Shown: one piece after another, positions 1-64,000 of the stretch
How positions within the stretch are numbered: the stretch's first letter is position 1
How the letters are laid out: each line of letters starts with the position of its first letter
Origin: an uncultured Actinomycetes bacterium
GTDB taxonomy: Bacteria > Actinomycetota > Actinomycetes > Nanopelagicales > Nanopelagicaceae
Direction: 5' to 3'
Assembly (NCBI GenBank): GCA_903827945.1
Contig: CAIKKN010000009.1
Span: 52,046-116,045 of the forward strand
Length of the DNA stretch: 64,000 nucleotides
The notes under the pieces: model-generated
What the model was told of the DNA's origin: nothing
The model's input: only the letters and a program-made list of their open reading frames with translations
The model's database searches: none
Translations under genes and position numbers: made by a program

Positions 1-188
1 TAGTTGGCAATCGTCCCAAGATTGGCCCACGACGCGCAGAAGCAATCAACTCACTCTCCTTAGCGCTGGATGGCGCTCTTGTTTCCCTTAGTGCAACTAC
101 AACAGATGGACTTGGTTTCACAGGTGAAGGAAAAGGCATCTCGGCTATCGCGTCAGTCTTGCTCAGAGTGACCGGTAGAATCTCCTAA
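1..188 (+). CDS. ispF: 2-C-methyl-D-erythritol 2,4-cyclodiphosphate synthase, C-terminal fragment (gene enters from the left edge)
   Basis: An open frame (frame 3) runs from the window edge to TAA 186-188. The translation ...[13 protein letters not shown]...[26 protein letters not shown] matches the conserved C-terminal ATTTE.LGFTGRGEGI block of IspF. TAATG overlap with cysS. ispF-cysS adjacency is typical of Actinobacteria. Confidence 0.75.
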
Positions 189-1579
189 TGGCGCTTTCGT
201 TATATAACACCGCAACTCGGACAGTCAGTGAATTTCGACCTCTGGTTCCGGGCAAAGTTGGTATTTATCTTTGTGGCGCAACAGTTCAAGCACCTCCACA
301 TATCGGCCACATTCGTAGCGGAGTAAATTTCGACATTCTTCGCCGTTGGTTGGCTGCGTCAGGTTTTGATGTAACTTTTATTCGCAACGTCACAGATATT
401 GATGACAAGATTTTGCATAAAGCAGCTCATGAAGAATTTCCATGGTGGGCTGTAGCAATGAAGTATGAACGTGCATTCACCGATGCATACAAAGCTTTGA
501 ATGTTCTTCCTCCAACCTATGAACCACGCGCAACTGGTCACATCACACAGATGATTGAGTTAATGCAAACCTTGATTGAAAAAGGCCATGCATATGCCCC
601 CGGTAATGGCGATGTGTATTTGGAAGTCCGCACTTTGACTTCGTACCTCACCCTTTCGAATCAAAAATTGGATGACTTACTTCCAGCCGGAGATGCCGAA
701 GATCGCCTGAAGAAAGATCCGCGTGATTTCGCGCTTTGGAAGGCTTCAAAGCCAGGAGAGCCCTCGTGGCCAACACCTTGGGGAGATGGGCGCCCGGGTT
801 GGCACCTTGAATGTTCTGCGATGGCACTTGCCTATCTGGGGGAAAGTTTTGATATTCATGGTGGCGGCCTAGATCTGATTTTCCCGCATCACGAGAATGA
901 AATCGCACAGTCTGAAGCGGCTGGATATGGCTTTGCAAACGTGTGGATGCATAACGCTTGGGTTACTACCGCCGGTGAAAAGATGTCAAAGTCATTAGGT
1001 AATTCACTTCAAGTTCAAGAGATCATCAAGAATTTTCGTGGAATTGAATTGCGCTGGTATTTGGGAAGCGCTCACTACCGTTCAATGTTGGAATTCTCAT
1101 TTGAAGCACTTGAAGAATCCGCTGTCGCATTCCGCCGCATCGAAGCATTTTTAGATCGTGCGATAGGCGCACTTGGTTTCACTCCTGAAGGTGTTATTGC
1201 TTCTGGTTTTGCTGATGCAATGAATGATGACCTTGCAGTTCCGGCTGCGCTTGCTTTTCTATCTGAAACTGTGAAGAACGGAAATACCGCCTTTTCATCT
1301 AATGACATTGCTGCGCTCACGATTGCTGTGGCAGAAGTACGTGGCATGCTAAACGTTCTTGGTTGCGATCCACTTGATGCTGCCTTTGCAGGAGGCTCTA
1401 CGAGCAATACTGATGCTATTGACGGTTTAATTTCACTTGCTTTGCAACAACGCGAAGCCGCACGTGCACGAAAAGACTTTGCCGCTTCCGACGCCATTCG
1501 CGATCAAATCGCTGCGCTTGGAATTGTCATTGAAGATACACCGCAAGGACCCCGATGGCAGATTTCTAGTGGACGGTAG
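188..1579 (+). CDS. cysS: cysteine--tRNA ligase
   Basis: 463 aa. Class I aaRS HIGH motif (PPHIGHIRSG) and KMSKS motif (EKMSKSLGN). CysRS-type WHLECSAM zinc-site block. Length and position next to ispF/rlmB fit CysS rather than the shorter MshC paralog. Confidence 0.95.
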   Translation: MALSLYNTATRTVSEFRPLVPGKVGIYLCGATVQAPPHIGHIRSGVNFDILRRWLAASGFDVTFIRNVTDIDDKILHKAAHEEFPWWAVAMKYERAFTDAYKALNVLPPTYEPRATGHITQMIELMQTLIEKGHAYAPGNGDVYLEVRTLTSYLTLSNQKLDDLLPAGDAEDRLKKDPRDFALWKASKPGEPSWPTPWGDGRPGWHLECSAMALAYLGESFDIHGGGLDLIFPHHENEIAQSEAAGYGFANVWMHNAWVTTAGEKMSKSLGNSLQVQEIIKNFRGIELRWYLGSAHYRSMLEFSFEALEESAVAFRRIEAFLDRAIGALGFTPEGVIASGFADAMNDDLAVPAALAFLSETVKNGNTAFSSNDIAALTIAVAEVRGMLNVLGCDPLDAAFAGGSTSNTDAIDGLISLALQQREAARARKDFAASDAIRDQIAALGIVIEDTPQGPRWQISSGR

Positions 1580-1583
1580 ATAA

Positions 1584-2495
1584 ATGACAAAGCAATTACG
1601 TAATCCAGATCGCATGAAGCCAAAGCAGGCTGCTAAGCCAGCGCGAAAGCAACAAGCGACTAAACAAGAGAAGCGCGCCGCCAGACGTCCCCAAAAGGAT
1701 GATGCGCCAGCTCGCACATCTGCGCCTCGCGCAGCCCGACCATCTCGTTCAAGTGGAAAGCCAACTCAAGATGCAGTCGCTGGTCGCAATCCCGTTGTAG
1801 AAGCACTTCGTGCCGGAGTTCCTGCAACAGAGTTAATTATTGCTTCACGCGCAGAGATGGATGAGCGCATGATGGAAGCGCTACGTCTTGCAAAGAATGC
1901 AAATTTGGCGATCAAGGAAGTTGCCCGCGGCGTTTTGGATATTATGACCGGAACAACGAATCACCAAGGAATCGGCCTTGTTATCAAGGAATTTCAGTAC
2001 ACAAATTTTGATGACTTGCTCAATAAAGCAAAGAATCCAGCCCTGATAGTTGGAATGGATGGAGTAACAGATCCACATAACCTAGGTGCAATTGTGAGAA
2101 GTGCATCGGCATTTGGAGCTGACGGAGTTGTAATTCCTGAACGCCGCAATGCATCTATGACAGGAAGTGCGTGGAAATCTTCGGCCGGCGCAGCCGCACG
2201 TATGCCAATCTCACAAGTAACTAATCTTGTTCGTTCGATCGAAGATGCAAAAAAAGCGGGCCTATTCGTAGTTGGTCTTGATGCCGATGGCCAAGAATCC
2301 TTGCCACAGTTTTCGCTGGCTAAAGATTCAATTTATGTAATTGTGGGAAGTGAAGGCAAGGGACTCTCTCGTCTCGTTCGCGAAAAGTGCGACGTCATCC
2401 TTTCAATTCCAATGAATTCTGAGATGGAATCACTCAATGCAAGCGTTGCAACAGCAATTGTTATGCATTGGATTGCGGCGGAAAGAGCGCAATAA
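1584..2495 (+). CDS. rlmB: SpoU/TrmH-family RNA 2'-O-ribose methyltransferase (RlmB-like) with a basic low-complexity N-terminal tail
   Basis: SpoU motifs GMDGVTDPHNLGAIVRSA, VIVGSEGKGLSRLV and IPMNSEMESLNASVA. The first ~60 aa are K/R/A/P-rich. Lies 4 nt after cysS. Confidence 0.85.
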   Translation: MTKQLRNPDRMKPKQAAKPARKQQATKQEKRAARRPQKDDAPARTSAPRAARPSRSSGKPTQDAVAGRNPVVEALRAGVPATELIIASRAEMDERMMEALRLAKNANLAIKEVARGVLDIMTGTTNHQGIGLVIKEFQYTNFDDLLNKAKNPALIVGMDGVTDPHNLGAIVRSASAFGADGVVIPERRNASMTGSAWKSSAGAAARMPISQVTNLVRSIEDAKKAGLFVVGLDADGQESLPQFSLAKDSIYVIVGSEGKGLSRLVREKCDVILSIPMNSEMESLNASVATAIVMHWIAAERAQ

Positions 2496-2496
2496 A

Positions 2497-3276
2497 ATGA
2501 ACTTCACTCGTTACATTGCACTTGGCGATTCGATGACCGAGGGCATGACTGATGAAGTTGTGAATGGACATTACCGCGGGTGGGCTGATCGCATTGCAGA
2601 TGTAATGGCGCAACAGAATCCAGATTTTACCTATATGAATTTAGCTGTTCGCGGAAAACTCATCCAGCAAGTAATCGATGATCAATTACCGCAGATTCAA
2701 AAGTATGTGACGGGCAGAGAAACTCTTGTTAGTTTTCATGCTGGAGCAAACGATGTGATTCGCCCTAATTACAATCCAGCTATTACCTTGCCGCTTTATA
2801 TCGATGCCGCCAAGAAAGTTGCGGCGACTGGTTGCACTTTGATGTTGTTTACTGTGATGGAAAAACCATCGAGTGATGGAAAAACTGGTCAGATTTGGGA
2901 AGCGCGTTTCCACGAATTCAATAAAATCGTTCGCCACACAGCAGAGATAACTGGCGCAATTCTCATTGATTGGAACGTCGCACCGTTTCTTTCTGATTTG
3001 AGATTTCTTGCAACTGATCGATTGCATTTAAATTCCGAGGGGCATTATCGAGTGGCCCAAGGGGTTCTGGAAAAATTAGAGCTTCCATTTGATTCGAAGT
3101 GGAAAGTTGCTCTTCCTCCACCAGTTGCTATTCCACGAGTCAAAAAATTTGCATCAGACCTCCACTGGATTGCCACTTTTGTCATTCCTTGGATTTGGCG
3201 CAGAGTGCGGGGTAAATCATCAGGAGATGGTCGAAAATCCAAGCATTCTTACCCCGTACAGTGGGGCCAGCACTAG
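2497..3276 (+). CDS. SGNH/GDSL-family hydrolase
   Basis: Start moved to ATG 2497, 1 nt after the rlmB stop. Block I GDSMTEG, block III HAGANDV, block V DRLH (DxxH). The longer ORF-track start at 2437 overlaps rlmB. Confidence 0.8.
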   Translation: MNFTRYIALGDSMTEGMTDEVVNGHYRGWADRIADVMAQQNPDFTYMNLAVRGKLIQQVIDDQLPQIQKYVTGRETLVSFHAGANDVIRPNYNPAITLPLYIDAAKKVAATGCTLMLFTVMEKPSSDGKTGQIWEARFHEFNKIVRHTAEITGAILIDWNVAPFLSDLRFLATDRLHLNSEGHYRVAQGVLEKLELPFDSKWKVALPPPVAIPRVKKFASDLHWIATFVIPWIWRRVRGKSSGDGRKSKHSYPVQWGQH

Positions 3277-3289
3277 TAATTTGTTTTCG

Positions 3290-3311
3290 CGTTACCGCCT
3301 ATTCACCTCTT
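3290..3311 (+). promoter_or_regulatory. Candidate PHO-box-like pair of 11-nt units (CGTTACCGCCT / ATTCACCTCTT) just upstream of the ppk ribosome-binding site
   Basis: TTCACCT core at 3302-3308, preceded 11 nt earlier by GTTACC. The same GTTCACCT word recurs upstream of two other P-related operons in this window. Confidence 0.3.
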
Positions 3312-3319
3312 TAAGGGAG

Positions 3320-3367
3320 AATAAGGGTATGCATTCGTACTCAAATAAGGGTATGCATTCGTACTCA
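3320..3367 (+). repeat. Perfect 24-bp tandem duplication (AATAAGGGTATGCATTCGTACTCA x2) spanning the ppk start codon
   Basis: Read directly: copy 1 is 3320-3343 and copy 2 is 3344-3367, with no mismatch. It is in frame (8 codons, NKGMHSYS) and gives two ATGs, at 3329 and 3353. Confidence 0.95.
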
Positions 3368-5434
3368 ATTGCCGAAAGTCCTCGCGACCGCCTGATAGAT
3401 CGCGAGCTTAGTTGGCTTGCCTTCAATGAGCGCGTGCTTGAACTGGCCGAGGATGAGTCAACACCACTTCTAGAGCGTTGTCGGTTCTTAGCAATTTTCT
3501 CATCTAACTTAGATGACTTTGTCATGATTCGCGTTGCAACTTTAAAACGCAAAATTGAAAACGGAATTTCTAAAACTAATACTGCTGGGCTTGCACCTTT
3601 GGAACTTATGTCAACGCTCTCGCAGCGCATCCAAGAGCTTGTCGAGCGACAGACTAATTGTTTTCATAATTCTGTTTTGCCAGGATTACGCGAGCAGGGA
3701 ATTGATTTGGTATTTTGGGATCAACTGAGTGATGGCGAAAGAGAACACGTAAATTCAATATTTTCCACAAAGGTTTTTCCAGTTCTGACTCCACTCGCGA
3801 TTGACCCAGCGCACCCATTTCCATACATCTCGGGTCTCTCACTCAATATTGCGGTAATTCTTAAAAACCCTGATTCAGAAGCCGAACTCTTCGCCCGTGT
3901 AAAAGTTCCTTCAAATCTCCCACGCTTTATCCAAACATCTGGTGATACAAAGCGCCTCATTGCCACCGAACACGTAATTATTGCCAATTTACACCAGCTC
4001 TTCCATGGCATGGAAGTTGTGAACAACTACATGTTTAGGTTGACTAGAAACGCAGATCTTGAAATCGAAGAAGATGAATCCGATGATTTACTCGCTTCGA
4101 TGGAACAAGAACTTCTTCGTAGAAAATTTGGTCCACCAGTTCGTCTTGAGGTCGACCGTGATATGGATACAGAACTACTGAGCACTCTCATGGATGAACT
4201 AGATATCAACGTCCAAGACATCAGCCGCTATAAGTCTCCACTTGATTTGACGGGTCTTAATCAAATCGCTGATTTGGATATCCCAGCACTCAAATTTCCA
4301 AGTTGGAGCAATCAAGTTGCAATGGATTTGCGCGCAGTCGATGCTGATGATGATGAAGGATTCTACGAAGTAATAGCTCGAAAAGAGATTTTGCTGCATC
4401 ACCCATACGAATCATTTAATTCATCTGTTGTGCGCTTTCTAGAAACAGCAGCGCGCGATCCTCAAGTATTGGCGATAAAGCAGACTCTATATAGAACATC
4501 TGGAGATTCCCCGATTGTTCAGGCTCTTATCGAAGCGGCAGAAGCAGGTAAGCAAGTTCTCGCCGTTGTTGAAATCCGCGCACGATTTGATGAGCAGGCA
4601 AACGTTCGCTGGGCTCGCAAACTTGAAGATGCTGGCGTGCACGTCGTTTATGGCGTTGTTGGTCTCAAAACTCACGCAAAACTCTCCATGGTTGTGCGGC
4701 AAGAGAGTGGTGCGATTCGCCGCTATGTTCACATGGGTACTGGAAATTACCACCCAAAGACTGCGCGTCTCTATGAGGATTTTGGAATCCTAAGTGCGGA
4801 CCCCGTTCTGGGCGATGACGTCAACAAATTATTCAACCAATTGAGCGGTTTTGCTCCTCAAACACTTTTCTCTCGAATTCTGGTAGCTCCCAGAACTTTA
4901 CGCAGTGGCTTATTGGAAAAAATCGAAAGAGAAATTCAGAATCAAAAGGATGGAAAGCCAGCCTTTATCCGACTAAAACTCAACTCGTTGCTCGATGAAG
5001 AGTTTATTGAAGCGCTCTACAAAGCTTCGCAACACGGTGTAAAAGTTGATTTAGTTGTCCGTGGTATTTGTGCAATTCGCTGTGGTGTCCCAGGGTTGTC
5101 GGAAAATATCCAGGCTCGTTCAATTTTGGGCCGTTTCCTGGAGCACTCACGCATATTCCATTTCGCTAACGGCGGAGAAGATGAGCACTGGATCGGTAGC
5201 GCAGATTTGATGCACCGAAACCTTGATCGTCGCGTTGAGAGCTTAGTGAAGATTGTTCAACCTGATCACAAGCGCAGATTGAATCGCGCTCTAGATGGTT
5301 ATCTTTCAGATGGCACATCGAGTTGGCACATGCATCAAGATGGACATTGGGAGCGAGTTACTCGTTCACAAGACGGCGAGCGATTGGATGATTTCCAAAT
5401 GAAGGCTATCGAGTGGTATCGGAACCGCGAATGA
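3329..5434 (+). CDS. ppk: polyphosphate kinase 1
   Basis: PPK1 hallmarks: GLKTHAKLSMVVR (autophosphorylated His region), HMGTGNYH, and SADLMHRNLDRRVE in the PLD-like C-terminal domains. Start set at ATG 3329 (SD AAGGGAG at 3313-3319). The 3089 ORF-track start overlaps the SGNH gene and adds non-homologous sequence. ATG 3353 is an alternative start. Confidence 0.93.
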   Translation: MHSYSNKGMHSYSIAESPRDRLIDRELSWLAFNERVLELAEDESTPLLERCRFLAIFSSNLDDFVMIRVATLKRKIENGISKTNTAGLAPLELMSTLSQRIQELVERQTNCFHNSVLPGLREQGIDLVFWDQLSDGEREHVNSIFSTKVFPVLTPLAIDPAHPFPYISGLSLNIAVILKNPDSEAELFARVKVPSNLPRFIQTSGDTKRLIATEHVIIANLHQLFHGMEVVNNYMFRLTRNADLEIEEDESDDLLASMEQELLRRKFGPPVRLEVDRDMDTELLSTLMDELDINVQDISRYKSPLDLTGLNQIADLDIPALKFPSWSNQVAMDLRAVDADDDEGFYEVIARKEILLHHPYESFNSSVVRFLETAARDPQVLAIKQTLYRTSGDSPIVQALIEAAEAGKQVLAVVEIRARFDEQANVRWARKLEDAGVHVVYGVVGLKTHAKLSMVVRQESGAIRRYVHMGTGNYHPKTARLYEDFGILSADPVLGDDVNKLFNQLSGFAPQTLFSRILVAPRTLRSGLLEKIEREIQNQKDGKPAFIRLKLNSLLDEEFIEALYKASQHGVKVDLVVRGICAIRCGVPGLSENIQARSILGRFLEHSRIFHFANGGEDEHWIGSADLMHRNLDRRVESLVKIVQPDHKRRLNRALDGYLSDGTSSWHMHQDGHWERVTRSQDGERLDDFQMKAIEWYRNRE

Positions 5435-6321
5435 ACCCCGTAGTTCTTGCGGGCGGCGGAGTCGTCTGGAAATATGATGGCGATGGACAAGTACTTGTAC
5501 TTCTCATTCACCGCCCTCGATATGATGATTGGTCGATACCAAAAGGCAAGTTAGAAGAAGGTGAGCAATTAATTTCGTGCGCTTACCGTGAAGTTATTGA
5601 AGAGACTCATCTGAAGGTTTCTTTTGGTCCTTTTATAACCGAAACTGAATACTACGTAGCCGATGGTCTTAAGCGCGTTTCTTACTGGGCTGCTCATGCT
5701 TACGACCCCAATGACATTTTTATAGCTAATTCGGAAGCCGATGAAGGTCGATGGCTGACAATAGAAAACGCAATTGAACTCGCTACAGGTGAAAGTGATA
5801 AAGAAGTTCTTTCAGTCTTTTTTAAATCTCCATTTGATGCTCAAACGATAATTATTCTTCGACATGGAAAAGCACTTGCCCGTGAAGAATGGCTTGGGGG
5901 AGATGAAGATCGCCCTCTAGAACAAAAAGGTTCACTCCAAGCAAAGCGAATGATCTCTATATATCAAGCTTTTAATATCCAAAAGATCATCACATCTGAT
6001 GCCATTCGTTGTTATGACACGGTCGATCCTCTTTCCAACGCCTTAGACATTAAGCTCAAAGTGGAGAAAGATATTAGTGAAGATACGTGGAAGAAAGATA
6101 AGGAAAAAGCGATTGAGTTCGCTAAGGACATTATTAAGGAAGAGAAGACAGTTCTTGTCTGTAGCCATAATCCAGTTTTGCCACGGATGCTAGAAAAATT
6201 GACGAAAAAGATTGATTTTGACTATCCGGATAACAAGCTACTTCCTGGAGAAGCCTGGGTTATTCATCATAAGAAGAAGGAAGTTCTTCAGATTGATCGG
6301 CTAGAAGCGCCGAATACTTAA
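5431..6321 (+). CDS. mutT1: NUDIX hydrolase fused to a histidine-phosphatase domain (MutT1-like)
   Basis: Nudix box GKLEEGEQLISCAYREVIEETHL. C-terminal RHG phosphatase motif IIILRHGKALARE. ATGA start/stop overlap with ppk. The ppk1-mutT1 order matches mycobacteria. Confidence 0.8.
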   Translation: MNPVVLAGGGVVWKYDGDGQVLVLLIHRPRYDDWSIPKGKLEEGEQLISCAYREVIEETHLKVSFGPFITETEYYVADGLKRVSYWAAHAYDPNDIFIANSEADEGRWLTIENAIELATGESDKEVLSVFFKSPFDAQTIIILRHGKALAREEWLGGDEDRPLEQKGSLQAKRMISIYQAFNIQKIITSDAIRCYDTVDPLSNALDIKLKVEKDISEDTWKKDKEKAIEFAKDIIKEEKTVLVCSHNPVLPRMLEKLTKKIDFDYPDNKLLPGEAWVIHHKKKEVLQIDRLEAPNT

Positions 6322-6323
6322 GC

Positions 6324-7241
6324 CTACTTTTCGGTCCAGTCCATCCACTTAAGTACTACACCTTCGCGAAGCGCCCACGGGCAAATTTCCAGTTCGCGCA
6401 AATCAAGATTGCGCATCACACTTTCAGTCACAAATGCTCCTGCAACGATTTGCCGGGCACGGTTTCCTGAAACTCCTGGAAGTCGCGTTCTCTCAGAATG
6501 ACTCATCTCTGAAAGTCTTGAGCAAATCTTTCGTATGTGATCAATTTTGATGGTCTTGCCGTTTCCATCAAACCAATCGCCACCAAGTCTTGCAAGAGTG
6601 CGCAAGGTCTTGCTTGTTGCAATTGCGCGGTCTGTGTCTTGATGATGAACGAGTGCTGGAAGAATTGACTCCAATTGATTCTCGATATGATCGCGAAGAT
6701 TACGAACACTCTTTTCAGTATAAGGATCTCCAACTAAGTGGTTCTTTGTAAGGCGTCCGGCACCTAGTGGTAGAGAGACTGCAACTTCAGGAGCTTCATC
6801 ATTTCCCACTGCAATTTCAAGTGATCCACCGCCAATATCGATGACAAGTAGGCGTCCACTTGACCATCCAAACCATCGCCGAGCGGCTAGAAAAGTAAGC
6901 TTTGCTTCTTCTTCACCACTTAGAACTTGGAGATCGATTTCCAAATCTTTATTTAAAGTCTTAATAATTTCTTCACCATTTGCTGCTTCACGAAGTGCTG
7001 AAGTTGCGAACGGCAGCAGTTCTTCAACGTGAACAGATTTTGCTTCGACGATGGCTCTACGAAGTGTGGCTTCAAGCGCGCCAATTCCTTGTGCTGAAAT
7101 TGTGTTATCGGATTGCAGATACTCAGTTAATCGAAGTTCTTCTTTGTAGTTGAAAGTTGGATTTGGACGAGCCCCGACATGGGTATCGACCACCTGAAGG
7201 TGGACGGTATTTGAACCGACATCAAGAACTCCCAATCGCAC
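6324..7241 (-). CDS. ppx: Ppx/GppA-family exopolyphosphatase
   Basis: 305 aa. ASKHA-fold phosphate-binding motifs LDVGSNTVHLQV and VIDIGGGSLEIA. GTG start. Convergent with mutT1, separated by a 2-nt gap. Confidence 0.85.
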   Translation of the reverse strand: MRLGVLDVGSNTVHLQVVDTHVGARPNPTFNYKEELRLTEYLQSDNTISAQGIGALEATLRRAIVEAKSVHVEELLPFATSALREAANGEEIIKTLNKDLEIDLQVLSGEEEAKLTFLAARRWFGWSSGRLLVIDIGGGSLEIAVGNDEAPEVAVSLPLGAGRLTKNHLVGDPYTEKSVRNLRDHIENQLESILPALVHHQDTDRAIATSKTLRTLARLGGDWFDGNGKTIKIDHIRKICSRLSEMSHSERTRLPGVSGNRARQIVAGAFVTESVMRNLDLRELEICPWALREGVVLKWMDWTEK

Positions 7242-7341
7242 GAGGCGAACTTACTAGTTCAGGCCTCTTTCCAGCGGGTTAGAAGCATCACTTGTCTCGT
7301 GGCATAATAAGCCGCTGGTCGCGTTGTATGGACCTCAGTAG

Positions 7342-7416
7342 GCCTCCCTAGCTCAGTGGTAGAGCATCCGCCTTGTAAGCGGAAGGTCGTCAGTTCAATC
7401 CTGACGGGGGGCTCCA
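7342..7416 (+). tRNA. tRNA-Thr (anticodon TGT), CCA encoded
   Basis: Hand-folded cloverleaf. Acceptor GCCTCCC/GGGGGGC (one G-T pair). D arm GCTC-AGTGGTA-GAGC. Anticodon arm TCCGC-CTTGTAA-GCGGA. T arm GTCAG-TTCAATC-CTGAC. Discriminator T followed by CCA. Confidence 0.9.
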
Positions 7417-7428
7417 GTTCCCTAAGCT

Positions 7429-8427
7429 TTACTTAAGACCAGGCTCGATTGTCATCTTGCGTCCGATGCCATCCTTAAACATCTGAACAGCCTTTGGAAA
7501 ATCATCTAATCCAAAACGATGGCTGATCATTACGTCAGGGTTGAGCACGCCCGCAGCAAGAAGGTCACCTGCGCGTTCAAAGCTGTGAAGTACAGCCATT
7601 GAACCTGCAATCGTGATTTCCTTGTTGTAGACCCAGAATGGATTGATTTCAACCTTTGCGTGGGTATTTGCAACACCGAATTGAAGAAAGGTTCCACCAG
7701 GCATTGTGCGAGGAATCGCATCTTGAATAGCTTTTTCGTTTCCGGTGCAATCAATGACAACATCCCAACCACGCTCTGATTCGAATTCATCAGCTGATGT
7801 TGCAAGCTTTGTGATTCCGAGGGTGCGGGCTGTTTCAAGACGCTTTTCATTAATGTCCACCATCGAAACTGAAGCAGCTCCATTACGTCGAGCAAGTTCC
7901 ATCATCATCAAACCCATCGTTCCTGAACCGTAAATCAAGTAATGCGATCCTGGCATACGAGGTAAAACGTCATATCCTCTTACCGCGCAAGAGAGAGGCT
8001 CAATGAGGCTTGCGTTACGTACATCAATCTCATCTGGAAGAAGGTAAAGATTTTTTGCTGGTACAGCGCTGAATTCCGCAGCGCCCCCAGGAATCGAGAT
8101 ACCAATTCCGCCCCAGTTTTCGCACAAGTTTCCACGAGCGCGTTTGCAGTAGAAGCAATAACCACAATGCAGGGAAGGATCTACAGCAACTTTCTGACCC
8201 ACTTTGTAATCGCTTACTTTTGATCCAACTTCGACAATTGTTCCACTGAATTCATGTCCTGGAATAATAGGCAGAGTTGGTGCAAATTCACCTTCAAGAA
8301 TATGAAGATCTGTGCCGCAAATTCCGGATGCAGCAACTTGAACAACAACCTCGTTTTCTCCGCAGGTTGGGTCCGGGACTGTCTCAACTGAAATCTGATT
8401 GATGCCCGTGATGATTGCTGCCTTCAT
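7429..8427 (-). CDS. zinc-dependent medium-chain alcohol/polyol dehydrogenase (threonine/sorbitol dehydrogenase-like)
   Basis: GHEFSGTIVEVG catalytic-zinc motif, structural-zinc Cys cluster CGYCFYCKRARGNLC, and Rossmann segment IYGSGTMGL. Start moved to ATG 8427 (MKAAIITG), preceded by GGAG. Confidence 0.85.
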   Translation of the reverse strand: MKAAIITGINQISVETVPDPTCGENEVVVQVAASGICGTDLHILEGEFAPTLPIIPGHEFSGTIVEVGSKVSDYKVGQKVAVDPSLHCGYCFYCKRARGNLCENWGGIGISIPGGAAEFSAVPAKNLYLLPDEIDVRNASLIEPLSCAVRGYDVLPRMPGSHYLIYGSGTMGLMMMELARRNGAASVSMVDINEKRLETARTLGITKLATSADEFESERGWDVVIDCTGNEKAIQDAIPRTMPGGTFLQFGVANTHAKVEINPFWVYNKEITIAGSMAVLHSFERAGDLLAAGVLNPDVMISHRFGLDDFPKAVQMFKDGIGRKMTIEPGLK

Positions 8428-8530
8428 TTGTTCACTGCTCCAATGCTCATGAGACCTGACTTTTAAAGCGAAGCCTATGAGAAAAAGCAAAGTTGTAGCG
8501 AAACTCTGCGACAGTCTGGTTGGATTAGGT

Positions 8531-10183
8531 ATGACTAATCACCGTTCAGCCATATTCGCCCTTTCTGATGAATACATCGATACCGCGGCTCGGATGAGCC
8601 CAAGTGCGGCGACCAGCCTCGGTATTCCAGGCTATGACCATCTGCTTGATGATTACTCGACGGCGCATGCCGCAAAAGAGGCGGCCTATTCTCGTGATGT
8701 TCTTGCGAGAGCGAAAGCACTTGAGCCTATTGATGAAATTGATCGAATTGCTAAAGATGTTCTTATCGAGCGACTCGAATCGGGATTGATTGTCCACGAT
8801 TCAAATGAAAGATTTATTGCGTATAGCCCAATTGTGAACCCAGCTTCCAACATCCGCTCAATCTTTACGATTATGCCAACAAAGGGCGAAGAAGCAGTCA
8901 AGAACATTACTTCTCGCTTAAATGCTGTTGGTGCTTCCCTTGAGTCATGGAAATCAACTATTGAAGAAATGCATGCGAAAGGTCTTGGAACAGCGCGTCG
9001 ACAAGTACAAGTAATAGCAGAACAACTAAAGACTCACGGCACTGGAAATTATCAAGGATTTGCTAAAGAAATTGATCCGGATGGAAAATACCCAGATTTG
9101 CACGAAGCGGCGAAAAACGCGGAAGCTGCTTGTCTCAAGATGTCGCAATGGATGGGCGATGTTCACGCACCTCGTTCTACAGAAGTGGATGCAGTGGGCG
9201 AGGCTCGTTACGCACCTTGGGCAAGATACTTCACCGGCGCAAATTTAGATTTGCGTGCAACGTATGAATGGGGCATGGACGACTTACAACGAATCAACGA
9301 TCGCATGTATGCCGCCGCTGAAAAGCTTGGCTTAAAGGGTAAAACCCTTGCTGAAGTTGCTGATTATTGCGAGAACGCGCAACTTCACCGTATCGACGGA
9401 ACAGATGCATTGCTACAAAAGCTTAAAGACTTCACTCAAGAAGCCGTGGCTGCATTAGATGGAAAGTACTTTGATATCGACCCATCGATTGCATTCTGCG
9501 ATGCTCGTCTTGCTCCAGAAGGATCCGCGGCGGCTCCTTATTACATGCCTCCAAGTGAAGATTTATCAAGGCCTGGTACTACTTGGTACCCAACCCTTGG
9601 GCACACAACATTTAACTTCTGGCATATTGCATCGACTTGGTATCACGAAGCAGTCCCTGGACATCACTTGCAATTTGCAACCGCAAACTTAGAGAAGGAT
9701 CGCTTAAGTCGCTTCCAACGCACAGATGCATGGATCAGTGGTTACGGTGAAGGTTGGGCTCTTTATGCCGAACGCTTTATGGATGAACTTGGTGCTTTTG
9801 ATGAACCGTCGCTAGAGCTGGGTTATTTGGCCGGACAAGCACTTCGCGCAGCTCGCGTTGTTGTAGATATTGGCATGCATCTTGGCTACAAAGACTTTGA
9901 CGGAAATGTGTGGAATGCAGATTCGGCATATAACTTGCTCGTTGAACGTGCGCTGATGGCTCCTGATTTTGCTAAGAGTGAAATCGAGCGCTACCTCGGA
10001 TGGCCAGGCCAAGCAATCTCTTACAAAGTTGGAGAGCGCGTTTGGATGGAAATTCGCGAAGATGCTAAGAAGCGTTTAGGTGCAAATTTTGATATCAAGA
10101 AGTTCCACAGTTACGCGCTTGCAATCGGACCTATGGGCCTTGATCCACTTCGCCGCGAGATGGCGCAATGGGATGGGAATTAA
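8531..10183 (+). CDS. DUF885-family protein (putative metallopeptidase-like)
   Basis: 550 aa. WYHEAVPGHHLQ (HExxxH-like) and the overall layout match my recollection of DUF885. Start moved to ATG 8531 to remove the overlap with the divergent dehydrogenase. Confidence 0.75.
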   Translation: MTNHRSAIFALSDEYIDTAARMSPSAATSLGIPGYDHLLDDYSTAHAAKEAAYSRDVLARAKALEPIDEIDRIAKDVLIERLESGLIVHDSNERFIAYSPIVNPASNIRSIFTIMPTKGEEAVKNITSRLNAVGASLESWKSTIEEMHAKGLGTARRQVQVIAEQLKTHGTGNYQGFAKEIDPDGKYPDLHEAAKNAEAACLKMSQWMGDVHAPRSTEVDAVGEARYAPWARYFTGANLDLRATYEWGMDDLQRINDRMYAAAEKLGLKGKTLAEVADYCENAQLHRIDGTDALLQKLKDFTQEAVAALDGKYFDIDPSIAFCDARLAPEGSAAAPYYMPPSEDLSRPGTTWYPTLGHTTFNFWHIASTWYHEAVPGHHLQFATANLEKDRLSRFQRTDAWISGYGEGWALYAERFMDELGAFDEPSLELGYLAGQALRAARVVVDIGMHLGYKDFDGNVWNADSAYNLLVERALMAPDFAKSEIERYLGWPGQAISYKVGERVWMEIREDAKKRLGANFDIKKFHSYALAIGPMGLDPLRREMAQWDGN

Positions 10184-10352
10184 CGCTCCCTGCAACCGTG
10201 AGTGGTAACCCCCAAATTATTCAGTGCACGCTCGGGCTTCTCGCCATACTCGCAAATTCAACTGTGTTGTAAGCCACGTCGTCTATTTTCGAGCGGATAC
10301 TTAATGAAGGACCGCCAATGACGACGGCCCGTTGAGGTTAGGGGAAGTTCAT

Positions 10353-10898
10353 ATGGCTGAAAATAAAATTGCCGATCCTGTCCCACTAGGACTGGCCGCT
10401 TTTGGCGTAACACTCATGATGCTTAGCTCTGCAAATGCTGGACTTTGGGGCGGTGCCGGTGGGGGCGCAGTAGTTGGAACAGCCCTCTTTTATGGCGGCA
10501 TAACTCTCGCACTTGTTGGTCTTCTCGAGTTTATGCGAGGCAATGCATTCACAGCAACAGTCTTTAGCTCCTTCGGAGCATTCTGGATGTCAGTTTGGTA
10601 CTGGCTAACACATGCTGCAGTTCAAGCACCAGGCTCTCTTGGCGTCTTCCTTATGGTTTTCTCGCTTGCATCATTTGTAATGTGGATCTGTGCAATCAAA
10701 CTCGGCATGCAACTCAATGTCTTGTTCTTGCTTCTAACAATTACCCTCGTTCTATTGGCTTATGGCAATTGGGGCGCTGGACATGCGAGCATGGTTAAAG
10801 ATGGCGGATGGACCGGGATGGTTACAGCCGCTCTTGCACTTTACCTGACTGCAAAATCGTTGATTAACGAAATTTGGGGACGGAAAGTGCTTCCTTAA
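10353..10898 (+). CDS. satP: GPR1/FUN34/YaaH-family acetate/succinate channel
   Basis: 181 aa and six predicted TM segments. N-terminal DPVPLGLAAFG corresponds to the family NPAPLGL signature. SD GGGGAAG lies 6 nt before ATG 10353. Confidence 0.85.
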   Translation: MAENKIADPVPLGLAAFGVTLMMLSSANAGLWGGAGGGAVVGTALFYGGITLALVGLLEFMRGNAFTATVFSSFGAFWMSVWYWLTHAAVQAPGSLGVFLMVFSLASFVMWICAIKLGMQLNVLFLLLTITLVLLAYGNWGAGHASMVKDGGWTGMVTAALALYLTAKSLINEIWGRKVLP

Positions 10899-10910
10899 TA
10901 CAAGATAGTT

Positions 10911-10947
10911 AATAAAAGCCCCGGTCGACATTGGCCGGGGTTTTTTA
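10911..10947. terminator. Bidirectional intrinsic terminator between convergent satP and the GDPD-IMPase gene
   Basis: A-run 10911-10918, GC stem CCCCGG (10919-10924) / CCGGGG (10935-10940), then T6 at 10941-10946. The minus-strand stop codon lies inside the T tract. Confidence 0.6.
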
Positions 10948-12453
10948 TTTAAGAGCTGCAACCCAAATATCAAAGAGAGCTGTTGAAGCAACGGGGTGGA
11001 CAATTAACATCCCGCCATTTGTTGGGAAAAGATCTTCTTCGCCTTGCTCGTTTAGGACTATGCATCCTGCTTCTTTAGCAATCAAAGCAGCAGCCAAGTG
11101 ATCAATCGGGCTAAAGCGATGGACAACAGATCCAATTCCGTAATTGGCTGCAGCTGCTGTCAAAGTTAGGGTCCCCGCTCCCATAACTCGCATAGTGCAA
11201 TAACTTTCATGAAGTCCTTCTAGAAAGTTTTGAAAACCAGGCCAAGGTTCTGATCCCGCTAGTTCTGTGAGTACAACTCTGCCTGCAAGTGGCGTTTTCG
11301 TCGAAGCATCGATTGGCTTTGGTACAACTAGTGGCAAGCCATTCACGGTCGCACCACGACCTTTAGCCGCTTGAAAAAGTTTGTTTCTCCACGGATCGAT
11401 AGTGACCCCAACGAGTGGGTCTGTTCCTACTGCAAGTGAGAGTGAGAGCGAACTCCAGGGCGTTCTGTTTGCAAAATTAGTTGTGCCATCGACCGGGTCG
11501 ATATACCAAGTGGGTGTAAGTGGATCGAACTCTCCACCAAACTCTTCGCCAACAATGTTGTGTGTCGGGAAGGTAGCTTTGATCATTTCACGTGCGTGAC
11601 GTTCAATAAAGAGGTCTACTTCAGTGACGAGGTCAGCGGGATTGGCCTTGGTTTGAATATCTCCCGGAACCATCCAATTACAAACTTGAATTGCCCAGGT
11701 CCCAATACTTTGTGCCAATTCGATGGCGCGGTCGATGTCCAGAGGATCTGCGTCAGAATCATCCGCAATGACTTTCTGAAGGAGTTCCAAATTGTTAGTC
11801 GTAATAGAATCAATTCCTATGGATTTAGCCCATCGCATCGTTGGGGCGTCATCGATAGTCCAGGCAGATGCCTTCAAACCAAGAGCGTGCACTTCAGCGA
11901 TTCTGCTGGTTGTCCAAAATGAGTAGTGAGAATTTATGAATTCTGGCGAAAGTTCCTTGATCAATTCTTGGTCTACTGACTTATTTTCATTCCAGGGCGC
12001 CCAGATTCGCGAGGTTGATGAGTTCTGGCGTATCAAGAGCATTGCCTCAAGGTTGCCGCACCAAATCACTCTGGTTGGATCTAGCCCTGAACCCTCTACG
12101 AGTTTGAGAGCATTGATTGCATGAATTGGCGTATCCATGTCAATCATTATTGAACACTTGGTGCTCTGAAAAAGTTCTAGAACAGTTTCAAGAGTTGGAA
12201 TGCGAAATTGGGCGAAACCAATTTGTGAAATTTCATCAAGGTTAAGTGAGGAAGCTTCAGCCGGGAATCCCCATAAACGCTCCAAGCTGGAATCGTGGAG
12301 AACAATAATGTGGCCGTCTCTTGACTGTCGGATATCAATTTCGACTATTTCTGCGCCTAAATTGATGGCAGATTGAATCGAGGCGATTGTATTTTCCCTA
12401 AAACTTGATGAATCTCCACGGTGAGCTGTTGCAAACAAGGGTGGATGTTTCAT
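10945..12453 (-). CDS. fusion protein: N-terminal glycerophosphodiester phosphodiesterase (GDPD) and C-terminal inositol-monophosphatase-family (IMPase/SuhB-like) domain
   Basis: GDPD motifs HRGDSSSFRENT and VEIDIRQSRDGHIIVLHD. IMPase motifs VGEEFGG, WYIDPVDGTTNF and a variant C-terminal IDHLAAALIAKEAG. TAATG overlap with the upstream ATPase gene. Confidence 0.85.
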   Translation of the reverse strand: MKHPPLFATAHRGDSSSFRENTIASIQSAINLGAEIVEIDIRQSRDGHIIVLHDSSLERLWGFPAEASSLNLDEISQIGFAQFRIPTLETVLELFQSTKCSIMIDMDTPIHAINALKLVEGSGLDPTRVIWCGNLEAMLLIRQNSSTSRIWAPWNENKSVDQELIKELSPEFINSHYSFWTTSRIAEVHALGLKASAWTIDDAPTMRWAKSIGIDSITTNNLELLQKVIADDSDADPLDIDRAIELAQSIGTWAIQVCNWMVPGDIQTKANPADLVTEVDLFIERHAREMIKATFPTHNIVGEEFGGEFDPLTPTWYIDPVDGTTNFANRTPWSSLSLSLAVGTDPLVGVTIDPWRNKLFQAAKGRGATVNGLPLVVPKPIDASTKTPLAGRVVLTELAGSEPWPGFQNFLEGLHESYCTMRVMGAGTLTLTAAAANYGIGSVVHRFSPIDHLAAALIAKEAGCIVLNEQGEEDLFPTNGGMLIVHPVASTALFDIWVAALK

Positions 12454-13466
12454 TAACCGACGAGTTTCCCATTCTGGTAACGGAGAGACTTCTTGATTTT
12501 CACAAATACATTTTCCCCAACCGCAGGGATGAATTCGTTTGTAAAGGCTTTGAAAATGCCATCTTCTCGCCGAATCACAACTTCGAAGAAGTGGCCTCTT
12601 GGAATTACGAGTTCAACAGTTCCCGGCAAGGCATCATCATTTTGCTGGCTACTCAAAATTAAATCCTCAGGGCGAATGCCAATTACGTCACTTCCTGAAA
12701 CTATGCGGCCCTCAACAAGGTTGCCTTCAAAACGATTGAGCGCACCGATAAATGTTGCCACGTATTCGGTGGCGGGATGACGATATAGATCTTGTGGATT
12801 CGAGAACTGTTCAATTTTCCCCGCATTCATTACGGCAACTCTGTCTGAAATGGAAAGCGCCTCTTCCTGATCGTGAGTGACAATAACTGTAGTGATGCCA
12901 AGTCTGCGTTGTAGCTCGCGTATATCCTCGCGAACTTTCTCGCGTAGTTTGGCGTCAAGGTTAGAAAGAGGTTCATCAAGCAGAAGTACATCTGGCTCTT
13001 GAACAAGGGCTCTAGCAAGGGCAACGCGTTGTTGCTCACCGCCGGAGATGCGACCCGGACGCGAATCTTGATGATGCAAGAGATTTACCAATCCCAACGC
13101 AGCTTCCACTTTTTCCGCAGTTTCTATCTTGCCAAGACCTTTGATTTTGAGCGGATAAGCAACATTTCTAGAAACCGTCATATGAGGCCATAAGGCATAA
13201 TTTTGAAAGACCATTGCACTCGGTCGCTTCTCTGGGCCAAGGTTTGTTACATCTTTACCAGCAACTTTTACAGTGCCAGCATCTGGAATGAGAAATCCCG
13301 CAATCATTCGAAGAGTCGTCGTCTTTCCACATCCCGATGGTCCGAGCAACGAAATCATTTCACCTTTTGCCATCGACAAATCAAGATTTTCGATAATGAC
13401 GCGACCGCCAAGAATCTTCTTTAAGCCACGTAGTTCTAGTCCCATGTTTGCCTCAACATTCTTCAT
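12453..13466 (-). CDS. ABC transporter ATP-binding protein (PotA/FbpC-like, with a C-terminal TOBE-like domain)
   Basis: Walker A GPSGCGKTT, signature ISGGEQQRVALARAL, Walker B LLLDEP. ATGA overlap with the upstream permease. Confidence 0.9.
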   Translation of the reverse strand: MKNVEANMGLELRGLKKILGGRVIIENLDLSMAKGEMISLLGPSGCGKTTTLRMIAGFLIPDAGTVKVAGKDVTNLGPEKRPSAMVFQNYALWPHMTVSRNVAYPLKIKGLGKIETAEKVEAALGLVNLLHHQDSRPGRISGGEQQRVALARALVQEPDVLLLDEPLSNLDAKLREKVREDIRELQRRLGITTVIVTHDQEEALSISDRVAVMNAGKIEQFSNPQDLYRHPATEYVATFIGALNRFEGNLVEGRIVSGSDVIGIRPEDLILSSQQNDDALPGTVELVIPRGHFFEVVIRREDGIFKAFTNEFIPAVGENVFVKIKKSLRYQNGKLVG

Positions 13467-14278
13467 TTTATTTGGAATCCTTCCGCAAGCTGGCCGCCCA
13501 TGATGTGTTTACGCGCAAGACCAAGAAGTAAGACTGATGGAATTGCTAACAAAATTGAAAAGACGGCTGCAACCTGAATTGGATAGTTTTGAACCAGCGA
13601 ATACATTTCAGTTGGCATTGTGTAGATCGTTGGCGCGCCGACCAAGTAAGAACCCTGAGCCTCATCAAATGAAGCAAGGAAAGACATAACAATCGCTACA
13701 AGAATTCCTGGCATTGCCATGCGCAGCGTAATTGTTCTAAATACGGTGAATTTACTAGCTCCGGCATCTCGCGCGGCTTCTTCCAGATATCTCGGAACCG
13801 ATGCAAATGCAGCAGCAGGAATCCAAGTCATATAAATAATTGTTCCAAGTAGCTGAATAATGACGACTCCTAGGAAAGTTCCCATCAAATTCAATGTGTA
13901 ATAAAGAGTCGCGATAGCTGCGAAGAGTCCGATTTTTGGAAACGAGTTGGCCGAAAATAAGGTGATCATGAATGTCTTGCGTCCCCAATAGTTCATTCGT
14001 CCAGCTGCGTACGCTGCAGGCAGACAGATAACCATCGACAGAACAACCACAATCGGACTAATAATGAGCGAGTTCCTGATTGCAGTTTTAAGAGCTGAAT
14101 CGAGAAATACCTTGGACCACCAATTCAAAGTTAACCCTGAAGGATAGAGGTGGGGGTATTTCCAATCTGTTACAAAGGCGTGGACGCCCAACCACAAGAT
14201 TGGTCCAAGAATAAAAAGAGCTAACAAAAAAACGGAGAGGTTTAAAGCGACCTTTGAAGGGTTGAAATATCGGCGCAT
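13463..14278 (-). CDS. ABC transporter permease
   Basis: 271 aa and multi-TM. EAA-like loop (YLEEAARDAGASKFTVFRTITL). Translationally coupled on both sides. Confidence 0.9.
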   Translation of the reverse strand: MRRYFNPSKVALNLSVFLLALFILGPILWLGVHAFVTDWKYPHLYPSGLTLNWWSKVFLDSALKTAIRNSLIISPIVVVLSMVICLPAAYAAGRMNYWGRKTFMITLFSANSFPKIGLFAAIATLYYTLNLMGTFLGVVIIQLLGTIIYMTWIPAAAFASVPRYLEEAARDAGASKFTVFRTITLRMAMPGILVAIVMSFLASFDEAQGSYLVGAPTIYTMPTEMYSLVQNYPIQVAAVFSILLAIPSVLLLGLARKHIMGGQLAEGFQIK

Positions 14279-15219
14279 CAGATTCGCCCATTCTCTTTGG
14301 CGCTCTTGACGTTAGACCAGATGTAGAGGACGGCAATGCCAGAAGCGGCCAAGAAGACAATAAATGCCATTACGAGGGATTGTTGCGGTCTGTTGTAGGA
14401 GCCGAAGAAGTTTGAGATTTCTACCCCAAGCATTGTCGGCTGATTTGGTCCTAGGAAAAGCGGAATGGTGAATGATCCCATTATTCCAATAGCCGTAAAT
14501 GATCCAGCAATGATGATTGGTGTTTGGGCAAGAGGAACAACCACTGTGGATATGACCTTTAAAGTCGAAGCTCCACAGTCTTTTGCGGACTCGATGAGGG
14601 CATCAGGAACCGCCTGTACGCCCGAGCTGATCATCAAAATTGAAAACGGTAGCGAGGTCCAGACTGACCCAATAACGATAGCCGTTGAGGTGGAGGTAAG
14701 AGTGGGAAAGTTGATCCCAATGTTGGCGAAGAAACTGCGCATAAAGCCGTCACCACCATAAAAGGTGTGAATTGCCCATGCAGAGATTACTACTGGGACA
14801 AAGAGCGGAACGATTGAAAGTGTGGCAAGAACTGAAGCGGTGCGGCCACCGACTAACCGTTGGTGCAGAGCAATGGCTAGTGCAATAACAATGACCAGCA
14901 CAGTGGAGATTGCGGTAACAGCCAGCGTAAGTACCAAGTCGCCAACGAATCGTGAATCATGAAAGACATCCGAGTACGCAGCAAAAGTTCCCCACCAATG
15001 TGTCTTCGGGTGAATTTGTTGACCAATAATCGCTATGACGCGATTTGGACCTTTTGTAAATCCCAAACTAAAAGTAAATCCGATAAGAATTGGAATTCCG
15101 ACAAAACCAAGAACAAGTAAAAGTGGAGGAAGTGAAAGCGCAAAGCCGAACAAGGAGGACCCGCTGCCATTGTTGGCTAGCGAACCCTCCTTGCCAGTTC
15201 TACGGAGAAGTGATCTCAC
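14278..15219 (-). CDS. ABC transporter permease
   Basis: 313 aa and multi-TM. EAA-like loop (LIESAKDCGASTLKVISTVVVP). Confidence 0.9.
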   Translation of the reverse strand: MRSLLRRTGKEGSLANNGSGSSLFGFALSLPPLLLVLGFVGIPILIGFTFSLGFTKGPNRVIAIIGQQIHPKTHWWGTFAAYSDVFHDSRFVGDLVLTLAVTAISTVLVIVIALAIALHQRLVGGRTASVLATLSIVPLFVPVVISAWAIHTFYGGDGFMRSFFANIGINFPTLTSTSTAIVIGSVWTSLPFSILMISSGVQAVPDALIESAKDCGASTLKVISTVVVPLAQTPIIIAGSFTAIGIMGSFTIPLFLGPNQPTMLGVEISNFFGSYNRPQQSLVMAFIVFLAASGIAVLYIWSNVKSAKENGRI

Positions 15220-15239
15220 TTAGATGCTGAAAACAGCCC

Positions 15240-16388
15240 TTACTTACCTGGAACGGTTGAAGCCCACTTGCTCTTCAAGTCGTTGGCATTTGCACTGAGG
15301 TATCCAGCGCGTAAGTTTTGAATATCTACACCAGTAAATGCAGCGGTTGCAGTTGGATCAAGCTTCGCCAAAGGAATGACTGGGAAGCCATTTAGTGTTC
15401 CGCTGACAATCAAGTTCTGTGCAGCTGGTGAAAGAACCCAGTTAGCGAGAACGCGAGCACCCTTATTACGGTTTGCAGAAGTTGCTGGAATTCCAAGGTA
15501 TGAAGCTCCACCTGTCAAAGTTGGGTTCAAAATTTGTGCAACCTTGATATTTGAAGGCATTGTTCCAGCTTTGACTGCTGATGCAAATTGATCTGACCAA
15601 ACGGTTCCCATATCAACAAGGCCGGTTGCAAGATCCTTCAAAGTTTCGGCGTTGTTTGCTGGGTAAGTACCATTCTGTCCGTATGTGTACTTGTTAAGTT
15701 GGCGAAGAGTTTCAAGTCCTGTCGCCCACTTTGTTTCAAGCTCTGGAGCAGCGCTTGAAACTAAAGTCTTGCGATCTGCATCTGAAAGATACTTATCAAC
15801 AACAGTCTGTACGAATGCATATCCACTTCCGCCACCGCTTGGAGCGTTGTATGTGAACTTGCCTGGATTCTTCTTAATCCAAGTCAATAATTCATCAAGA
15901 GTCTTTGGAGGAGTTGGAACGTTCTTTGTGTTGTATGCAAGAAGAACTGATGAGCCGCGGTATGGAATTCCACCCTTGCCAGCTTTTAGAACAGTCTTGT
16001 TGACATCAATTAGATTTGGAACAATTCCAACTGTTGGCTTAAAGAGGAGACCAGCAGCGCCAAGTGTTGTTACAAAACCACCGTCAATGAGATCTACGCC
16101 TGCATCTTTACCAAGTGTTGCAGCAGCAGTCAATTTTGCTGTCTCTTGCGCGTCGTGGTCGCCGTGAAGGTCAAAAGTTACGTTTACGTCGTAACCAGGA
16201 TTTGCAGCTTTAAAAGCGGGAACGAGGGTCTTAACCCAAAGATCTTGAATATTTGTGTCAGCAGAAATGTAAACCTGAACTGTCTGAACTTTTGCCATTG
16301 CAGCATGAGAAGCAGAAGTGCTTACTCCAAGTGCAAGAGCGATTGCTGCAGAAACTGCAACAGCCTTCTTGGTTGTCATCTTAAACAA
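15240..16388 (-). CDS. ABC transporter extracellular solute-binding protein (family 1, iron/aminophosphonate/polyamine-like)
   Basis: 382 aa. N-terminal signal peptide (KKAVAVSAAIALALGVSTSASHAAMA). TTG start at 16388, 5 nt after SD GGAGGA. First gene of a five-gene minus-strand operon. Confidence 0.85.
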   Translation of the reverse strand: MFKMTTKKAVAVSAAIALALGVSTSASHAAMAKVQTVQVYISADTNIQDLWVKTLVPAFKAANPGYDVNVTFDLHGDHDAQETAKLTAAATLGKDAGVDLIDGGFVTTLGAAGLLFKPTVGIVPNLIDVNKTVLKAGKGGIPYRGSSVLLAYNTKNVPTPPKTLDELLTWIKKNPGKFTYNAPSGGGSGYAFVQTVVDKYLSDADRKTLVSSAAPELETKWATGLETLRQLNKYTYGQNGTYPANNAETLKDLATGLVDMGTVWSDQFASAVKAGTMPSNIKVAQILNPTLTGGASYLGIPATSANRNKGARVLANWVLSPAAQNLIVSGTLNGFPVIPLAKLDPTATAAFTGVDIQNLRAGYLSANANDLKSKWASTVPGK

Positions 16389-16458
16389 AGTATTCCTCCG
16401 TGATGTAATTGGTCGGATAAAGCACCGGGTAGAGGAATCTTGGAGTATGACAAGTTCA

Positions 16459-16491
16459 GTTAAGTGAACAATCAGTAGGTCGTAGGTGAAC
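16459..16491 (-). promoter_or_regulatory. Candidate PHO box: three 11-nt-phased units on the minus strand (GTTCACCTACG / ACCTACTGATT / GTTCACTTAAC) upstream of the ABC/GDPD operon
   Basis: The two GTTCAC cores are exactly 22 nt apart. The site is about 70-100 nt upstream of the SBP start. It overlaps a 16-nt near-palindrome, GTTCAGTTAAGTGAAC (16454-16469). Confidence 0.4.
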
Positions 16492-16517
16492 GAATTATTA
16501 AGACTTATAGACTCTAA

Positions 16518-19500
16518 CTAGTGATCCAACCCACTGCAGATGGGCTTTGGTCCTCCATTAACGTTTCCGTAGCGATGATAAGTAATTGCAACGGATTGTT
16601 CTAGCAACCAACGCGGAGCTTCGATATCACCGCGTTGTGCCACAGGTCGAGTATCGAGTGACACGCCTTTTGCCATCAACTCCGCGCCCGGTGCTGTTTC
16701 ACTGGAAAGCCAGCGAACTTTAAATTGAGATCGCGAGATAAGTTCATCAAAGCTCTCGGCACTTGCCGTGCTCCACAATACTTCTGTACCGGTAATTTGC
16801 GCGATGTAGTTGATAAGTGAAATATCTTCATTTGAAGTCGAGTCATCTACTCGAACGATAATCGGCGCCAATGGCTTGCGATAGCGCTGGTAATTCTTCT
16901 CGACAGACAGCCCGGTAGCGTCAATTGCCTTGCTTCCAACCTTCTTCCACCATTCGTCTACCGACCATTTCGCGGCACGTGAATCTTGCAATGGAGACCA
17001 ATTGCGAAGTGCATGCACATAATTTGGGCCACCTGCTTTTGCGTTCGCGCCCACACTTGATCGCTTCCATCCGCCAAATGGTTGGCGTTGCACGATGGCG
17101 CCAGTAATTCCCCGGTTGATATATAGATTTCCCGCTTCAACAGAATCCATCCAAAGTGCACATTCATCTGCATCAAGTGAATGAATGCCTGCAGTCAATC
17201 CGAAATTCGTAGCGTTCTGCCATTCGATTGCAGTCTTCAGGTTTGGAGCAACCATCAATCCAAGCACTGGTCCGAACCATTCATTTTGATGGCTCCATGA
17301 GCCAGCTTTAATTCCAACTTTGACGCCAGGGCTCCAAAGCGTTCCTGCATCATCTAGCTGCTTTGGTTCAACCAACCATGACTCACCGTCATCAAGTGTT
17401 GTCAGTGCACGCAAAAGAGCACCTTCTGGCTTGCGGATGACCGCGCCGACTGTTGTCCCGAAGTCCCATCCTGCTCCAACTTTCAGAGTAGTAACGTCAT
17501 CAATGAGTTGTCGAATAAATGATGGATCCTTGTAAATGCTCTCCACAATAATTCCAAGAGAAGCGGCGCTACATTTTTGTCCTGCGTGCCCAAAGGCTGA
17601 TTGCACCAGGTCTTTCACTGCCGCATCGATATCAGCACACGCTGAAACTACGAGAGAGTTCTTACCACTTGTCTCTGCGAGAAGATTCAAATCAGATTTC
17701 CAACCTACAAACATATTTGCTGTTTCAAAAGCTCCGGTCAAAATAAGAGCTTGAACGCCATCATGGGTTACAAGGTGTTTTCCTGAATCATCGTCTCGGG
17801 TGGGAACAAATTGAAGGGCGTCATGTGGAACTCCACCTTCCCAAAGCTGCTGGGCCAATAGCCAAGCCGTTGCGACAGTTTCTGGGGCTGGCTTCAAAAT
17901 CACTGTATTTCCAGCTGCAAGGGCTGCGCAAACACCACCGGCTGGAATTGCGTATGGGAAGTTCCAAGGCGGAACAACAAGTACAACACCCATAGGTTTT
18001 GAGTCATTGTTTTCGACTCCAGTAGATGCGTAATAACGTGCAAAATCAATTGCTTCACTTACTTCAGGGTCAGCTTCTGAGACAGTCTTCCCGGCATCTC
18101 TAGACATAACCGCAATTGTGCGTGCACGTTGGGCATGCATAACGCTGGCAACGTTGAAAAGAATCTCCTGGCGCTCTGCAACACTCTTTGCGCCCCAAGA
18201 TGCCAAACCTTTTGCAGCAACTGAAACTGCCTTGTCAATGATCTTCTCGTTTGCTACGCAGTACGAATACCAAACAGTGCCATTGTCTCCAGGATCAGTT
18301 CCGTCCTCACACTGATTAGTCGTTACTTCATCGCCATTTATGACAATTGGAATTGTCATGTCATGTTTGCGAACGCGAGCAATTTCCTCTGTAATAGCCT
18401 TTATGTATGTAGGTTCTGTTGGATCGCCAGAGGATTGATTATGGAATGTTGAATAATCAACTGGATCTGGTTGGTGCCTTCGCGATTTAGTTGAAATCGC
18501 GTGGCGTTCGCGAACAGAATTCTCAAACCGAAGTTTCTGTTCTGCAAACTTCTTCGGGTTGCTTCCAATTTCAAATGCAGCCTTGAGATAATTTTCATCT
18601 GATGTGTTCTCATCCAAACGGCGAACAAGGTAGGCAACCGCAGACGCAAAATCATCTTTGTTTGTGACGGGAGTGTAAAAAAGAACATGGTGACCAGAAC
18701 GGGTTACAGCCAATGCTTCAGCATTCGCCATTCCTTCGAGCATTTCGATATCAAGCTGGTGTAAAACACCACGTGACCTAGCGACTTCAATCGCCCACGT
18801 TAAGTGAAATAGATTGTGAGAGGCGATTCCTATTCGAACAGCATGGGCATGTTCTGGGCGAAGTGCCACATCCACTAAACGCGAATAACTAGCGTCCACA
18901 TCTGACTTTGAGCCATAAGGGGCTGGAATGTATCCGTGCAACTCTCCCTCGGCCTTCTCCATCGCCAAGTTTGCACCTTTAACAAGACGAACCTTGATCG
19001 TGCCGCCTTGATCTTTGTGACGTTCCACAGCGAATGCCACAAGATCAGCGAATGCAGCATGTGATTCAGGAAGATATGCCTGCAAAACAATTCCAGCATG
19101 AATGTGGAGAAAGTTTTGTTCAGATAAAACACGCTTGAACGCATCAACTGTCAGTGCCAAATCGCGGAACTCTTCCATATCTAGATTGATGAAAGTTCCA
19201 TGTTCGTCGGCGGCCGTGTATATGGTTCGAAGTTTCGCACAAACTTTCTCGAGCGAACCGCTGTGATCGATTGTAATCATCTGGGCGACAACAGCTGAAA
19301 GTTTTACCGATATGTAATCAACTTCTGGGCGAGTGATCATTTCGAGAAGTCTTTCAAATCTTTCATCTGCTTCTCGTTGTCCAAGTACGGCTTCGCCAAG
19401 AACATTTATATTCAGACGAATTCCTTCTTCTTTTCGCTTTCCGAGGTGCTTGGAGAGTCGGTCTTGTTCTGCGGGAAGAATCAAATCTTTAGATAGCGCC

Positions 19501-19856
19501 CGCACGCGCTGATGAACCAGACGAACAACTAATCCAGGAAGCGCTATGGCGACAATGCGAATAAATTTCAACCCAAAAGCATTGAACGGCCCGAATCCCT
19601 TTACTGATGCTTTCTTCGCTGCATGATTAAAAATTGTGATGGCCTCGCGCATCGAGTGAATACGCATAACTTCGTCAGTCAAAGTAATAGTCACTTCAAT
19701 AGCTTTAGGATCCTTAAAAAGTCGACCAAAGCGCTTGCGATTCGCTTTCTCTCTGCGATTGCGAAGCTTTTCCGAAGTTTCAATCAATTCACGAGCGCGC
19801 TCCACAGAAGTTGTAGCAGTTTTGTCGATTGATTCATCGGTAAGCAGCGGTTCCAC
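16518..19856 (-). CDS. putA: bifunctional proline dehydrogenase / L-glutamate gamma-semialdehyde (P5C) dehydrogenase
   Basis: 1112 aa. The N-terminal half is proline-dehydrogenase-like. The C-terminal half is aldehyde dehydrogenase, with EPKQ-type GGKN (ETSGKNS) and catalytic-Cys (GQKCSA) motifs. No RHH DNA-binding domain is evident. Confidence 0.93.
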   Translation of the reverse strand: MEPLLTDESIDKTATTSVERARELIETSEKLRNRREKANRKRFGRLFKDPKAIEVTITLTDEVMRIHSMREAITIFNHAAKKASVKGFGPFNAFGLKFIRIVAIALPGLVVRLVHQRVRALSKDLILPAEQDRLSKHLGKRKEEGIRLNINVLGEAVLGQREADERFERLLEMITRPEVDYISVKLSAVVAQMITIDHSGSLEKVCAKLRTIYTAADEHGTFINLDMEEFRDLALTVDAFKRVLSEQNFLHIHAGIVLQAYLPESHAAFADLVAFAVERHKDQGGTIKVRLVKGANLAMEKAEGELHGYIPAPYGSKSDVDASYSRLVDVALRPEHAHAVRIGIASHNLFHLTWAIEVARSRGVLHQLDIEMLEGMANAEALAVTRSGHHVLFYTPVTNKDDFASAVAYLVRRLDENTSDENYLKAAFEIGSNPKKFAEQKLRFENSVRERHAISTKSRRHQPDPVDYSTFHNQSSGDPTEPTYIKAITEEIARVRKHDMTIPIVINGDEVTTNQCEDGTDPGDNGTVWYSYCVANEKIIDKAVSVAAKGLASWGAKSVAERQEILFNVASVMHAQRARTIAVMSRDAGKTVSEADPEVSEAIDFARYYASTGVENNDSKPMGVVLVVPPWNFPYAIPAGGVCAALAAGNTVILKPAPETVATAWLLAQQLWEGGVPHDALQFVPTRDDDSGKHLVTHDGVQALILTGAFETANMFVGWKSDLNLLAETSGKNSLVVSACADIDAAVKDLVQSAFGHAGQKCSAASLGIIVESIYKDPSFIRQLIDDVTTLKVGAGWDFGTTVGAVIRKPEGALLRALTTLDDGESWLVEPKQLDDAGTLWSPGVKVGIKAGSWSHQNEWFGPVLGLMVAPNLKTAIEWQNATNFGLTAGIHSLDADECALWMDSVEAGNLYINRGITGAIVQRQPFGGWKRSSVGANAKAGGPNYVHALRNWSPLQDSRAAKWSVDEWWKKVGSKAIDATGLSVEKNYQRYRKPLAPIIVRVDDSTSNEDISLINYIAQITGTEVLWSTASAESFDELISRSQFKVRWLSSETAPGAELMAKGVSLDTRPVAQRGDIEAPRWLLEQSVAITYHRYGNVNGGPKPICSGLDH

Positions 19857-19882
19857 GGTGTCCCAGTCTCTTGTTATAAAGT

Positions 19883-19904
19883 GTTCACCTAATCATCACC
19901 TAAA
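19883..19904 (+). promoter_or_regulatory. Candidate PHO box: two adjacent 11-nt direct repeats GTTCACCTAAT / CATCACCTAAA in the putA/FAD-oxidase divergent region
   Basis: TCACCTAA is repeated with exact 11-nt periodicity. The first unit carries the full GTTCACC core. The site lies 32 nt (ATG 19936) or 53 nt (ATG 19957) upstream of the oxidase gene. Confidence 0.45.
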
Positions 19905-19956
19905 AAGCAGCCTCAGCGCATCAGTACTTCACAAAATGAGCGTTAAATCTCTCACC

Positions 19957-21072
19957 ATGAAGCGGATTCTCGTAGTTGGCGGGGGGATTATCGGTTCTAT
20001 GCATGCCTACCTGGCGCTGAAAGCCGGACATGAAGTAATTCAGGTAGAACGCGACGAGGTCCCTAGCTCAGCCTCGGTTCGAAATTTTGGCCTTGTCTGG
20101 GTGAGCGGTCGTGAAAAAGGTGCAGAGCTTGAGCTTGCACTTCGAGCAAGAGAACTTTGGGGCGAAATTGGTTTAGAAGCTTCCATTGGATTTCGTGCTA
20201 ACGGTTCGCTAACAGTGGCCCAAAGTGATGTTGAATTTTCTCTCATGCAAGAAGCTGCCGCCATGCCTGATGCTGATCAGCGAGGTTTTGAAATTCTTCA
20301 CAAGCGTGAAGTTCAAGCTTTAGAACCAATGCTTGCGGGAAATTACATCGGCGCTCTTCGGTGCACAACCGATGCTGCCGTTGAGCCACTCCTTTTGCTT
20401 ACAGGATTAAGAGATTTCATGAAAAGAAGTGAGCGCTATACGTGGATTCCAAATTTTGATGTAGATAGCTTTACACATAACGAAAGCGGAAACCATATTT
20501 CGGATGTAACTGGGAAAACTATTTCCGGTGATTTCTTGGTTCTTTGTCCTGGCGCGGCGCATTCTGGCTTTCTTTCAGAGTACTTCAAAGATGCGCAAAT
20601 CCGAAAAGTATTTTTGCAAATGGGTGCCACGGTTCCAGTTGCTGAAAAACTTGGACACTCAGTAGCAGATGCGGACTCCATGCGTTATTACCCTGGCTTT
20701 AAGGATCTGTCGTTAGATCGTCTTCCTCCACAGTCAGAGCTTGCTCACGAGCATCACATGCAATTGTTGTTGGCTCCGCGATTCGATGGTTCATTTACAA
20801 TCGGTGATACGCATCTCTACAAAGAACCGTTTTCACATGAAATTATCGAAGAACCATACGAACACTTGAGTAAAGTCATCGCAAATATTTTTGGCCGTGA
20901 ATTCAAGATTGGCAAACGTTGGAGTGGGGTTTACAGTCAATCAACAAGCTCAGAAATCTATTTTCGCCGCGAAGTTGCACCTAGAGCGGTCATCGTGACT
21001 GGCGCAGGCGGCCGAGGAAATACTCTTTCACCAGCTATCGCAGAGGAGACAATCAAATCATGGGCGCTATAA
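19957..21072 (+). CDS. DAO-family FAD-dependent oxidoreductase of the type linked to phosphonatase-like genes (TIGR03364-like)
   Basis: Dinucleotide fold MKRILVVGGGIIGSMHAYLALKAGHEVIQVERD. The in-frame ATG 19936 is an alternative start. The ORF-track start 19735 overlaps putA. 13-nt overlap with the downstream PhnX-like gene. Confidence 0.8.
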   Translation: MKRILVVGGGIIGSMHAYLALKAGHEVIQVERDEVPSSASVRNFGLVWVSGREKGAELELALRARELWGEIGLEASIGFRANGSLTVAQSDVEFSLMQEAAAMPDADQRGFEILHKREVQALEPMLAGNYIGALRCTTDAAVEPLLLLTGLRDFMKRSERYTWIPNFDVDSFTHNESGNHISDVTGKTISGDFLVLCPGAAHSGFLSEYFKDAQIRKVFLQMGATVPVAEKLGHSVADADSMRYYPGFKDLSLDRLPPQSELAHEHHMQLLLAPRFDGSFTIGDTHLYKEPFSHEIIEEPYEHLSKVIANIFGREFKIGKRWSGVYSQSTSSEIYFRREVAPRAVIVTGAGGRGNTLSPAIAEETIKSWAL

Positions 21073-21752
21073 AACTCGTTGTTTTTGATGTAGCAGGCAC
21101 GACCGCAAAGGATGACGGCCTTGTTGTGAAGGCTTTTCGTGAATCAATGATTGAGCAAGGAATTGAGCGTGGATCCGCAGACTTGGCAGCCATGGAGAAA
21201 TATGTGATTGACACTATGGGTCAACGAAAAATGGATGTTTTTATGCACTTATGTGAGGGCGACGCGATTGCGGCCCAAGCCACTCACGAGATATTTATTG
21301 AGCAATACAACAACCTGGTGGCTAACGGTGAATTAGAAGAGTTTGAAGGCATTTCTCAACTCTTTGCAACTTTGCGCGCGAGCAACATTGGAGTGGCCAT
21401 CACGACAGGATTTCCTCGTGAGTTATTGACTGCAATCTTGAACGATCTCGATTGGCGCGATCGCATTGATCTCAGTGTGGCGTCGGATGAAGTCGCCGCG
21501 GGACGTCCAGCTCCTGACATGATTTTCCGTTCCATTGACTTGTATCGCAATCTTTCAAATCAGGAAATTGAACCAAGCAACGTAATAGTTGTTGGTGATA
21601 CGCAATCAGATATGGAAAGTGGAGTGAGCGCAGGTGCACGCTTTGTCGTCGGCGTAACTTCAGGGGCTCACAACGAGCTACAGCTAAAGGCGGCCGGTGC
21701 AACCCATGTGTTTACCGGAGCGGCTCAGTTGTTATCTCTTGTTAACGATTAA
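21060..21752 (+). CDS. phosphonatase-like HAD hydrolase (PhnX-like, TIGR03351-like)
   Basis: Motif I is DxAGT (VVFDVAGTT) rather than DxDxT. Cap-domain Lys in TMGQRKMD. Arg-type motif III AAGRPAPD. Motif IV VGDTQSDMESG. These are the deviations that distinguish phosphonoacetaldehyde-hydrolase-type enzymes from generic HADs. Confidence 0.8.
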   Translation: MGAIKLVVFDVAGTTAKDDGLVVKAFRESMIEQGIERGSADLAAMEKYVIDTMGQRKMDVFMHLCEGDAIAAQATHEIFIEQYNNLVANGELEEFEGISQLFATLRASNIGVAITTGFPRELLTAILNDLDWRDRIDLSVASDEVAAGRPAPDMIFRSIDLYRNLSNQEIEPSNVIVVGDTQSDMESGVSAGARFVVGVTSGAHNELQLKAAGATHVFTGAAQLLSLVND

Positions 21753-21864
21753 TTTACCTAGAACCCAAGAGTTAACCGACTAGTCGTCCAAATCAACCTT
21801 GCTTATTACCCCCGCTTTAACTTGCAGGTCTTTGATGCAACTACCAATCTCATAAGGGGGATTT

Positions 21865-23049
21865 ATGCGCAAGCGTTTACTTACAGGAGTTATCGCAGCC
21901 ACCGTGGCCGTAACTTCTTTAGTAGCAGTATCTAGCTCACAGGCAGCATCGATTGATTATTCCAAGTGCACAGACCTTAAGTCATGTGGCGGAATGGATG
22001 CTCTAGTAAAGGCAGCACAAAAAGAAGGCAAGCTCAATGTCATTACCATTCCTCGCGACTGGGCAAATTACGGAGAAGCACTTGACCTCTTCACAAAGGC
22101 TTTCGGAATCAAAATCGCTGATGACAATCCAGATGGATCTTCAGCATACGAAATTCAAACAGTAAAGACAGCTCCTAAGTCAAAGGCTCCAGATGCAGTT
22201 GACGTAGGTATCACATACGGCGCAGATAACGTAAACCTTTTTGCTCCTTACAAGGTTGCAACATGGAAAGATATTCCTGCACAGTGGAAAGAAGCTTCAG
22301 GACGTTGGGCTGGCGATTACTACGGCCAGATCGCACTTGCTTATGACACCTCAGTTACAAAAGCTCCTAAGTCATTTGCTGATCTGAAAGATCCTGCATT
22401 CAAGGGTCAAGTTGCTATTGGTGGAGATCCAACCGGCGCACAGGAAGCTTTGATGTCAGTATTCGCAGCGAATCTTGCTTCAGGTGGAACACCTGCAAAT
22501 ATCCAACCTGGCATTGATTACTTCAAGGGCCTCAAGGCTTCAGGTAACTTCGTTTCAGTTCTTGCAAACGGACAGAACCTCGCAGCTGGTGCCTACAAAG
22601 TTTCATTCTCATGGGACTTCAATGGCCCAGGAGCAATTGCTTCTGCAGCAAAGATCGGTAAGACCATCAAGTATGTAATTCCTACTGATGCTGTCATCAA
22701 GGGAACTCCATACATTATGGCGATTCCATTCAATGCTCCACACCCAGCAGCAGCTCGCTTGTGGTCTGAATTCCTATACTCACAGAACAAGGGCAAGACA
22801 TCAGCAACTCTTGGATCTGTAAAGGGCCTTTCAGGAAGCAAGATTTTCGCTTCAATTCAAGGTGGACAGAACATCTGGATTTCAGGTGCAGCTCACCCAA
22901 TCACAGAAGCAGCTATGAAGACAAAGGGCTTGGCAATTAACCCACCAGCAGGATTTGAAACTCCAGCAGGCGCAACGGTTGTTCTCCCAACACCAGATCA
23001 GCAAACAGCTGCTAAGGAACTTCTAAAGACACAATGGCCAAACCTCTAG
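21865..23049 (+). CDS. ABC transporter solute-binding protein (family 1; aminoalkylphosphonate/iron-type)
   Basis: 394 aa. Signal peptide MRKRLLTGVIAATVAVTSLVAVSSSQAAS. SD AAGGGGGA precedes the ATG. Confidence 0.85.
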   Translation: MRKRLLTGVIAATVAVTSLVAVSSSQAASIDYSKCTDLKSCGGMDALVKAAQKEGKLNVITIPRDWANYGEALDLFTKAFGIKIADDNPDGSSAYEIQTVKTAPKSKAPDAVDVGITYGADNVNLFAPYKVATWKDIPAQWKEASGRWAGDYYGQIALAYDTSVTKAPKSFADLKDPAFKGQVAIGGDPTGAQEALMSVFAANLASGGTPANIQPGIDYFKGLKASGNFVSVLANGQNLAAGAYKVSFSWDFNGPGAIASAAKIGKTIKYVIPTDAVIKGTPYIMAIPFNAPHPAAARLWSEFLYSQNKGKTSATLGSVKGLSGSKIFASIQGGQNIWISGAAHPITEAAMKTKGLAINPPAGFETPAGATVVLPTPDQQTAAKELLKTQWPNL

Positions 23050-23074
23050 TTCGTTAGATCTAGATAGGGGAGAA

Positions 23075-23932
23075 GTGGGAGACATGAGATTTAAGAAATA
23101 CTCATGGCTTCCACTTCTTCCTTTTTTTCTGTTTACTGGATATTTCTTACTCTGGCCGATTTTGGGAGTGACTCTTAGATCTCTGCATGATAATCATGGA
23201 AATTGGTCTCTCAGTAACTACACCCCACTTTTATCCGGCGCTTACCGCCACGCATTTGTTACAAGCATTCGTCTCAGCGTCATAACATCGGTTATTAGTT
23301 CTCTCCTTGGTGCTTTTTTCACATTAGTAATTGTTAAGAACGCTAGTTCAAGACTTACATCAATCATTGAGAGCGTTGCTGCAGTATTTGCAAACTCAGG
23401 TGGTGTGCCACTCGCATTTATGTATATTGCGGCATTTGGCGCCGAAGGTATGTTTACCAAGATTCTTAAATTTTTCGGCTGGGATATTTATGCCGGCCAC
23501 TTCACCTTATTTTCATTTACTGGCGTTGTGCTGGTTTATACATTCTTTATGACTCCACTCATGATTATTGTCTTTAGACCCGCGATCTTAGGATTGCGAA
23601 AGGAATGGTCTGAGGCAAGCCTCAATCTTGGCGCAACGAATCTGACATATTGGCGGCGAGTTGCAATACCAATTCTGACCCCGTCATTCATCGGGTCCTT
23701 TTTCTTACTTTTTGCCGGAGCATTCTCCGCTTATGCCACCGCTCGTGCGTTAACAGTGGGAACAGTGCCACTGGTACCAATCATCATTGGAACTCTTGTT
23801 GACGGAAATGTCATTTCTGATCAAGCAAATCTTGGAGATGCCCTTGCTGTAGGAATGATCTTTGTTGCGGGCATTGCCATGATTGGATATATATGGGCAC
23901 AACGTTCCGCAGCGAAATGGCGGCAGTCATGA
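23075..23932 (+). CDS. ABC transporter permease
   Basis: 285 aa and multi-TM. EAA-like loop (WSEASLNLGATNLTYWRRVAIP). GTG start 5 nt after GGGGAG. Confidence 0.88.
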   Translation: MGDMRFKKYSWLPLLPFFLFTGYFLLWPILGVTLRSLHDNHGNWSLSNYTPLLSGAYRHAFVTSIRLSVITSVISSLLGAFFTLVIVKNASSRLTSIIESVAAVFANSGGVPLAFMYIAAFGAEGMFTKILKFFGWDIYAGHFTLFSFTGVVLVYTFFMTPLMIIVFRPAILGLRKEWSEASLNLGATNLTYWRRVAIPILTPSFIGSFFLLFAGAFSAYATARALTVGTVPLVPIIIGTLVDGNVISDQANLGDALAVGMIFVAGIAMIGYIWAQRSAAKWRQS

Positions 23933-24717
23933 AAATTGGAAAATATTCGGTCAATGCATTTTCACTCTTCTTGGCGGGAACAATCTTTTTCCTCCCGTTG
24001 GTCGCTGCAGCAGAATTTAGTTTTAGAAAGCCGGGAGGCAAAGGTCACTCTTTTGTTAACTACACCTGGCTCCTTCAACAGGATGGTTTCTGGCCGGCTC
24101 TAGGTGCTTCGTTCCGCTTAGCAGTTCTATCTGGAGCGCTCAATCTGATTTTGATGGTTCCCACAATGGTTGTGCTGAATCTGAAAGCGAAGCGTTTCAA
24201 GTCAATTGTAGATTTCATTTGCATTCTTCCACTCATTATTCCAGTCGTATCTCTTGCAATTGGCGCACAGGTTTCGATGCCAGAATTCCTACAAAATACA
24301 GATTACGAACTTGTCTTCTTTTTTGTGATTGTTGCTCTTCCTTACACTTACCGAGCACTCGATTCTGCAATTAGCGCTGTAGATATTAAAGTCTTAGTTG
24401 AGGCATCTAGAAGCCTTGGAGCTAGCTGGTTCTCGACAATCATGAAGGTAATAATTCCTGCGATACGTACAGGAATCATCGGCTCCCTATTTCTCTCATT
24501 CGCCTTGGCAGTTGGAGAATTTACTTTGACTTCACTTCTTCACTGGGACACATTTCCTACTTGGACAGTCGTCGCAGCGCAGCAAAATATTCTGGGAGCG
24601 ATTGCGATTTCTGTCTTTTCTTTTGCACTCGCAATCTTTGTCCTGACATCAGTCGGAATATTGTCCGCGCGAAAGAAGAGTTTGAATTTAGTAATAGAAA
24701 CAGAAGAGGTGGAATAA
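23929..24717 (+). CDS. ABC transporter permease
   Basis: Start moved to ATG 23929 (ATGA overlap with the upstream stop). EAA-like loop (LVEASRSLGASWFSTIMKVIIP). Confidence 0.88.
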   Translation: MKIGKYSVNAFSLFLAGTIFFLPLVAAAEFSFRKPGGKGHSFVNYTWLLQQDGFWPALGASFRLAVLSGALNLILMVPTMVVLNLKAKRFKSIVDFICILPLIIPVVSLAIGAQVSMPEFLQNTDYELVFFFVIVALPYTYRALDSAISAVDIKVLVEASRSLGASWFSTIMKVIIPAIRTGIIGSLFLSFALAVGEFTLTSLLHWDTFPTWTVVAAQQNILGAIAISVFSFALAIFVLTSVGILSARKKSLNLVIETEEVE

Positions 24718-24719
24718 AA

Positions 24720-25790
24720 ATGGCAAAGCAACGATCTAGTAGCACTCTCAAGCTCGAAGGTGTTAGTCGCGCTTTTGGAACCACCCTTGCCTTAGATGGC
24801 TTAGACCTAACGGTTGAACCTGGCGAGCTTGTAGCTCTTCTCGGACCATCTGGGTGCGGAAAGACGACTGCGCTTCGAATTGTTGCAGGTCTTGAAACCG
24901 CTGACAGTGGTTCACTTCTCGTAAACGGGGTTCGGTATAACGAAACTCCGGTAAATGAACGAGATATGGGAATGGTCTTTCAGGCGTATTCACTCTTCCC
25001 AAATATGACTGTTGCAGAAAATATTGACTACGGCCTTCGCGCTCGAAAGATGGATCTTGCGAAGCGGATGAAGCAAGTGCGTAAGATGCTTCAACTAGTT
25101 GATCTTGAAGAGAAGAGCACTCGCTACCCCCACCAATTATCGGGTGGTCAACAGCAACGCGTTGCACTTGCCCGAGCACTTGCTATCGAACCGACTGTTC
25201 TATTACTCGATGAACCACTTTCCGCTCTTGATGCTCAAGTACGTTCACAAATTCGTGAGGAAATTCGCGCGATTCAGTTGGAGCTAGGAATCACAACTTT
25301 GTTTGTAACCCACGACCAAGAAGAAGCAATGGCAATCGCTGATCGCGTCGGTGTGATGAATAAAGGAAAATTAGAACAAATTGATAAGCCAACAATTCTC
25401 TACAACGAACCAGCAACTCCTTTTGTTGCATCATTTGTTGGGCAAGCAAACCGACTTCCTGCGACTATCACCGGTAAAGGTAATGTGAAAGTACTTCACC
25501 AAAAGATTTCACTTTCAAGGCATTCTTCCGATCTTCGTGACGGATTACCGGTAGAGGCGCTTATTCGCCCGGAGTCGATCACTTTAACCTCCGAGCAGGA
25601 TGAGGATGCAACTAACGGCTTGCTTATTTCTAAGTCATTCCTTGGCCCACTGACCAAGTTGGGTATCGCAGTCGAAGGCTTACCAATCGTGCATATCAAC
25701 TCACAAAGTAAAGATGTTAAAAGCCTAGAAATTGGCGACCGGATTTCATTCAAAATTGTTGCTGATGAAATCATGGCAAGAAATGTCTAA
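24720..25790 (+). CDS. ABC transporter ATP-binding protein
   Basis: Start at ATG 24720 after SD GAAGAGGTGG. Walker A GPSGCGKTT, signature LSGGQQQRVALARAL, Walker B LLLDEP. The ORF-track start 24561 lies inside the permease gene. Confidence 0.92.
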   Translation: MAKQRSSSTLKLEGVSRAFGTTLALDGLDLTVEPGELVALLGPSGCGKTTALRIVAGLETADSGSLLVNGVRYNETPVNERDMGMVFQAYSLFPNMTVAENIDYGLRARKMDLAKRMKQVRKMLQLVDLEEKSTRYPHQLSGGQQQRVALARALAIEPTVLLLDEPLSALDAQVRSQIREEIRAIQLELGITTLFVTHDQEEAMAIADRVGVMNKGKLEQIDKPTILYNEPATPFVASFVGQANRLPATITGKGNVKVLHQKISLSRHSSDLRDGLPVEALIRPESITLTSEQDEDATNGLLISKSFLGPLTKLGIAVEGLPIVHINSQSKDVKSLEIGDRISFKIVADEIMARNV

Positions 25791-27348
25791 TTTTGATTCT
25801 CGCGTCACAAAAATCGTTCGTGGGACAGCGAACGACAAAGGTTGGCGCAACCTGGAATTGGGTGAAGGTGAAGCCATTGAGGGGGTTTCACCTTCGTCCA
25901 ATGCCGAATCACTCTTAAGCCTTGTTCATATTTCAGATTTACATATTTGTGATGCGCAATCACCTGCTCGTTTAGAGTTACTTGATCGCCTAGCAGATCC
26001 TCATAATCCGATGTCAGAGATTGTGAAGTTAGTCGGTACATATCGTCCTAATGAAATGTTGACGACTCAAACGCTTGAGGCAATGGTCCAAACGATCAAC
26101 AGAATTGATCACGGAGTAGTAACAAATCGGCCAATTGATGCTGTCGTTGTCACGGGTGATGTGACGGACAATGCACAAGGAAATGAATTGGATTGGTATT
26201 TCACACTGATGGATGGAGGGGAACTTCTTCCAGACAGCGGTGATGCGTCCAGGTGGGAGGGACTTTCTTCGAACGATCCTGAAAGGTATGACACTTCATA
26301 TTGGAATCCGGATGGGACTCCCGAAGGCTGCGAAGATGATTTTCCAAGGTCTCTATACGGATTTCCCGTCGTCCCAGGGTTGCATGATGCGGTCAGAAAA
26401 AGTTTTGCTGCAACAGGATTGCGGCATAAGTGGTTTGCCACTCACGGAAACCATGACGCGCTGATTCAAGGCACGCTTCCGGGAGATGAAGCTGTTCGCA
26501 ATCACGCTGTAGGTTCTGAGAAACAGATTGCCCTTGCACCAGATACAGACCTATCCGAACTCTTTGCAAACTTTAACCAGGTTGGTCCAGTGACATACCC
26601 AGATCCACACGGAGCAGTGTTTAGAGAAATTACACCAGATCCTCGTCGACGGATTAATGAGCCTGACTCGTGGGCAAAAGTTCATCAGGTGTGTAATCAC
26701 GACCATGGACTAAATGAAGAGAACTCTTTGCGCGCTACCAAGTACTGGTACAGGGATATAAATGGGGTCAGGCTAGTTTCCTTGGATACCGTGAATCATC
26801 ATGGAGGTTGGCAAGGCTCTCTGGATCAATCACAATTTGAGTGGCTGAAAAAAGTATTGACAGATAAAGAACCCAAATATTTTGTAATTCTCTCGCACCA
26901 TCCCTCTTCGACACTTTTCAATCTGTACCAGCCCGAAGGTAGCGACAACAGAGTGGGCGAAACAGAGGTTGTTGAATTGCTGATGAATGAACCTCGAGTC
27001 ATTCTCTGGCTTGCGGGGCATAATCATGAACACAAGATTGAACGCTATGGCGATGAGTTTTCAGGATTTTGGCATATTCAAACCGCTTCAAACATCGATT
27101 GGCCTCAACAAGGACGGCTAGTTGAAATTCTCAAGGATGGAGAGAAAGTTGTTATTGCGACATCAGTCTTTGATCACCAAAGTCCCGTATCTCTTGACGA
27201 TGCGACAAGCAATATCGATAGCCCAGTCAATCTTGCCGGACTGTCTCGAGTGCTTGCAGCCAATGATTGGCAGCGCCGTAGCGGGGAATTCGATATCGAG
27301 AATTTAGCTGGTGAAAAATCTGACCGAAATCGTTTCCTCTGGTTGTAG
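25783..27348 (+). CDS. calcineurin-like metallophosphoesterase with long inserts (PPA1498/TIGR03767-like); no signal peptide seen
   Basis: Metallophosphoesterase blocks VHISDLHICD, VVTGDVTDN, ATHGNHDA, LSHHP and AGHNHEH. ATG 25783 overlaps the ATPase stop by 8 nt (ATGTCTAA). The N-terminus MSNFDSRVTKIVRGT has no twin-arginine or hydrophobic signal. Confidence 0.8.
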   Translation: MSNFDSRVTKIVRGTANDKGWRNLELGEGEAIEGVSPSSNAESLLSLVHISDLHICDAQSPARLELLDRLADPHNPMSEIVKLVGTYRPNEMLTTQTLEAMVQTINRIDHGVVTNRPIDAVVVTGDVTDNAQGNELDWYFTLMDGGELLPDSGDASRWEGLSSNDPERYDTSYWNPDGTPEGCEDDFPRSLYGFPVVPGLHDAVRKSFAATGLRHKWFATHGNHDALIQGTLPGDEAVRNHAVGSEKQIALAPDTDLSELFANFNQVGPVTYPDPHGAVFREITPDPRRRINEPDSWAKVHQVCNHDHGLNEENSLRATKYWYRDINGVRLVSLDTVNHHGGWQGSLDQSQFEWLKKVLTDKEPKYFVILSHHPSSTLFNLYQPEGSDNRVGETEVVELLMNEPRVILWLAGHNHEHKIERYGDEFSGFWHIQTASNIDWPQQGRLVEILKDGEKVVIATSVFDHQSPVSLDDATSNIDSPVNLAGLSRVLAANDWQRRSGEFDIENLAGEKSDRNRFLWL

Positions 27349-27367
27349 TTAGTGCTACAACTAGGTT

Positions 27368-29050
27368 GTGGGAAAAGACCTAGATTTTGATGTTGTCATC
27401 ATTGGCTCAGGATTCGGTGGATCAGTGGCAGCCCTCCGGCTTAGTGAAAAAGGCTACAAAGTCGCCGTCATCGAAGCGGGCCGGCGCTTTGCAGATACTG
27501 ATTTTCCTAAAACATCATGGCGGCTGAGGAGCTTTCTTTTTGCACCTCGCCTTGGCCTCAACGGCATCCAACGCATTCACGCTCTTCCCAATGTACTTGT
27601 GTTGGCAGGCGCCGGAGTTGGTGGCGGTTCACTTGTCTATGCAAACACTTTGTACACCCCTCCGGATACTTACTTCAACGATCTCCAATGGCGTCACATA
27701 ACGGATTGGAAAGCTGAACTCGCTCCTTGGTATGACCAAGCACATCGAATGCTGGGAGTTGTGAAGAATCCTCACATGACCCCATCAGATGTGGCAATGA
27801 AGGAAGTTGCGGATGAAATGGGAGTGGGGCACACATTTACATTGGCGCCGCTCGGAATCTATTTTGGTGAAGGATTTGGAATCAAGAAGGATGACCCGTT
27901 TTTTGGTGGTGTGGGACCATTACGCGAAGGCTGTCATCAATGCGGTGGCTGCATGACTGGATGTCGTTTCAATGCGAAGAACACATTGCCGAAAAATTAT
28001 CTTGGGCTAGCTGAACAAATCGGAGCAACCGTAATTCCCGAAACCACAGTCACTGCAATCAAAGAGGTAAATGGTTCGTGGATTGTCGAAGCCCGAAAAA
28101 GTAGTTCGTGGCTAGGAAGAAAAAAGAGATTTAGGGCAAGTCAGGTTGTAGTCGCTGGTGGAACATACAACACTCAAAAGTTACTCCATCGAATGAAAGA
28201 CAATGAGACCCTTCCAAGACTTTCAGACTTTTTAGGAAAGTTGTCCCGTACAAATAGTGAAGCGCTTACCGGCGCGCTTATGTCAAAGTCAGATATAGAT
28301 TATTCAGTGGGGGCTGCAATCACCTCCTCATTTCATCCTGATGAGCACACCCATGTAGAACCTGTGCGATATGGAAAAGGCAGTAACTCAATGGGGCTGT
28401 TGCAGACCATCATGACTGATGGAACCAAACTATCCTCGCGACACAAGCAATGGTGGGTAACAGTTTTAAAGAATCCCAAAATGCTTTATCGAATTTTAAA
28501 TGTGAAGTCATGGAGCGAGCGCACGGTTATCGCGCTGGTCATGCAAAACGTTGATTCCTCAATCTCCGTAAAGGGTAAAAAGGGATTATTGAGACCGTGG
28601 AAGTTAACCTCTGAAAATGATTCAGAGCATCCAAATGCTACTTATATTCCAGCGGCTAACGATGTAGTCCGGCGCATTGCAAAAAATCGCGGTGGAATTC
28701 CTGGCGGCAACATTGGAGATTTAGTGAATGCCCCATTTACTGCTCACTTTGTCGGAGGTTGCGTTATCGGAGACTCCGAGAAGACCGGAGTGATTGATCC
28801 GTATCACCGCGTTTGGAATTACCCGACCTTGCACATCGTTGATGGCTCAAGTGTTACTGCCAATTTAGGGGTGAATCCTTCTCTCACCATCACGGCGCAA
28901 GCAGAGCGCGCAATGAGCCTCTGGCCAAACAAGGGGGAGGCCGACGCTCGCCCCCGGCAAGGTGATGAGTACAAGCGCTGCAAATCGATCTTTCCCCAGA
29001 CTCCAGCAGTCCCGCTTCACGCTCAGGGCGCCCTTTCTAACCCCACCTAG
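27368..29050 (+). CDS. GMC-family FAD oxidoreductase (cholesterol-oxidase/ChoD-like)
   Basis: N-terminal DFDVVIIGSGFGGSVAALRLSEKGYKVAVIEAG. C-terminal GMC block HRVWNYPTLHIVDGSSVTANLGVNPSLTITAQAERA. GTG start 19 nt after the metallophosphoesterase stop. Confidence 0.85.
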   Translation: MGKDLDFDVVIIGSGFGGSVAALRLSEKGYKVAVIEAGRRFADTDFPKTSWRLRSFLFAPRLGLNGIQRIHALPNVLVLAGAGVGGGSLVYANTLYTPPDTYFNDLQWRHITDWKAELAPWYDQAHRMLGVVKNPHMTPSDVAMKEVADEMGVGHTFTLAPLGIYFGEGFGIKKDDPFFGGVGPLREGCHQCGGCMTGCRFNAKNTLPKNYLGLAEQIGATVIPETTVTAIKEVNGSWIVEARKSSSWLGRKKRFRASQVVVAGGTYNTQKLLHRMKDNETLPRLSDFLGKLSRTNSEALTGALMSKSDIDYSVGAAITSSFHPDEHTHVEPVRYGKGSNSMGLLQTIMTDGTKLSSRHKQWWVTVLKNPKMLYRILNVKSWSERTVIALVMQNVDSSISVKGKKGLLRPWKLTSENDSEHPNATYIPAANDVVRRIAKNRGGIPGGNIGDLVNAPFTAHFVGGCVIGDSEKTGVIDPYHRVWNYPTLHIVDGSSVTANLGVNPSLTITAQAERAMSLWPNKGEADARPRQGDEYKRCKSIFPQTPAVPLHAQGALSNPT

Positions 29051-29105
29051 GGGTGATAAAAAAGGGTTATAGAAAAAAGCCTCTCACCCCTGCGAAACTG
29101 AAGGT

Positions 29106-31709
29106 ATGGGGACATCAAAGAAGAGCGTTAAAGCAGATATTTTCCTGCCTGTCCTCGATGGGGTTCCACTAGCTCGAATCACAAGACCGATGGCGTTACC
29201 AAACGCGATCTATCGAAGCTACCTTATTGAAAAAATCTTGCAACCCGCTCCTCATGCAACTCTCATTGTTGCTCCAAGTGGGTTTGGGAAAACAACACTT
29301 GCAACTCAAGCCGCTGAGGCTGCCGAAGCATCAGGTGAATATGTTGTCTTTTACACAGTTGAAGAATTAGACACCGTCCTTGATACGTGTAGGAATGTCA
29401 CTTCGGCGCTGAGGTTGCAGGTCCCAAATTTTGCGCCGTGGGCAGAAGAATTTTTCGCAGGAGATTTTCATGGCGTCGATTGGGTAGTGCGAATATGCAA
29501 TGACATATCCAGAAGCTCCAAGACTTTCTTTTTTATATGGGATGGCGCACAAAATTACAGTGAAGCCCATTCTGGAATGCTTCAGAGTTTTATCAACTTG
29601 ATGCCGAACAATGTCCGAATTTTGACTTTGAGAAACATTCCGCCCAGAGCATCGTATGCAAAAATTGCAAGTCAAGGAAACTTTACTTATCTTACTGCAA
29701 AGGACTTACAATTCTGCTCAGAAGATACTGCAGAGATTGCAAAACAGAATGGTTTAGATTATTCAAATAAAGAAATTTCTTCTGTATTCCAGAAGGTGCA
29801 CAGTTGGCCTTTGGGTGTAAAAATTATCGCCTCTTCACTCGCAAGAGAAAATGCAGATACGACAATTGCGAGTTTCGAGGATAAAACTTTGATTTCTCAT
29901 GCAATTGATCTCTTAGATTGCGATGATCGTGATTTCTTAGAGAAAATTTCTCTTTTAGATGCAGTTTCGGCCGATGAGGCTTTTCAAATCACTAAGTTTC
30001 CTGACACTGGGATGAGATTAAACAAATTGCGTGAAAGCGGTACTTTCATCTCTCAAAAATCTATAAATCCTTCACGTTTTTCCATTAATCCACTTATCCG
30101 CGAACAATTAGCGGCGCGAGTTTATTCTGACAGTAAGAAGCTTGCGGATATTGGGTATCCATCAATTGACGTTGCAATTAATGCAGGCAAGCCCCTTAAA
30201 GCGATTTCCTTACTTGCCGCTCTTGGTGAAGAAAAGCGCGCAGAAGCGCTTGCCTGGCAAAATGTTTACCAGATAATGATGTCGGGAGATGCAGAATTTC
30301 TGAGCATGTGGGTTGAAAGGAAGAAGGTTGATGATAAAGATGACATCTTTCTCATCGCACTTTTAAAGATCTATATAAAGTTAATTTCATTTGATGTTGA
30401 TTCTGGTCGAGCACTATTGAATGAACTTGAAAATGATTTGTCAATGTCAGCGGAAGTACAAAAATTTGAAGATGAAATTGGACTTGTGCGAGCAAGATAT
30501 GAATTTTGGGTCGGAAACTTTAAGGAGTGCATACGTCTTTCAACGAAGAATAAAGTTTTAAGGGTCATTCAACGCGATGGATTGCCAGGAGCTGTTGCTC
30601 GAGGAATGTTGCCAGCCCTCGAATCTGCGTTTATTTTGCAAGATAGGAAAGTTTTTGATGAAATATTCCAAAATGTAATGGCAATCTCGAGCGACGTAAC
30701 CCCGCATCATCAGAAGTTGGTGCTTCCACAAATGCGTGCCATGGATGCATTTCTTGATGGTAGATTTAGAGAGGCGTTAGATCATGCCAATTTGGCGCTC
30801 GGCTCTTTCGAGAGTCTAAATGTAAAAGGCATCTACATACCTTATTCCGCTGCTTACGTAGCGGCAGATGTACTGCTTGAATATGGCGAAGATAATAAAT
30901 CTGTTGAGATGTCAGAGAAATACTTACAACTTGCAATCAAGGCGCAACAGTGGCCTTGGGTAGTCGCTTTCTATTCTAGAATGGCCCTAGCCAAAATTTA
31001 TCAAGGTGAAACAAACGTTGCGATTTCCCTAATTCAAGAATCTCGCGAATGGACGTCTAGCTCGCAATTTAATTCACAAATCAACATTCTTTCAGATTTT
31101 ATTGAAATTCTTGCTCGTGCCCAATTGGGTGACGTTGGTAGAATTTATGAATTGCTTGATCGCGGAATAGAAACCCCAGCGACTTTGACACTTCGTACCG
31201 TTCTTGAAGCAAGACAGAATTCAAAAGATGCCCTGAAGCTTCTAGGAGGCCTTCCTGAAAGCACGCCTCATCAAAAATTCATTAAGAGTGTTTTATTATT
31301 AGAAGCAACAACTGATCCGAAAACTGCGCTTCCTCTTTTAGAAACCGCTCTACAGATAGGACGCGAGAACGGTTATTTTAGATCCTTCCTTAACTTAAGT
31401 CCCGTGTCGAAGAATCTTATTTTGAATTACGCAAATGTGCATCCAACTGTATTTAACGAAAATTTGGCACGAAGTATTAGAAATCAGATGAAAAATGTTC
31501 AGACCATTGACAATAAATCCTCACTTACCAAGCGCGAATTAGATATTTTAAGACGTCTGGCAACGGGACTTCCTATCACGCAAATTGCCGCCGCTCTTCA
31601 CATTTCAAATAACACTATTAAGACGCACCTCAAGAATGTTTACCGAAAAATGAATGTAGAGTCTCGAGACGAGGCTGTTAGCCGCGGGCGAGATTTAGCT
31701 TTGCTCTAG
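29106..31709 (+). CDS. LAL-family (large ATP-binding, MalT-like) LuxR transcriptional regulator
   Basis: 867 aa. N-terminal P-loop VAPSGFGKTTLATQ, a long helical/TPR-like middle region, and a C-terminal LuxR HTH LTKRELDILRRLATGLPITQIAAALHISNNTIKTHLKNVYRKMNV. Confidence 0.85.
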   Translation: MGTSKKSVKADIFLPVLDGVPLARITRPMALPNAIYRSYLIEKILQPAPHATLIVAPSGFGKTTLATQAAEAAEASGEYVVFYTVEELDTVLDTCRNVTSALRLQVPNFAPWAEEFFAGDFHGVDWVVRICNDISRSSKTFFFIWDGAQNYSEAHSGMLQSFINLMPNNVRILTLRNIPPRASYAKIASQGNFTYLTAKDLQFCSEDTAEIAKQNGLDYSNKEISSVFQKVHSWPLGVKIIASSLARENADTTIASFEDKTLISHAIDLLDCDDRDFLEKISLLDAVSADEAFQITKFPDTGMRLNKLRESGTFISQKSINPSRFSINPLIREQLAARVYSDSKKLADIGYPSIDVAINAGKPLKAISLLAALGEEKRAEALAWQNVYQIMMSGDAEFLSMWVERKKVDDKDDIFLIALLKIYIKLISFDVDSGRALLNELENDLSMSAEVQKFEDEIGLVRARYEFWVGNFKECIRLSTKNKVLRVIQRDGLPGAVARGMLPALESAFILQDRKVFDEIFQNVMAISSDVTPHHQKLVLPQMRAMDAFLDGRFREALDHANLALGSFESLNVKGIYIPYSAAYVAADVLLEYGEDNKSVEMSEKYLQLAIKAQQWPWVVAFYSRMALAKIYQGETNVAISLIQESREWTSSSQFNSQINILSDFIEILARAQLGDVGRIYELLDRGIETPATLTLRTVLEARQNSKDALKLLGGLPESTPHQKFIKSVLLLEATTDPKTALPLLETALQIGRENGYFRSFLNLSPVSKNLILNYANVHPTVFNENLARSIRNQMKNVQTIDNKSSLTKRELDILRRLATGLPITQIAAALHISNNTIKTHLKNVYRKMNVESRDEAVSRGRDLALL

Positions 31710-32938
31710 AGAGAATCCATGATGTGGCGATTGCCGCGGTCGAATGTGAAGTAATTCCACATCCAGTCCGCAATCGTGCCAATGCGATTACGCCCACCTA
31801 ATAGATAGACCACGTGCAAGAAGAGCCAAGCAAACCATGCAATCGGTCCTTTAAGCTTTAATCGTTTTACTTGCACAACTGCCTTGTGTCGGCCAATAGT
31901 TGCCATGGAGCCCTTGTCTAAGTATTTAAATTCTTTGAGCGGGACACCTTTTTTAACACGTCGGATTTGATCAGCAACAAATCGACCCTGTTGCATAGCA
32001 GTGGGAGCCACCATGGGCAATGGACGTCCATTTGCTCCAATGACACCCGAGTTATCTCCAATGGCCCAAATGTGTGGATAGTTCGCGACTTGTAAAGTGG
32101 CATCTGTTTTAATTCGATTTCCTGCGAGTGGAAGATTGAGGGCGCCTAATTCCTCAACGCCTTTAACCCCAGCCGCCCAAACTGTTATTTCAGAAGGAAT
32201 GGAAGTTCCATCTGCAAACTCAAGCTTGCGATGGGAGACCTCTTTTACCTGGGTATTAAGAAGAACTGTTACTCCAAGAGATTCCAAGTCCTTTTTTGTG
32301 CGATCTGAAAGATCTTGATCAAACATAGGAAGTAAACGAGGCCCAGCTTCTACAAGGTAGATGTCTATATGTTTTGCTGCATTGAAGTTATCACTCTTCA
32401 AAGGTCCCTTAACTAATTCACCTAACGCACCTGACATTTCAACACCTGTGGGTCCGCCGCCAACTAGAACAACAGAAAGTCGAGTGTTATCTTCAAAACG
32501 GCATAGGTCCTCAAAACGGCGCATTAATTCTGATCGAATCTCGAGTGCCTCATGAATATTTTTCATACCAAGAGCGTGTTCGACAACGCCAGGAACTCCA
32601 AAATCAGCAGTGGCAGAACCGAGGGCAACGATGAGATGATCAAAAGCAATGACTTCGCTGCTATCAAGTTTTACAGTTTTATTCTTGTGGTCGATAGCGA
32701 TTGGCGAACCCATTCGAAATTTTGCGCCAGTCTTACGTAGCGCACCTCTAATTGGGTATGCGACATGGTCGGCGGCAAGAGAGGCCGTTGCTACCTGATA
32801 GAGAAGAGGAAGGAAAGTTTGGTAGTTGTGGCGATCAATGACTGTGACATCAGCATCATGACCGATTGCCTTGGCTGCAGTTAAGCCCGCAAACCCAGCT
32901 CCTAGAATTACTACACGAGGCTTTGTAGCGCTTGTCAT
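31706..32938 (-). CDS. ndh: type II NADH dehydrogenase (NDH-2)
   Basis: 410 aa. Two dinucleotide folds (RVVILGAGFAGLTAAK and VVLVGGGPTGVEMSG). C-terminal membrane-anchoring segment. Confidence 0.9.
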   Translation of the reverse strand: MTSATKPRVVILGAGFAGLTAAKAIGHDADVTVIDRHNYQTFLPLLYQVATASLAADHVAYPIRGALRKTGAKFRMGSPIAIDHKNKTVKLDSSEVIAFDHLIVALGSATADFGVPGVVEHALGMKNIHEALEIRSELMRRFEDLCRFEDNTRLSVVLVGGGPTGVEMSGALGELVKGPLKSDNFNAAKHIDIYLVEAGPRLLPMFDQDLSDRTKKDLESLGVTVLLNTQVKEVSHRKLEFADGTSIPSEITVWAAGVKGVEELGALNLPLAGNRIKTDATLQVANYPHIWAIGDNSGVIGANGRPLPMVAPTAMQQGRFVADQIRRVKKGVPLKEFKYLDKGSMATIGRHKAVVQVKRLKLKGPIAWFAWLFLHVVYLLGGRNRIGTIADWMWNYFTFDRGNRHIMDSL

Positions 32939-33007
32939 CTATTTTCTCCGTTACAGGGGAGCTCTATTGGTCACCATTGAATCCAGTCTCAGTCTACTGT
33001 TTCTCCT

Positions 33008-34492
33008 ATGTCCCAGCTAAATCGTCGAATTCTTGTCACTGGCGCCTCTGGTTATGTCGGAGGCAGGCTGGTCCGCTCGCTTTTGGAAAAAGGGCTTCCG
33101 GTCCGCGTTTATGTTCGAGATCAGAAGAAAATGCTTCGTCAAACTTGGGCCTCGCAGGTTGAAGTCGCAATTGGTAACGCCAATGATTTTGACGCAACAA
33201 GAGCCGCTCTTGATGGTGTTGATACTGCCTTCTATTTGCTCCATTCAATAAACATTTCAACGCAATACGATGAAATTGAAGCAGCGATGGCAAAGACGTT
33301 TGCTACGGCGGCGCAAGCGGCCGGTGTTCGACAGATTATTTACTTAGGCGGTATTGCCAATGACAAAAAGCGAAGCAAGCACTTGGAGTCTCGAGCAAAT
33401 ACGGGAAAGATTCTTGCATCTGGTTCGGTGCCGGTTCTTGAATTGCGAGCCGGAATTATCATCGGCTCTGGATCTGCTTCCTTTGAAATGTTGCGCCATT
33501 TAACACATCGCCTTCCAATCATGACTACTCCGAAGTGGGTTACAAATCGCACACAGCCAATTGCTATTCGCGATGTCTTGTATTACTTAACTAAGGCTGC
33601 ACTCTTAGAGAATCCACTTTCTGGAATATTTGATATCGGCGGCCCTGAGGTCGTTTCTTATGAAGAGATGATGCAACTCTTTGCAAAGGTCTCAGGCCTT
33701 CGCCGTAGATTTATTATTAAAGTTCCAGTGCTCTCTCCAAAACTTTCTAGTTTGTGGATTGGTTTAGTCACACCCGTACCCACCACATTGGCCAGACCGC
33801 TTGTTGGCTCACTGATCAGTGAAGTTGTTGTAGATCCCAACAAAAGTGTGAATTCAATTATTCCAGCACCAAAAGAAGGACTTACTACTATTCAAAACGC
33901 AATCGAATTCGCTCTTTCAAAAACATCTGGCAATGATGTTGAAACGCGATGGTCAGATGCAACCGGCCCAACAGCCCCTTGGCAAAAAGCGCAAAGCGAT
34001 CCAACATGGGCTGGTGCCACGGAGTATTTTGATCTTCGCGAAAAAGTTACAGCGGTCTCCGCATCTGAGTTATGGAAAGCAATCGAAACTATTGGCGGCA
34101 AAACAGGCTGGTATGGATCAGATTTCTTGTGGTGGCTCAGAGGATTACTTGACCGACTTGTAGGTGGTGTCGGATTGCGAAGAGGGCGTAGAGATCCTCT
34201 TCACCTTGAAGTGGGAGATAGTGTTGATTTTTGGAGAGTTGAAAAAATTTCGAGAGGCAGCGAGCTCACCCTGTATGCCGAAATGATTCTTCCGGGTAAG
34301 GCTTGGCTATCTTTTCGAATCGAAGAACTTGGGGATGGAACTCGCAAAGTTATTCAAAAGGCAACATTCCAACCAAGAGGTCTGGGCGGGCAACTTTATT
34401 GGTTTGCAATTGCCCCTCTTCATTTTCTTGTCTTTCCGACGATGCTTCGCAACCTGATATCTGCTGCACGTCTTTCTGAAAAATCTGATTAA
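33008..34492 (+). CDS. NAD(P)-binding NmrA/SDR-like protein with a C-terminal DUF2867-like domain
   Basis: N-terminal RILVTGASGYVGGRLV Rossmann motif. 494 aa. The C-terminal ~150 aa match my recollection of DUF2867 fusions. Confidence 0.75.
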   Translation: MSQLNRRILVTGASGYVGGRLVRSLLEKGLPVRVYVRDQKKMLRQTWASQVEVAIGNANDFDATRAALDGVDTAFYLLHSINISTQYDEIEAAMAKTFATAAQAAGVRQIIYLGGIANDKKRSKHLESRANTGKILASGSVPVLELRAGIIIGSGSASFEMLRHLTHRLPIMTTPKWVTNRTQPIAIRDVLYYLTKAALLENPLSGIFDIGGPEVVSYEEMMQLFAKVSGLRRRFIIKVPVLSPKLSSLWIGLVTPVPTTLARPLVGSLISEVVVDPNKSVNSIIPAPKEGLTTIQNAIEFALSKTSGNDVETRWSDATGPTAPWQKAQSDPTWAGATEYFDLREKVTAVSASELWKAIETIGGKTGWYGSDFLWWLRGLLDRLVGGVGLRRGRRDPLHLEVGDSVDFWRVEKISRGSELTLYAEMILPGKAWLSFRIEELGDGTRKVIQKATFQPRGLGGQLYWFAIAPLHFLVFPTMLRNLISAARLSEKSD

Positions 34493-34507
34493 TGGCAGAC
34501 TTCCGCT

Positions 34508-35872
34508 GTGCATGAATTTAATCCCGAAGTCGAAGCTCTTGCTGACGATATTTTAAAATATTCGCTCTTGCGTTTACGTCAAGAGCCACCTCTGGATCAT
34601 GCAAAAACGCCTGATGAATTACTGAAAGCCGCAGGCAACACAATTACTGAAAAAGGCCTTGGAGGAAAAGAGGCTCTTCGAATCTTTACTGATGTATTGG
34701 CGCCATCTTGTCTCTCAACAGATCACCCTTCTTATCTAGCATTTATTCCATCAGCACCGAGTGAGCACGCAACGCTTTTTGATTTAGTTGTTGGAGCAAG
34801 TGCAATTTATGGTGGCTCATGGTTAGAAGGCGCTGGGGCTGTTTTTGCCGAGAATCAAGCGCTTCGCTGGATAAGTGATTTGGCTGGCCTTCCAGAAAGC
34901 GCCGGTGGAGTGTTTGTACAAGGCGGAACGATTGGGAATCTCTCGGCGTTAGTTGCTGCGCGGCATACGGCGCGCGATAAGGCTAAAGCATCTGGCAGAA
35001 AGATCGAGCGCTGGGTAATAGTTGCTAGCAATCAAGCTCATTCCTCAATTAAGTCAGCAGCAGAAGTAATGGATTGCGAAGTCTTGTTTGCTAATGCCGA
35101 TGAAGATTTAGTCCTTCGAGCATCGGCAGTAGGTAGCGCAATTTCTAAATATATTTCTGAAAATCCCAACCATGAAATATTTGCACTTGTCGGGACTGCC
35201 GGTTCAACAAATCTTGGAATTATCGATGACCTTGATTCGCTCGGAGATTATGCAAACAAGAATAATATTTGGTTCCATGTCGATGGGGCATATGGCGCCG
35301 CCGCTCTTTGCGCACCAAGTGTCAGAGCGCTATTTAACGGAATTGAAAAATGCGATTCCATGATTGTGGATCCGCACAAGTGGTTGTTCGCTCCATTTGA
35401 TGCTTGCGCGCTCATATACCGCAATCCTGCATTGGGTAAAGCGGCGCATACCCAACACGCTTCTTATTTAGATACGTTGGAAGATGAAAATGAATTTAAT
35501 CCATCAGATTACGCAATTCATTTAACTCGTCGCCCACGCGGATTGCCCTTCTGGTATTCACTTGCATCAAATGGCAGCAAGGCATATTCAGATGCCGTCG
35601 AGGACACAATGAATACTGCTCGCATCGCTGTTCGCTTAATTAATGAGCACCCGAATTTGGAACTCTTGATGGATCCCCAACTTTCCATTGTGGCATTTAC
35701 TCGGAAAGGGTGGAGCGCCGCTGAATATCAAGAATGGAGCGACAAACTCCTGGATGATCAAATTGCTTTTGTTACACCTTCGGCACATCAAGGAAAACCC
35801 ATCCTTCGATTTGCGATTGTGAACCCTTGGACCTCTGAGAAAGAACTCACACAGATTCTCGCCACGCTTTAA
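34508..35872 (+). CDS. group II pyridoxal-phosphate-dependent amino-acid decarboxylase
   Basis: 454 aa. PLP-lysine block DSMIVDPHKWLFAPFDAC and GGTIGNLSALVAAR. GTG start. Confidence 0.85.
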   Translation: MHEFNPEVEALADDILKYSLLRLRQEPPLDHAKTPDELLKAAGNTITEKGLGGKEALRIFTDVLAPSCLSTDHPSYLAFIPSAPSEHATLFDLVVGASAIYGGSWLEGAGAVFAENQALRWISDLAGLPESAGGVFVQGGTIGNLSALVAARHTARDKAKASGRKIERWVIVASNQAHSSIKSAAEVMDCEVLFANADEDLVLRASAVGSAISKYISENPNHEIFALVGTAGSTNLGIIDDLDSLGDYANKNNIWFHVDGAYGAAALCAPSVRALFNGIEKCDSMIVDPHKWLFAPFDACALIYRNPALGKAAHTQHASYLDTLEDENEFNPSDYAIHLTRRPRGLPFWYSLASNGSKAYSDAVEDTMNTARIAVRLINEHPNLELLMDPQLSIVAFTRKGWSAAEYQEWSDKLLDDQIAFVTPSAHQGKPILRFAIVNPWTSEKELTQILATL

Positions 35873-35918
35873 AGCCAAATCACCAGTATTTGTCTGTGCT
35901 TGCCCTTACTATCTGTAT

Positions 35919-36194
35919 ATGGAGAACGAAGTACTGACCCACGCGGCCGTTTCAACACTGACCGACCTGGAGCTTCGTATCTTGGAATTCGAGCGCAATT
36001 GGTGGCGTTATGCGGGCGCAAAAGAGTCGGCAATCAAGGAACTCTTTGACCTTACTCCTCCTGCTTACTACCAAGCGCTGAACAACTTGATTGACCGTGA
36101 CGATGCCCTCCTGGCCCAGCCAATGCTCGTAAAGCGCCTTCGCCGCTTACGCGAGGCACGCACAACCTCACGCTCAGCCTCTTTCAAGCTCTAA
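35919..36194 (+). CDS. DUF3263-family small protein
   Basis: 91 aa. LELRILEFERNWWRYAGAKESAIKELFDLTPPAYYQALNNLID...LVKRLRRLRE matches the conserved actinobacterial DUF3263 pattern as I recall it. Confidence 0.7.
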   Translation: MENEVLTHAAVSTLTDLELRILEFERNWWRYAGAKESAIKELFDLTPPAYYQALNNLIDRDDALLAQPMLVKRLRRLREARTTSRSASFKL

Positions 36195-36251
36195 TCCCAG
36201 CAAGCCCAGAACCCGATTTGGCTCCGAACGCCCAAGTGGGTAAATTTGGCG

Positions 36252-37938
<1,687 letters not shown>

Positions 37939-37958
37939 AGAGTCTACATAAGCGTGAA

Positions 37959-37990
37959 AGGCCTGCGGACTTTGGTCTGCAGGCCTTTTT
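37959..37990 (+). terminator. Intrinsic terminator after groEL
   Basis: 12-bp stem AGGCCTGCGGAC / GTCTGCAGGCCT (one G-T pair), loop TTTG, followed by TTTTT. Confidence 0.75.
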
Positions 37991-38012
37991 AATTTACAGT
38001 TAGGAGATGAGC

Positions 38013-38681
38013 ATGAACGATCCATTTAATGCAGTAGACCTGGCACGTTCGGCTGCGCTCGAGGACGCGGGCAAAGAGAGCCTTGTGGGCAAATTTGTTT
38101 CCGTCGACACTGATGACCGAATTGCTACATATCTTTTTGAAAGTTTCGTTGCTGGATATACAGGGTGGCGTTGGGCCGTAACTGTAATCAAAGTTGACGA
38201 TGAATCTGCTGCAACAATTTCAGATGTTGTTCTACTTCCAGGGGTAGATTCTCTTCTCGCTCCTGAATGGATTCCTTACAAGGATCGCTTATTACCTGGC
38301 GATGTAGGAGTGGGCGATATCGTCCCAACTTCTGCCGACGACGTTCGTCTGGTTCCAGGATTCGCATCACTTCCTGACGATGAAGAACTTGATCCAGCAC
38401 AACTCTTTGAATTTGGTTTAGGTCGTGCGCGCGTTCTTTCGATTGAAGGCCGAGACCAAGCAAGCAAGCGTTGGTATGAAGGTGACCGTGGGCCAAATAC
38501 CCCAATCACGCAACACGCCTCCAAGGCCTGTGGATCGTGTGGCTTCTTCTTGCCTATAGCGGGCTCACTCCGCTCTGCTTTCGGCGTGTGTGCCAATGCC
38601 TTAGCCCCAGACGATGCACGCGTAGTTTCTGTCGACCACGGATGCGGTGCTCACTCTGAGGCACTCGTCGTTGTTGAGTAA
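38013..38681 (+). CDS. DUF3027-family protein
   Basis: C-terminal Cys cluster CGSCGFFLP...CAN...DHGCGAHSE. Start set at ATG 38013, 6 nt after AGGAG. ATG 38007 abuts the SD. Confidence 0.7.
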   Translation: MNDPFNAVDLARSAALEDAGKESLVGKFVSVDTDDRIATYLFESFVAGYTGWRWAVTVIKVDDESAATISDVVLLPGVDSLLAPEWIPYKDRLLPGDVGVGDIVPTSADDVRLVPGFASLPDDEELDPAQLFEFGLGRARVLSIEGRDQASKRWYEGDRGPNTPITQHASKACGSCGFFLPIAGSLRSAFGVCANALAPDDARVVSVDHGCGAHSEALVVVE

Positions 38682-38745
38682 TCCGATAAACTAATCCTCT
38701 ACCTAGCCCACCAGCTAGTAAAGATTTTAAGAAAAGGAGATTCCC

Positions 38746-39129
38746 ATGCCAATTGGTCGCGTGAAATGGTACAGCGTTGAGAAGGGTTTTGGTTTTATCT
38801 CTAATGAAGAAGGCGAAGATGTGTATCTTGCTTCATCAGCTCTCCCAACAGGAGTTCCATCTGTAAAGCCTGGGACTAAGTTGGAGTTCAGTGTTGCTGA
38901 AGGACGAAAAGGCCCTCAAGCGATGTCAGTTCATATTATTGAAGAGCCAGCATCAGTAGTTGCGAATACTCGAATTAACGCTGATGATTTAGCAACAATT
39001 ATCGAAGACACGATCAAGATGCTCGATAAAGTTGGAAATGGCCTTCGTCACGGACGCCATCCATCAGGAGTTGAAGCAGAACGTTTGTCAAAGGTCTTGA
39101 TTGGTATTGCAGGACAAATCAATAACTAG
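38746..39129 (+). CDS. cold-shock-domain protein with a ~60-aa C-terminal extension (CspB-like)
   Basis: CSD with RNP1-like KGFGFI (VKWYSVEKGFGFISNEEGEDVYL). 127 aa. SD AAGGAG. Confidence 0.88.
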   Translation: MPIGRVKWYSVEKGFGFISNEEGEDVYLASSALPTGVPSVKPGTKLEFSVAEGRKGPQAMSVHIIEEPASVVANTRINADDLATIIEDTIKMLDKVGNGLRHGRHPSGVEAERLSKVLIGIAGQINN

Positions 39130-39301
39130 CTCTTTCACGTTTTCTTCTTCGGATTGTATAGCGCAACCCAACAAGCCCGAGTAGCGCTCCTGTAAGGCAT
39201 ATCCAAATCTGGTTAGATGGTGCCGAACGAGCAATCTCAATTACGAGTGCGATGAGCCACAGCAACGTGCCTGCGATAATCACTTTCACAGCTTCTCCCA
39301 T
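39119..39301 (-). CDS. small two-TM membrane protein (DUF2530-like)
   Basis: 60 aa. Two hydrophobic helices and a basic tail, RRRKRERASY. The 3' end overlaps csp by 11 nt. The family call is from memory only. Confidence 0.5.
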   Translation of the reverse strand: MGEAVKVIIAGTLLWLIALVIEIARSAPSNQIWICLTGALLGLVGLRYTIRRRKRERASY

Positions 39302-39321
39302 GTAAGTAAGCCTACAATGCG

Positions 39322-40566
39322 ATGGTGGCTAATAGGGCAGGAAGAAGCAAATCAATGCGCTCCTTCCAGCATAGAAATTTCAAACTCTTCTTCATCTCAA
39401 ATTTTCTCTCCAATGTTGGGGGATGGGCGCAACGAGTCGCCCAGGATTGGCTCGTTCTTCAATTAACTCATTCTGGCCGCGAACTTGGAATAGTCACAGG
39501 ACTTCAATTTGCACCCTCGCTCTTATTCAGTGTTTATGGTGGATCACTTGCCGATCGATTGAATAAACGAAAACTATTAATGATTACAAATGCGGGCTCC
39601 GCTCTTTGTGCTCTTCTTCTCGGAGTATTAGTGATGTCTCATTCCGTTCAGCTCTGGCACGTTTATGTCATCGCAGTCTTGCTAGGAACTTTTGGCGCAC
39701 TCGATGCTCCTACACGTCAGGCGTTTACGAGCGAGATGGTTGGCAAGAGTGATGTGGCTAATGCAGTGAGTTTGAATTCGGCAAACTTCAACGCTGGTCG
39801 CCTTGTCGGCCCTGGCTTGTCAGGTTTATTGATTGCTTGGTTTGGTACTGGACCTTCCTTCATCTTCAATGCCGCCTCATACATTGTGGTGTTGGGCGCA
39901 CTTGTAGCCGTCGATGAGTCCGCTCTTTTTCTTGAAAAGAAGCAAGAATTTGAAGTTAAATCGATGGACGCGCTCCGCTATGTCAGAGCGAGACCGCAAA
40001 TTATGGCCGTTATGGCCACAGTCTTCTTTATGGGAACCTTCGGGCTAAATTTTCAAATATTTAATGCGCTGATGGCCACACAAATTTTCCATCGTGGTCC
40101 CGCAATTTATGGCCTACTGGGATCTGTAATAGCCATTGGTTCACTCACGGCTGGAATAGCTTCAGCGCGAATGGATCGAAAGCGTGGACCACGATTCATA
40201 ATGGCCGGGGCAATGATTTTTGGCTCGTGGCTTGCAGTTGTTGCCTGGATGCCAACTTTCTTGCTCTATTTAGTAACCCTACCGATAGCAGGATTCTTTG
40301 CTTTGACGACAATGATTAATGCAAATTCATTTGTTCAAAATTCGACGGATGCCCATATCAAAGGACGAGTAATGGGCTTGTATCTCTTATCCTTTATGGG
40401 AGGAACGCCTTTTGGCTCTCCCCTTATCGGGTGGATGTGCCAAAAAATAGGCGTCCGCGAAACGATTTCAGCTTGTGGCGCTATTGCTGCTGGAGCAGCG
40501 CTTGTTATTTCTTTAGTGCTGAAATCACAACAAGCAAAGTCAATCCAACAAGCACCGCAGCAGTAA
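39322..40566 (+). CDS. MFS transporter (EntS/MFS_3-like)
   Basis: About 12 TM segments. N-terminal FRHRNF-like motif (FQHRNFKLFFISNFLSNVGGW), typical of this MFS subfamily. ATG 39355 is a possible alternative start. Confidence 0.8.
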   Translation: MVANRAGRSKSMRSFQHRNFKLFFISNFLSNVGGWAQRVAQDWLVLQLTHSGRELGIVTGLQFAPSLLFSVYGGSLADRLNKRKLLMITNAGSALCALLLGVLVMSHSVQLWHVYVIAVLLGTFGALDAPTRQAFTSEMVGKSDVANAVSLNSANFNAGRLVGPGLSGLLIAWFGTGPSFIFNAASYIVVLGALVAVDESALFLEKKQEFEVKSMDALRYVRARPQIMAVMATVFFMGTFGLNFQIFNALMATQIFHRGPAIYGLLGSVIAIGSLTAGIASARMDRKRGPRFIMAGAMIFGSWLAVVAWMPTFLLYLVTLPIAGFFALTTMINANSFVQNSTDAHIKGRVMGLYLLSFMGGTPFGSPLIGWMCQKIGVRETISACGAIAAGAALVISLVLKSQQAKSIQQAPQQ

Positions 40567-40596
40567 CTAATCGGCGCACTTTGTAGCTCATTGAAA

Positions 40597-41727
<1,131 letters not shown>

Positions 41728-41736
41728 TTAAAGCAA

Positions 41737-42387
41737 TTAAGGGTTGACTCGTTTCACATTCCAGCCAGTTGAATGTGCCGTGTATCGCACACGGTCGTGT
41801 AGGCGGGAGTAACGACCCTGCCAGAATTCGATACTGCTCGGTACAACTTCATAACCACCCCAGTGCGGCGGCGTCGGGACTTTTGAGCCCTCCGGATATT
41901 TCTCTGCATACTCCTTGAAGCGAATTTCTAAATCTTCTCTGGAAGCGAGATCTTGTGACTGTTCACTTGACCAAGCCCCAATCTGGCTTCCCCAGGGACG
42001 TGTTTGAAAATATTCATCACTTGCCTCGGCTGAAACTTTGCTCGCTCTTCCTAGAACTATTACTTGACGCTCCATTGCATACCAAGGAAAGAGAAGACTG
42101 ACGTGATGATTCTTCGAGATTTCACTTGCTTTGCGAGAGTTGTAATTAGTGAAAAATGTAAAAGTATTTGTGGCGTCTTTAAGAAGAACAGTGCGACTGA
42201 CTGGCTGCTCGCCATCCACAGTCGAGAGGACCATTGCATTTGCTTCAACGATGAGGGGATTAGCAATGCCATCTTTGAACCAGGCATGGAAAAGATCGAA
42301 AGGGTCTGAAGGAATTTCCGCCAGCCCAGCGTCCCCGTAGGAGCGCCTTAACTCTCGAATTGCTTCTCGCTCAAGTTTCTCGTCCAT
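41737..42387 (-). CDS. pdxH: pyridoxamine 5'-phosphate oxidase
   Basis: 216 aa. RTVLLK..., and the C-terminal signature IEFWQGRYSRLHDRVRY. Confidence 0.9.
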   Translation of the reverse strand: MDEKLEREAIRELRRSYGDAGLAEIPSDPFDLFHAWFKDGIANPLIVEANAMVLSTVDGEQPVSRTVLLKDATNTFTFFTNYNSRKASEISKNHHVSLLFPWYAMERQVIVLGRASKVSAEASDEYFQTRPWGSQIGAWSSEQSQDLASREDLEIRFKEYAEKYPEGSKVPTPPHWGGYEVVPSSIEFWQGRYSRLHDRVRYTAHSTGWNVKRVNP

Positions 42388-42507
42388 TTTGTTGCTTATG
42401 TCACTTTCGATATGAGTGCATCCCCAGATTTTGCGTTTGTGAACGGCTGGGCTTAAGGAGCAGAATACGCACCAAGGCTGAAATATGTAACCGAAAGAAG
42501 GTCTCCC

Positions 42508-43632
42508 GTGTCACCAGAGTCAGAAGCTTTCAAACCTGGTCTAGAAGGCGTTATTGCCTTTGAATCAACAATTGCAGAACCGGATAAAGAGGGAAGCGCT
42601 CTTCGTTACCGCGGTGTTGATATTGAAGACCTCGTAGGTCGGGTGACATTTGGAAATGTATGGGGACTTCTAGTTGATGATGAATTTAATCCCGGCCTTC
42701 CACCTGCCGAGAGATTCCCACTTCCTGTGCACTCAGGTGATATTCGCGTAGATGTGCAATCTGCGATTGCAATGCTTGCACCTGCCTGGGGATTCAAACC
42801 ACTTCTTGATATTGATGATGCAGAAGCTCGCGACAATCTTGCACGTGCATCTGTAATGGTTCTTTCATATGTCGCACAAGCTGCTCGCGGAATCGAGCCA
42901 GCAGTTCCAGAAGCTGAAATTGATAAAGCACATACGGTCGTAGAGCGCATGATGCGTCGTTGGCGCGGAGAGCCAGATCCAAAGCACGTTCGTGCAATTG
43001 ACGCGTACTTTGTTTCTGCTGCAGAACACGGAATGAACGCTTCGACCTTTACCGCTCGTGTAATTGCCTCAACAGGAGCAGATGTTGCTGCTTCACTTTC
43101 TGGAGCAATCGGAGCGATGTCTGGTCCACTTCACGGAGGAGCGCCTTCTCGTGTTCTTCATATGATTGAAGAAGTTGAAAAATCAGGCGATGCACGAAAG
43201 TACGTTAAGGATTTGATGGATCGTAAAGAGCGTTTGATGGGATTTGGTCACCGCGTGTATCGTGCTGAAGATCCTCGTGCTCGTACATTGCGCCGTACTG
43301 CAAAAGAATTAAATGCTCCTCGTTATCAAGTTGCCGAAGCTCTTGAACAAGCTGCACTTGCCGAACTTCGTGAGCGTCAACCAGATCGCGTTCTCGAAAC
43401 AAACGTTGAATTTTGGGCAGCCATCATTCTTGATTTTGCTGAAGTCCCATCGCATATGTTTACCTCAATGTTTACAGCTGCGCGTACTGCTGGCTGGTCG
43501 GCTCATATTCTTGAACAGAAGCGCACAGGTCGTCTTGTTCGCCCATCTGCTCGATATATCGGACCTGGACCACGTAAGGTTCAAGACGTTAAAGGTTGGG
43601 ATGACTCAGTAGAGTCGCTTCACTCTTTCTAA
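42508..43632 (+). CDS. citA: citrate synthase (short, CitA-like form)
   Basis: 374 aa. Catalytic blocks SGPLHGGAP and GFGHRVYRAEDPR. GTG start. Confidence 0.88.
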   Translation: MSPESEAFKPGLEGVIAFESTIAEPDKEGSALRYRGVDIEDLVGRVTFGNVWGLLVDDEFNPGLPPAERFPLPVHSGDIRVDVQSAIAMLAPAWGFKPLLDIDDAEARDNLARASVMVLSYVAQAARGIEPAVPEAEIDKAHTVVERMMRRWRGEPDPKHVRAIDAYFVSAAEHGMNASTFTARVIASTGADVAASLSGAIGAMSGPLHGGAPSRVLHMIEEVEKSGDARKYVKDLMDRKERLMGFGHRVYRAEDPRARTLRRTAKELNAPRYQVAEALEQAALAELRERQPDRVLETNVEFWAAIILDFAEVPSHMFTSMFTAARTAGWSAHILEQKRTGRLVRPSARYIGPGPRKVQDVKGWDDSVESLHSF

Positions 43633-43639
43633 AAAGGAT

Positions 43640-44464
43640 TTATTCAAGCCAGAATTTAAGCGCACTGGAGACGTATTTTGACCACGATTTTTCGTTGTGG
43701 CCAGTGCGAGGGTAAACCTTTGAAATGAAATCATGATTTGCCCTCCAACCATTTTCTAGAGCTCTTTGATCTGCGTAATTCTGTTGAGTTTCATATGTTG
43801 CATCGAGCCCTTTTGTTCCGCGGCTCATCCACAATTTGTGAGTTCCTGGTTTAGGCAGAGCATCTATAAGTACGTCCACAAAGGCGTTATCTGAAATAAC
43901 CCAATGTGGGCTTAGCGAAAGTGCGCTTCCGTAAATATCGGGCCGCCGGCCAACGCCGTACAAAGTCATCAACCCACCCATGCTAGATCCGAGCATCGCA
44001 GTGTTTCTAGCTTCTGGTTTCAATCCAAAGAGATTCGCAATCGACGGGAGAATCTCCTCATTTATTTTGCGTAGATAAGCGTCTGATCTAATTTCTTCTA
44101 ACTCAAAAAGAGGTGGTTGAACATTGACTTTGAGGCCATTCAAGAATGGCTGTTGTGGAGTCAAATCTTTGTAGCGGCCATGGGGATCAGATTTTGTTCG
44201 TGAGTGAAAGACACTGATGATGAGCGGAGGATTGATGCCCAATTCATCTGAAAGGCGAACTGCGTGTTGGGCAAGCTGCCAAGTCTTACGCCTCGTCGCT
44301 GTATTTTTATCAAAGATATTTTGACCATCGTGTGTCACTAGAACATGTGTTGGATTTTCCGGGCCCCAGAAATCAACGAATCTTCCATCGAAGTTCGCTC
44401 TCGTCACATTTCCTGGAACACCGCGGACCTGAAATTGCTTAACTCTCTGGAAATCGGCCGCCAT
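43640..44464 (-). CDS. alpha/beta-fold esterase (esterase D/enterochelin-esterase-like family)
   Basis: Nucleophile elbow GSSMGG. The start is uncertain. The ORF-track start 44566 would overlap the photolyase start, so I chose ATG 44464 (MAADFQ). Confidence 0.65.
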   Translation of the reverse strand: MAADFQRVKQFQVRGVPGNVTRANFDGRFVDFWGPENPTHVLVTHDGQNIFDKNTATRRKTWQLAQHAVRLSDELGINPPLIISVFHSRTKSDPHGRYKDLTPQQPFLNGLKVNVQPPLFELEEIRSDAYLRKINEEILPSIANLFGLKPEARNTAMLGSSMGGLMTLYGVGRRPDIYGSALSLSPHWVISDNAFVDVLIDALPKPGTHKLWMSRGTKGLDATYETQQNYADQRALENGWRANHDFISKVYPRTGHNEKSWSKYVSSALKFWLE

Positions 44465-44480
44465 GATGAGAGGATAAAGC

Positions 44481-45881
44481 ATGATGGAAATGGGCACCAC
44501 AAATACGGTCATGTGGTTCAGGCGCGACCTAAGAATTGGAGACAACCCGGCACTTCTTGCAGCCATCGAAGAAGCTCGAGAAAATGGCGGAGCAGTCCTT
44601 CCGCTTTTTATTTTAGACCCAGCCTTAATTGGTGGGGCCGGATCAAAACGTTTGGCTTACCTCTCTGATTCCTTACGTGCTTTAGATGAATCTCTTTTAG
44701 GGAATCTGCATGTAATGGTTGGCGATCAAGTCGATGTGCTGAAGGCGATAATTGAAAAACACTCCATCACTTCCATCCATATTTCAGCAGAATTTGAACG
44801 TTATGGTGTTGAACGCGATGCACGAGTCGAGAGCGCTGGCATAAAACTTATTCGGACCGGCAGTCCTTACGCTGTTGCTCCTGGGCGTGTAGTGAAACCC
44901 AGTGATGGGACTCCTTACAAGGTCTATACGCCTTTCTACAAGAATTGGCGGGAGCACGGTTGGAGAAACCCAGCGATAAGTCCTGCCACCTCGGAGATTC
45001 CACTTTTAAAGCCTGACGCCGGAGATCGCAATTTTCCACAATGGGAAGTGCCTTCGGGGTGTGAAATTTCTGAAGCCGGAGAGAAAGCGGCGCTAAAGAG
45101 ATTTAAATATTTCCAAGAAAATTTGTTAGATAACTACGATGAATCTCGAAACTTTGCTGGTGTTGATGGCACAAGCAGAATGAGCGCTCATCTCAAATGG
45201 GGTGAGATTCATCCGCGCACATTGTTACAACCCCTAGGGAGTAGCAAGGCGCACGATGTCTTCCGTAAAGAAATTGCATGGCGTGAATTTTATGCAGATG
45301 TGCTATTTAATAATCCGCGCACAGAATACGAGTATTACGCACCACAATTTGCAAATATGCATTACGACAAACCCGGAAAAAAATACAAAGCATGGTGTGA
45401 AGGAAAGACTGGTTTTCCTTTTGTTGATGCAGCAATGAGGCAATTGTTGACAGAGGGTTGGATGCATAATCGAACGCGAATGGTTGTCGCATCGTTCTTG
45501 GTGAAAGATCTCCATTTGGAATGGCAGTTAGGTGAGAAATTCTTCCGCGAGCATTTGGTTGATTTTGACTTAGCATCCAATATTCACGGGTGGCAGTGGA
45601 CGGCTGGATGTGGGACGGATGCCTCACCGTATTATCGAATCTTTAATCCAATCGAACAGGGAAAGAGATTTGATCCCGACGGTGATTACATTCGCAAATA
45701 CGTTCCAGAATTAGCTCACCTCAATGCTCCTGACATTCACGAGCCTTGGTCTGTCTTAGATGGATACCTCCACGATTATCCAGCGCAAATCGTGAACCAT
45801 GCGACTGAGCGACTTGAATCGTTGGCCAGGCTTCAAGAAATTAAAGTTCAAAAAGTTGAATACCCAGACCCGAACGCTTAG
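44481..45881 (+). CDS. phrB: deoxyribodipyrimidine photolyase (class I CPD photolyase/cryptochrome family)
   Basis: VMWFRRDLRIGDNPAL, WREFY, TGFPFVDAAMRQL, GWMHNRTRMVVASFL, and WQWTAG...PYYRIFNP. Confidence 0.9.
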   Translation: MMEMGTTNTVMWFRRDLRIGDNPALLAAIEEARENGGAVLPLFILDPALIGGAGSKRLAYLSDSLRALDESLLGNLHVMVGDQVDVLKAIIEKHSITSIHISAEFERYGVERDARVESAGIKLIRTGSPYAVAPGRVVKPSDGTPYKVYTPFYKNWREHGWRNPAISPATSEIPLLKPDAGDRNFPQWEVPSGCEISEAGEKAALKRFKYFQENLLDNYDESRNFAGVDGTSRMSAHLKWGEIHPRTLLQPLGSSKAHDVFRKEIAWREFYADVLFNNPRTEYEYYAPQFANMHYDKPGKKYKAWCEGKTGFPFVDAAMRQLLTEGWMHNRTRMVVASFLVKDLHLEWQLGEKFFREHLVDFDLASNIHGWQWTAGCGTDASPYYRIFNPIEQGKRFDPDGDYIRKYVPELAHLNAPDIHEPWSVLDGYLHDYPAQIVNHATERLESLARLQEIKVQKVEYPDPNA

Positions 45882-47244
45882 CTTCATACATCGCTTCATC
45901 TGCTCGTCGCATTAACTCGGGCTTGCTGTCATTGCTAATCGCTCCGATGCTCACTCCGAGGGTTACCGAATGGCTTCCAATTTCAGCTGGATAAGCCAGA
46001 GATGCACGAAGTGAGTGGGCTACTTCTATCCCATGTCGTGTATCTCCATAAATTATGGCCCCGAATTCATCGCCACCGAGTCTGGCGAGTAAATCTCCCT
46101 TAGGAATTTGCCTAGCGAAGCGAACTGAAATCTGGCGAAGCAATTCATCTCCAGCATCGTGTCCCAAAGTGTCATTTACTTTCTTGAACCCATCCAGATC
46201 TAAGAGCAAAAGGATCGCATTTCTCTCTTTAAGTGCGTCGAGTGCCGTAATAAAGCGACGTCGATTTGGCAAACCAGTGAGTTCATCTGTCCGTGCAAGT
46301 GCGCGCTCGTCCTTTATTTCACGTGCCTCTCGCAGTGCTATGGACATTCGGATGAAGGAGAGAGCAAGAGTTGCAAATGCTGGAATTAATATAAATACGG
46401 GTAATTCACTTGGCCGCACCACGGCGAGCATGAGAAGAGCGCTGCTTATAACAAGTGAAAGAAGCGTTGCAATTGGAATAACTTTCTTGTTGAGCTCACG
46501 TTCACCGCCATGATGCCACAGTGATTCAGATATGAGGATTAAGCCGATTACCCATCCATCATCTACAAGTGAGGCAAACGAGTAACCTGATGTTGCAGAT
46601 TTCCAAATAAAATATAAATCAGTGGCTGCGAATAGACCAACTCCCAAAAGCAATAGAAATGTTCTTAGAGATGGCTTCTGCATCGACATCGCTAGCAAAA
46701 CAATTACGAGCAGAATAATGTCACCAATAGGATAAAGAATTGCCAAGAAGACTGCCGGTGCCGATCCATCTAAATGCAACATCGCTGGTTTCAGCAAGAT
46801 GGAGGCAAGAACGCTTGTTGCTCCGAGGCTAATGATTGCCATGTCCAGCAATTCGGTCGCTCGAACTTTCTTCTTGGACGAAAGTGCTCGAAGAATTCCA
46901 AGTAAGGCAAATGGGTAAAAAAGTGAGTAGCAGATATCTGAAAAACCTCGCCAAACATGAAAATCATAAAATGACTCTGCGGTGGAAATTGTCGAACCTA
47001 CCGCCCAAATCGAAAGTGCGCCAGAAATTCCAATCGCCGCCCACCTGTCATTGAACAATGGCGAAAAGTATGAGGAGGCGGCAGCAAGAAAAACTGCTCC
47101 ATTAAAGAGATATAAATCAGGGAGGGGGGAGGGGGGTGAAAATACAAAGCGAATTCCCAGTTGAGCGAGCACTACAAGGACTGCGCCGATTCGTAGAAAA
47201 CGGTATGTTCCTGCCCGTGCTCTTGGGAAATCGCTGGGGCTCAT
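45841..47244 (-). CDS. membrane-anchored diguanylate cyclase (GGDEF domain)
   Basis: About 8-9 N-terminal TM helices, then a GGDEF domain with an intact active site, RLGGDEFGAII. No RxxD I-site is seen 5 aa upstream. The 3' end overlaps phrB by 41 nt. Confidence 0.88.
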   Translation of the reverse strand: MSPSDFPRARAGTYRFLRIGAVLVVLAQLGIRFVFSPPSPLPDLYLFNGAVFLAAASSYFSPLFNDRWAAIGISGALSIWAVGSTISTAESFYDFHVWRGFSDICYSLFYPFALLGILRALSSKKKVRATELLDMAIISLGATSVLASILLKPAMLHLDGSAPAVFLAILYPIGDIILLVIVLLAMSMQKPSLRTFLLLLGVGLFAATDLYFIWKSATSGYSFASLVDDGWVIGLILISESLWHHGGERELNKKVIPIATLLSLVISSALLMLAVVRPSELPVFILIPAFATLALSFIRMSIALREAREIKDERALARTDELTGLPNRRRFITALDALKERNAILLLLDLDGFKKVNDTLGHDAGDELLRQISVRFARQIPKGDLLARLGGDEFGAIIYGDTRHGIEVAHSLRASLAYPAEIGSHSVTLGVSIGAISNDSKPELMRRADEAMYEAKRSGLGIQLFEL

Positions 47245-47288
47245 AACTAAAAGTATTGCTAAAGAAGAGTCAGAGGGAGATTTCTAGG

Positions 47289-47741
47289 ATGAGCGAATTG
47301 AATATTGAAGGCGCAAAGAGTGCTCACATCGGCCGCCGCGCCGTCTTATGTGGAGCGGTCGCGATTGCTCTTGGGATTTCTACAGATCTAGCGAGTGCAT
47401 CCGTCCCGGCTGTTGGAATCAAACAAATTGGAAAGAAAATTCAATTAGATCTTGCAAAGAATAAAGCGCTTGCGAAAGTTGGCGGCGCGGTGACAATTGA
47501 TCTTTCTAATGGATCCTCAGTTGCAATAGTGCGCACCAGCGCTGGCGTTAAAGGATTTACCGCTCTGAATTTGTCTTGTACTCACCAAGGAGTAACTGTT
47601 GAGCAACAAGGCTCTACGTGGGTCTGCCCTGCGCATGGTTCGGCATTTAGTTCTACTGGAAAAGTAGTTCGCGGCCCTGCCAACCAGGCACTATTTGCGT
47701 ACCCAGTCGCAGCGACCGCGAAAACCGTAACTATCGGTTAA
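47289..47741 (+). CDS. small Rieske [2Fe-2S] protein with a Tat-like signal
   Basis: Rieske ligands CTHQG...CPAHGS. N-terminal HIGRRAVLCGAVAIALG. Start at ATG 47289 after GAGGGAG. Confidence 0.8.
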   Translation: MSELNIEGAKSAHIGRRAVLCGAVAIALGISTDLASASVPAVGIKQIGKKIQLDLAKNKALAKVGGAVTIDLSNGSSVAIVRTSAGVKGFTALNLSCTHQGVTVEQQGSTWVCPAHGSAFSSTGKVVRGPANQALFAYPVAATAKTVTIG

Positions 47742-47761
47742 TTTGTTTTACTTTGTAAAGT

Positions 47762-48544
47762 TTAAATTCCAGCTTTACATGCAAGGGTGCGAAGGTTTAA
47801 AGCTTGTGTTGCACCTTCTGCAATTTGAGTAGAAACAGTCGCTTGTGAAGCGTTACTTGCATCGAGCTGAGTTTGCATTGTTGCAATCTGCGAAACTGCG
47901 CGAGCACGATCTGAATCTATTTTTGGACTAATCTTTGAATAATTGTCGAGCTGGCGTCCGTATGTGGTCAAGCTTGTTGAATAACCAGCTGCGGCTTTGG
48001 TCCAGTTTGCCTTATCTGTTGCAGAGACGGTTGTAACCGCTGCTTGCTTAAGCGCGTTGTCGCGCTTTACTGTGATTTCGGCGATTTTTGCAGTCAACTC
48101 TGTGATTGCAGCCGTGATACCAGTTGCTTTATGCATGGTCTTTGTTGTTGGGTCAGTCCACAGCGGATAAAGGTTTGTTTCGAGTGCTGCTTTCTTTTGA
48201 TCAAGAAGGACAACTACGTTCTTCCACGATGCAACGCTTGCTGTCATCTTTGTGATTGCAGCTGCTTGTTGTGATGTGAAGCTATCGCTATCTTTCTTGG
48301 TTGCAAGATAAGTCTTTGCTGCGGTTACGCAATCTGTAGTGACCCAAACCAACTTCTTGCTGGTTGTCGCGGGGTTAACTTGGCAAACGTAGGAGTTCTT
48401 GCCTGACTTTGCTTTCAGGCCTGACTTTGCACACGCAGCGCCTTGCTTAACGGCTGCAGCGTGAACAGGAGCGGCAACGCCGGCAATGAGCACGACGGCC
48501 ATGAGACCGATTGGGGCAATTTTCTTGGTTACCTTATTAAACAC
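47762..48544 (-). CDS. secreted hypothetical protein, Ala/Thr/Lys-rich with four Cys
   Basis: Signal peptide KKIAPIGLMAVVLIAGVAAPVHA. No recognisable catalytic motif. Start moved to GTG 48544, 5 nt after GGAGG. Confidence 0.6.
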   Translation of the reverse strand: MFNKVTKKIAPIGLMAVVLIAGVAAPVHAAAVKQGAACAKSGLKAKSGKNSYVCQVNPATTSKKLVWVTTDCVTAAKTYLATKKDSDSFTSQQAAAITKMTASVASWKNVVVLLDQKKAALETNLYPLWTDPTTKTMHKATGITAAITELTAKIAEITVKRDNALKQAAVTTVSATDKANWTKAAAGYSTSLTTYGRQLDNYSKISPKIDSDRARAVSQIATMQTQLDASNASQATVSTQIAEGATQALNLRTLACKAGI

Positions 48545-48729
48545 ATTAACCTCCATAGATTATGGGTCGAAGTCTAAGGCAGGGCCTCGGCTCTGCTCTG
48601 GAGATTGCCGCCGTACAAGGCGAGAATTTCCTGTGAATAGTTCCTTAAAAGTTCCTTGTCAGGGCAAATAGACGGGTCTAGACTGAAAAATCTACAGAAA
48701 GCGAAGTTAATCCTCATGAGGGGCCAACA

Positions 48730-49956
48730 ATGAAGGCGCTAGTAATTGGCGCGGGCGGAGTTGGCAGAGCTATCGCCAATATCGCCTCGCGCAAGAAATT
48801 CATCACATCTATGGTCGTTGCCGATCGCGAGCTCTCTCGGGCTGAAGGCGCCGTGACGCGCCTCAAGGACCCACGCTTTTCAGCAGCAGAAGTCAATGCG
48901 GCCGAACTTGAAGATCTTCGCGATCTCATTCGCAAAGTAAAGCCGGATATCGTCATCAACGCCGTGGATCCACGTTTTGTAATGCCAATCTTTTTAGCGT
49001 GTGAAATTGAAAGCACTAATTACATAGATATGGCTATGTCTCTTTCGCGCCCGCATCCTCATTACCCAAATTCTGAAACTGGCGTAAAACTTGGCGATGA
49101 ACAATTCGCTCGCGATTGGAATTGGAAGGAACGCGATATTTTTGCATTAGTCGGAATGGGAATTGAACCTGGAATGAGCGATGTTTTTGCTCGCTACGCC
49201 TCTGATCATCTTTTCTCTCGACTTGATTCAGTCATGATTCTAGATGGATCAAATCTCACAGTTGAAGGTTACGAATTTGCGCCGTCATTTTCGATTTGGA
49301 CCACCATCGAAGAATGTCTCAATCCTCCCATCGTTTGGGAAGATGGTCGCGGTTGGTACACAACTGAGCCATTTAGCGAACTCGAGATTTTTGATTTCCC
49401 CGAGGGAATTGGCCCCGTTGAATGCGTGAACGTCGAGCACGAGGAAGTAATCCTTATTCCTCAAAAAGTTGATGCAAAGAAAGTCAATTTCAAATACGGA
49501 CTAGGCGCGCAATTCATCACAACGCTCAAGACTATTCATATGCTTGGATTTGATCGCAAGGATCACGTCGACGTTCAAGGCATATCTGTTTCACCAAGAG
49601 ATTTGCTTGCTGCGTCCCTTCCAGATCCAGCAACTTTAGGTTCTCGCATGAAGGGCAAGACTTGTGCCGGAGCCCTTATCAAAGGGTTGGATAAAGCTGG
49701 CAAACCTTATGCATGCTACTTATATAACGTTGTTGATAATGAATGGTCGATGAAGGAATATGGCGATCAAGCAGTTGTTTGGCAGACAGCAATTAATCCA
49801 GTCATTGCAATGGAATTAATCCACAATGGAACGTGGAAGCCCGAAGGTGTTGCTGGGCCTGAATGGTTTGATGCAAAGCCATTCTTAGATTCTTTAGAGT
49901 CCTATGGCACAACATGGAATCTTCGCGAGGAAAGCGTTGAAGGAATCGTTCCTTAA
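48730..49956 (+). CDS. saccharopine dehydrogenase-family NAD(P)-binding protein
   Basis: 408 aa. N-terminal MKALVIGAGGVGRAIANIA Rossmann motif. Overall architecture is that of saccharopine/carboxynorspermidine dehydrogenases. Confidence 0.8.
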   Translation: MKALVIGAGGVGRAIANIASRKKFITSMVVADRELSRAEGAVTRLKDPRFSAAEVNAAELEDLRDLIRKVKPDIVINAVDPRFVMPIFLACEIESTNYIDMAMSLSRPHPHYPNSETGVKLGDEQFARDWNWKERDIFALVGMGIEPGMSDVFARYASDHLFSRLDSVMILDGSNLTVEGYEFAPSFSIWTTIEECLNPPIVWEDGRGWYTTEPFSELEIFDFPEGIGPVECVNVEHEEVILIPQKVDAKKVNFKYGLGAQFITTLKTIHMLGFDRKDHVDVQGISVSPRDLLAASLPDPATLGSRMKGKTCAGALIKGLDKAGKPYACYLYNVVDNEWSMKEYGDQAVVWQTAINPVIAMELIHNGTWKPEGVAGPEWFDAKPFLDSLESYGTTWNLREESVEGIVP

Positions 49957-49967
49957 TTTAGAAATTG

Positions 49968-50040
49968 TGTCCTAGGCGGGAGTTGAACCTGCGACCTACC
50001 GCTTAGGAGGCGGTTGCTCTATCCACTGAGCTACTAGGAC
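49968..50040 (-). tRNA. tRNA-Arg (anticodon CCT), CCA not encoded
   Basis: Minus-strand cloverleaf. Acceptor GTCCTAG/CTAGGAC. D arm GCTC-AGTGGATA-GAGC. Anticodon arm ACCGC-CTCCTAA-GCGGT. T arm GCAGG-TTCAACT-CCCGC, with one A-C mismatch. Confidence 0.85.
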
Positions 50041-50080
50041 CCTTATGAATTACTTAATCCATTGGGGAAGCCTAAGGGAT

Positions 50081-52180
50081 TTAGTGAGTGATGGTGAACC
50101 GCTTCATCCACTGTGGTGCCCACCAGTTGCGTTCGCCGAAGAGGCGCATCAAGGCAGGAACGAGTAGCCCACGAACAATTGATGCATCAACCAAGATGGC
50201 GAAAGCAACTCCGAAGCCAAGGGTCTTAATGGATGTAACTCCACTTGTCAGGAATGCAGCGAAGACGATTGCAAGCAACATTGCAGCTGCGGTGATAATG
50301 CGAGCCGAGCGTTGAAGTCCGGTTGCGACAGCTTCTATATTGCTCTTGCCTGCGTCATGCTCTTCTTTAATTCTTGAAAGTAAGAAGACCTCATAGTCCA
50401 TTGAAAGTCCGAATGTCACGACCGCTACCAGAATCACCATTGATGTATCAATAGTTCCAGTTACGGTGAACTTTCCAACTAACCACATGAGATGGCCTTC
50501 AACAAAAATCCATGTCATGGCGCCCATCATTGCCGAGAGGGAGAGCACGTTTAGGAGAACAGCCTTGATCGGCAAAATGACTGAACCTGTAAACAAAAAG
50601 AGAAGTATTAAAACTCCGAGAACAATCCAACCAAGAGCAAAAGGCAAAGTGCGAGAAATTCCATTTTGACTATCAGAATAATCCGCCGCTACTCCACCAA
50701 CAAGTGTTCCTTGCGGATGGGGAAGTGCTCGTATTTCATTGATCATTTTTTCGGCAGCCGGAGTTCTTGCTCCCATGGAATGAATGGCAGTAAATCTCAC
50801 CGTGTCACCTGCAACTTCACTCGGGTTAACTCGGACCACACCTGGAACTTTCGCTACTTGATTTGCGAAATCGAGTATTTGAGTTCCCATGCTTGCGCCT
50901 TTAGGAATAATGAATTCGATCGGGTTACCTTCTTGACCAGGGAAGTACTTGGCCATTATTTCTGCTGTTTGAGCAACTGGTGCACTAGCTGGCATGACGC
51001 GGCTATCGACTTGAGAGAAAACAACGCTCTTAACAGGCGCAGCAATAATGCCCAAGACAATGAGGGAGAGCACCACAACGGTTACTGGGCGGCGCATCAC
51101 AAATCTTGCAGTCTGCGCCCAACGGCCATCTTCTTTAGGAGTAATTGCGCTCTTGCGAACAACAAGCTTGTCGACGCGGTTGCCAAGCATCGCAAGGATG
51201 GCAGGGAGAGGTATTAAGGCTCCAAGTATTGCCATCGCAACAACGGTTACTCCGGCATATCCAAACGACTTCAAGAACATTTGCGGGAAGAACAACAGAG
51301 ATGCAAGAGTGATGATTACAGTGATTCCTGAATAGAAAACTGTTTTACCAGCGGTTGCGACCGTTTTAACAATTGCATCTTCAACAGTTTTTCCGTGATG
51401 TATTTCTTCACGGAAGCGATTCACAATCAGAAGTGCGTAATCAATTCCAAGCCCAAGTCCCATTCCTGTAATGAGATTGAGGGCAAAAATGGATACTCCA
51501 GTAAATAACGTGATGAGATAGATAAAGAAGAAGGCTCCGAGAATCGCGCTAAGACCAACAACCAGCGGCATTGCCGAAGCAATCAAACTTCCGAATACAA
51601 AAGCGAGCAGAATGAAAGTAAGAGGAATCGATAGTGATTCTGCTACGGCTAAGTCTTTTGAAATCTTTGTACTTATTGCATAATTAAAAACTGACATGCC
51701 GCCTGCATAAACACGGAAACTCTTGTAAGTTCCTTCATATTTGGTCTCGATTATTTTTCCTAGATCCTTTGCCTTCAGAGGATCAACTTCTGTTGAGTAG
51801 ATGAAAAAATATGCAGCCTTCTTGTCTTGACTCACAAGTGTTAGCGCTCCACCGGCGCTCCAATAAGAGAGAGTTTTTGCAACGCCCTTTTCGGCTTTGA
51901 TTGCGCTCTCGAGTGAAGCTGCATCTGAAACGGCAACTGGGTCTGTCACGTCATTATTTGAGCGCACAACCAAAATGGCGGCAGGATCCTTCACATGAAA
52001 GGTGTCGCTGATGTAAGTAGCGGCTTTAGCTGAGTCACTCTTGGGATCTGAATATCCACCGCTATCAAGCTTTGCAAAGGCAAGGGATCCAATTCCACCT
52101 GCTGCGATTATCGCGATGATGAAGAGTACAAAGACTGACTTCTTCCGGCGCACAATGAACTTTCCGAGGCTTATAAACAT
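50081..52180 (-). CDS. MMPL-family (RND superfamily) membrane transporter
   Basis: 699 aa. Two 5-6-TM bundles separated by large extracytoplasmic domains. Typical MMPL blocks GIDYALLIVNRFREE and GLSMDYEVFLLSRIKEE. Confidence 0.9.
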   Translation of the reverse strand: MFISLGKFIVRRKKSVFVLFIIAIIAAGGIGSLAFAKLDSGGYSDPKSDSAKAATYISDTFHVKDPAAILVVRSNNDVTDPVAVSDAASLESAIKAEKGVAKTLSYWSAGGALTLVSQDKKAAYFFIYSTEVDPLKAKDLGKIIETKYEGTYKSFRVYAGGMSVFNYAISTKISKDLAVAESLSIPLTFILLAFVFGSLIASAMPLVVGLSAILGAFFFIYLITLFTGVSIFALNLITGMGLGLGIDYALLIVNRFREEIHHGKTVEDAIVKTVATAGKTVFYSGITVIITLASLLFFPQMFLKSFGYAGVTVVAMAILGALIPLPAILAMLGNRVDKLVVRKSAITPKEDGRWAQTARFVMRRPVTVVVLSLIVLGIIAAPVKSVVFSQVDSRVMPASAPVAQTAEIMAKYFPGQEGNPIEFIIPKGASMGTQILDFANQVAKVPGVVRVNPSEVAGDTVRFTAIHSMGARTPAAEKMINEIRALPHPQGTLVGGVAADYSDSQNGISRTLPFALGWIVLGVLILLFLFTGSVILPIKAVLLNVLSLSAMMGAMTWIFVEGHLMWLVGKFTVTGTIDTSMVILVAVVTFGLSMDYEVFLLSRIKEEHDAGKSNIEAVATGLQRSARIITAAAMLLAIVFAAFLTSGVTSIKTLGFGVAFAILVDASIVRGLLVPALMRLFGERNWWAPQWMKRFTITH

Positions 52181-52368
52181 GGGACTATTCTCCCATCCAT
52201 AATTGCCCGCATTGACCGGAGTACACTTAAACTGTGAGTGAAAAGATAATTAAACCTTTGATTCCTGCAAAGACTGCAGATGAAGAACAGAAGGAAGCCT
52301 CTGAAGTTGCATCTGAAAACTCAAGAGATGAAGAGATTAAGCGAGATCGCCCGCCGCATTACTAGGAA

Positions 52369-52563
52369 TTATTCGGCGGCTGGTTTAGCCCGCGAATCAG
52401 TCTTATAAAAACCTGAACCCTTAAAAACGACTCCCACATTTGCATAAACCTTACGAACTTCGCCTCCGCATTTTGGACATATCGTTATTGGGGCATCGTT
52501 AAATGACTGCAGGAGCTCAAAAGCGTGCTCGCAAGCGTTGCAAGCGTATTCGTACGTAGGCAT
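52369..52563 (-). CDS. FmdB-family zinc-ribbon protein
   Basis: 64 aa. MPTYEYACNACEH...CPKCGG (CxxC...CxxC), then SGFYKTD. Confidence 0.85.
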   Translation of the reverse strand: MPTYEYACNACEHAFELLQSFNDAPITICPKCGGEVRKVYANVGVVFKGSGFYKTDSRAKPAAE

Positions 52564-52617
52564 ACCCCGTATTGTAAGGAAGTGAGAAGATTGCCCCTAA
52601 TCGGTGAAGGGAAGACC

Positions 52618-53199
52618 ATGAAACTGCGTGTAATTGCAGCGACATTCGCTCTAGCGCTGTCTATCTCGACCCCAGCTCACGCAAACACTTTGGTCTCAAC
52701 ATCACCTACCTCGGGCTCCGTTCTAGTGGCTGCCCCGAATGCTGTTTCGGTTGTGGGCACATCAACCCTTCAGGCAGATGGAAATCAACTTTCGGTTGTA
52801 GATCCAAAAGGAAATGCAATTGATGATGGGTCAGTAACAGTTGCCGACACTTCTTTGGTCGTCGGGCTCAAACCGTTAACGACTGCAGGCGTCTACACAG
52901 TTTCTTACACATTGCTCGCTTCGGGCGAAGATCCGCTTCAAGGTTCCTTTACTTTTGTATATAACGCACCAGCAGCAATTTCATCAGCAACTCCTACGCC
53001 AAGCCCGACTTCTTCTCATACTGCTGGCAAGACGGCTTCAAGTCACGGGGCGGCAATCTTTGTTGTTGTAATTTTCTTACTTGGCTGGGCAGTTCTTCTT
53101 TTCCTTATTTGGTATGCACGCGCACTTTGGCGCCAAGGCCAGAAGAGGAAGCGTAAATCCACCAAGAAGAAATCCACGCCGAGCACACGTAAAGAATAG
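52618..53199 (+). CDS. copC: CopC-domain copper-binding protein with a C-terminal TM anchor and Lys-rich tail
   Basis: Signal peptide ending STPA|HA, which would give a mature N-terminal His as in CopC. HANTLVSTSPTSGSVL matches the CopC N-terminal pattern. Start at ATG 52618 after GAAGGGAAG. Confidence 0.78.
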   Translation: MKLRVIAATFALALSISTPAHANTLVSTSPTSGSVLVAAPNAVSVVGTSTLQADGNQLSVVDPKGNAIDDGSVTVADTSLVVGLKPLTTAGVYTVSYTLLASGEDPLQGSFTFVYNAPAAISSATPTPSPTSSHTAGKTASSHGAAIFVVVIFLLGWAVLLFLIWYARALWRQGQKRKRKSTKKKSTPSTRKE

Positions 53200-53212
53200 G
53201 TAAGAGTAGATA

Positions 53213-55066
53213 TTGTTTATTCAAGCGTTGTCGCATGCACACTCAACTTCTAATAGTTTTGTAGCAATCCTCTCTCCGATCATTAAAGATTTCAACCTCC
53301 TGGCTGCCACCTGCACAATCGGATTGTTATTCGCCGTTTCATTTTTTATTGAAGAGAAAAAGGGGTTCCTTCAAGTTGAGGGGCTGCGAGTTAAGAAGTT
53401 AGCCGAGCTTGCTCTGCTTATCTGGCTAGTCACAATTGTCGGTTCTGTCTTTACGGAATTGGCGGTGGTCTTAGGGGGCAGCTTCACAGAAGCGTTTAGC
53501 GAAGCGCTTTTGAGATACTTCGTACTTCACACGGTTATTGGCCGCACATTCCTTGCTCAATTCGTAATCGCGCTTTTCGTACTTCTACTCTTGAAGCGTG
53601 CGAAAAAGGTGGGAGCAACTTATTGGGCTCTTGGCTTCTCGCTTCTGGTCACAATTCTGCCTGTGTTTCAAAGCCATTCCAGCGGCTTAAGCAACCATTC
53701 AATAGCAATTGGATCACTTGTCTTCCACGTTATTTTTATGACTCTTTGGGCAGGAGGAGTACTTGGCCTCTTTATTATCTCTCCAGAAGAACGGGCTAAT
53801 TCACTTTCTCGCTTTAGCGTTTTTGCTCTTTGGGCAGCAATCATTGTCTCTATAAGTGGTGCGTTGAATGCTTACAGCAGATTGAATTTTCTTGCTGCGT
53901 GGAACTCGCCATATGCCTCTCTTGTGCTTTTGAAGTTTGTATTGACGGTCCTACTAATAGCTTTTGGTTCACGGCACCGTGATTACATCATTGCAAAGAA
54001 GGCGAATGCAACATACTCACTGCTCGGTATGGAAATTGTTGTTATGGTTTCAACGATTGCAGTAGGTGGATGGCTTTCAACGTTGCAACCCCCTTCTCGC
54101 GAAGTTAAGACGCTTCCCATACAACCGCCAAATTTGAGCCGTTTATTCTGGTCGTATTCTCCGGATGTTCTCTTTCTTGGAATCCTATTAATTGTGAGCG
54201 CACTTTATATCCGGGGTCTTGTCTTGCTTGCCCGCCGCGGAGATAAATGGCCGGTTGGCCGCACAATTGCATTCTTCTGCGGAGTTGGGTTTGCAGATTA
54301 CGCAACAAGTGGTGGCATTGGAATTTATGCCCAGTATGCATTTTCTTATCACATGATTGCTCACATGATTCTTGGAATGATTGCGCCAATTGGATTTGTG
54401 CTGAGTGCGCCAATCACTCTGGCTCTTCGAACGCTGCCGATTGGTCGCACTCATGATGAACGAGGAATACGTGGTTCTGTCATAACGTTAATACATTCCA
54501 AGGTGATGGGCTTCTATACAAATCCTGTCGTAGCTCTGGCAATATTTGATGGTTCTCTTTTCTTGTTATACATGACTCCACTTTTTGGCTCAATGATGCG
54601 AAGTCACACAGGTCACCTGATTATGGATATTCACTTTTTGCTTGCTGGATACCTGTTCTTCCATGTGATAATTGGCGTTGATCCAAATCCTCGAAAAGTG
54701 CCGCACATCGTTCGCATAATCATTCTTTTTGCAGCAATGAGCATCCATGCTTTCTTCTCAATCGCCCTGCTCTCAACGTCATCGCTCTTAGATGGTGGTT
54801 ATTTCGCCTCTTTCCACCGAAGTTGGAATACGGATCTGTTGATTGATCAACACCTTGGCGGATCTATTGGATGGGCGATGGGCGAGATCCCAATTCTCAT
54901 TGCTCTCGTTGCCACATTCATTCAATGGGTGAGAGATGACTCGCGTGAGGCAAACAGGATTGATAGGGCAGCAGATCGAGCTGATGCCATGGGCGAAGAT
55001 GACGAATTGGCCGAGTACAATCGCCATCTTGCAACTTTGCGTGGCTACGATGAACAAATCGGCTAG
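53213..55066 (+). CDS. fused CopD-family copper-resistance membrane protein / CtaG-like cytochrome c oxidase assembly domain
   Basis: 617 aa and polytopic. The N-terminal half is CopD-like. The C-terminal half carries the Caa3-CtaG-like YHMIAHMILGMIAP block. TTG start is uncertain. Confidence 0.75.
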   Translation: MFIQALSHAHSTSNSFVAILSPIIKDFNLLAATCTIGLLFAVSFFIEEKKGFLQVEGLRVKKLAELALLIWLVTIVGSVFTELAVVLGGSFTEAFSEALLRYFVLHTVIGRTFLAQFVIALFVLLLLKRAKKVGATYWALGFSLLVTILPVFQSHSSGLSNHSIAIGSLVFHVIFMTLWAGGVLGLFIISPEERANSLSRFSVFALWAAIIVSISGALNAYSRLNFLAAWNSPYASLVLLKFVLTVLLIAFGSRHRDYIIAKKANATYSLLGMEIVVMVSTIAVGGWLSTLQPPSREVKTLPIQPPNLSRLFWSYSPDVLFLGILLIVSALYIRGLVLLARRGDKWPVGRTIAFFCGVGFADYATSGGIGIYAQYAFSYHMIAHMILGMIAPIGFVLSAPITLALRTLPIGRTHDERGIRGSVITLIHSKVMGFYTNPVVALAIFDGSLFLLYMTPLFGSMMRSHTGHLIMDIHFLLAGYLFFHVIIGVDPNPRKVPHIVRIIILFAAMSIHAFFSIALLSTSSLLDGGYFASFHRSWNTDLLIDQHLGGSIGWAMGEIPILIALVATFIQWVRDDSREANRIDRAADRADAMGEDDELAEYNRHLATLRGYDEQIG

Positions 55067-55078
55067 TAAACTTCGCAA

Positions 55079-56194
55079 GTGACTTTTCCTCGTTTAGGCG
55101 TAATCGGTGCAGGGCAACTTGCTCGCATGATGGCAGCGCCCGCAACGCACATGGGAATCAATCTCCGCCTTCTGGCTCAAGACTCAACCGACAGCGCCGC
55201 GCAAATTTGCGAACACGTAGTCGGAAATCCAAATGACGCCCAAGCGGTTCTAGATTTCGCACGAACGTGCGATGTCGTAACTTTTGAACATGAACAAGTT
55301 CCGCAATCTGTGATCAAAAACTTGGAACAGAATGGAATCAAGGTTTATCCGCGTTCAGATTCCTTTATTTACTCCCAAAATAAAGTGGAGATGCGAAAGA
55401 AAATGGATGAGCTAAACCTTCCTAATCCGAAATGGCAGGAATATTCAGGTGGCGATACTTCAATAAAGTTTCCGCTGATCGCAAAGACAATCACTGGCGG
55501 CTATGACGGACGCGGAGTATTTGTTGTAAAAACTCCAGAAGAACTTTCGTCAATTCATAAGGAAATTGGAAAGACTCTCTTGCTCGAGGAGATGCTTGAG
55601 TTTGATTGCGAAATTGCCATTATGGTCGCACGTTCACCTCATGGACAGGCAGCAACATGGGCCGCAACATGGACGATTCAAGAAGATGGAATTTGCACAA
55701 CAACGGTAACTCCGGTCCCAGAACTTACAGATGAACTGTCCAGCGCCGCAGCATCAATCGCTCTCACAATTGCACAGGGAATTTCACTCGTCGGAGTCAT
55801 GGCTGTGGAACTCTTCAGAGTTGGAGATCGCTTAATCATCAACGAATTGGCGATGAGACCACACAATTCTGGGCACTGGACTATTGAAGGTTCAGTTACT
55901 TCTCAATTTGAACAACACATCCGTGCGGTTTTGGATCTGCCGCTCGGGGATACCGCTCTCACTTCACCATGGGCTGTAATGGGAAATATCCTCGGAGGGG
56001 AAAAGACTGATATGTATCGCCCATATCTCCACTTAATGGCACGCACGCCTGGCTTGAAATTCCATCATTACAGAAAAGAAGTTCGCCCTGGTCGCAAGAT
56101 TGGCCATGTCACTTTATTGGGAAGTGACCTCGTAGAATTACGGCATGAAGTGCAGCATGCACTTGACTACCTGAGCGGAGCGGTCGATGAGTAA
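55079..56194 (+). CDS. purK: N5-carboxyaminoimidazole ribonucleotide synthase
   Basis: 371 aa. ATP-grasp. N-terminal [26 protein letters not shown] block. GTG start. Overlaps purE by 8 nt. Confidence 0.93.
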
Positions 56195-56669
56195 GCACGT
56201 TGCAATCATTATGGGTTCTGATTCTGATTGGCCGGTCATGGAAGCTGCCGCAAAAGTTCTTGATGAGTGCGGAATTTCTTATGAAGCAAGTGTTCTAAGT
56301 GCGCATCGCACTCCAGAAGAAATGATGATCTTCGCAAAAGGCGCAGCATCATCCGGCTTCAAAGTAATCATTGCAGGTGCCGGTGGCGCTGCGCATCTTC
56401 CAGGAATGGTTGCTGCGGCAACAACACTTCCAGTCATTGGAGTCCCTGTTCCGCTTAAGTACTTAGATGGAATGGATTCACTTCTTTCCATTGTTCAAAT
56501 GCCGGCAGGAATTCCAGTTGCAACAGTAGGCATTGGAAACGCTAAGAATGCTGGCTTGCTTGCCGCCAGAATAATTGGAAGCACTGATGCTGCGGTGTCG
56601 GCAAAAGTTGCTGAACTTATGGAAATTGCGAAAACAGAATCTCTTTCTAAGAGCGTCCCAAAGCCCTAA
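56187..56669 (+). CDS. purE: N5-carboxyaminoimidazole ribonucleotide mutase
   Basis: 160 aa. [19 protein letters not shown] and [13 protein letters not shown] motifs of class I PurE. Confidence 0.95.
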
Positions 56670-57954
56670 ATTTCCAACCTGCAGCCAACCATTTTTCACG
56701 GTCCAAAGCATTTCGCCCATCAATCATGATTGCTTGGCTGACTAAATTCTTGAGTGTTGTGGGATCTATTTCTCTGTAAATCTTCCACTCGGTTAAATGC
56801 AGAACGATTTGCGCTCCGGCGACGCATTCCTCAATGGTTGAGGCAAAATTAAGTACGGGGAAGCGCTTCTGGGCATTCGCCATTGCTTTTGGATCATGAA
56901 CCGTTACAAGCGCGCCTGCTGCTTGAATTTGTACTGCAATATCAAGGGCTGGTGAATCACGAACGTCATCACTATCAGGCTTAAATGCAGCTCCTAGAAC
57001 CGCAATTTTCTTTCCGCGAAGGTCTTCAGATAAATCTTTTCGCACCAATTCGATAACGCGCTGGCGAGCACGTAGATTGATTGCATCAATTTCACGCAAG
57101 AATTCGACTGCTTGTTCGGCGCCAAGTTCTTCAGCGCGAGCCATAAATGCGCGGATGTCTTTCGGTAAACATCCACCGCCAAAACCGATACCAGCTTGTA
57201 GAAAGCGGCTTCCTATTCGAGGGTCGTATCCGATTGCTTTCGCAAGGACAGTCACATCTCCGCCTGCTGCTTCACATATTTCAGCCATTGCATTAATAAA
57301 TGAAATTTTTGTTGCCAAGAATGAATTTGCTGCAACTTTTACCAACTCTGCTGTTGGTAAATCTGCCCTTACCCAAGGCGTGTTATCGGCCAAGTTGGAT
57401 GCATAAACTTCTTTAAGAATTGATTCAGCGCGGTCGTTAGTGACTCCAACGACGAGGCGATTGGGGCGCAAAGTATCTTCAACAGCAAAACCTTCTCGCA
57501 GGAATTCTGGATTCCAAGCTAAATCTGCCTGGGGATTAATCTCAAGTAAGCGAGCGCGCAATCTGGCAGCTGTTCCAACAGGAACTGTAGATTTTCCAAC
57601 TACTAGCGCTCCATTTTTTACAATTGCTCCAACTGCTTCCAGTGAGGCGTTTACAAAAGTCATATCCGCAGCGAGGCCATCTTTTACCTGTGGGGTACCT
57701 ACGCAAATAAAATGAACATCACAATCAGCGGCATCGTTAAAGTTAGATGAAAATTTCAGTCTTCCGGAGGTAACTTGCTCCTTAAGAAGAGTATCTAGAC
57801 CCGGTTCATAAAATGGAATCTCTCCATGTGAAAGAGTGGCAATCTTGGAGGGATCCACGTCGATGCCGATGACCTCAAAGCCAAGACTCGACATGCAGGC
57901 AGCATGAGTCGCGCCGAGATATCCGGTGCCAATCACAGAGATTTTGAGTGCCAT
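56647..57954 (-). CDS. udg: UDP-glucose 6-dehydrogenase
   Basis: Start moved to ATG 57954 ([21 protein letters not shown]). Catalytic block [13 protein letters not shown]. The 3' end overlaps purE by 23 nt. Confidence 0.92.
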
Positions 57955-57993
57955 TAAACAAATTGTAGTGCTCCTAAACGGTACCTTGGGAGC

Positions 57994-58956
57994 GTGAAAT
58001 TTCCTGGCGTGAGTGTCGTTCTCCCAATCCTTAACGAGGAGCGCTTTCTTGAGCACGCAATTGAGGCAATTCTTGAGCAAAAGTATCCTGGAGATTTGGA
58101 AGTCATTCTCGCTCTTGGACCATCAAGAGATAGGACAAATGAGATTGCTCAAGGCCTTCGTCAGAAGGATTCACGAGTTGTCTTAGTGGATAGCCCAACT
58201 GGTCGCACGGCAGCCGGTCTTAATTTGGCCATTAAAGAGGCGAAATTTGAAATCATCTGTCGAATTGATGGACATGCTGAGATTTCAGAGACATATATAC
58301 AAGACGCAGTTGAAATTATGGAAGAAACCGGCGCAGTAAATGTTGGCGGAATCATGGCGGCAGTTGGCAAGAGTGCTTTTGAAAGTGCAGTTGCAACCGC
58401 GATGCGATCTCCACTTGGGGTTGGCGGTGCGCGATTTCATATCGGTGGCAAAGCCGGACCGGCTGACACTGTCTACTTAGGTGTTTTCAAAAAGCGGGCT
58501 TTGCTTGAAGTTGGTTTGTATGACGAGAGATTTACGCGCGCTCAAGATTGGGAGTTAAATTATCGACTCAGACAAGGTGGTGGAGTCATCTGGTTTGATC
58601 CGCGCCTTGTGGTTACTTATCGCCCTCGTCCGTCTCTTCAGGCTTTAGCAAAACAATATTTTGAATATGGTCGCTGGCGCCACGCAGTCGTGCGAACACA
58701 TAAAGGAACGGCCAATTATCGATATATAGCTCCGCCTTTGGCAACAATTATTATCGCTCTTTCATTGCTTGCTGGCATATTCATTCATCCATATTATTTA
58801 TTACCAGCTCTTTCGTACGCAACGGCCGTACTAGCCGGCGCATTTGTTATCGGGAAAACTTTCTCTGAAAAGCTAACACTTCCGGCTGTCCTTGCAACGA
58901 TGCATATTTCTTGGGGCGCTGGTTACCTCACCTCTCCTCGAAAATTAATCTCATGA
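57994..58956 (+). CDS. family 2 glycosyltransferase with C-terminal TM segments
   Basis: VSVVLPILNEERFL (GT-A N-terminus), DGH (DxD-like) and QDWELNYRL blocks. GTG start. Confidence 0.82.
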   Translation: MKFPGVSVVLPILNEERFLEHAIEAILEQKYPGDLEVILALGPSRDRTNEIAQGLRQKDSRVVLVDSPTGRTAAGLNLAIKEAKFEIICRIDGHAEISETYIQDAVEIMEETGAVNVGGIMAAVGKSAFESAVATAMRSPLGVGGARFHIGGKAGPADTVYLGVFKKRALLEVGLYDERFTRAQDWELNYRLRQGGGVIWFDPRLVVTYRPRPSLQALAKQYFEYGRWRHAVVRTHKGTANYRYIAPPLATIIIALSLLAGIFIHPYYLLPALSYATAVLAGAFVIGKTFSEKLTLPAVLATMHISWGAGYLTSPRKLIS

Positions 58957-60122
58957 AAAAGTTATTAGTCATTCTGCTTCTATTCGCAACTTCTACTTCT
59001 GCGCAAGCCGCCGAGGTCCCAGAGCGTTTTTATGTGAATGGAAGTGGATTTGGTCATGGCGTTGGCCTCAGCCAGATCGGCGCAAAAGGATTAGCGCTTG
59101 AAGGAAAGAGCTCAAGTGACATTATTAATTACTTCTTTCCAGGCACAACTATTACGGCAAATCCCGATTTGGGAAATATCAGAGTAAATATCGCCCACTT
59201 AGCTACTTACATCACCATTACAAATTCGAGCGGTGCAATTACGTTGAACAAAAGCGATGGAACCCCAGTCGCCACAATTCCTATCGGAAGTACGCTCAAA
59301 TTTGCAGTTGTCACAAAGGTTATTTCTCCAACTATCTCTGCCCCTAAACAAAAAGCGATCGTGATTCCGGCTGCTACTAGCTGGAACGTCAGGTGGGATG
59401 CAGGAACAATCATCACCGTCAACAATGGTGGCACAACAACAAAACTTGGCTATGGCGAGGTCAACCTCAAGGATGTTCTAAACAAGATTGAATTAACGAC
59501 GACTCTGCGTCTCAATGACCAATACATATATGGCATAAGTGAAATGTCTTCATCGTGGCCAGACGCAGCTCTTGCCTCTCAAGTGATTGCATCAAGAACC
59601 TATGGACTTTCTCGTATGGGATCGCTTCGAAAAGAATGTGATTGCAATATTTACAATTCAAAATATGATCAAAACTTTGTTGGATTCTCTAAGGAATCGG
59701 AAGCAAAATATGGCGCCATGTGGAAAGCCGCAGTAGACGCGACCTCTGGCCAAATCATTACTTATCAAGGAAATCCTATAAACGTTTACTTTTCTTCATC
59801 TTCTGGAGGAGTAACGCAGAAAGCATCGGATGTTTGGGGTACGGATTTCCCTTACCTCACCAATGTTCCTGATCCTTGGAGTTTAGATATTGTTTTGAAT
59901 CCGCAATATGCACATTGGCTCAGAGTCATTAGCCAAGCCGATGCGGCAAAAGCATTCGGATTGAGTGATGTTGCAACGTTAAAAGTAGATGCCCGAAGTA
60001 CTTCAAATAGTGCACTTTCAGTCACTGCCACTTCAAGTTCTGGTAAGACTTCTCAACTTCAAGTGGGAACATTTAAAACAAAGCTACTAATACCTGCTTC
60101 GTGGTTTGATATTACTAATTAG
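58953..60122 (+). CDS. SpoIID/LytB-domain protein (secreted)
   Basis: ATGA overlap with the glycosyltransferase stop. Signal peptide MKKLLVILLLFATSTSAQA. SpoIID blocks GHGVGLSQ, ASRTY and YFSSSSGGVTQ. Confidence 0.8.
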   Translation: MKKLLVILLLFATSTSAQAAEVPERFYVNGSGFGHGVGLSQIGAKGLALEGKSSSDIINYFFPGTTITANPDLGNIRVNIAHLATYITITNSSGAITLNKSDGTPVATIPIGSTLKFAVVTKVISPTISAPKQKAIVIPAATSWNVRWDAGTIITVNNGGTTTKLGYGEVNLKDVLNKIELTTTLRLNDQYIYGISEMSSSWPDAALASQVIASRTYGLSRMGSLRKECDCNIYNSKYDQNFVGFSKESEAKYGAMWKAAVDATSGQIITYQGNPINVYFSSSSGGVTQKASDVWGTDFPYLTNVPDPWSLDIVLNPQYAHWLRVISQADAAKAFGLSDVATLKVDARSTSNSALSVTATSSSGKTSQLQVGTFKTKLLIPASWFDITN

Positions 60123-61026
60123 CATGAAGGATTGAATTCAAACCTTCCCATACTCCAGTCTTAGGAGTCGCTTCAATCGCACCTGTTTGTGAGTTGCGGC
60201 GGAAGAGAAGATTGTTGGCTCCGGATAGTTCGCGCGCTTTAACTGTGCTTCCATCAGGAAGATTTACTTTTGATCCTGCCGTTATGTACAAGCCCGATTC
60301 GACTACACATTCATCTCCAAGTGAAATCCCAAGTCCAGCATTCGCACCAAGCAGCGAGCGTTCACCAATTGAAATTACGGCTTTGCCGCCTCCGCTGAGA
60401 GTGCCCATGATTGACGCGCCGCCGCCAATATCACTTCCATCTCCAACAACCACTCCGGCGCTTATTCGACCTTCAACCATCGACTTGCCAAGAGTTCCTG
60501 CATTAAAGTTAACGAAACCTTCATGCATCACTGTCGTTCCAGATGCGAGATGCGCGCCAAGACGTACGCGATCAGCATCTGCGATTCGAACTCCTTCAGG
60601 GATTACGTAATCAACCATCCGTGGGAATTTGTCTACGCTAAATACGGTGAGGTTTCCAAGCGCTGCACGAAGTCTTTGTTGAGTGAGGCTGAAATCTTCT
60701 AATGAACATGGACCAGCTGAAGTCCACGCAACATTTGTTAATAGACCAAAAATTCCTTCAAGATTAATACCGTGAGGTTTTACAAATCGATGAGAGAGCA
60801 AGTGAAGTCGCAGGTATGCATCGGAGGCGCTTTTTGGAGCCGCATCGATATCAATCTCAAGATCAACCTCGAGCTTTGTAATTCCGCGAAGTGGGTCAGC
60901 CTTTAAAAACTCAGAGCGGTCAGGTTTCCCCGTCGGTTGGCCCAAGCCAAGGGATATATACCAAGTATCAAGCACATCGCCATTTGCTGCGATGGTTGCT
61001 ACGCCAAATCCGAATGCTTTGCTCAT
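60115..61026 (-). CDS. dapD: 2,3,4,5-tetrahydropyridine-2,6-dicarboxylate N-succinyltransferase (actinobacterial type)
   Basis: 303 aa. Left-handed beta-helix hexapeptide repeats (VRLGAHLASGTTVMHEGFVNFNAGTLG...GRISAGVVVGDGSDIGGGASIMGTLSGGG). Confidence 0.85.
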   Translation of the reverse strand: MSKAFGFGVATIAANGDVLDTWYISLGLGQPTGKPDRSEFLKADPLRGITKLEVDLEIDIDAAPKSASDAYLRLHLLSHRFVKPHGINLEGIFGLLTNVAWTSAGPCSLEDFSLTQQRLRAALGNLTVFSVDKFPRMVDYVIPEGVRIADADRVRLGAHLASGTTVMHEGFVNFNAGTLGKSMVEGRISAGVVVGDGSDIGGGASIMGTLSGGGKAVISIGERSLLGANAGLGISLGDECVVESGLYITAGSKVNLPDGSTVKARELSGANNLLFRRNSQTGAIEATPKTGVWEGLNSILHAN

Positions 61027-61071
61027 GAGCCAAACTTATCAAGTTACTCATATCTCCGTACACTTCACCGC

Positions 61072-61605
61072 ATGCGTATCTCCGTTTACTGCTCATCCGC
61101 TCCAGATATTGACCCAGCACACCTGGACCTGGCCTATGAAATTGGAAAAGGAATCGGAGAGCGAGGCTGGGATCTTGTATGGGGCGGCGGAGCAATTTCC
61201 ATGATGGGAGCCGTTGCACGTGGAACGCGCGAAGCTGGAGGGAAAACATTTGGTGTTATCCCAACAAAATTATTACAACTTGAAATTGAAGATAAAGAGT
61301 CAACCGAAATAATTGAAGTTGATTCCATGAGATCTCGTAAGGCAAAGATTGAAGAGTTGAGCGACGCGTTCATAGCTCTTCCTGGTGGCATTGGAACTCT
61401 TGAAGAGTTCTTTGAAATTTGGGTAGGGCGATATTTAGGATTCCATGAAAAGCCCATTGCGGTCTGCGATCCAACAGGCGCATACGGTCCACTTCAAACG
61501 GCGCTTGAGCATCTGGCGACTTTAAACTTCATGAAGAGTGGTCAGAGCCACCTGGTCACATGGACCACGCAGGTGCAGGACGCGCTTGACGCCTGCGCTC
61601 GCTAG
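61072..61605 (+). CDS. LOG-family (TIGR00730) nucleotide phosphoribohydrolase
   Basis: Start at ATG 61072 (MRISVYCSS). GGGAISMMGAVARG and PGGIGTLEE signatures. The ORF-track start 60937 overlaps dapD. Confidence 0.88.
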   Translation: MRISVYCSSAPDIDPAHLDLAYEIGKGIGERGWDLVWGGGAISMMGAVARGTREAGGKTFGVIPTKLLQLEIEDKESTEIIEVDSMRSRKAKIEELSDAFIALPGGIGTLEEFFEIWVGRYLGFHEKPIAVCDPTGAYGPLQTALEHLATLNFMKSGQSHLVTWTTQVQDALDACAR

Positions 61606-61617
61606 TAGCCTTCTCAT

Positions 61618-61797
61618 ATGTCTACCCTCGCGCAGCTGCTCGACAGCCTTCCCGAGGAACAACGCATAATTCTTACCGCCCATTATCTTCGTGGAAAGAG
61701 CGCAGCGGATATTGCGGGGACGCTAGGCGTACCACAAAAGTCAGTAGAAAACATTATTGCGATTGGCAAGGCTCAACTCCTGAAGGCCCTTGAATAG
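61618..61797 (+). CDS. 59-aa stand-alone sigma-70 region-4-like HTH protein (not in the ORF track, which lists only 60 aa or longer)
   Basis: Hand translation: MSTLAQLLDSLPEEQRIILTAHYLRGKSAADIAGTLGVPQKSVENIIAIGKAQLLKALE. It fits the ECF sigma region 4.2 pattern LPxxxR...GxSxxEIAxxLGxxxxTV. Confidence 0.55.
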   Translation: MSTLAQLLDSLPEEQRIILTAHYLRGKSAADIAGTLGVPQKSVENIIAIGKAQLLKALE

Positions 61798-61906
61798 AAG
61801 AAAATTCACGCGTGAAATAAGGAGGCAAAGCCCCGATTTCACTTGTAGGGCAACTCTTTGAGATACTTCTCCTCTAGTTTTCGATTTATTAATAAGGGAG
61901 TTCTAC

Positions 61907-62086
61907 ATGGCAGCCATGAAACCACGCACTGGTGATGGACCCATGGAAGTGACCAAGGAAGCTCGCTCTTACGTAATGCGCATCCCTCTTGAAGGTGGCG
62001 GCCGTTTGGTAGTTGAATTAAACCTTGAAGAAGCGACAAACCTCGGGAACGTTCTTCAAGCAGCAGTTGCGCTTGTTAAGAAATAA
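61907..62086 (+). CDS. DUF3117-family small protein (Rv1211-like; not in the ORF track)
   Basis: Hand translation: MAAMKPRTGDGPMEVTKEARSYVMRIPLEGGGRLVVELNLEEATNLGNVLQAAVALVKK. SD AAGGGAG 6 nt upstream. Highly conserved actinobacterial family, found near dapD/LOG in mycobacteria. Confidence 0.75.
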   Translation: MAAMKPRTGDGPMEVTKEARSYVMRIPLEGGGRLVVELNLEEATNLGNVLQAAVALVKK

Positions 62087-62904
62087 CGCGCAAATATAAC
62101 CCCAACAATTGAAACGGGAATTGTTATAAAGATTCCCATTATGGCAAGAGATTTATCGCTTGAATTTTGAAGTGCAACATTTGCAAATATCAAAGCAACA
62201 TCTAATCCAAAAGTTGCAATAAATCCAGCCATCGCAAGTTCGCGGGCTTTTAGCCGCATTGTGTGCTCGTGCGTCATCCGTAGAATTGCATAACCAGCCA
62301 CAGCGCCAAGAATGATTCCGATTGGTTTTCCTACAATTCTTGAGACTATGAGTTCCCAAACTAGGGGGTTCTTAATGGCCCTCCAACTGAAATCAAAGGT
62401 TGTCGAGACTGAAGCCAAGAGAAATATTGGGAGTGCAACGTAATATCCAACCTTTTTCATCAGTTGAAATCCGCGCGATCCCCATAACAACCCCAGCGCT
62501 GCGCCAATGATGGTCGGGTGAATACCACCTTGTGAAGATGTGACTATGCCCAACACAATAATCGAACCAATGTCGTCTGCAATTGCCAGTGCGAGTAAGA
62601 AAATTCTAAGTTTTTTCTGTATGCGTGAAGGGAAAATTGCCAAAGCAATAAGAACGAAGGGAAGATCCGTTGCCATTGGAATGCCCCACCCTGATTTAGG
62701 TGCGGCTGTAAAAAGTGAAAGACCCAGGTAGATAAGGGCTGGAACTGCCATGCCTCCAGCAGCCGCAAGAACAGGTGCGATCAAATGCCTTCTGTCTGTG
62801 TGGCGTGATATCTCAATCCGCAACTCTTGCCCAATGGAGAAGAAGAAGAGCAGGAGGGGCCAAGTGAGCAACCAATCTCGCCACACGGGGTCCATCCAGT
62901 TCAC
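62056..62904 (-). CDS. nhaA: NhaA-like Na+/H+ antiporter, shortened (lacks the TM I region and a TM VI-equivalent segment)
   Basis: Aligns by eye to E. coli NhaA: FFFSIGQELR ~ FFLLVGLEVKRE, GWGIPMATD ~ GWAIPAATD, and ALAIADDIG ~ ALAIIDDLG (the DD pair is present). It is only 282 aa against ~388 aa. Start set at GTG 62904, 5 nt after GGAGG. Confidence 0.65.
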   Translation of the reverse strand: MNWMDPVWRDWLLTWPLLLFFFSIGQELRIEISRHTDRRHLIAPVLAAAGGMAVPALIYLGLSLFTAAPKSGWGIPMATDLPFVLIALAIFPSRIQKKLRIFLLALAIADDIGSIIVLGIVTSSQGGIHPTIIGAALGLLWGSRGFQLMKKVGYYVALPIFLLASVSTTFDFSWRAIKNPLVWELIVSRIVGKPIGIILGAVAGYAILRMTHEHTMRLKARELAMAGFIATFGLDVALIFANVALQNSSDKSLAIMGIFITIPVSIVGVIFARYFLTSATAA

Positions 62905-62936
62905 ATTCACCTCCATAGTTCGTTAAGTTCGGAGAT

Positions 62937-64000
62937 GTGAAAAAAGCAGTCAGACCACTTCTCACATCAGGAGTCGATTCTAGAACCCTTTCATCCTGGG
63001 AGGGGCTCGACGCAATTGCCCTTGGAGTGAAGTCGACGCAAACTGGTCCAGTCGCGCTGCAAAATTTTGTAAGCAAGTCCCTCGTGGAGAAATTAGAAAT
63101 TGACCTTAGCCTCGAGATTTCACAATGGCCCTCATTTGATGGAAAAGCTGGCGAGATTATTGAATTGCCAGTCTCTGAAGTAGATGGAATTAAGCGACTT
63201 TATTTAGTTGGCGTAGGGGCGGGAACTCATGAGGAGATACGAAAAGCTGGATCTCAACTTGGCCGCAAAGTAAAGGGAAACGGTTTTGCAATACTAAATG
63301 GAATTGTTACCGAAAAGAGTCATACGGTTGTGCACGCTGTTGCGCTCGCTCTCTCCCAGTATGAATGGAAATTATCAAATAAGACCGAGCAAAAGAAAGT
63401 AAGCAATTTTCTCTTTCTTGAATCACTTTCTGGAGAAATCGAGCACGCCAACTTATTAGTTGAAGCTATTTATACCGCTCGCGATTTGATACATACCCCT
63501 TCAAATATTAAAACTCCTGCTTGGCTTGCGACACAAGCAAAAACTCTTGCATCGAAAAAGAAAGATATTAACGTCCTCGTTCGGGCGGGCCGCGAACTCG
63601 CGAAGTTTGGTGGATTGCGAGCAGTTGGCGGATCATCACCAAATCCAGGTCCGCGAATGATTGAAATAACTTACGCCCCGGCTGGTTCAAGCAAATGGCC
63701 ACATGTGGTTCTCGTTGGAAAGGGAATTACATTTGATACCGGAGGAGTTTCACTCAAGCGTCCATACGACATCATGATTGGCATGAAGAGCGATATGGCA
63801 GGGGCCGCAGCAGTTATGGCGACCGTTATGGCGATGCCGGAACTGAAGCCAAAGGTTCGAGTAACTGCTTTGATGATGTGCGCGGAAAATGCGTTATCGG
63901 GGAGCTCGCAGAGACCCTCAGATGTAATCACGCAATACGGCGGCAAAACAGTTGAAGTATTGGATACAGATGCAGAAGGACGACTCGTCTTGGCTGATGG
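62937..64000 (+). CDS. pepA: leucyl aminopeptidase (M17), N-terminal ~355 aa; gene continues past the right edge
   Basis: Hand translation gives VGKGITFDTGGVSLKRP, MKSDMAGAAAV and LDTDAEGRLVLAD (M17 metal-ligand blocks). GTG 62937 is the first possible start after an in-frame TAG at 62916-62918. Confidence 0.88.
   Translation, partial: MKKAVRPLLTSGVDSRTLSSWEGLDAIALGVKSTQTGPVALQNFVSKSLVEKLEIDLSLEISQWPSFDGKAGEIIELPVSEVDGIKRLYLVGVGAGTHEEIRKAGSQLGRKVKGNGFAILNGIVTEKSHTVVHAVALALSQYEWKLSNKTEQKKVSNFLFLESLSGEIEHANLLVEAIYTARDLIHTPSNIKTPAWLATQAKTLASKKKDINVLVRAGRELAKFGGLRAVGGSSPNPGPRMIEITYAPAGSSKWPHVVLVGKGITFDTGGVSLKRPYDIMIGMKSDMAGAAAVMATVMAMPELKPKVRVTALMMCAENALSGSSQRPSDVITQYGGKTVEVLDTDAEGRLVLAD

What the first reader, a model, noticed from the sequence alone, without database searches (positions are those of the whole stretch)
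10945..16388. ABC importer operon ending in a GDPD-IMPase fusion enzyme
Five minus-strand genes are translationally coupled (TAATG and ATGA overlaps): SBP, two permeases, ATPase, and a 502-aa protein. That protein joins a complete glycerophosphodiester phosphodiesterase domain (HRG...ENT...E.D...HD) to a complete inositol-monophosphatase-family domain (EE, DPxDGT).

A phosphodiesterase fused to a sugar-phosphate or alcohol-phosphate monoesterase would turn an imported phosphodiester directly into two alcohols plus Pi. Candidate substrates are glycerophosphoinositol or glycerophosphoglycerol.

The transporter is of the PotABCD/Fbp/AEP type, not the canonical UgpBAEC type that usually accompanies GlpQ/UgpQ. 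I do not recall this fusion being characterised.
Basis: partly seen in the sequence, partly recalled or inferred. Interest (0 to 1): 0.6.

Follow-up and report, generated by a model that had tools for sequence, protein, structure and literature searches.

The report
Phosphodiester import operon with fused hydrolase
A freshwater acI actinobacterium carries a conserved five-gene operon that probably imports an organic phosphate diester, most likely an inositol-containing lipid head group, and splits it fully with an unstudied two-in-one enzyme to yield phosphate and usable alcohols.

Summary
Five minus-strand genes (10945-16388) encode a signal-peptide SBP, two permeases, an ATPase and a cytoplasmic 502-aa GDPD-IMPase fusion. 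Junctions are TGATG, ATGA and TAATG, and a terminator hairpin closes the operon.

The fusion is not an artefact:
- More than 450 homologues from independent assemblies carry both domains.
- Catalytic residues of both halves are invariant in 121 sequences.
- AlphaFold gives pLDDT 91 and pTM 0.89.
- The five-gene module recurs with variable flanks, including in a distant high-GC family.

It is a rare accessory module: 31 of 201 Nanopelagicaceae genomes, and about 20-25 clusters at 50% identity among 1.84 billion proteins.

Substrate clues:
- In 12 genomes of three genera the operon lies 8-11 kb from iolB, directly after iolD-iolB-iolE genes.
- Fusion presence tracks IolB (odds ratio 7.3).
- One distant copy sits beside DhaK/DhaM.
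- In the window's subclade the promoter carries phased GTTCACCT repeats, otherwise found only at pstS.

Best reading: uptake and complete hydrolysis of an inositol-type phosphodiester such as glycerophosphoinositol, for phosphorus and carbon. The substrate and the order of cleavage are unproven.

The closest precedent is AccF/AccG of the agrocinopine operon. This is a new variant of a known kind, of moderate interest.

The parts
16459..16491 (-). Three 11-nt units, GTTCACCTACG / ACCTACTGATT / GTTCACTTAAC, ending 70 nt upstream of the SBP start codon. Candidate Pho-type (PhoP/RegX3-like) operator.
   Evidence: Sequence read. A GTTCA[CT]/GTTTAC pair at exactly 22-nt spacing is kept upstream of the SBP gene in L001, L002, L004, L009/10 and L011. 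The phased pattern GTTYACYT at 11- or 22-nt spacing occurs at only two places in the 1.5-Mb genome, the pstS promoter and here, and in none of 20 shuffles. The pattern was chosen after seeing both sites. No binding was shown.
15240..16388 (-). Substrate-binding protein (382 aa) with an N-terminal signal peptide and no lipobox Cys. It is a divergent cluster-D, YnjB-like SBP.
   Evidence: Pfam SBP_bac_8 and SBP_bac_1. NCBIfam PRK11622 subfamily, 109 bits, below the 203 cut-off. AlphaFold pLDDT 82.5. Foldseek matches Fe, AEP, polyamine, dinucleotide and sulfoquinovosyl-glycerol binders at 14-21% identity and TM about 0.6. Homologues are 61-99% identical.
14278..15219 (-). ABC permease 1 (313 aa, PotB/PotH-like).
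   Evidence: Pfam BPD_transp_1. NCBIfam best hits are PotB and PotH, below their cut-offs. It is 78-80% identical in syntenic loci.
13463..14278 (-). ABC permease 2 (271 aa, PotC-like). Its start overlaps the stop of permease 1 (TGATG).
12453..13466 (-). ABC ATPase with a C-terminal TOBE_2 domain (337 aa). ATGA overlap with permease 2.
   Evidence: Pfam ABC_tran and TOBE_2. NCBIfam best hits are PhnT2 (340 bits against 458) and PotA. Junction checked.
10945..12453 (-). Cytoplasmic 502-aa bifunctional enzyme: GDPD-family phosphodiesterase fused to an IMPase-family phosphomonoesterase. TAATG overlap with the ATPase gene.
   Evidence: pLDDT 90.9, pTM 0.89. In one search no PDB entry covers both halves (TM normalised to the query is at most 0.45).
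11785..12423 (-). GDPD domain (residues 11-223). H11 and R12, E38 and D40, H53 and D105 form the predicted acid/base and metal site.
   Evidence: Pfam 102 bits. Aligned with 2pz0 and 7e0v. Foldseek to 2pz0 gives TM 0.88 and rmsd 1.8. Residues invariant. Residue roles taken from B. subtilis GlpQ (PMC7086022). The subfamily signature LERLWG plus Asp instead of Glu is shared with unfused actinomycete GDPDs.
11011..11727 (-). IMPase-family domain (residues 243-481). E303 and E304, D319, D322, T324 and D451 form the metal and catalytic set.
   Evidence: Pfam 144.5 bits. Aligned to human IMPA1 and SuhB. Foldseek to SuhB/IMPase gives TM 0.76-0.86. Residues invariant. It lacks the Glu before the (W)D motif and has an ELAxxxPWPG insertion relative to the paralogues.
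10911..10949 (-). Hairpin (CCCCGG...CCGGGG) followed by UUUUAUU, overlapping the fusion's stop codon. Likely a bidirectional intrinsic terminator shared with the convergent gene at 10332-10898.
   Evidence: Sequence. RNA fold of -14.7 kcal/mol, z = -2.66. The pattern scanner missed it because of its loop-length rule.

Best explanation
The operon is an accessory nutrient-scavenging module.

Proposed steps:
1. The secreted SBP captures a small organic phosphodiester outside the cell. The most likely substrate is an inositol phosphodiester such as glycerophosphoinositol, the deacylated head group of phosphatidylinositol.
2. The two permeases and the ATPase import it.
3. In the cytoplasm the N-terminal GDPD domain cuts the diester, using two-His acid/base catalysis and a divalent metal.
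4. The fused IMPase-family domain removes the phosphate from the resulting phosphomonoester. This is probably inositol-1-phosphate, if the GDPD half leaves the phosphate on the polyol as AccF does. The alternative is glycerol-3-phosphate.

The net products are inositol, glycerol and Pi. Inositol would feed the iol pathway and glycerol the Dha/Glp routes.

In the window's own subclade the operon appears to be wired to the phosphate-starvation regulon. In another subclade it is physically attached to the inositol-catabolism cluster.

What is shown:
- gene content and order;
- intact catalytic residues;
- folds;
- conservation of the module;
- iol linkage;
- promoter repeats shared with pstS.

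What is inferred:
- the ligand;
- which bond is cut first;
- Pho regulation.
For: Module integrity:
- The five genes are coupled and end at a terminator.
- The same order holds in L001, L002, L004, L005, L008-L011 and L036-L040, and in a distant high-GC family (L034: SBP 47%, fusion 41% identity).

Enzyme competence:
- Catalytic residues are invariant in 121 sequences.
- The fold matches GDPD 2pz0 (TM 0.88) and SuhB/IMPase (TM 0.76-0.86).
- The model is confident.
- There is no signal peptide.

The fusion is not the housekeeping IMPase or HisN:
- Separate SuhB-like and HisN paralogues exist.
- Ino1 is present.
- The fusion occurs in only 31 of 201 genomes of the family.

Inositol link:
- In L037 the order is IolD, IolB (208 bits against a 205 cut-off), two IolE-like genes, then the operon. 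L008 and L040 have an IolG-like gene and two IolE-like genes upstream.
- IolB lies 7.8-11.5 kb from the fusion in 12 genomes of three genera.
- Co-occurrence counts are 21 / 10 / 38 / 132, giving an odds ratio of 7.3 and p = 1.5e-6.
- The own genome has IolA, IolB and IolD above their cut-offs, with no transporter beside them.

Glycerol link: in L033 the order is MFS, fusion, DhaK ... DhaM.

Phosphorus link:
- Phased GTTCACCT units occur only here and at pstS and are kept in orthologous promoters.
- The neighbourhood holds PPK, Ppx and a phosphonate-type cluster.

Precedents:
- AccF cleaves agrocinopine A to sucrose and arabinose-2-phosphate, and AccG is the paired phosphatase (PMC4526662).
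- An unfused module with a homologous transporter sits on pTiAF3.44.
- Unfused adjacent GDPD and IMPase genes occur in L035.
- Flavobacterium PhoA1 combines PhoA with a GDPD-like domain in a GroPI/PtdIns utilisation locus (bioRxiv 10.64898/2026.09.03.749221).

Biochemical logic (inference): glycerol-3-phosphate is a central metabolite that needs no phosphatase to deliver phosphorus. An obligatory fused phosphatase therefore fits better with a monoester that is otherwise a dead end, such as inositol phosphate.
Against: - No ligand or activity data exist.
- The SBP fold search does not discriminate: Fe, AEP, polyamine, dinucleotide and sugar binders match equally, at 14-21% identity.
- The IMPase half scores far below the inositol-1-monophosphatase equivalog (83.5 bits against 332). 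It also lacks the Glu before the (W)D motif that the SuhB-like and HisN paralogues keep, so inositol-phosphate specificity is not assured.
- Ten of 31 fusion-positive genomes lack IolB, including three of the five in the window's genus. In the window's genome the iol cluster is on another contig.
- The co-occurrence test is not corrected for phylogeny.
- The GTTCAC repeats are absent from the iol-linked subclade and from L034 and L036.
- A looser version of the motif is not enriched genome-wide (3 sites against 3-6 in shuffles).
- The strict pattern was defined after seeing both sites.
- Other lineages put the module under LacI- or ROK-type regulators, so a phosphorus role is not universal.
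Confidence: 0.55

Rival explanations
1. This is a generic, Ugp-like glycerophosphodiester scavenger. The SBP takes any glycerophosphodiester (GPC, GPE, GPG, GroPI). The GDPD half makes glycerol-3-phosphate plus an alcohol in the canonical way. The IMPase-family half acts as a glycerol-3-phosphate phosphatase, freeing Pi quickly under phosphate starvation.
For: - All canonical GDPD catalytic residues are present and the fold is closest to a classical GDPD.
- The window subclade has a Pho-type promoter and a phosphorus-metabolism neighbourhood.
- DhaK/DhaM next to one copy fits glycerol as the end product.
- The IMPase half diverges from true inositol monophosphatases.
- Ten fusion-positive genomes lack IolB.
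Against: - Glycerol-3-phosphate can be used directly for phosphorus and carbon, so an obligatory fused phosphatase is hard to justify (inference from E. coli Ugp/UgpQ physiology).
- The tight physical linkage to iolD, iolB and iolE in three genera is not explained.
- The GDPD half belongs to a distinct subfamily (Asp for the third-ligand Glu, Lys lost). The genome's stand-alone GDPD keeps the canonical motif, which suggests a different specificity.
Confidence: 0.25
2. This is a sugar-phosphodiester (agrocinopine-like or glycan or teichoic-acid fragment) catabolic module. The substrate would be a sugar-phosphate-sugar or sugar-phosphate-polyol diester. As in the acc operon, the GDPD half releases a sugar-phosphate that the IMPase half dephosphorylates.
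For: - AccF/AccG shows that this enzyme pair acts on a non-glycerol sugar diester.
- A module with a homologous transporter sits beside traR on an Agrobacterium Ti plasmid, with an aldose 1-epimerase downstream.
- LacI- and ROK-type regulators flank other copies.
- The SBP also resembles a dinucleotide (phosphodiester) binder and a sulfoquinovosyl-glycerol binder.
Against: - No sugar-catabolic genes accompany the acI operons. The recurrent neighbours are iol genes.
- Agrocinopines are products of crown galls and are not expected in lake water (established knowledge).
Confidence: 0.13
3. The transporter carries an unrelated ligand (polyamine, iron, thiamine, aminoethylphosphonate). The fusion enzyme would then be a passenger with a separate role, for example inositol supply for mycothiol or phosphatidylinositol, or histidinol-phosphate hydrolysis.
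For: - Automatic annotations call the SBP a 'spermidine/putrescine' binder.
- The best NCBIfam hits of the transporter parts are Pot and Phn families.
- HisN is the top NCBIfam hit of the IMPase half (87 bits).
Against: - All those hits are far below the curated cut-offs.
- The five genes travel together across families with changing flanks, and the last four are coupled by overlapping stop and start codons.
- The genome has separate HisN, SuhB-like and Ino1 genes.
- The module is accessory, present in 31 of 201 genomes. A biosynthetic housekeeping role does not fit that.
Confidence: 0.04
4. The fusion is an assembly or frameshift artefact that joins two genes.
For: None was found.
Against: - 454 homologues were found. 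All 120 listed carry both Pfam domains in one ORF and come from ENA, JGI, NCBI and Logan assemblies, including complete 1.4-2.1 Mb contigs.
- 31 genomes of the family have the full-length gene.
- The model places both domains confidently relative to each other (pTM 0.89).
Confidence: 0.01

Closest known systems
acc (agrocinopine catabolism) operon of Agrobacterium pTiC58: AccA-E importer, AccF phosphodiesterase, AccG phosphatase (PMC4526662)
   Same: An ABC importer for a phosphodiester is encoded together with a cytoplasmic phosphodiesterase and a phosphatase. AccF leaves the phosphate on the sugar (arabinose-2-phosphate) and the phosphatase then acts on it. That AccF belongs to the GDPD family and AccG to the IMPase family rests on my own knowledge and an earlier scan note; I did not check it here. 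An unfused module with a transporter homologous to the window's lies on pTiAF3.44.
   Different: - Here the two enzymes form one polypeptide.
- The transporter is a PotBC/YnjB-like type with one ATPase. That the acc importer is of the Opp-like AccA-E type is from my own knowledge and was not tested here.
- There is no AccR-type regulator.
- The host is a free-living planktonic actinobacterium.
- The likely substrate is an inositol or glycerol diester, not an opine.
E. coli ugpBAEC-ugpQ (and GlpQ): Pho-regulated glycerophosphodiester uptake with a cytoplasmic GDPD
   Same: An ABC importer operon ends in a cytoplasmic GDPD-family enzyme. Control by phosphate starvation is likely in the window's subclade. 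The purpose is scavenging of phospholipid head groups.
   Different: - The SBP and permeases are not Ugp-type (UgpA 40 bits against 335; UgpC 307 against 432).
- The GDPD belongs to a distinct subfamily, with Asp instead of the third-ligand Glu and no Lys.
- A phosphomonoesterase is fused on, which Ugp lacks.
Flavobacterium johnsoniae pus2 PhoA1: PhoA phosphomonoesterase fused to a GDPD-like domain, in a locus needed for growth on phosphatidylinositol/GroPI as a phosphorus source (bioRxiv 10.64898/2026.09.03.749221)
   Same: A diesterase-like and a monoesterase domain sit in one protein, tied to the use of inositol phospholipid head groups as a phosphorus source.
   Different: - The monoesterase family differs (PhoA against IMPase).
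- The GDPD-like subfamily differs (pf13653, unchar3).
- In Bacteroidota the partner is a TonB-dependent PusCD outer-membrane system, whereas here it is an inner-membrane ABC importer with a cytoplasmic enzyme.
Thermoanaerobacter GDPD (PDB 2pz0), B. subtilis GlpQ (5t9b) and E. coli SuhB / human IMPA1
   Same: These are the best structural matches of the two halves (TM 0.88 and 0.76-0.86). The catalytic His-Arg, Glu/Asp and His of GDPDs, and the GEE, DPxDGT and D motifs of IMPases, are conserved.
   Different: - They are single-domain enzymes, 20-28% identical.
- In the fusion the third Ca/Mg ligand is Asp105, not Glu.
- The IMPase half lacks the Glu preceding the WD motif and carries a family-specific insertion.

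Membership tests
GDPD family (Pfam PF03009; PLC-like phosphodiesterase TIM barrel) | Profile score above the curated cut-off | tested here: met
   102.1 bits against 23.6, covering profile positions 1-243 of 244.
GDPD family (Pfam PF03009; PLC-like phosphodiesterase TIM barrel) | GDPD barrel fold | tested here: met
   Foldseek to 2pz0 gives TM 0.88 (normalised to the target), rmsd 1.8 A over 238 columns. GlpQ 5t9b gives TM 0.80. The model has pLDDT 90.9.
GDPD family (Pfam PF03009; PLC-like phosphodiesterase TIM barrel) | Two catalytic His plus the phosphate-binding Arg (GlpQ His-43, Arg-44, His-85) | tested here: met
   H11, R12 and H53 align to these residues and are invariant in 121 sequences. 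Roles are taken from PMC7086022.
GDPD family (Pfam PF03009; PLC-like phosphodiesterase TIM barrel) | Three acidic metal ligands Glu, Asp, Glu (GlpQ Glu-70, Asp-72, Glu-152) | tested here: inconclusive
   E38 and D40 are present. The third position is an invariant Asp105 ('IDM[DE]' instead of 'IEIK'), and the following Lys is replaced by Asp or Glu. The nearest unfused actinomycete GDPDs share this. The change is conservative for metal binding, but its effect is unknown.
IMPase superfamily (Pfam PF00459) | Profile score above the cut-off, and the IMPase fold | tested here: met
   144.5 bits against 27. Foldseek to SuhB and IMPA gives TM 0.76-0.86.
IMPase superfamily (Pfam PF00459) | Metal and catalytic motifs: GEE (human E70), DPxDGT (D90, D93, T95) and (W)D (D220) | tested here: met
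   E303/E304, D319-P-V-D322-G-T324 and D451 align with human IMPA1 and are invariant.
Bona fide inositol-1-monophosphatase (NCBIfam NF008027 SuhB equivalog) or HisN (TIGR02067) | Equivalog score cut-off | tested here: not met
   SuhB model: 83.5 bits against 332. HisN model: 87.4 bits against 275. The genome's separate HisN scores 275.0 and its SuhB-like protein 158.
Bona fide inositol-1-monophosphatase (NCBIfam NF008027 SuhB equivalog) or HisN (TIGR02067) | Glu shortly before the WD motif (human E213 region), present in this genome's SuhB-like and HisN paralogues | tested here: not met
   The aligned position is His, Arg or Gly in the fusion family, and WD reads ID. This rests on a sequence alignment only. 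The model's coordinates could not be inspected.
UgpBAEC-UgpQ glycerophosphodiester system | Ugp-type SBP, permeases and ATPase | tested here: not met
   UgpA scores 40.5 bits against 335 and UgpC 307 against 432. The SBP has no UgpB hit. The best hits are PotB, PotC, PhnT2 and PRK11622.
UgpBAEC-UgpQ glycerophosphodiester system | Membership of the phosphate-starvation regulon | tested here: inconclusive
   Phased GTTCACCT units are shared only with the pstS promoter and are kept in six orthologous promoters. They are absent from other subclades. There are no expression or binding data.
acc-type phosphodiester catabolic operon (AccA-G) | ABC importer encoded with a GDPD-family diesterase and an IMPase-family phosphatase | tested here: met
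   Searches show these functions here, with the two enzymes fused. The acc description comes from PMC4526662.
acc-type phosphodiester catabolic operon (AccA-G) | AccA-type oligopeptide/opine-class SBP with a two-ATPase Opp-like transporter, and the AccR repressor | tested here: not met
   The SBP is of SBP_bac_8/1 type, there is a single ATPase, and the operon has no regulator gene. That the acc importer is Opp-like is from my own knowledge.
PotABCD / PhnSTUV-like ABC importers (one TOBE-bearing ATPase, two permeases, cluster-D SBP) | Architecture, and best family hits | tested here: met
   ABC_tran+TOBE_2, two BPD_transp_1 proteins and SBP_bac_8. The nearest structures are cluster-D SBPs.
PotABCD / PhnSTUV-like ABC importers (one TOBE-bearing ATPase, two permeases, cluster-D SBP) | Equivalog-level identity with a transporter of known ligand (PotD, PhnS, FbpA, ThiB) | tested here: not met
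   Every component is below every curated cut-off. The SBP is only 14-21% identical to solved binders and has no similarity to the neighbouring phosphonate-cluster SBP.

The most novel reading that the evidence does not exclude
The GDPD half works in the PI-PLC / AccF manner on a soluble head group. It would cleave glycerophosphoinositol on the glycerol side, making it a bacterial glycerophosphoinositol inositolphosphodiesterase, and hand inositol-1-phosphate to the fused IMPase-family domain.

Together with a YnjB-like SBP of a new ligand class, this would be a dedicated cytoplasmic pathway for inositol phosphodiesters. It would link phospholipid-derived dissolved organic phosphorus both to the Pho regulon and to inositol catabolism in acI, a widespread group of freshwater bacterioplankton.
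Probability: 0.3. Interest if true: 0.65.

Novelty: new variant of a known kind. Interest (0 to 1): 0.5.

Why it matters
Nanopelagicales (acI) are described in the literature as the most abundant freshwater bacterioplankton, and lakes are often phosphorus-limited. How these streamlined cells use dissolved organic phosphorus is poorly known.

This operon is a concrete, testable candidate for uptake and complete breakdown of phospholipid head groups. It combines an uncharacterised bifunctional enzyme with an SBP family that has no known ligand. If confirmed, three things would follow:
- A substrate would be assigned to the YnjB-like SBP family.
- A GDPD subfamily with an altered metal site would be defined.
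- The patchy, strain-level distribution of the operon (31 of 201 genomes) would be explained as niche partitioning for phosphorus and carbon.

The same module, unfused, sits next to traR on an Agrobacterium Ti plasmid, so knowing the chemistry could also bear on opine biology.

Tried and rejected
- **SBP ligand from solved structures.** The sequence search gave only weak MalE hits. Foldseek gave an undifferentiated list of cluster-D binders at TM about 0.6. No ligand can be inferred.
- **Loose promoter motif.** GTTYAY-N16-GTTYAY occurs 3 times in the genome against 3-6 in shuffles, so it is not enriched. Only the stricter 8-nt phased unit is specific, and it was defined after the fact.
- **Inositol auxotrophy.** The idea that the operon supplies inositol for mycothiol or phosphatidylinositol is rejected, because inositol-1-phosphate synthase is present.
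- **Housekeeping role for the IMPase half.** The idea that it is the cell's IMPase or HisN is rejected. Separate paralogues exist and the fusion is accessory.
- **Paralogy with the neighbouring phosphonate-cluster transporter.** Only the ATPases are similar (45%). The SBPs are unrelated.
- **Known riboswitch or leader RNA.** No Rfam match at E <= 0.1.
- **Sigma-70 consensus promoter.** None was found. This says little for actinobacteria.
- **Literature.** Four searches found no paper on the fusion. A recent Nanopelagicales genomics paper does not mention phosphodiesters or inositol.
- **Geometry of the two active sites.** Only pTM 0.89 can be reported.

Full report
**Observation**

- SBP, 15240-16388
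- permease 1, 14278-15219
- permease 2, 13463-14278
- ATPase, 12453-13466
- a 502-aa protein, 10945-12453

The junctions are a 20-nt gap after the SBP gene, then TGATG, ATGA and TAATG overlaps. A GC-rich hairpin with a U-run overlaps the last stop codon (-14.7 kcal/mol, z = -2.7). It faces the convergent GPR1/FUN34/YaaH-family gene, so the operon ends with the 502-aa gene.

Pfam finds GDPD at residues 11-223 and Inositol_P at residues 243-481, both far above their cut-offs. It also finds SBP_bac_8/1, two BPD_transp_1 proteins and ABC_tran+TOBE_2. The SBP has an N-terminal signal peptide. The fusion has none, because its HRG motif starts at residue 11.

**Is the fusion real and catalytically competent?**

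All 120 listed carry both Pfam domains in one ORF of about 500 aa, at 49-97% identity. They come from ENA, JGI, NCBI and Logan assemblies, including 1.4- and 2.1-Mb contigs. This rules out an assembly or frameshift artefact.

In an alignment of 121 family members the following residues are invariant:
- GDPD His-Arg (H11, R12), the ENT motif, E38-x-D40 and H53-D54.
- IMPase E303/E304, D319-P-x-D322-G-T324 and D451.

According to the GlpQ literature, the corresponding GDPD residues bind the phosphate, act as general acid and base, and hold the Ca2+ that also binds the vicinal hydroxyls of the substrate (PMC7086022).

Two family-specific departures exist:
- The third metal ligand, Glu in 'IEIK' of the solved GDPDs, is an invariant Asp105, and the Lys is replaced by Asp or Glu. 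The nearest unfused GDPDs of large actinomycete genomes share this, together with an 'LERLWG' signature. The genome's own stand-alone GDPD keeps 'IETK'.
- The IMPase half lacks the Glu that this genome's SuhB-like and HisN paralogues have just before the (W)D motif, and it carries an ELAxxxPWPG insertion.

AlphaFold2 gives pLDDT 90.9 and pTM 0.89. Foldseek matches the N-half to GDPD 2pz0 (TM 0.88) and the C-half to SuhB/IMPase (TM 0.76-0.86). No PDB entry covers both halves.

**Organism and distribution**

Related loci come from Candidatus Nanopelagicaceae and 'uncultured actinobacterium' freshwater MAGs, plus one Microbacteriaceae MAG at 46% identity. The window's genome is 1.50 Mb and 95% complete.

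| Sample | Genomes or proteins searched | With the full-length fusion |
|---|---|---|
| Own family | 201 genomes | 31 (5 of 18 genera; 5 of 21 in the window's genus) |
| Class | 401 genomes | own genome, 2 of 22 in a sister genus, 2 in other families (43% identity) |
| 50%-identity representatives | 1.84 billion proteins | about 20-25 clusters, against about 38,700 hits to either domain alone |

In the class sample, two further large genomes have adjacent but separate GDPD and IMPase reading frames next to ABC permeases. Close stand-alone versions of each half also exist. The fusion is therefore a small, patchy, accessory family.

**The module**

The order SBP, permease, permease, ATPase, fusion is kept in L001, L002, L004, L005, L008, L009/10, L011 and L036-L040, with different flanking genes. 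It is also kept in a distant high-GC family (L034: SBP 47%, permeases 53% and 64%, ATPase 60%, fusion 41% identity).

NCBIfam places the transporter nearest to PotB/PotH, PotC and PhnT2/PotA, and places the SBP in the YnjB-like PRK11622 subfamily. All scores are below the curated cut-offs. Ugp models score poorly.

The SBP has no informative solved relative. Its model (pLDDT 82.5) resembles cluster-D binders of iron, AEP, polyamines, a dinucleotide and sulfoquinovosyl-glycerol about equally, at 14-21% identity. The ligand therefore cannot be read from structure. The SBP is unrelated to the SBP of the neighbouring phosphonate-type cluster.

**Substrate clues from context**

1. **Inositol**
   - In L037 the operon follows iolD (TPP enzyme), iolB (208 bits against a 205 cut-off) and two IolE-like genes. 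L008 and L040 have an IolG-like gene and two IolE-like genes.
   - Across 201 genomes of the family, 21 of 31 fusion-positive genomes have IolB, against 38 of 170 fusion-negative ones. That is an odds ratio of 7.3 (Fisher p = 1.5e-6), not corrected for phylogeny.
   - In 12 genomes of three genera, IolB lies 7.8-11.5 kb from the fusion on the same contig.
   - The window's genome has IolA, IolB and IolD above their cut-offs, plus IolE- and IolG-like genes, on another contig and with no transporter beside them.
2. **Glycerol**
   - One distant copy (L033) has the order MFS transporter, fusion, DhaK ... DhaM.
   - The own genome has a DhaK homologue.
3. **Phosphorus**
   - The promoter, on the operon strand, reads GTTCACCTACG ACCTACTGATT GTTCACTTAAC.
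   - A pair at the same 22-nt spacing is kept in six orthologous promoters.
   - The pstS promoter of this genome has GTTTACCTGTT GTTCACCTTGA.
   - The unit GTTYACYT in 11-nt phase occurs only at these two promoters and in none of 20 shuffles.
   - A looser pattern is not enriched, and the strict pattern was chosen after seeing both sites.
   - The window also holds PPK, a NUDIX/His-phosphatase, Ppx and a DAO-HAD-ABC-metallophosphoesterase cluster.
   - The repeats are absent from the iol-linked subclade, which instead has a tandem ATATTAGGACGTG, and from L034 and L036. L034 has a divergent LacI-type regulator.
   - The module therefore looks constant while its regulation differs between lineages.

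**What it is not**

- It does not make up for inositol auxotrophy, because Ino1 is present.
- It is not the housekeeping IMPase or HisN. Separate paralogues exist: HisN scores 275.0 against a cut-off of 275.15, and there is a SuhB-like protein.
- The genome's second GDPD is a 222-aa stand-alone gene in a housekeeping context.
- No Rfam element lies in the operon or its leader.

**Mechanism proposed**

The steps are import of a small phosphodiester, cleavage by the GDPD half, and dephosphorylation of the monoester by the IMPase half. The products are two alcohols and Pi.

Glycerol-3-phosphate can be assimilated without a phosphatase, as in E. coli Ugp/UgpQ (established knowledge). An obligatorily fused phosphatase therefore argues that the monoester product is not a central metabolite. 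Together with the iol linkage, this points to inositol phosphate. That in turn implies a GDPD half that leaves the phosphate on the polyol, as AccF does with arabinose-2-phosphate (PMC4526662).

My estimates:
- The general mechanism (diester import and two-step hydrolysis): about 0.85.
- An inositol-type diester such as GroPI as the main substrate: about 0.5.
- The specific order of cleavage (inositol phosphate as the intermediate): about 0.35.

The divergent pocket of the IMPase half and the 10 fusion-positive genomes without IolB keep the generic glycerophosphodiester reading alive.

**Comparison with known systems**

- **pTiAF3.44 of A. larrymoorei.** This plasmid carries ROK (divergent), then ATPase, permease, permease, SBP, GDPD, IMPase, Na/Pi cotransporter and aldose epimerase genes, followed by traR. 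Its transporter is homologous to the window's (ATPase 48%, permeases 26-30%, SBP 24%). Its GDPD keeps the canonical 'LELK'.
- **Ugp/UgpQ.** It shares the purpose but not the transporter family.
- **Flavobacterium PhoA1** (PhoA plus a GDPD-like domain). It shows an independent diesterase-monoesterase fusion in a GroPI/phosphatidylinositol utilisation locus.
- **Literature.** No paper on the GDPD-IMPase fusion was found.
- **Earlier AI notes.** Notes from this scan on other genomes reach similar readings. They are not independent evidence. One of them supplied the AccF/AccG lead, which I then checked in the literature and in the plasmid collection.

**Verdict**

- This is a new variant of a known kind. 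The principle of a diesterase plus monoesterase behind an ABC importer is known. The new elements are the fusion, the GDPD subfamily with the altered metal site, the YnjB-like transporter with no known ligand, the linkage to iol genes and a Pho-type promoter, and the setting in acI.
- Interest is moderate (0.5): a well-defined, experimentally tractable candidate, not a surprise of principle.

Noticed in passing
L037:3953-3978: In the iol-linked subclade the SBP promoter lacks the GTTCAC repeats. It carries a perfect tandem repeat, ATATTAGGACGTG twice, about 40 nt upstream of the start codon. L008 has repeated AGACGT motifs in the same place. This is a candidate operator for a different regulator.
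   Followed up: partly
L008:9472-10485; L037:9550-10392; L038:9511-10392; L040:9542-10387: A DUF6454 (PF20055) gene of about 280-337 aa lies directly downstream of the fusion gene in four loci of the iol-linked subclade. It is convergent in three of them and co-directional and overlapping in L008. It has no NCBIfam hit and its function is unknown.
   Followed up: partly
own genome C17:59019-66403 (outside the window): The genome's inositol cluster reads IolA, IolB, IolD, IolE-like, a TAL/FSA-family gene and a divergent IolG-like gene. No IolC or IolJ is visible and no transporter lies beside it. TAL/FSA genes also flank the operon in L008 and L037, so a transaldolase-like enzyme may replace the usual last steps of the iol pathway in acI.
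   Followed up: partly
own genome C13, about 115 nt upstream of pstS (pstS matches C13:13201-14163, minus strand): The pstS promoter carries two adjacent 11-nt units, GTTTACCTGTT and GTTCACCTTGA. The window's putA/phosphonate divergent promoter (19883-19904) has GTTCACCTAAT and CATCACCTAAA. Together with 16459-16491 these define a candidate Pho box for Nanopelagicaceae.
   Followed up: partly
genomes G420 (C12:14636-16132) and G434 (C18:8016-9524): Two genomes of one genus have a single in-frame TAA inside an otherwise full-length fusion gene (56-57% identity). This could be pseudogenisation or a shared sequencing or assembly feature.
   Followed up: no
L041 (A. larrymoorei pTiAF3.44, record 42676-61797): An unfused module sits immediately upstream of traR on a Ti plasmid: a divergent ROK regulator, then ATPase, permease, permease, SBP, GDPD, IMPase, Na/Pi cotransporter and aldose 1-epimerase. 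It looks like an opine-type (sugar phosphodiester?) catabolic operon that may control conjugation. Its transporter differs from that of the classical acc operon.
   Followed up: partly
window 15240-16388 (SBP N-terminus): The SBP has a signal peptide ending in SHA-A and no lipobox cysteine, whereas actinobacterial SBPs are usually lipoproteins. Two start codons are possible: TTG at 16388, 6 nt after GGAGG, and ATG at 16379. Most homologues are annotated from the later start (378-379 aa).
   Followed up: no
L034:14161-17847: In the distant high-GC carrier of the full module, a divergent LacI-family regulator sits upstream of the SBP gene, followed by an OmpR-type response regulator and a histidine kinase.
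   Followed up: no

What the first reader, a model, noticed from the sequence alone, without database searches (positions are those of the whole stretch)
19883..19904. PHO-box-like pair of 11-nt direct repeats in the putA / phosphonate-cluster divergent promoter
GTTCACCTAAT and CATCACCTAAA are adjacent, and TCACCTAA repeats with exact 11-nt phase. Actinomycete PhoP operators are arrays of 11-nt direct repeat units with a conserved GTTCACC-type core, which the first unit matches fully.

The site would sit at about the -35 position if transcription starts near ATG 19936. That would make the oxidase mRNA leaderless and favour the 19936 start.

The same GTTCACCT word appears upstream of the glycerophosphodiester-type ABC operon (16484-16491, minus strand). 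TTCACCT appears upstream of ppk (3302-3308). A weaker pair, GTTAACC...TCAACCT, spaced 22 nt apart, precedes the second solute-binding protein gene (21771-21799).
Basis: partly seen in the sequence, partly recalled or inferred. Interest (0 to 1): 0.6.

Follow-up and report, generated by a model that had tools for sequence, protein, structure and literature searches.

The report
Phosphate-starvation operator before a phosphonate operon
The two adjacent 11-base repeats are very probably the docking site through which the cell's phosphate-starvation regulator switches on an operon for importing and breaking down aminoethylphosphonate; this is an ordinary, well-conserved member of a known kind of switch.

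Summary
GTTCACCTAAT (19883-19893) and CATCACCTAAA (19894-19904) are adjacent, and TCACCTAA repeats at exactly 11 nt.

An 8-nt repeat at that spacing is not rare on its own: there are 29 in the 1.5-Mb genome. The context makes it significant.
- **Conservation:** a two-unit motif, (A/G)TTCAYCT-n3 then nnTCAYCT-n3, precedes orthologues of the downstream PbfD-like oxidase gene in several genera, whatever gene lies upstream. putA orthologues elsewhere lack it.
- **Same units at pst:** GTTCACC units in 11-nt phase precede pstC in the 28 relatives whose pstC upstream DNA was read.
- **Same geometry:** in both promoter sets the last unit ends exactly 27 nt before a -10 hexamer.
- **Genome-wide rank:** with a matrix built only from relatives, the site ranks 6th of 3.0 million positions. 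Three of the five sites above it are pst sites.
- **Regulator:** a RegX3 orthologue sits next to phoU, 2 kb upstream of the window.

I conclude this is a PhoP/RegX3-type PHO box activating the pbfD-phnX-ABC operon (confidence about 0.8).

The conserved geometry places the -10 at CAAAAT (19932-19937), which contains ATG 19936. That gives a transcription start near 19944 and a start codon at ATG 19957.

Binding and phosphate response remain untested. This is a new member of a known kind, of modest interest.

The parts
19883..19893 (+). PHO-box unit 1, GTTCACCTAAT (promoter-distal, strong)
   Evidence: It scores 10.6 bits with the matrix built only from relatives' pstC units and 12.1 bits with the combined matrix. 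T3, C4 and A5 are invariant in 16 of 16 non-redundant orthologous boxes.
19894..19904 (+). PHO-box unit 2, CATCACCTAAA (promoter-proximal, weaker; C1 and A2 deviate from the consensus)
   Evidence: It scores -0.2 bits with the pst-only matrix and 6.1 bits with the combined matrix. In orthologues A5 is kept in 16/16, C4 in 14/16 and T3 in 13/16, while position 2 is A, G or T.
19905..19931 (+). 27-nt spacer between the box and the predicted -10
   Evidence: The length is fixed at 27 nt in pbfD-like orthologues and in pstC promoters, while its sequence is not conserved.
19932..19937 (+). Predicted -10 hexamer CAAAAT (contains ATG 19936); the predicted transcription start is near 19944 (inferred)
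   Evidence: a hexamer ending in AT lies at exactly +28 to +33 after the box in 17 of 21 orthologues. CAAAAT is kept in L002 and L027 although the bases just before it differ. CAAAAT also serves as the -10 hexamer in ppk promoters of relatives.
19957..21072 (+). PbfD-like FAD-dependent amine oxidase gene (TIGR03364 family). Start ATG 19957 is favoured; the in-frame ATG 19936 is an alternative.
   Evidence: Pfam DAO. TIGR03364 scores 272.5 bits against a cut-off of 285.1. Orthologues start at MKR..VVGGG. The family's function is taken from PMC10590968.
21060..21752 (+). PhnX-like phosphonatase-type HAD hydrolase gene
   Evidence: TIGR03351 scores 193.2 bits against a cut-off of 218.9. Pfam HAD_2.
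21771..21836 (+). Internal promoter before the solute-binding-protein gene. It consists of unit GTTAACCGACT (21771-21781), two further 11-nt units that do not match the unit consensus in register (21782-21803), a 27-nt spacer, and the hexamer TTTGAT (21831-21836).
   Evidence: The architecture is gapless in 11 orthologues: a GTTAAC unit, then nnTCACC or TAACC, then a third unit, then 27 nt, then TTnnnT.
21865..27348 (+). 2-aminoethylphosphonate-type ABC importer (SBP, two permeases, ATPase) followed by a TIGR03767 metallophosphoesterase
   Evidence: PhnT2 scores 401.5 bits and TIGR03767 scores 361.2 bits, above its cut-off.
16518..19856 (-). putA (proline dehydrogenase / P5C dehydrogenase), the divergent neighbour. 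The box lies 27 nt upstream of its GTG start, over its likely -35 and spacer.
   Evidence: putA orthologues elsewhere in the family have no such box, so the box is not a putA operator by descent.

Best explanation
**What it is.** The 22 bases at 19883-19904 are a two-unit PHO box. It is an operator made of two head-to-tail 11-nt direct-repeat units, read by the phosphate-starvation response regulator of this actinobacterium.

**The regulator.** It is the RegX3/PhoP orthologue encoded beside phoU at G000:C9:49269-49964, about 2 kb upstream of the window.

**How it most likely works (inferred).**
- Under phosphate limitation the phosphorylated regulator binds the strong distal unit (GTTCACC).
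- It then binds the weaker proximal unit (CATCACC) cooperatively.
- The box would span about -61 to -40 relative to the transcription start.
- From there the regulator recruits RNA polymerase to a promoter that has no -35 element. The promoter's -10 is CAAAAT at 19932-19937.
- Transcription then starts near 19944 and runs into the PbfD-like oxidase gene (start ATG 19957), the PhnX-like hydrolase and, probably, the AEP-type ABC importer and phosphoesterase.
- A second, weaker box of the same design before the binding-protein gene (21771-21836) gives the transporter its own input.

**Shown here:**
- the repeat itself;
- its conservation in orthologous promoters;
- its likeness to the pst boxes;
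- the fixed 27-nt geometry;
- the presence of the regulator.

**Inferred:** binding, activation, the transcription start, and operon continuity.
For: **1. Sequence.** Two adjacent 11-nt units carry TCACCTAA in exact phase. Unit 1 matches the Streptomyces unit consensus G(G/T)TCAYYYR(G/C)G at positions 1-9 (consensus from PMC2275107).

**2. Same regulon signal in this genome.**
- pstC is preceded by TTTCACCATTC GTTCACCTTCT GTTAACTAATG.
- pstS is preceded by GTTTACCTGTT GTTCACCTTGA.
- In the 28 relatives whose pstC upstream region was read, three GTTCACC-type units precede pstC.

**3. Footprint across relatives.**
- 26 of 151 family genomes carry the oxidase gene.
- In 16 non-redundant promoters from several genera, T3, C4 and A5 of unit 1 are invariant and A5 of unit 2 is invariant.
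- The upstream neighbour differs among these genomes: mostly a co-directional gene, and putA only in this lineage.

**4. Cross-prediction.**
- A 22-nt matrix made only from other genomes' oxidase promoters ranks the window site 1st of 3.0 M positions (24.3 bits; the next scores 17.9). It places pstC 21st and pstS 33rd.
- A unit matrix built only from relatives ranks the site 6th. The top six are pstC twice, pstS, one intragenic site, an arsC-upstream site, and this site.

**5. Same promoter geometry.**
- In pstC promoters the last unit is followed by 27 nt, an nAnnAT hexamer, 6-7 nt, and then GTG.
- In 17 of 21 oxidase promoters the last unit is followed by 27 nt and a hexamer ending in AT.
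- The window has CAAAAT at exactly that place.
- When geometry and a downstream ORF are added to the scan, the top three hits are pstC, an arsC-upstream site whose hexamer falls inside the coding sequence, and this site.

**6. Regulator.**
- The response regulator beside phoU matches M. tuberculosis RegX3 (2oqr) at E = 1.3e-107, against 1.4e-62 for MtrA.
- PhoU scores above its NCBIfam cut-off, and the kinase's best matches are PnpS and PhoR.

**7. No consensus sigma-70 promoter** is found in 19750-20050, as expected for an activator-dependent promoter.

**8. Function fits.** The operon encodes a PbfD-type oxidase, a PhnX-like hydrolase and an AEP-type importer (PMC10590968). This is a phosphorus-scavenging pathway.
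Against: - **Unit 2 is a poor match.** It begins with CA. A at position 2 never occurs in 75 pst units of relatives, and the unit scores -0.2 bits with that matrix.
- **Streptomyces precedent.** In S. coelicolor, an A at position 2 abolished PhoP-DBD binding to a promoter until it was changed to T (PMC2275107).
- **Different tails.** The oxidase boxes have A-rich tails (TAAA) and A at position 1. The pst boxes have TTC tails and G or T at position 1. A related but different regulator is therefore not excluded.
- **Other candidate regulators.** Five other OmpR-family regulators are encoded, including a GlnR-like orphan and MtrA. In Streptomyces the GlnR and PhoP sites overlap (PMC3561978, title and abstract only).
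- **Awkward predicted start.** A start near 19944 leaves a leader of about 13 nt without a Shine-Dalgarno sequence.
- **Hand selection.** I picked the orthologous boxes by eye before scoring them.
Confidence: 0.8

Rival explanations
1. The repeats are read by another OmpR-family regulator that also binds 11-nt direct repeats. Candidates are the GlnR-like orphan (G000:C9:41273-41980) or MtrA. Control would then follow nitrogen status or the cell cycle rather than phosphate. AEP is also a nitrogen source, and putA is next door.
For: - Six OmpR-family regulators are encoded. One has the atypical GlnR-like receiver and one is MtrA, scoring above its cut-off.
- Unit 2 (CATCACC) and the A-rich tails differ from pst units.
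- Competition between PhoP and GlnR for overlapping sites is known in Streptomyces (PMC3561978 and PMC2691820).
Against: - The amtB promoter of this genome carries TAAC/AAAC-type words (TTAAC-n6-GTAAC and GTAACGAAAC), not TCACC.
- Unit 1 is identical to the central pst unit core GTTCACCT.
- The 27-nt spacing to the -10 is the same as at pstC.
- Matrices built from the oxidase promoters retrieve pstC and pstS, not nitrogen genes.
Confidence: 0.09
2. The box is primarily an operator of the divergent putA gene. It would be either a repressor site over the putA -35 and spacer or an activator site, and its position before the oxidase gene would be incidental.
For: The box lies 27 nt upstream of the putA GTG (19856). 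It lies over the region where the putA -35 would sit if TATAAC (19878-19873, minus strand) is the putA -10 (inference).
Against: - Seventeen putA orthologues located elsewhere in relatives have no two-unit box.
- The box follows the oxidase gene into genomes where the upstream neighbour is a different, co-directional gene.
- A secondary, lineage-specific effect on putA remains possible.
Confidence: 0.04
3. The repeat is a chance duplication, or a remnant of slippage, with no regulatory role.
For: Exact 8-nt repeats at offset 11 occur 29 times in the genome, at chance level. Good two-unit matches also occur inside genes, for example at 23500-23521 and G000:C33:51181.
Against: - The motif is kept in at least 16 diverged promoters while flanking bases are not.
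- Its distance to a -10-like hexamer is fixed.
- It is the 6th best of 3.0 M positions.
Confidence: 0.03

Closest known systems
Streptomyces coelicolor PHO boxes (PhoP operators made of 11-nt direct-repeat units; class I operators with two units, such as pstS and phoA; Sola-Landa et al. 2008, PMC2275107)
   Same: - The units are consecutive and 11 nt long, with a GTTCAY core.
- At least two units lie on the coding strand upstream of a phosphate-scavenging gene.
- A strong core unit sits beside a weaker one.
- The regulator gene pair lies beside a divergent phoU.
   Different: - Unit 2 has C1 and A2, which abolished binding in Streptomyces tests.
- The tails are A/T-rich in a 47% G+C genome.
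- The box ends a fixed 27 nt before the -10. ppk uses a second register, 5 nt before the -10.
- The target is a PbfD-PhnX phosphonate operon. I found no report of such an operon as a PhoP target in the papers I searched.
Mycobacterium tuberculosis / M. smegmatis SenX3-RegX3 phosphate-starvation system
   Same: The regulator here is the closest relative of RegX3 among solved structures (2oqr, E = 1.3e-107). The kinase and regulator genes are adjacent.
   Different: I did not retrieve or test the RegX3 DNA motif here. Any likeness of the operator to mycobacterial sites rests on memory only.
Escherichia coli PhoB Pho box (7 conserved + 4 variable nt per 11-nt unit, placed about 10 nt upstream of the -10; geometry from my own knowledge)
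   Same: The units are direct repeats one helical turn apart. The box replaces the -35 function. Phosphonate utilisation genes belong to the regulon.
   Different: - The core word differs: CTGTCAT versus GTTCACC.
- At this promoter the box lies two turns further upstream.
- Only the ppk-type promoters of this family show the E. coli-like position.
PbfD-PhnX hydrolytic AEP pathway (Zangelmi et al. 2023, PMC10590968)
   Same: The controlled genes are a TIGR03364-type FAD oxidase next to a PhnX-type hydrolase, with no phnW in the cluster. pbfD genes outside the PbfD1 subgroup are described this way, most commonly with phnX alone.
   Different: Both proteins score just under the NCBIfam cut-offs. 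The paper says nothing about regulation: 'Pho box' and 'Pho regulon' occur 0 times in it.

Membership tests
Actinobacterial PHO box (PhoP/RegX3 operator) | At least two consecutive direct-repeat units of exactly 11 nt | tested here: met
   Units lie at 19883-19893 and 19894-19904. TCACCTAA repeats with a spacing of 11.
Actinobacterial PHO box (PhoP/RegX3 operator) | Units match the consensus G(G/T)TCAYYYR(G/C)G, with at least one well-conserved core unit | tested here: met
   Unit 1 matches positions 1-9. It scores 10.6 bits with a matrix of 75 pst units from relatives; the genome-wide frequency of units at or above 10 bits is 2.4e-4.
Actinobacterial PHO box (PhoP/RegX3 operator) | In a two-unit operator the second unit is also well conserved, especially positions 1-2 | tested here: inconclusive
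   - Unit 2, CATCACCTAAA, keeps positions 3-9 but has C1 and A2.
- It scores -0.2 bits with the pst matrix.
- A at position 2 blocked binding in S. coelicolor (PMC2275107).
- Yet orthologous boxes keep A, G or T there in several genera.
Actinobacterial PHO box (PhoP/RegX3 operator) | The same motif stands before the canonical target (the pst operon) in the same organism | tested here: met
   This genome has units before pstC and pstS, and 28 relatives have them before pstC. The spacing of 27 nt to the -10 is identical.
Actinobacterial PHO box (PhoP/RegX3 operator) | The cognate two-component system is present | tested here: met
   phoU, a PhoR/SenX3-like kinase and a RegX3 orthologue lie at G000:C9:47380-49964.
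Actinobacterial PHO box (PhoP/RegX3 operator) | The site is enriched before phosphorus genes rather than spread at random | tested here: met
   Of the six best positions in the genome, four precede pst or this operon and one precedes arsC. Matrices built from oxidase promoters retrieve pstC and pstS within the top 33 of 3.0 M positions.
Actinobacterial PHO box (PhoP/RegX3 operator) | The regulator binds the site (EMSA, footprint, ChIP) and expression depends on phosphate and on the regulator | not testable with these tools
PbfD-PhnX aminoethylphosphonate pathway (the controlled genes) | A TIGR03364-family FAD oxidase adjacent to a PhnX-type hydrolase | tested here: inconclusive
   Best NCBIfam hits are TIGR03364 at 272.5 bits (cut-off 285.1) and TIGR03351 at 193.2 bits (cut-off 218.9). 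The genes overlap at 21060-21072. Enzyme activity was not tested.

The most novel reading that the evidence does not exclude
**Two fixed positions for the box.** The phosphate regulon of this family of small-genome actinobacteria may be built on a rigid two-position rule.
- At pstC, phoU, the oxidase gene and the binding-protein gene, the box ends 26-27 nt before the -10.
- At ppk, and possibly arsC, it ends exactly two units closer, 5 nt before the -10.
- Many of the transcripts are leaderless.

**A shared box in this lineage.** A rearrangement has placed one such box back-to-back with the putA promoter, over its -35 and spacer. The same bound regulator could then switch on phosphonate use and shut down proline catabolism. 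That would be a hard-wired phosphorus-to-nitrogen link.
Probability: 0.3. Interest if true: 0.45.

Novelty: new member of a known kind. Interest (0 to 1): 0.3.

Why it matters
- **Ecology.** Phosphorus limits many lakes, and the organism looks like a small-genome freshwater actinobacterium. A clear operator, and the small regulon it defines, says which scavenging routes these cells switch on together. The regulon comprises pst, phoU, ppk, a glycerophosphodiester-type importer and the AEP oxidase-phosphonatase operon.
- **A testable marker.** The site gives a sequence that can be looked for in metatranscriptomes.
- **Regulation of the PbfD-PhnX route.** It supplies the first regulatory hypothesis for this route. 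The paper that defined its enzymes does not mention Pho regulation.
- **Annotation.** It corrects the likely start codon of the oxidase gene.
- **No new mechanism.** PHO boxes of this type are well known in other actinobacteria.

Tried and rejected
- **Matrix from this genome's own units.** A matrix made from only eight units of this genome (pstC, pstS, phoU-phoR) was overfitted and did not list the site among the top 60. I replaced it with matrices from relatives.
- **Crude ORF-based gene calls.** They mislabelled the spacer as coding because of mutual trimming of putA and the oxidase ORF. I did not use them for an intergenic/intragenic enrichment figure. I used position counts and inspected the top hits by hand.
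- **Genome-contig scan.** It returned a single close relative, L027.
- **Leaderless start at ATG 19936.** Rejected. No conserved -10 lies 6-7 nt before it in L001, L002 or L027. The conserved geometry puts the -10 over that ATG.
- **putA operator.** Rejected.
- **Structured RNA.** No Rfam family lies near the site. The window holds only two tRNAs, at 7342-7413 and 49968-50040.
- **G000:C11:55 hit.** This high-scoring hit lies at a contig end in sequence that looks like a structured RNA gene, not a promoter (not verified).
- **arsC and corA sites.** They do not fit the 27-nt geometry. I left them as leads.

Full report
**1. The observation**

GTTCACCTAAT lies at 19883-19893 and CATCACCTAAA at 19894-19904. 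The repeat finder reports TCACCTAA at 19885-19892 and 19896-19903, with a spacing of 11.

The repeat lies in the 79-nt gap between the GTG start of putA (19856, minus strand) and the first ATG of the oxidase frame (19936).

The repeat by itself is not remarkable:
- Exact repeats of 8 nt or more at offset 11 occur 29 times in the 1.50-Mb genome, like other offsets that are not multiples of three.
- TCACC-n6-TCACC occurs 8 times.

Whether the site means anything therefore depends on context.

**2. The genes around it**

| Coordinates | Strand | Gene | Evidence |
|---|---|---|---|
| 16518-19856 | minus | putA | Pro_dh + Aldedh domains, |
| from 19936/19957 | plus | FAD oxidase | best NCBIfam hit TIGR03364, 272.5 bits, cut-off 285.1 |
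| 21060-21752 | plus | PhnX-like hydrolase | TIGR03351, 193.2 bits, cut-off 218.9 |
| 21865-25790 | plus | AEP-type ABC importer | PhnT2, 401.5 bits |
| to 27348 | plus | TIGR03767 metallophosphoesterase | above cut-off |

TIGR03364 is the family that Zangelmi et al. 2023 named PbfD. They showed that it oxidises 2-aminoethylphosphonate and its N-methyl form to phosphonoacetaldehyde, which is the substrate of PhnX. They also note that pbfD genes outside the PbfD1 subgroup usually sit with phnX alone (PMC10590968). That paper does not discuss regulation.

Also in the window are ppk, a Nudix/His-phosphatase gene, ppx, and an ABC operon ending in a GDPD-IMPase fusion.

**3. The regulator**

The window is G000:C9:52046-116045. 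About 2 kb upstream lie three genes:
- phoU at C9:47380-48030, minus strand. It scores above its NCBIfam cut-off.
- A histidine kinase at 48172-49272, whose best hits are PnpS and PhoR.
- An OmpR-family response regulator at 49269-49964.

The regulator matches M. tuberculosis RegX3 (2oqr) at E = 1.3e-107, against 1.4e-62 for MtrA.

Five other OmpR-family regulators exist. One has an atypical GlnR-like receiver and one is MtrA.

**4. The canonical target carries the same units**

The pst genes lie on contig C13 in the order pstC-pstA-pstB-pstS.
- Upstream of pstC: TTTCACCATTC GTTCACCTTCT GTTAACTAATG.
- Upstream of pstS: GTTTACCTGTT GTTCACCTTGA.

In the 28 relatives of the same family whose pstC upstream region I read, the same three units precede pstC. 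This is the classical actinobacterial PHO-box word. The Streptomyces consensus is G(G/T)TCAYYYR(G/C)G in 11-nt units, and at least two units are needed for binding (PMC2275107).

**5. The box travels with the oxidase gene, not with putA**

The oxidase gene is present in 26 of 151 family genomes. After I oriented the loci, a two-unit motif appears upstream of the gene in several genera. Its form is (A/G)TTCAYCT-n3 then nnTCAYCT-n3.

In 16 non-redundant boxes:
- In unit 1, T3, C4 and A5 are invariant.
- In unit 2, A5 is invariant, C4 is kept in 14 and T3 in 13.

The upstream neighbour is mostly a co-directional gene. It is putA only in this lineage (L001, L002, L027). Seventeen putA orthologues located elsewhere have no two-unit box.

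**6. Cross-prediction**

- A 22-nt matrix built from 15 oxidase promoters of other genomes ranks the window site first of 2,999,824 positions (24.3 bits; the next scores 17.9). It places pstC 21st and pstS 33rd. A hit at that level in a given 200-nt upstream stretch has a chance of about 0.002.
- Conversely, a unit matrix built from relatives' pst units gives unit 1 a score of 10.6 bits and unit 2 a score of -0.2 bits.
- A unit matrix pooled from relatives' pst and oxidase promoters, with this genome left out, ranks the pair sixth in the genome. The six best are pstC twice, pstS, one intragenic site, a site before an arsC-type gene, and this site.

That criterion is not met, so the finding stands.

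**7. Promoter geometry**

I anchored the sequences on the boxes.
- **pstC promoters:** the three units are followed by 27 nt, a hexamer of the form nAnnAT (GAGTAT, CACTAT, CAGGAT and others), 6-7 nt, and then the GTG start. The pstC mRNA therefore appears to be leaderless.
- **Oxidase promoters:** in 17 of 21, the two units are followed by 27 nt and a hexamer ending in AT (TGAGAT, TGAAAT, TCTGAT, TCTCAT, CAAAAT). In the same genus this is usually followed by 6 nt and the ATG.

The spacer sequences are not conserved, but the spacer length is. That the pst and oxidase promoters share this spacing argues that the same regulator acts at both.

In the window:
- The hexamer is CAAAAT at 19932-19937.
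- It is kept in L002 and L027, although the bases just before it differ.
- The ATG at 19936 is part of this hexamer.
- Transcription would then start near 19944, and the box would span about -61 to -40.
- The first start codon in the mRNA would be ATG 19957, which gives MKRILVVGGG as in the orthologues.

A 13-nt leader without a Shine-Dalgarno sequence is a weak point of my model, and only a mapped 5' end can settle it. No consensus sigma-70 promoter is found in the gap, as expected for an activator-dependent promoter.

**8.

- **ppk.** CGTTACCGCCT ATTCACCTCTT (3290-3311) is followed by 5 nt, GAGAAT (3317-3322), 6 nt and ATG 3329. More than 20 relatives show the same arrangement. This register places the box exactly two units closer to the -10.
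- **ugp-like operon.** GTTCAC cores 22 nt apart are kept in two genera.
- **Binding-protein gene.**
  - GTTAACCGACT (21771-21781) is the first unit of a conserved internal box.
  - Eleven orthologues align without gaps over a GTTAAC unit, an nnTCACC or TAACC unit, a third unit, 27 nt, and a TTnnnT hexamer.
  - In the window units 2 and 3 do not match the unit consensus in register, and the hexamer is TTTGAT (21831-21836).
- **Intragenic TTCACCT.** The word at 23501-23507 is part of a good two-unit match (17.9 bits, 7th in the genome). Its meaning is open. Inert intragenic PhoB sites are common in E. coli (PMC10294691, abstract).

**9. Rivals**

- **GlnR or MtrA binding.**
  - This is the main alternative. 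These regulators also read 11-nt-phased words, and unit 2 is atypical.
  - In S. coelicolor an A at position 2 abolished PhoP-DBD binding.
  - Against it, the amtB promoter here carries TAAC/AAAC-type words.
  - Unit 1 equals the central pst core.
  - The geometry equals that of pstC.
- **putA operator.** Excluded by descent. In this lineage, however, the box does lie over the likely putA -35 and spacer, so a side effect on putA is possible. This is inference only.
- **Chance.** Excluded by conservation.

**10. Comparison and novelty**

This is a PHO box of the Streptomyces/RegX3 kind, and a new member of it. It stands in an uncultured small-genome actinobacterium and in front of a PbfD-PhnX phosphonate operon.

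I found nothing on Pho boxes in these freshwater actinobacteria in the library. The PbfD paper contains no mention of a Pho box or Pho regulon.

The fixed 27-nt and 5-nt registers and the many leaderless starts are modestly interesting details.

Confidence in the main explanation is about 0.8. Interest is 0.3.

Noticed in passing
window 3290-3331: ppk has its own conserved two-unit box (CGTTACCGCCT ATTCACCTCTT). It is followed by 5 nt, GAGAAT, 6 nt and ATG 3329. More than 20 relatives show the same layout, so ppk looks leaderless, with a box exactly two units closer to the -10 than at pstC.
   Followed up: yes
window 3320-3367: A 24-nt tandem duplication, AATAAGGGTATGCATTCGTACTCA x2, covers the ppk start. 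It gives two in-frame ATGs (3329 and 3353) and a repeated MHSYS peptide. I did not look for this duplication in the orthologue regions I printed.
   Followed up: no
window 21771-21836: An internal promoter stands before the binding-protein gene. It has a GTTAAC unit, two units that do not match the consensus in register, 27 nt, and TTTGAT. Eleven orthologues align over it without gaps. The transporter half of the cluster may therefore be transcribed on its own.
   Followed up: yes
window 16459-16491 (minus strand): The ugp-like/GDPD operon has GTTCAC cores 22 nt apart with a non-matching unit between them. The same 22-nt arrangement is kept in relatives of two genera.
   Followed up: partly
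window 23500-23521: CTTCACCTTAT TTTCATTTACT inside the first permease gene is the 7th best two-unit match in the genome. It could be an inert intragenic site or an internal operator. Conservation was not checked.
   Followed up: no
G000:C13:13063-17352 (outside the window): The pst genes are ordered pstC-pstA-pstB-pstS, with a separate box before pstS. The pstC mRNA appears leaderless with a GTG start in the 28 relatives examined. pstC is divergent from an oligoribonuclease-like gene.
   Followed up: partly
G000:C9:48069-48090 (outside the window, minus strand): The phoU promoter reads GTTCAGGCGCT GTTAACAATAA, then 26 nt, TACCCT, 6 nt and ATG. This is a weak box with nearly the same geometry. 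phoU may also be leaderless.
   Followed up: no
G000:C17:33835-33856 and G000:C6:107866-107887 (outside the window): Good two-unit matches lie 17 nt before the ATG of an arsC-type arsenate reductase gene (GTTCATCGAGC GTTCACTTTCC) and of a corA-type gene (GTTCACCTTGC GTTTGCCTCTA). The arsC site has the ppk-like register: box, 5 nt, TTTACT, 6 nt, ATG.
   Followed up: no
G000:C9:41273-41980 and G000:C29:57421-57534 (outside the window): A GlnR-like orphan response regulator is encoded 10 kb upstream of the window. The amtB-glnK-glnD promoter carries TTAAC-n6-GTAAC and GTAACGAAAC, which are candidate GlnR boxes.
   Followed up: no
G000:C24:95610-95631 (outside the window): GTTCACCTTTC TGGCATCTAGT lies 63 nt before the glutamate synthase large-subunit gene. 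It is a possible point of phosphate-nitrogen cross-talk, or chance.
   Followed up: no

What the first reader, a model, noticed from the sequence alone, without database searches (positions are those of the whole stretch)
19936..29050. Oxidase + PhnX-like C-P hydrolase + ABC importer + signal-less metallophosphoesterase + GMC oxidase: candidate organophosphonate/ester scavenging pathway
Eight co-directional genes are tightly packed, with overlaps of 13 nt, ATGA and 8 nt, and gaps of 112, 25, 2 and 19 nt.

The HAD protein shows the three deviations that mark phosphonoacetaldehyde-hydrolase-type enzymes, all readable in the translation:
- DxAGT (FDVAGTT)
- a cap-domain Lys (MGQRKMD)
- an Arg in AAGRPAPD

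It is paired with a DAO-family FAD oxidase rather than the PhnW transaminase. From memory, curated family descriptions (TIGR03364/TIGR03351) propose an aminoalkylphosphonate other than plain 2-AEP as the substrate.

The unusual part is the extension of this pair:
- A 521-aa metallophosphoesterase is translationally coupled to the ABC ATPase.
- This family is usually Tat-exported, as I recall, but this copy has no signal peptide under either candidate start.
- A GMC alcohol/sterol-type oxidase follows 19 nt later.

This suggests the imported compound is an esterified phosphonate or phosphate, such as a phosphonolipid head-group fragment. It would need cytoplasmic ester cleavage and alcohol or amine oxidation before C-P hydrolysis. 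I know of no characterised pathway with this composition.
Basis: partly seen in the sequence, partly recalled or inferred. Interest (0 to 1): 0.7.

Follow-up and report, generated by a model that had tools for sequence, protein, structure and literature searches.

The report
Phosphonate-scavenging operon with built-in cytoplasmic phosphoesterase
A freshwater actinobacterium carries a phosphorus-scavenging operon that joins a known two-enzyme route for breaking the C-P bond of aminoethylphosphonate to an importer and a conserved, uncharacterised cytoplasmic phosphoesterase, while the oxidase gene next door is only a chromosomal neighbour.

Summary
The sequence observation is correct at the stated coordinates. 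All family guesses hold:
- a PbfD/TIGR03364-type FAD amine oxidase
- a PhnX-like HAD (TIGR03351)
- a PotD/PhnS-class ABC importer
- a signal-less TIGR03767 metallophosphoesterase (MPE)
- a GMC oxidoreductase

The window comes from a freshwater Nanopelagicales (acI) actinobacterium.

The oxidase + PhnX pair is no longer unknown. PbfD enzymes oxidise 2-AEP and N-methyl-AEP to phosphonoacetaldehyde (Zangelmi 2023).

The new part is the MPE, which is a conserved operon member:
- The ABC ATPase lies directly upstream in 65 of 69 species-level genomes.
- PbfD and PhnX-like lie upstream in 42 and 43 of 45.
- A PhnZ-type phosphonate oxygenase overlaps its stop codon in 13 of 65.
- One contig has a tight pbfD-phnX-MPE trio with the transporter divergent.
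- The ABC-MPE pair also occurs without PbfD/PhnX.
- In two relatives glpD precedes the MPE.

The MPE's fold neighbours are phosphodiesterases (SMPDL3A, Rv0805, GpdQ). A conserved PHO-box-like direct repeat precedes pbfD.

The GMC gene is not a pathway member. It sits in a conserved backbone, occurs without the operon, and is adjacent downstream in only about 12% of genomes.

The MPE substrate is unknown. My best inference is ester cleavage of imported phosphono- or phospho-diesters. This is a new variant of a known kind, of moderate interest.

The parts
19883..19904 (+). PHO-box-like operator. It consists of two 11-nt direct repeats, GTTCACCTAAT CATCACCTAAA, ending 53 nt before the pbfD ATG.
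   Evidence: - It is the only exact match to TTCAYCTN5TCAYCT in the window.
- The same motif (consensus AATTCACCT-N4/5-TCACCT) lies 59-91 nt (one locus 115 nt) upstream of pbfD in nearly all loci of the 58-92% MPE-identity group, even though the upstream gene differs.
- It matches the Streptomyces PhoP direct-repeat-unit consensus GTTCACC with 11-nt units (PMC2691820).
- Binding has not been tested.
19957..21072 (+). pbfD-like FAD-dependent amine oxidase (alternative start 19936).
   Evidence: - Pfam DAO, 144 bits.
- Best NCBIfam hit TIGR03364, 272.4 bits against a cut-off of 285.1.
- 27% identity (E=1e-36) over the full length to the characterised PbfD2 of M. fucicola. That sequence was read from Fig S2 of PMC10590968.
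- Present upstream of the MPE in 42/45 species loci.
21060..21752 (+). PhnX-like phosphonoacetaldehyde-hydrolase-type HAD enzyme. It overlaps pbfD by 13 nt.
   Evidence: - TIGR03351 193.2 bits (cut-off 218.9), against TIGR01422 at 80 and the beta-PGM family at 42.
- Best PDB sequence hits are B. cereus phosphonoacetaldehyde hydrolase.
- DxAGT, the cap Lys57 and Arg149 are invariant.
21865..23049 (+). Secreted substrate-binding protein of the ABC importer (PotD/PhnS/AfuA structural class). The ligand is unknown.
   Evidence: - Pfam SBP_bac_6.
- Only weak hits to PhnS: 39 bits against a cut-off of 310.
- AF2 model pLDDT 85.9. The best fold match is 5T1P (ligand unknown), followed by Fe-, sugar-phosphate-, AEP (STM0429)- and polyamine-binding proteins.
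23075..23932 (+). ABC permease 1.
   Evidence: Weak hits to PhnU/PotB/CysT permeases. Syntenic in all operon copies.
23893..24717 (+). ABC permease 2 (the ATGA-overlap start is at 23929).
   Evidence: Pfam BPD_transp_1. Syntenic in all operon copies.
24720..25790 (+). ABC ATPase, with an 8-nt overlap onto the MPE start.
   Evidence: - Best NCBIfam hit TIGR03265 (PhnT2), 401.5 bits against a cut-off of 457.7.
- It lies directly upstream of the MPE in 65/69 species loci.
- The same 8-nt overlap is seen in L001, L006, L065 and L089/L090.
25783..27348 (+). Signal-less (cytoplasmic) TIGR03767-family metallophosphoesterase. It is the new, conserved member of the operon.
   Evidence: - TIGR03767 361.1 bits, above the cut-off of 330.75.
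- All metal-binding motifs are invariant: D52/H54, D126, N223/H224, H372/H373, H413/H415.
- The AF2 model has pTM 0.82. Its fold neighbours are SMPDL3A, Lmo2642, Rv0805 (TM 0.71 on target), aSMase and GpdQ (0.61).
27368..29050 (+). Cytoplasmic GMC flavoprotein (cholesterol-oxidase-like). It is probably co-transcribed here, but it is a backbone neighbour rather than a pathway member.
   Evidence: - GMC_oxred_N/C domains; NF058674 546 bits against a cut-off of 850.
- 74-76% identical in hundreds of relatives.
- Found next to NDH2 without the operon in L095, and upstream of pbfD in L096, L040, L050 and L063.
- Immediately downstream of the MPE in only 7/46 species loci.
29106..31709 (+). MalT/LuxR-type (LAL) regulator. 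It often follows the operon; a possible specific regulator, unproven.
   Evidence: - GerE and MalT-like domains.
- It follows the MPE directly in L043, L046 and L096, and follows GMC in L001, L008, L010, L011, L023 and L032.
- It is absent in many other loci, and identity between copies is only 29-51%.

Best explanation
The core is a seven-gene operon, 19957-27348, probably induced by phosphate starvation, in a freshwater Nanopelagicales actinobacterium. It takes up an organophosphonate or organophosphate and releases phosphate from it. The steps below are marked as inferred unless stated.

1. A PHO-box-like direct repeat upstream of pbfD puts the operon under a PhoP-type regulator (inferred).
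2. The ABC importer brings in an aminoalkyl-phosphonate-type compound, free or esterified. The ligand is unknown.
3. The cytoplasmic TIGR03767 metallophosphoesterase is translationally coupled to the ATPase. It cleaves an ester bond on the imported molecule. The most likely substrate is a (glycero)phosphono- or phospho-diester head-group fragment, which would release free 2-AEP-type phosphonate (inferred).
4. The PbfD-like FAD oxidase converts 2-AEP or N-methyl-AEP to phosphonoacetaldehyde. This is inferred by homology to characterised PbfD enzymes.
5. The PhnX-like HAD hydrolyses the C-P bond to give acetaldehyde + Pi. This is inferred from its conserved Schiff-base Lys, DxAGT and Arg.

The GMC oxidoreductase that follows is probably read through in this genome, but it is a conserved chromosomal neighbour and not a step of the pathway.
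For: **Family assignments.**

**MPE is an operon member, species-level genomes.**
- ATPase directly upstream in 65/69 loci.
- PbfD upstream in 42/45 and PhnX-like in 43/45.
- This holds at MPE identities from 92% down to 44%.

**Independent metagenome set.** ATPase adjacent in at least 57/71 contigs; PbfD and PhnX-like in 25/30.

**MPE is embedded among phosphonate genes.** A PhnZ-type HD oxygenase (TIGR03276, 199.5 bits) overlaps the MPE stop by 4-10 nt in most of the 13 of 65 species loci that carry it, and it follows the MPE in 8/63 metagenome loci.

**The neighbourhood survives rearrangement.**
- L150 has the transporter divergent and pbfD-phnX-MPE joined by 4-nt overlaps.
- L147, L169 and L171 have the MPE convergent with the transporter.

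**Ester cleavage.**
- All MPE metal ligands are invariant.
- The nearest folds are phosphodiesterases: SMPDL3A, Rv0805, aSMase and GpdQ.
- GlpD sits immediately upstream of the MPE in L147 and L081.
- Phosphodiesterases such as GpdQ are known to hydrolyse phosphonate monoesters (PMC9371700).

**Cytoplasmic location.**

**Operator.**

**GMC excluded.**

**PbfD chemistry.** PMC10590968.
Against: - No substrate is known for any TIGR03767 protein, and nothing here identifies the SBP ligand.
- The ABC-MPE pair occurs without PbfD/PhnX (L089/L090, L172/L173). The MPE also occurs alone (L004, L017, L053, L093). The MPE's primary substrate may therefore be an ordinary phosphate ester.
- The oxidase, HAD and ATPase all score just below their curated family cut-offs.
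- The oxidase is only 27% identical to a characterised PbfD.
- TIGR03351-type PhnX-like proteins have not, to my knowledge, been assayed themselves.
- Most synteny evidence comes from one order (Nanopelagicales), so part of it reflects shared descent.
- The two-repeat PHO-box form is not evident in the 44-50% identity group.
- No pst promoter was available for comparison.
Confidence: 0.55

Rival explanations
1. Two modules share one operon but not one substrate. The ABC importer and MPE form an older module for phosphate esters, such as glycerophosphodiesters (GPE/GPC/GPG) or other diesters, which yield G3P or Pi. PbfD and PhnX-like were added in Nanopelagicales to handle free 2-AEP or N-methyl-AEP taken up by the same or another transporter. 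The MPE never sees a phosphonate.
For: - ABC-MPE occurs with the same 8-nt overlap but without PbfD/PhnX in a 62%-GC lineage (L089/L090) and in L172/L173.
- glpD-MPE pairs in L147 and L081 point to G3P as a product.
- Fold neighbours are phosphate diesterases.
- The same window holds another ABC operon that ends in a cytoplasmic GDPD-IMPase fusion, so this design logic is used here for phosphate esters.
Against: - In L150 the MPE stays fused to pbfD-phnX while the transporter is on the other strand.
- PhnZ is translationally coupled to the MPE's 3' end in 13 species.
- The seven-gene order is kept down to 44% MPE identity.
Confidence: 0.25
2. The imported ester needs MPE cleavage plus a GMC-catalysed alcohol or amine oxidation before C-P hydrolysis. 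For example, the GMC would act as a flavin-dependent 2-hydroxyethylphosphonate oxidase making phosphonoacetaldehyde, a third class beside PhpC and PbfG.
For: - There is a 19-nt gap and no terminator between the MPE and GMC here.
- GMC is within a few kb of the operon in several lineages, on either side. It is downstream in L008, L010, L011, L013, L014, L022 and L032, upstream in L026, L040, L050, L063 and L096, and also nearby in the 56-58%-GC contigs L111 and L141.
- HEP oxidation to phosphonoacetaldehyde is a real pathway entry, done elsewhere by NAD-dependent dehydrogenases (PMC13576164).
Against: - GMC is absent within 10 kb in most operon-bearing genomes. Of 22 loci with wide flanks, 7 have one.
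- It occupies the same GMC-NDH2-epimerase-decarboxylase-GroEL backbone without any operon in L095.
- It is far more conserved (74-76%) than the operon proteins.
- When it lies upstream, it is outside the PHO-box-like operator.
- The operon ends at the MPE, with dcd next, in 17 species loci.
Confidence: 0.07
3. The MPE is a housekeeping or signalling phosphodiesterase, for example a cyclic-nucleotide or 2',3'-cNMP phosphodiesterase like Rv0805. Its position after the ABC ATPase would be inherited gene order without functional coupling.
For: - Rv0805 and Lmo2642 are among the best fold matches.
- The MPE stands alone between DUF885 and NDH2 in L004/5, L017 and L053, and in unrelated contexts in L091 and L093.
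Against: - The start/stop overlaps with the ATPase and with PhnZ are conserved.
- Adjacency to pbfD/phnX or to the transporter is retained through at least four different rearrangements.
- The MPE is missing from many genomes' backbone, so it is not universally housekeeping.
Confidence: 0.08

Closest known systems
PbfD-PhnX hydrolytic 2-AEP pathway (PbfD2 of Mariniblastus fucicola; Zangelmi et al. 2023, PMC10590968)
   Same: - An FAD amine oxidase of the TIGR03364/PbfD group replaces the PhnW transaminase.
- It is paired with a phosphonoacetaldehyde-hydrolase-type HAD and transporter genes.
- PhnZ homologues are occasional companions, as in related loci here.
   Different: - The oxidase here is only 27% identical to PbfD2.
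- The host phylum (Actinomycetota, Nanopelagicales) does not appear in that paper's main text or in the one supplement file held as text.
- The operon carries a conserved cytoplasmic TIGR03767 metallophosphoesterase. None of the phosphonate-catabolism papers searched mentions one.
GpdQ of Enterobacter aerogenes and the Ugp/UgpQ logic (ABC import of a phosphodiester followed by cytoplasmic cleavage)
   Same: - A cytoplasmic binuclear metallophosphoesterase lies downstream of an ABC importer.
- The fold is similar (TM 0.61 on GpdQ).
- GpdQ-type phosphodiesterases also cleave phosphonate monoesters (PMC9371700).
- glpD neighbours in relatives L147 and L081 suggest a glycerol-phosphate product.
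   Different: - There is no significant sequence similarity (E about 0.1).
- The protein here is twice as long, with large inserts and an N-terminal beta domain.
- The transporter is of the PotD/PhnS class, not the UgpB class.
- The link of GpdQ to a ugp-like operon is from my memory and was not checked here.
TIGR03767 family metallophosphoesterases of Cutibacterium and Streptomyces (secreted 'MPP', PMC9723661)
   Same: It scores above the family cut-off (361 against 331 bits) and has the same catalytic motifs.
   Different: - Those are described as secreted (Tat) enzymes that solubilise external organic P.
- This clade has no signal peptide and is fused into an importer operon, so it must act on imported substrate.
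PhnSTUV / PhnS2T2U2 / AepXVW-AepSTU 2-AEP ABC transporters
   Same: - Same ABC subclass.
- The ATPase's best hit is PhnT2.
- The SBP's only NCBIfam hits are PhnS models.
- STM0429 (PhnS) is among the fold matches.
   Different: - All components fall below the family cut-offs. The SBP scores 39 bits against 310 and has no PhnS2 hit.
- The closest structure, 5T1P, has no known ligand.

Membership tests
PbfD / TIGR03364 FAD-dependent aminophosphonate oxidase | PF01266 DAO fold with an N-terminal GxGxxG FAD site. | tested here: met
   Pfam DAO 144 bits over residues 10-372. The sequence VVGGGIIGS lies at the N-terminus.
PbfD / TIGR03364 FAD-dependent aminophosphonate oxidase | Score at or above the curated TIGR03364 cut-off. 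| tested here: not met
   272.4 bits against a cut-off of 285.1. It is still by far the best hit; the next is ThiO at 89 bits.
PbfD / TIGR03364 FAD-dependent aminophosphonate oxidase | Full-length homology to a biochemically characterised PbfD. | tested here: met
   - 27% identity, E=1e-36, end to end with PbfD2 of M. fucicola.
- 23% identity, E=1e-18, with PbfD1 of A. baumannii.
- Both reference sequences were read from an OCR copy of Fig S2, so identities are approximate.
PbfD / TIGR03364 FAD-dependent aminophosphonate oxidase | Genomic pairing with phnX (or phnY/phnA) and no phnW. | tested here: met
   There is a 13-nt overlap with the PhnX-like gene. The pairing is seen in 41/45 species loci.
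PbfD / TIGR03364 FAD-dependent aminophosphonate oxidase | Oxidises 2-AEP or N-methyl-AEP to phosphonoacetaldehyde. | not testable with these tools
   This needs an enzyme assay.
PhnX-like hydrolase (TIGR03351) / phosphonoacetaldehyde hydrolase mechanism | DxAGT nucleophile motif, cap-domain Schiff-base Lys, and Arg in place of the usual HAD Lys. | tested here: met
   - D10, A12, G13, T14, K57 and R149 are invariant in 12 operon copies.
- They align with D12/A14, K53 and R160 of B. cereus PhnX.
Its C-terminal half is confirmed by PDB hit 2IOF.
PhnX-like hydrolase (TIGR03351) / phosphonoacetaldehyde hydrolase mechanism | Score at or above the curated TIGR03351 cut-off. | tested here: not met
   193.2 bits against a cut-off of 218.9. 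It is the best hit; true PhnX (TIGR01422) scores 80 and generic phosphatases 68 or less.
PhnX-like hydrolase (TIGR03351) / phosphonoacetaldehyde hydrolase mechanism | Hydrolyses the C-P bond of phosphonoacetaldehyde. | not testable with these tools
   This needs an enzyme assay.
TIGR03767 metallophosphoesterase | Score at or above the curated cut-off, and the calcineurin-type metal-binding motifs. | tested here: met
   361.1 bits against a cut-off of 330.75. The motifs DxH, GD, GNHD, H and GHxH are invariant.
TIGR03767 metallophosphoesterase | N-terminal Tat signal.
   - The N-terminus has no RR motif and no hydrophobic segment.
- All of the 11 homologues sampled into alignment A1 (51-81% identical) and the nearest ~25 cluster representatives also lack one.
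- The signal lies outside the region covered by the HMM.
GpdQ-type glycerophosphodiesterase (works-like comparison) | Sequence or fold membership, and a glycerophosphodiester substrate. | tested here: inconclusive
   - Fold match E=1.6e-6, TM 0.61 on the target.
- Sequence E=0.1, which is not significant.
- glpD is adjacent to MPE orthologues in L147 and L081.
- The substrate has not been tested.
Known 2-AEP ABC importers (PhnSTUV, PhnS2T2U2) | Components reach the equivalog cut-offs. | tested here: not met
   SBP 39/310 and 37/395 bits. Permeases 34-49 bits against cut-offs of 247-359. ATPase 401.5/457.7.
Cholesterol oxidase ChoxAB (NF058674) / GMC oxidoreductases | GMC N- and C-terminal domains, and the equivalog cut-off. 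| tested here: inconclusive
   - The GMC domains are present.
- NF058674 scores 546 against a cut-off of 850, so this is not an equivalog.
- PDB cholesterol oxidases match only the C-terminal ~100 residues.
- It is a GMC family member with unknown substrate.
Actinobacterial PHO box (PhoP operator) | Two or more 11-nt direct repeat units with the core GTTCACC, upstream of a P-scavenging operon. | tested here: met
   - The site at 19883-19904 reads GTTCACCTAAT CATCACCTAAA.
- It is conserved in relatives.
- The consensus is taken from PMC2691820.
- PhoP binding and P-regulation cannot be tested here.

The most novel reading that the evidence does not exclude
The signal-less TIGR03767 enzyme is a dedicated phosphonate-ester hydrolase. 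It would be a further 'phosphonate breakdown factor', beyond PbfA-G, that frees 2-AEP, N-methyl-AEP or hydroxy-AEP from imported deacylated phosphonolipid or phosphonoglycan head groups such as glycero-3-(2-aminoethyl)phosphonate. This would be the first catabolic route that starts from the esterified form in which most natural phosphonate actually exists. It would sit in acI/Nanopelagicales, which I recall (not checked here) as one of the most abundant bacterial groups in lakes.
Probability: 0.3. Interest if true: 0.72.

Novelty: new variant of a known kind. Interest (0 to 1): 0.5.

Why it matters
Natural 2-AEP is mostly bound as an ester in phosphonolipids and phosphonoglycans. All characterised hydrolytic pathways nevertheless start from the free acid. 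How the ester is removed, and where, is essentially undescribed.

A phosphoesterase that is fixed inside a PbfD/PhnX(/PhnZ) operon is a concrete, testable candidate for that missing step. It is translationally coupled to the importer ATPase and conserved across a whole order of abundant lake bacteria.

The finding also gives a first functional context for the uncharacterised TIGR03767 family. It shows that genome-streamlined acI Actinobacteria carry genes for phosphonate mineralisation, which bears on freshwater phosphorus cycling.

If the MPE acts only on phosphate diesters, the operon is still a tidy example of modular assembly of P-scavenging functions. It would then not be surprising.

Tried and rejected
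1. **GMC as a pathway member: rejected.** The synteny tables and the L095/L096 contexts argue against it.
2. **Identifying the importer's ligand: inconclusive.**
   - PDB sequence search and an AF2 model plus Foldseek were tried.
   - The best match, 5T1P, has no known ligand. The remaining matches mix Fe3+, sugar-phosphate, AEP and polyamine binders.
3. **Internal promoters or terminators in 19600-32000: nothing found.** Counts were at shuffle expectation. A 7-bp hairpin spans the MPE stop but has no T-run.
4. **Rfam on the window and three loci: only tRNAs.**
   - The conserved block upstream of pbfD in the 44-50% group is largely the 5' end of a divergent acyl-CoA dehydrogenase gene.
5. **Literature search for any described metallophosphoesterase in phosphonate clusters, or for phosphonate genes in Nanopelagicales/Planktophila: nothing relevant**.
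6. **Reaching non-Nanopelagicales relatives through a metagenome scan seeded with distant MPEs: partly successful.**
   - It mostly returned lake Actinobacteria again.
   - It did supply the informative rearranged loci L147, L150, L169, L171 and L172.
7. **The MIP + LMWPc genes after the MPE in L091 as a glycerol link: dropped.** The pair is an aquaglyceroporin/ArsC-type arsenic module.

Full report
**1.

- a 13-nt overlap between the oxidase and the HAD
- a 112-nt gap before the binding protein, then a 25-nt gap
- an ATGA overlap between the permeases, if the second starts at 23929
- a 2-nt gap, then an 8-nt overlap between the ATPase and the metallophosphoesterase (MPE)
- a 19-nt gap before the GMC gene

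The three HAD motifs are present. The MPE N-terminus has neither a twin-arginine motif nor a hydrophobic segment under any start.

One small correction concerns the oxidase start. Close relatives lack the 19936 ATG, and their called genes are 371 aa. The oxidase therefore more likely starts at 19957.

**2. What the genes are**

NCBIfam and Pfam scans confirm every family guess.

| Gene | Best family | Score / cut-off | Runner-up |
|---|---|---|---|
| Oxidase | TIGR03364 | 272 / 285 bits | ThiO 89 |
| HAD | TIGR03351 'PhnX-like' | 193 / 219 bits | true PhnX 80; beta-phosphoglucomutase family 42 |
| ATPase | PhnT2 | 401 / 458 bits | - |
| MPE | TIGR03767 | 361 / 331 bits | - |
| GMC protein | cholesterol-oxidase-like | 546 / 850 bits | - |

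- The binding protein and permeases hit 2-AEP transporter models only weakly.
- The HAD's best solved relatives are Bacillus cereus phosphonoacetaldehyde hydrolase.
- In an alignment of 12 operon copies, D10, A12, G13, T14, K57 and R149 are invariant. They align with the nucleophile motif, Schiff-base lysine and arginine of the B. cereus enzyme.

The window has 46% G+C. Its nearest relatives are freshwater Nanopelagicales (acI) MAGs and genomes.

**3. What is already known**

The oxidase + PhnX pair is no longer an orphan.
- Zangelmi et al. 2023 (PMC10590968) showed that PbfD enzymes oxidise N-methyl-AEP and 2-AEP to phosphonoacetaldehyde. One of those enzymes is annotated TIGR03364.
- They also showed that pbfD-phnX constitutes a complete alternative pathway.
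- The window's oxidase is 27% identical (E=1e-36, end to end) to the characterised PbfD2. I read that sequence from the paper's supplementary alignment, so the identity is approximate.
- None of the phosphonate-catabolism papers I could search mentions a metallophosphoesterase or a GMC enzyme.
- I found no report of phosphonate degradation genes in Nanopelagicales.

**4. The MPE is a conserved operon member**

*Species-level genomes.* I took the 80 best species-level genome loci encoding an MPE relative. I located homologues of all window proteins in them by tblastn.
- The ABC ATPase lies directly upstream of the MPE in 65 of 69 loci with enough flank.
- PbfD is upstream in 42 of 45, and PhnX-like in 43 of 45.
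- This holds while MPE identity falls from 92% to 44% and the flanking genes change. The upstream gene is PutA, GMC, a tRNA or an acyl-CoA dehydrogenase. The downstream gene is dcd, NDH2, a regulator or GMC.

*Metagenome contigs.* An independent set of 80 contigs gives the same picture.

*The MPE is embedded among phosphonate genes.* In 13 of 65 species loci, a PhnZ-type phosphonate HD-oxygenase follows the MPE and in most of them overlaps its stop codon by 4-10 nt. It scores 199.5 bits on TIGR03276 and also hits TmpB. The same gene follows the MPE in 8 of 63 metagenome loci.

*The neighbourhood survives rearrangement.*
- In L150 the transporter is divergent, and pbfD, phnX-like and the MPE form a trio joined by 4-nt overlaps.
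- In L147, L169 and L171 the MPE is convergent with the transporter.

*The MPE-transporter link is older than the link to pbfD/phnX.*
- A 62%-GC lineage (L089/L090, 42% MPE identity) has SBP-permease-permease-ATPase-MPE with the same 8-nt overlap but no pbfD/phnX. The same is true of L172/L173.
- The MPE also occurs alone in some genomes (L004/5, L017, L053, L093).

**5. What the MPE may do**

- All binuclear-centre ligands are invariant.
- An AlphaFold model (pLDDT 75, pTM 0.82) is most similar to phosphodiesterase-type metallophosphoesterases:
  - SMPDL3A and acid sphingomyelinase
  - Lmo2642
  - Rv0805 (TM 0.71 normalised on the target)
  - GpdQ (TM 0.61)
- Profile-sequence hits to the PDB point the same way, but weakly.
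- In L147 and L081, MPE orthologues (45-48% identical) are immediately preceded by a glycerol-3-phosphate dehydrogenase gene (344.5 bits against a 360 cut-off). This hints that glycerol phosphate is a product in that clade.
- Phosphodiesterases such as GpdQ are known to cleave phosphonate monoesters (PMC9371700).

Taken together, the most economical inference is this. The MPE cleaves an ester bond on the imported organophosphorus compound, either a phosphodiester or its phosphonate-monoester analogue such as a deacylated phosphonolipid head group. That releases free aminophosphonate for PbfD, PhnX-like and, where present, PhnZ.

This is inference only. No TIGR03767 protein has a known substrate. 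The binding protein's ligand could not be narrowed down either. Its best structural match, 5T1P, has no known ligand, and the other matches include Fe3+, sugar-phosphate, AEP (STM0429) and polyamine binders.

**6. The signal peptide**

- The 11 homologues (51-81% identical) sampled from the 120 closest database homologues into alignment A1 all lack a signal; all 120 are of similar length.
- So do the nearest ~25 cluster representatives. More distant family members mostly carry Tat signals.
- By a simple heuristic, 61 of 129 full-length representatives are signal-less and 45 are Tat-like.
- The cytoplasmic state therefore defines a large clade. It is not a peculiarity of this gene.

**7. Regulation**

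- A 22-nt site at 19883-19904, GTTCACCTAAT CATCACCTAAA, is the only exact match to its pattern in the window.
- It recurs as AATTCACCT-N4/5-TCACCT 59-91 nt (one locus 115 nt) upstream of pbfD in nearly all loci of the 58-92% identity group, whatever gene lies upstream.
- It matches the actinobacterial PhoP operator: 11-nt direct repeat units with core GTTCACC (PMC2691820).
- Simple scans found no internal promoters or terminators above chance.
- P-starvation control is thus likely but unproven.
- The two-repeat form is not obvious in the 44-50% identity group.

**8. The GMC gene is a neighbour, not a pathway member**

- It is immediately downstream of the MPE in only 7 of 46 species loci, or 8 of 65 with shorter flanks.
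- In L040, L050, L063 and L096 it lies directly upstream of pbfD, outside the operator. In L026 it is further upstream, and in L023, L027 and L028 it is displaced downstream. Most loci have none within 10 kb.
- In L095 it occupies the same backbone as in the window (GMC, NDH2 on the minus strand, epimerase, PLP decarboxylase, DUF3263, GroEL) with no operon nearby.
- It is 74-76% identical across hundreds of relatives, far more conserved than the operon proteins.
- The stretch between DUF885 and NDH2 is evidently a variable spot into which the operon is inserted on either side of the GMC gene.
- In this genome the 19-nt gap makes read-through likely, so a moonlighting role cannot be excluded. 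One example would be a flavin-dependent 2-hydroxyethylphosphonate oxidase, a step done elsewhere by the NAD-dependent PhpC/PbfG enzymes (PMC13576164). Nothing supports it, however.

**9. Verdict**

The finding is real.
- Its core is a known kind of system: the PbfD/PhnX hydrolytic phosphonate pathway with an importer.
- Its GMC extension is not supported.
- Its MPE extension is genuine, conserved and undescribed in the literature I could search.

I rate it a new variant of a known kind, of moderate interest (0.5). It offers a specific and cheap biochemical test for the missing ester-cleavage step of natural phosphonate catabolism, in a very abundant freshwater lineage. The mechanism remains inferred, and an ordinary phosphate-diesterase role is a serious rival.

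Noticed in passing
window 10945-16388 (minus strand): A second ABC importer operon: SBP, two permeases and a PhnT2-like ATPase (340 bits). It ends in a 502-aa fusion of an N-terminal GlpQ/UgpQ-like glycerophosphodiesterase segment with a C-terminal inositol-monophosphatase/HisN-like domain. The design logic is the same: import, then cytoplasmic phosphoester cleavage.
   Followed up: no
L006/L007 11607-12155; also L012, L015, L016, L019, L026, L029-L031, L033, L034, L038, L041, L042, L050, L054: A PhnZ/TmpB-type phosphonate HD-domain oxygenase directly follows the MPE gene in related operons, usually overlapping its stop codon. No PhnY*/TmpA-like hydroxylase was noticed among the called genes of the locus examined (L006/L007). 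The window itself has no copy.
   Followed up: partly
L147 8245-9936 and L081 2796-4496: A glycerol-3-phosphate dehydrogenase (GlpD) gene lies immediately upstream of the MPE orthologue (abutting or overlapping in L147, a 4-nt gap between the tblastn hits in L081). In L147 the homologous ABC operon is convergent.
   Followed up: partly
window ~16500-33000 compared with L004, L095, L096: The stretch between a DUF885 gene and the NDH2/epimerase/decarboxylase/DUF3263/GroEL backbone is a variable spot. Depending on the genome it holds the MPE alone, GMC alone, or various orders of PutA, the operon, GMC, a LAL regulator and MreB.
   Followed up: partly
L012 4014-4085; also L020 and L032 upstream of pbfD: A tRNA gene ends just upstream of the operon's PHO-box-like site in some genomes. 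This is compatible with the operon being a mobile or recombination-prone cassette.
   Followed up: no
window 27342-27361: A perfect 7-bp inverted repeat, GTTGTAG-ttagtg-CTACAAC, spans the MPE stop codon just before the GMC GTG start. No T-run follows, so it is not a canonical terminator.
   Followed up: no
L150 7716-9377: In the rearranged locus with the pbfD-phnX-MPE trio, the next gene gives a weak PhoX alkaline-phosphatase Pfam hit (41 bits). This is another P-scavenging neighbour.
   Followed up: no
window 29106-31709: An 867-aa MalT/LuxR (LAL-type) regulator follows the cluster. Fast-evolving homologues (29-51% identity) follow the operon in several but not all relatives, and are absent where the operon is absent (L095, L004).
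   Followed up: partly
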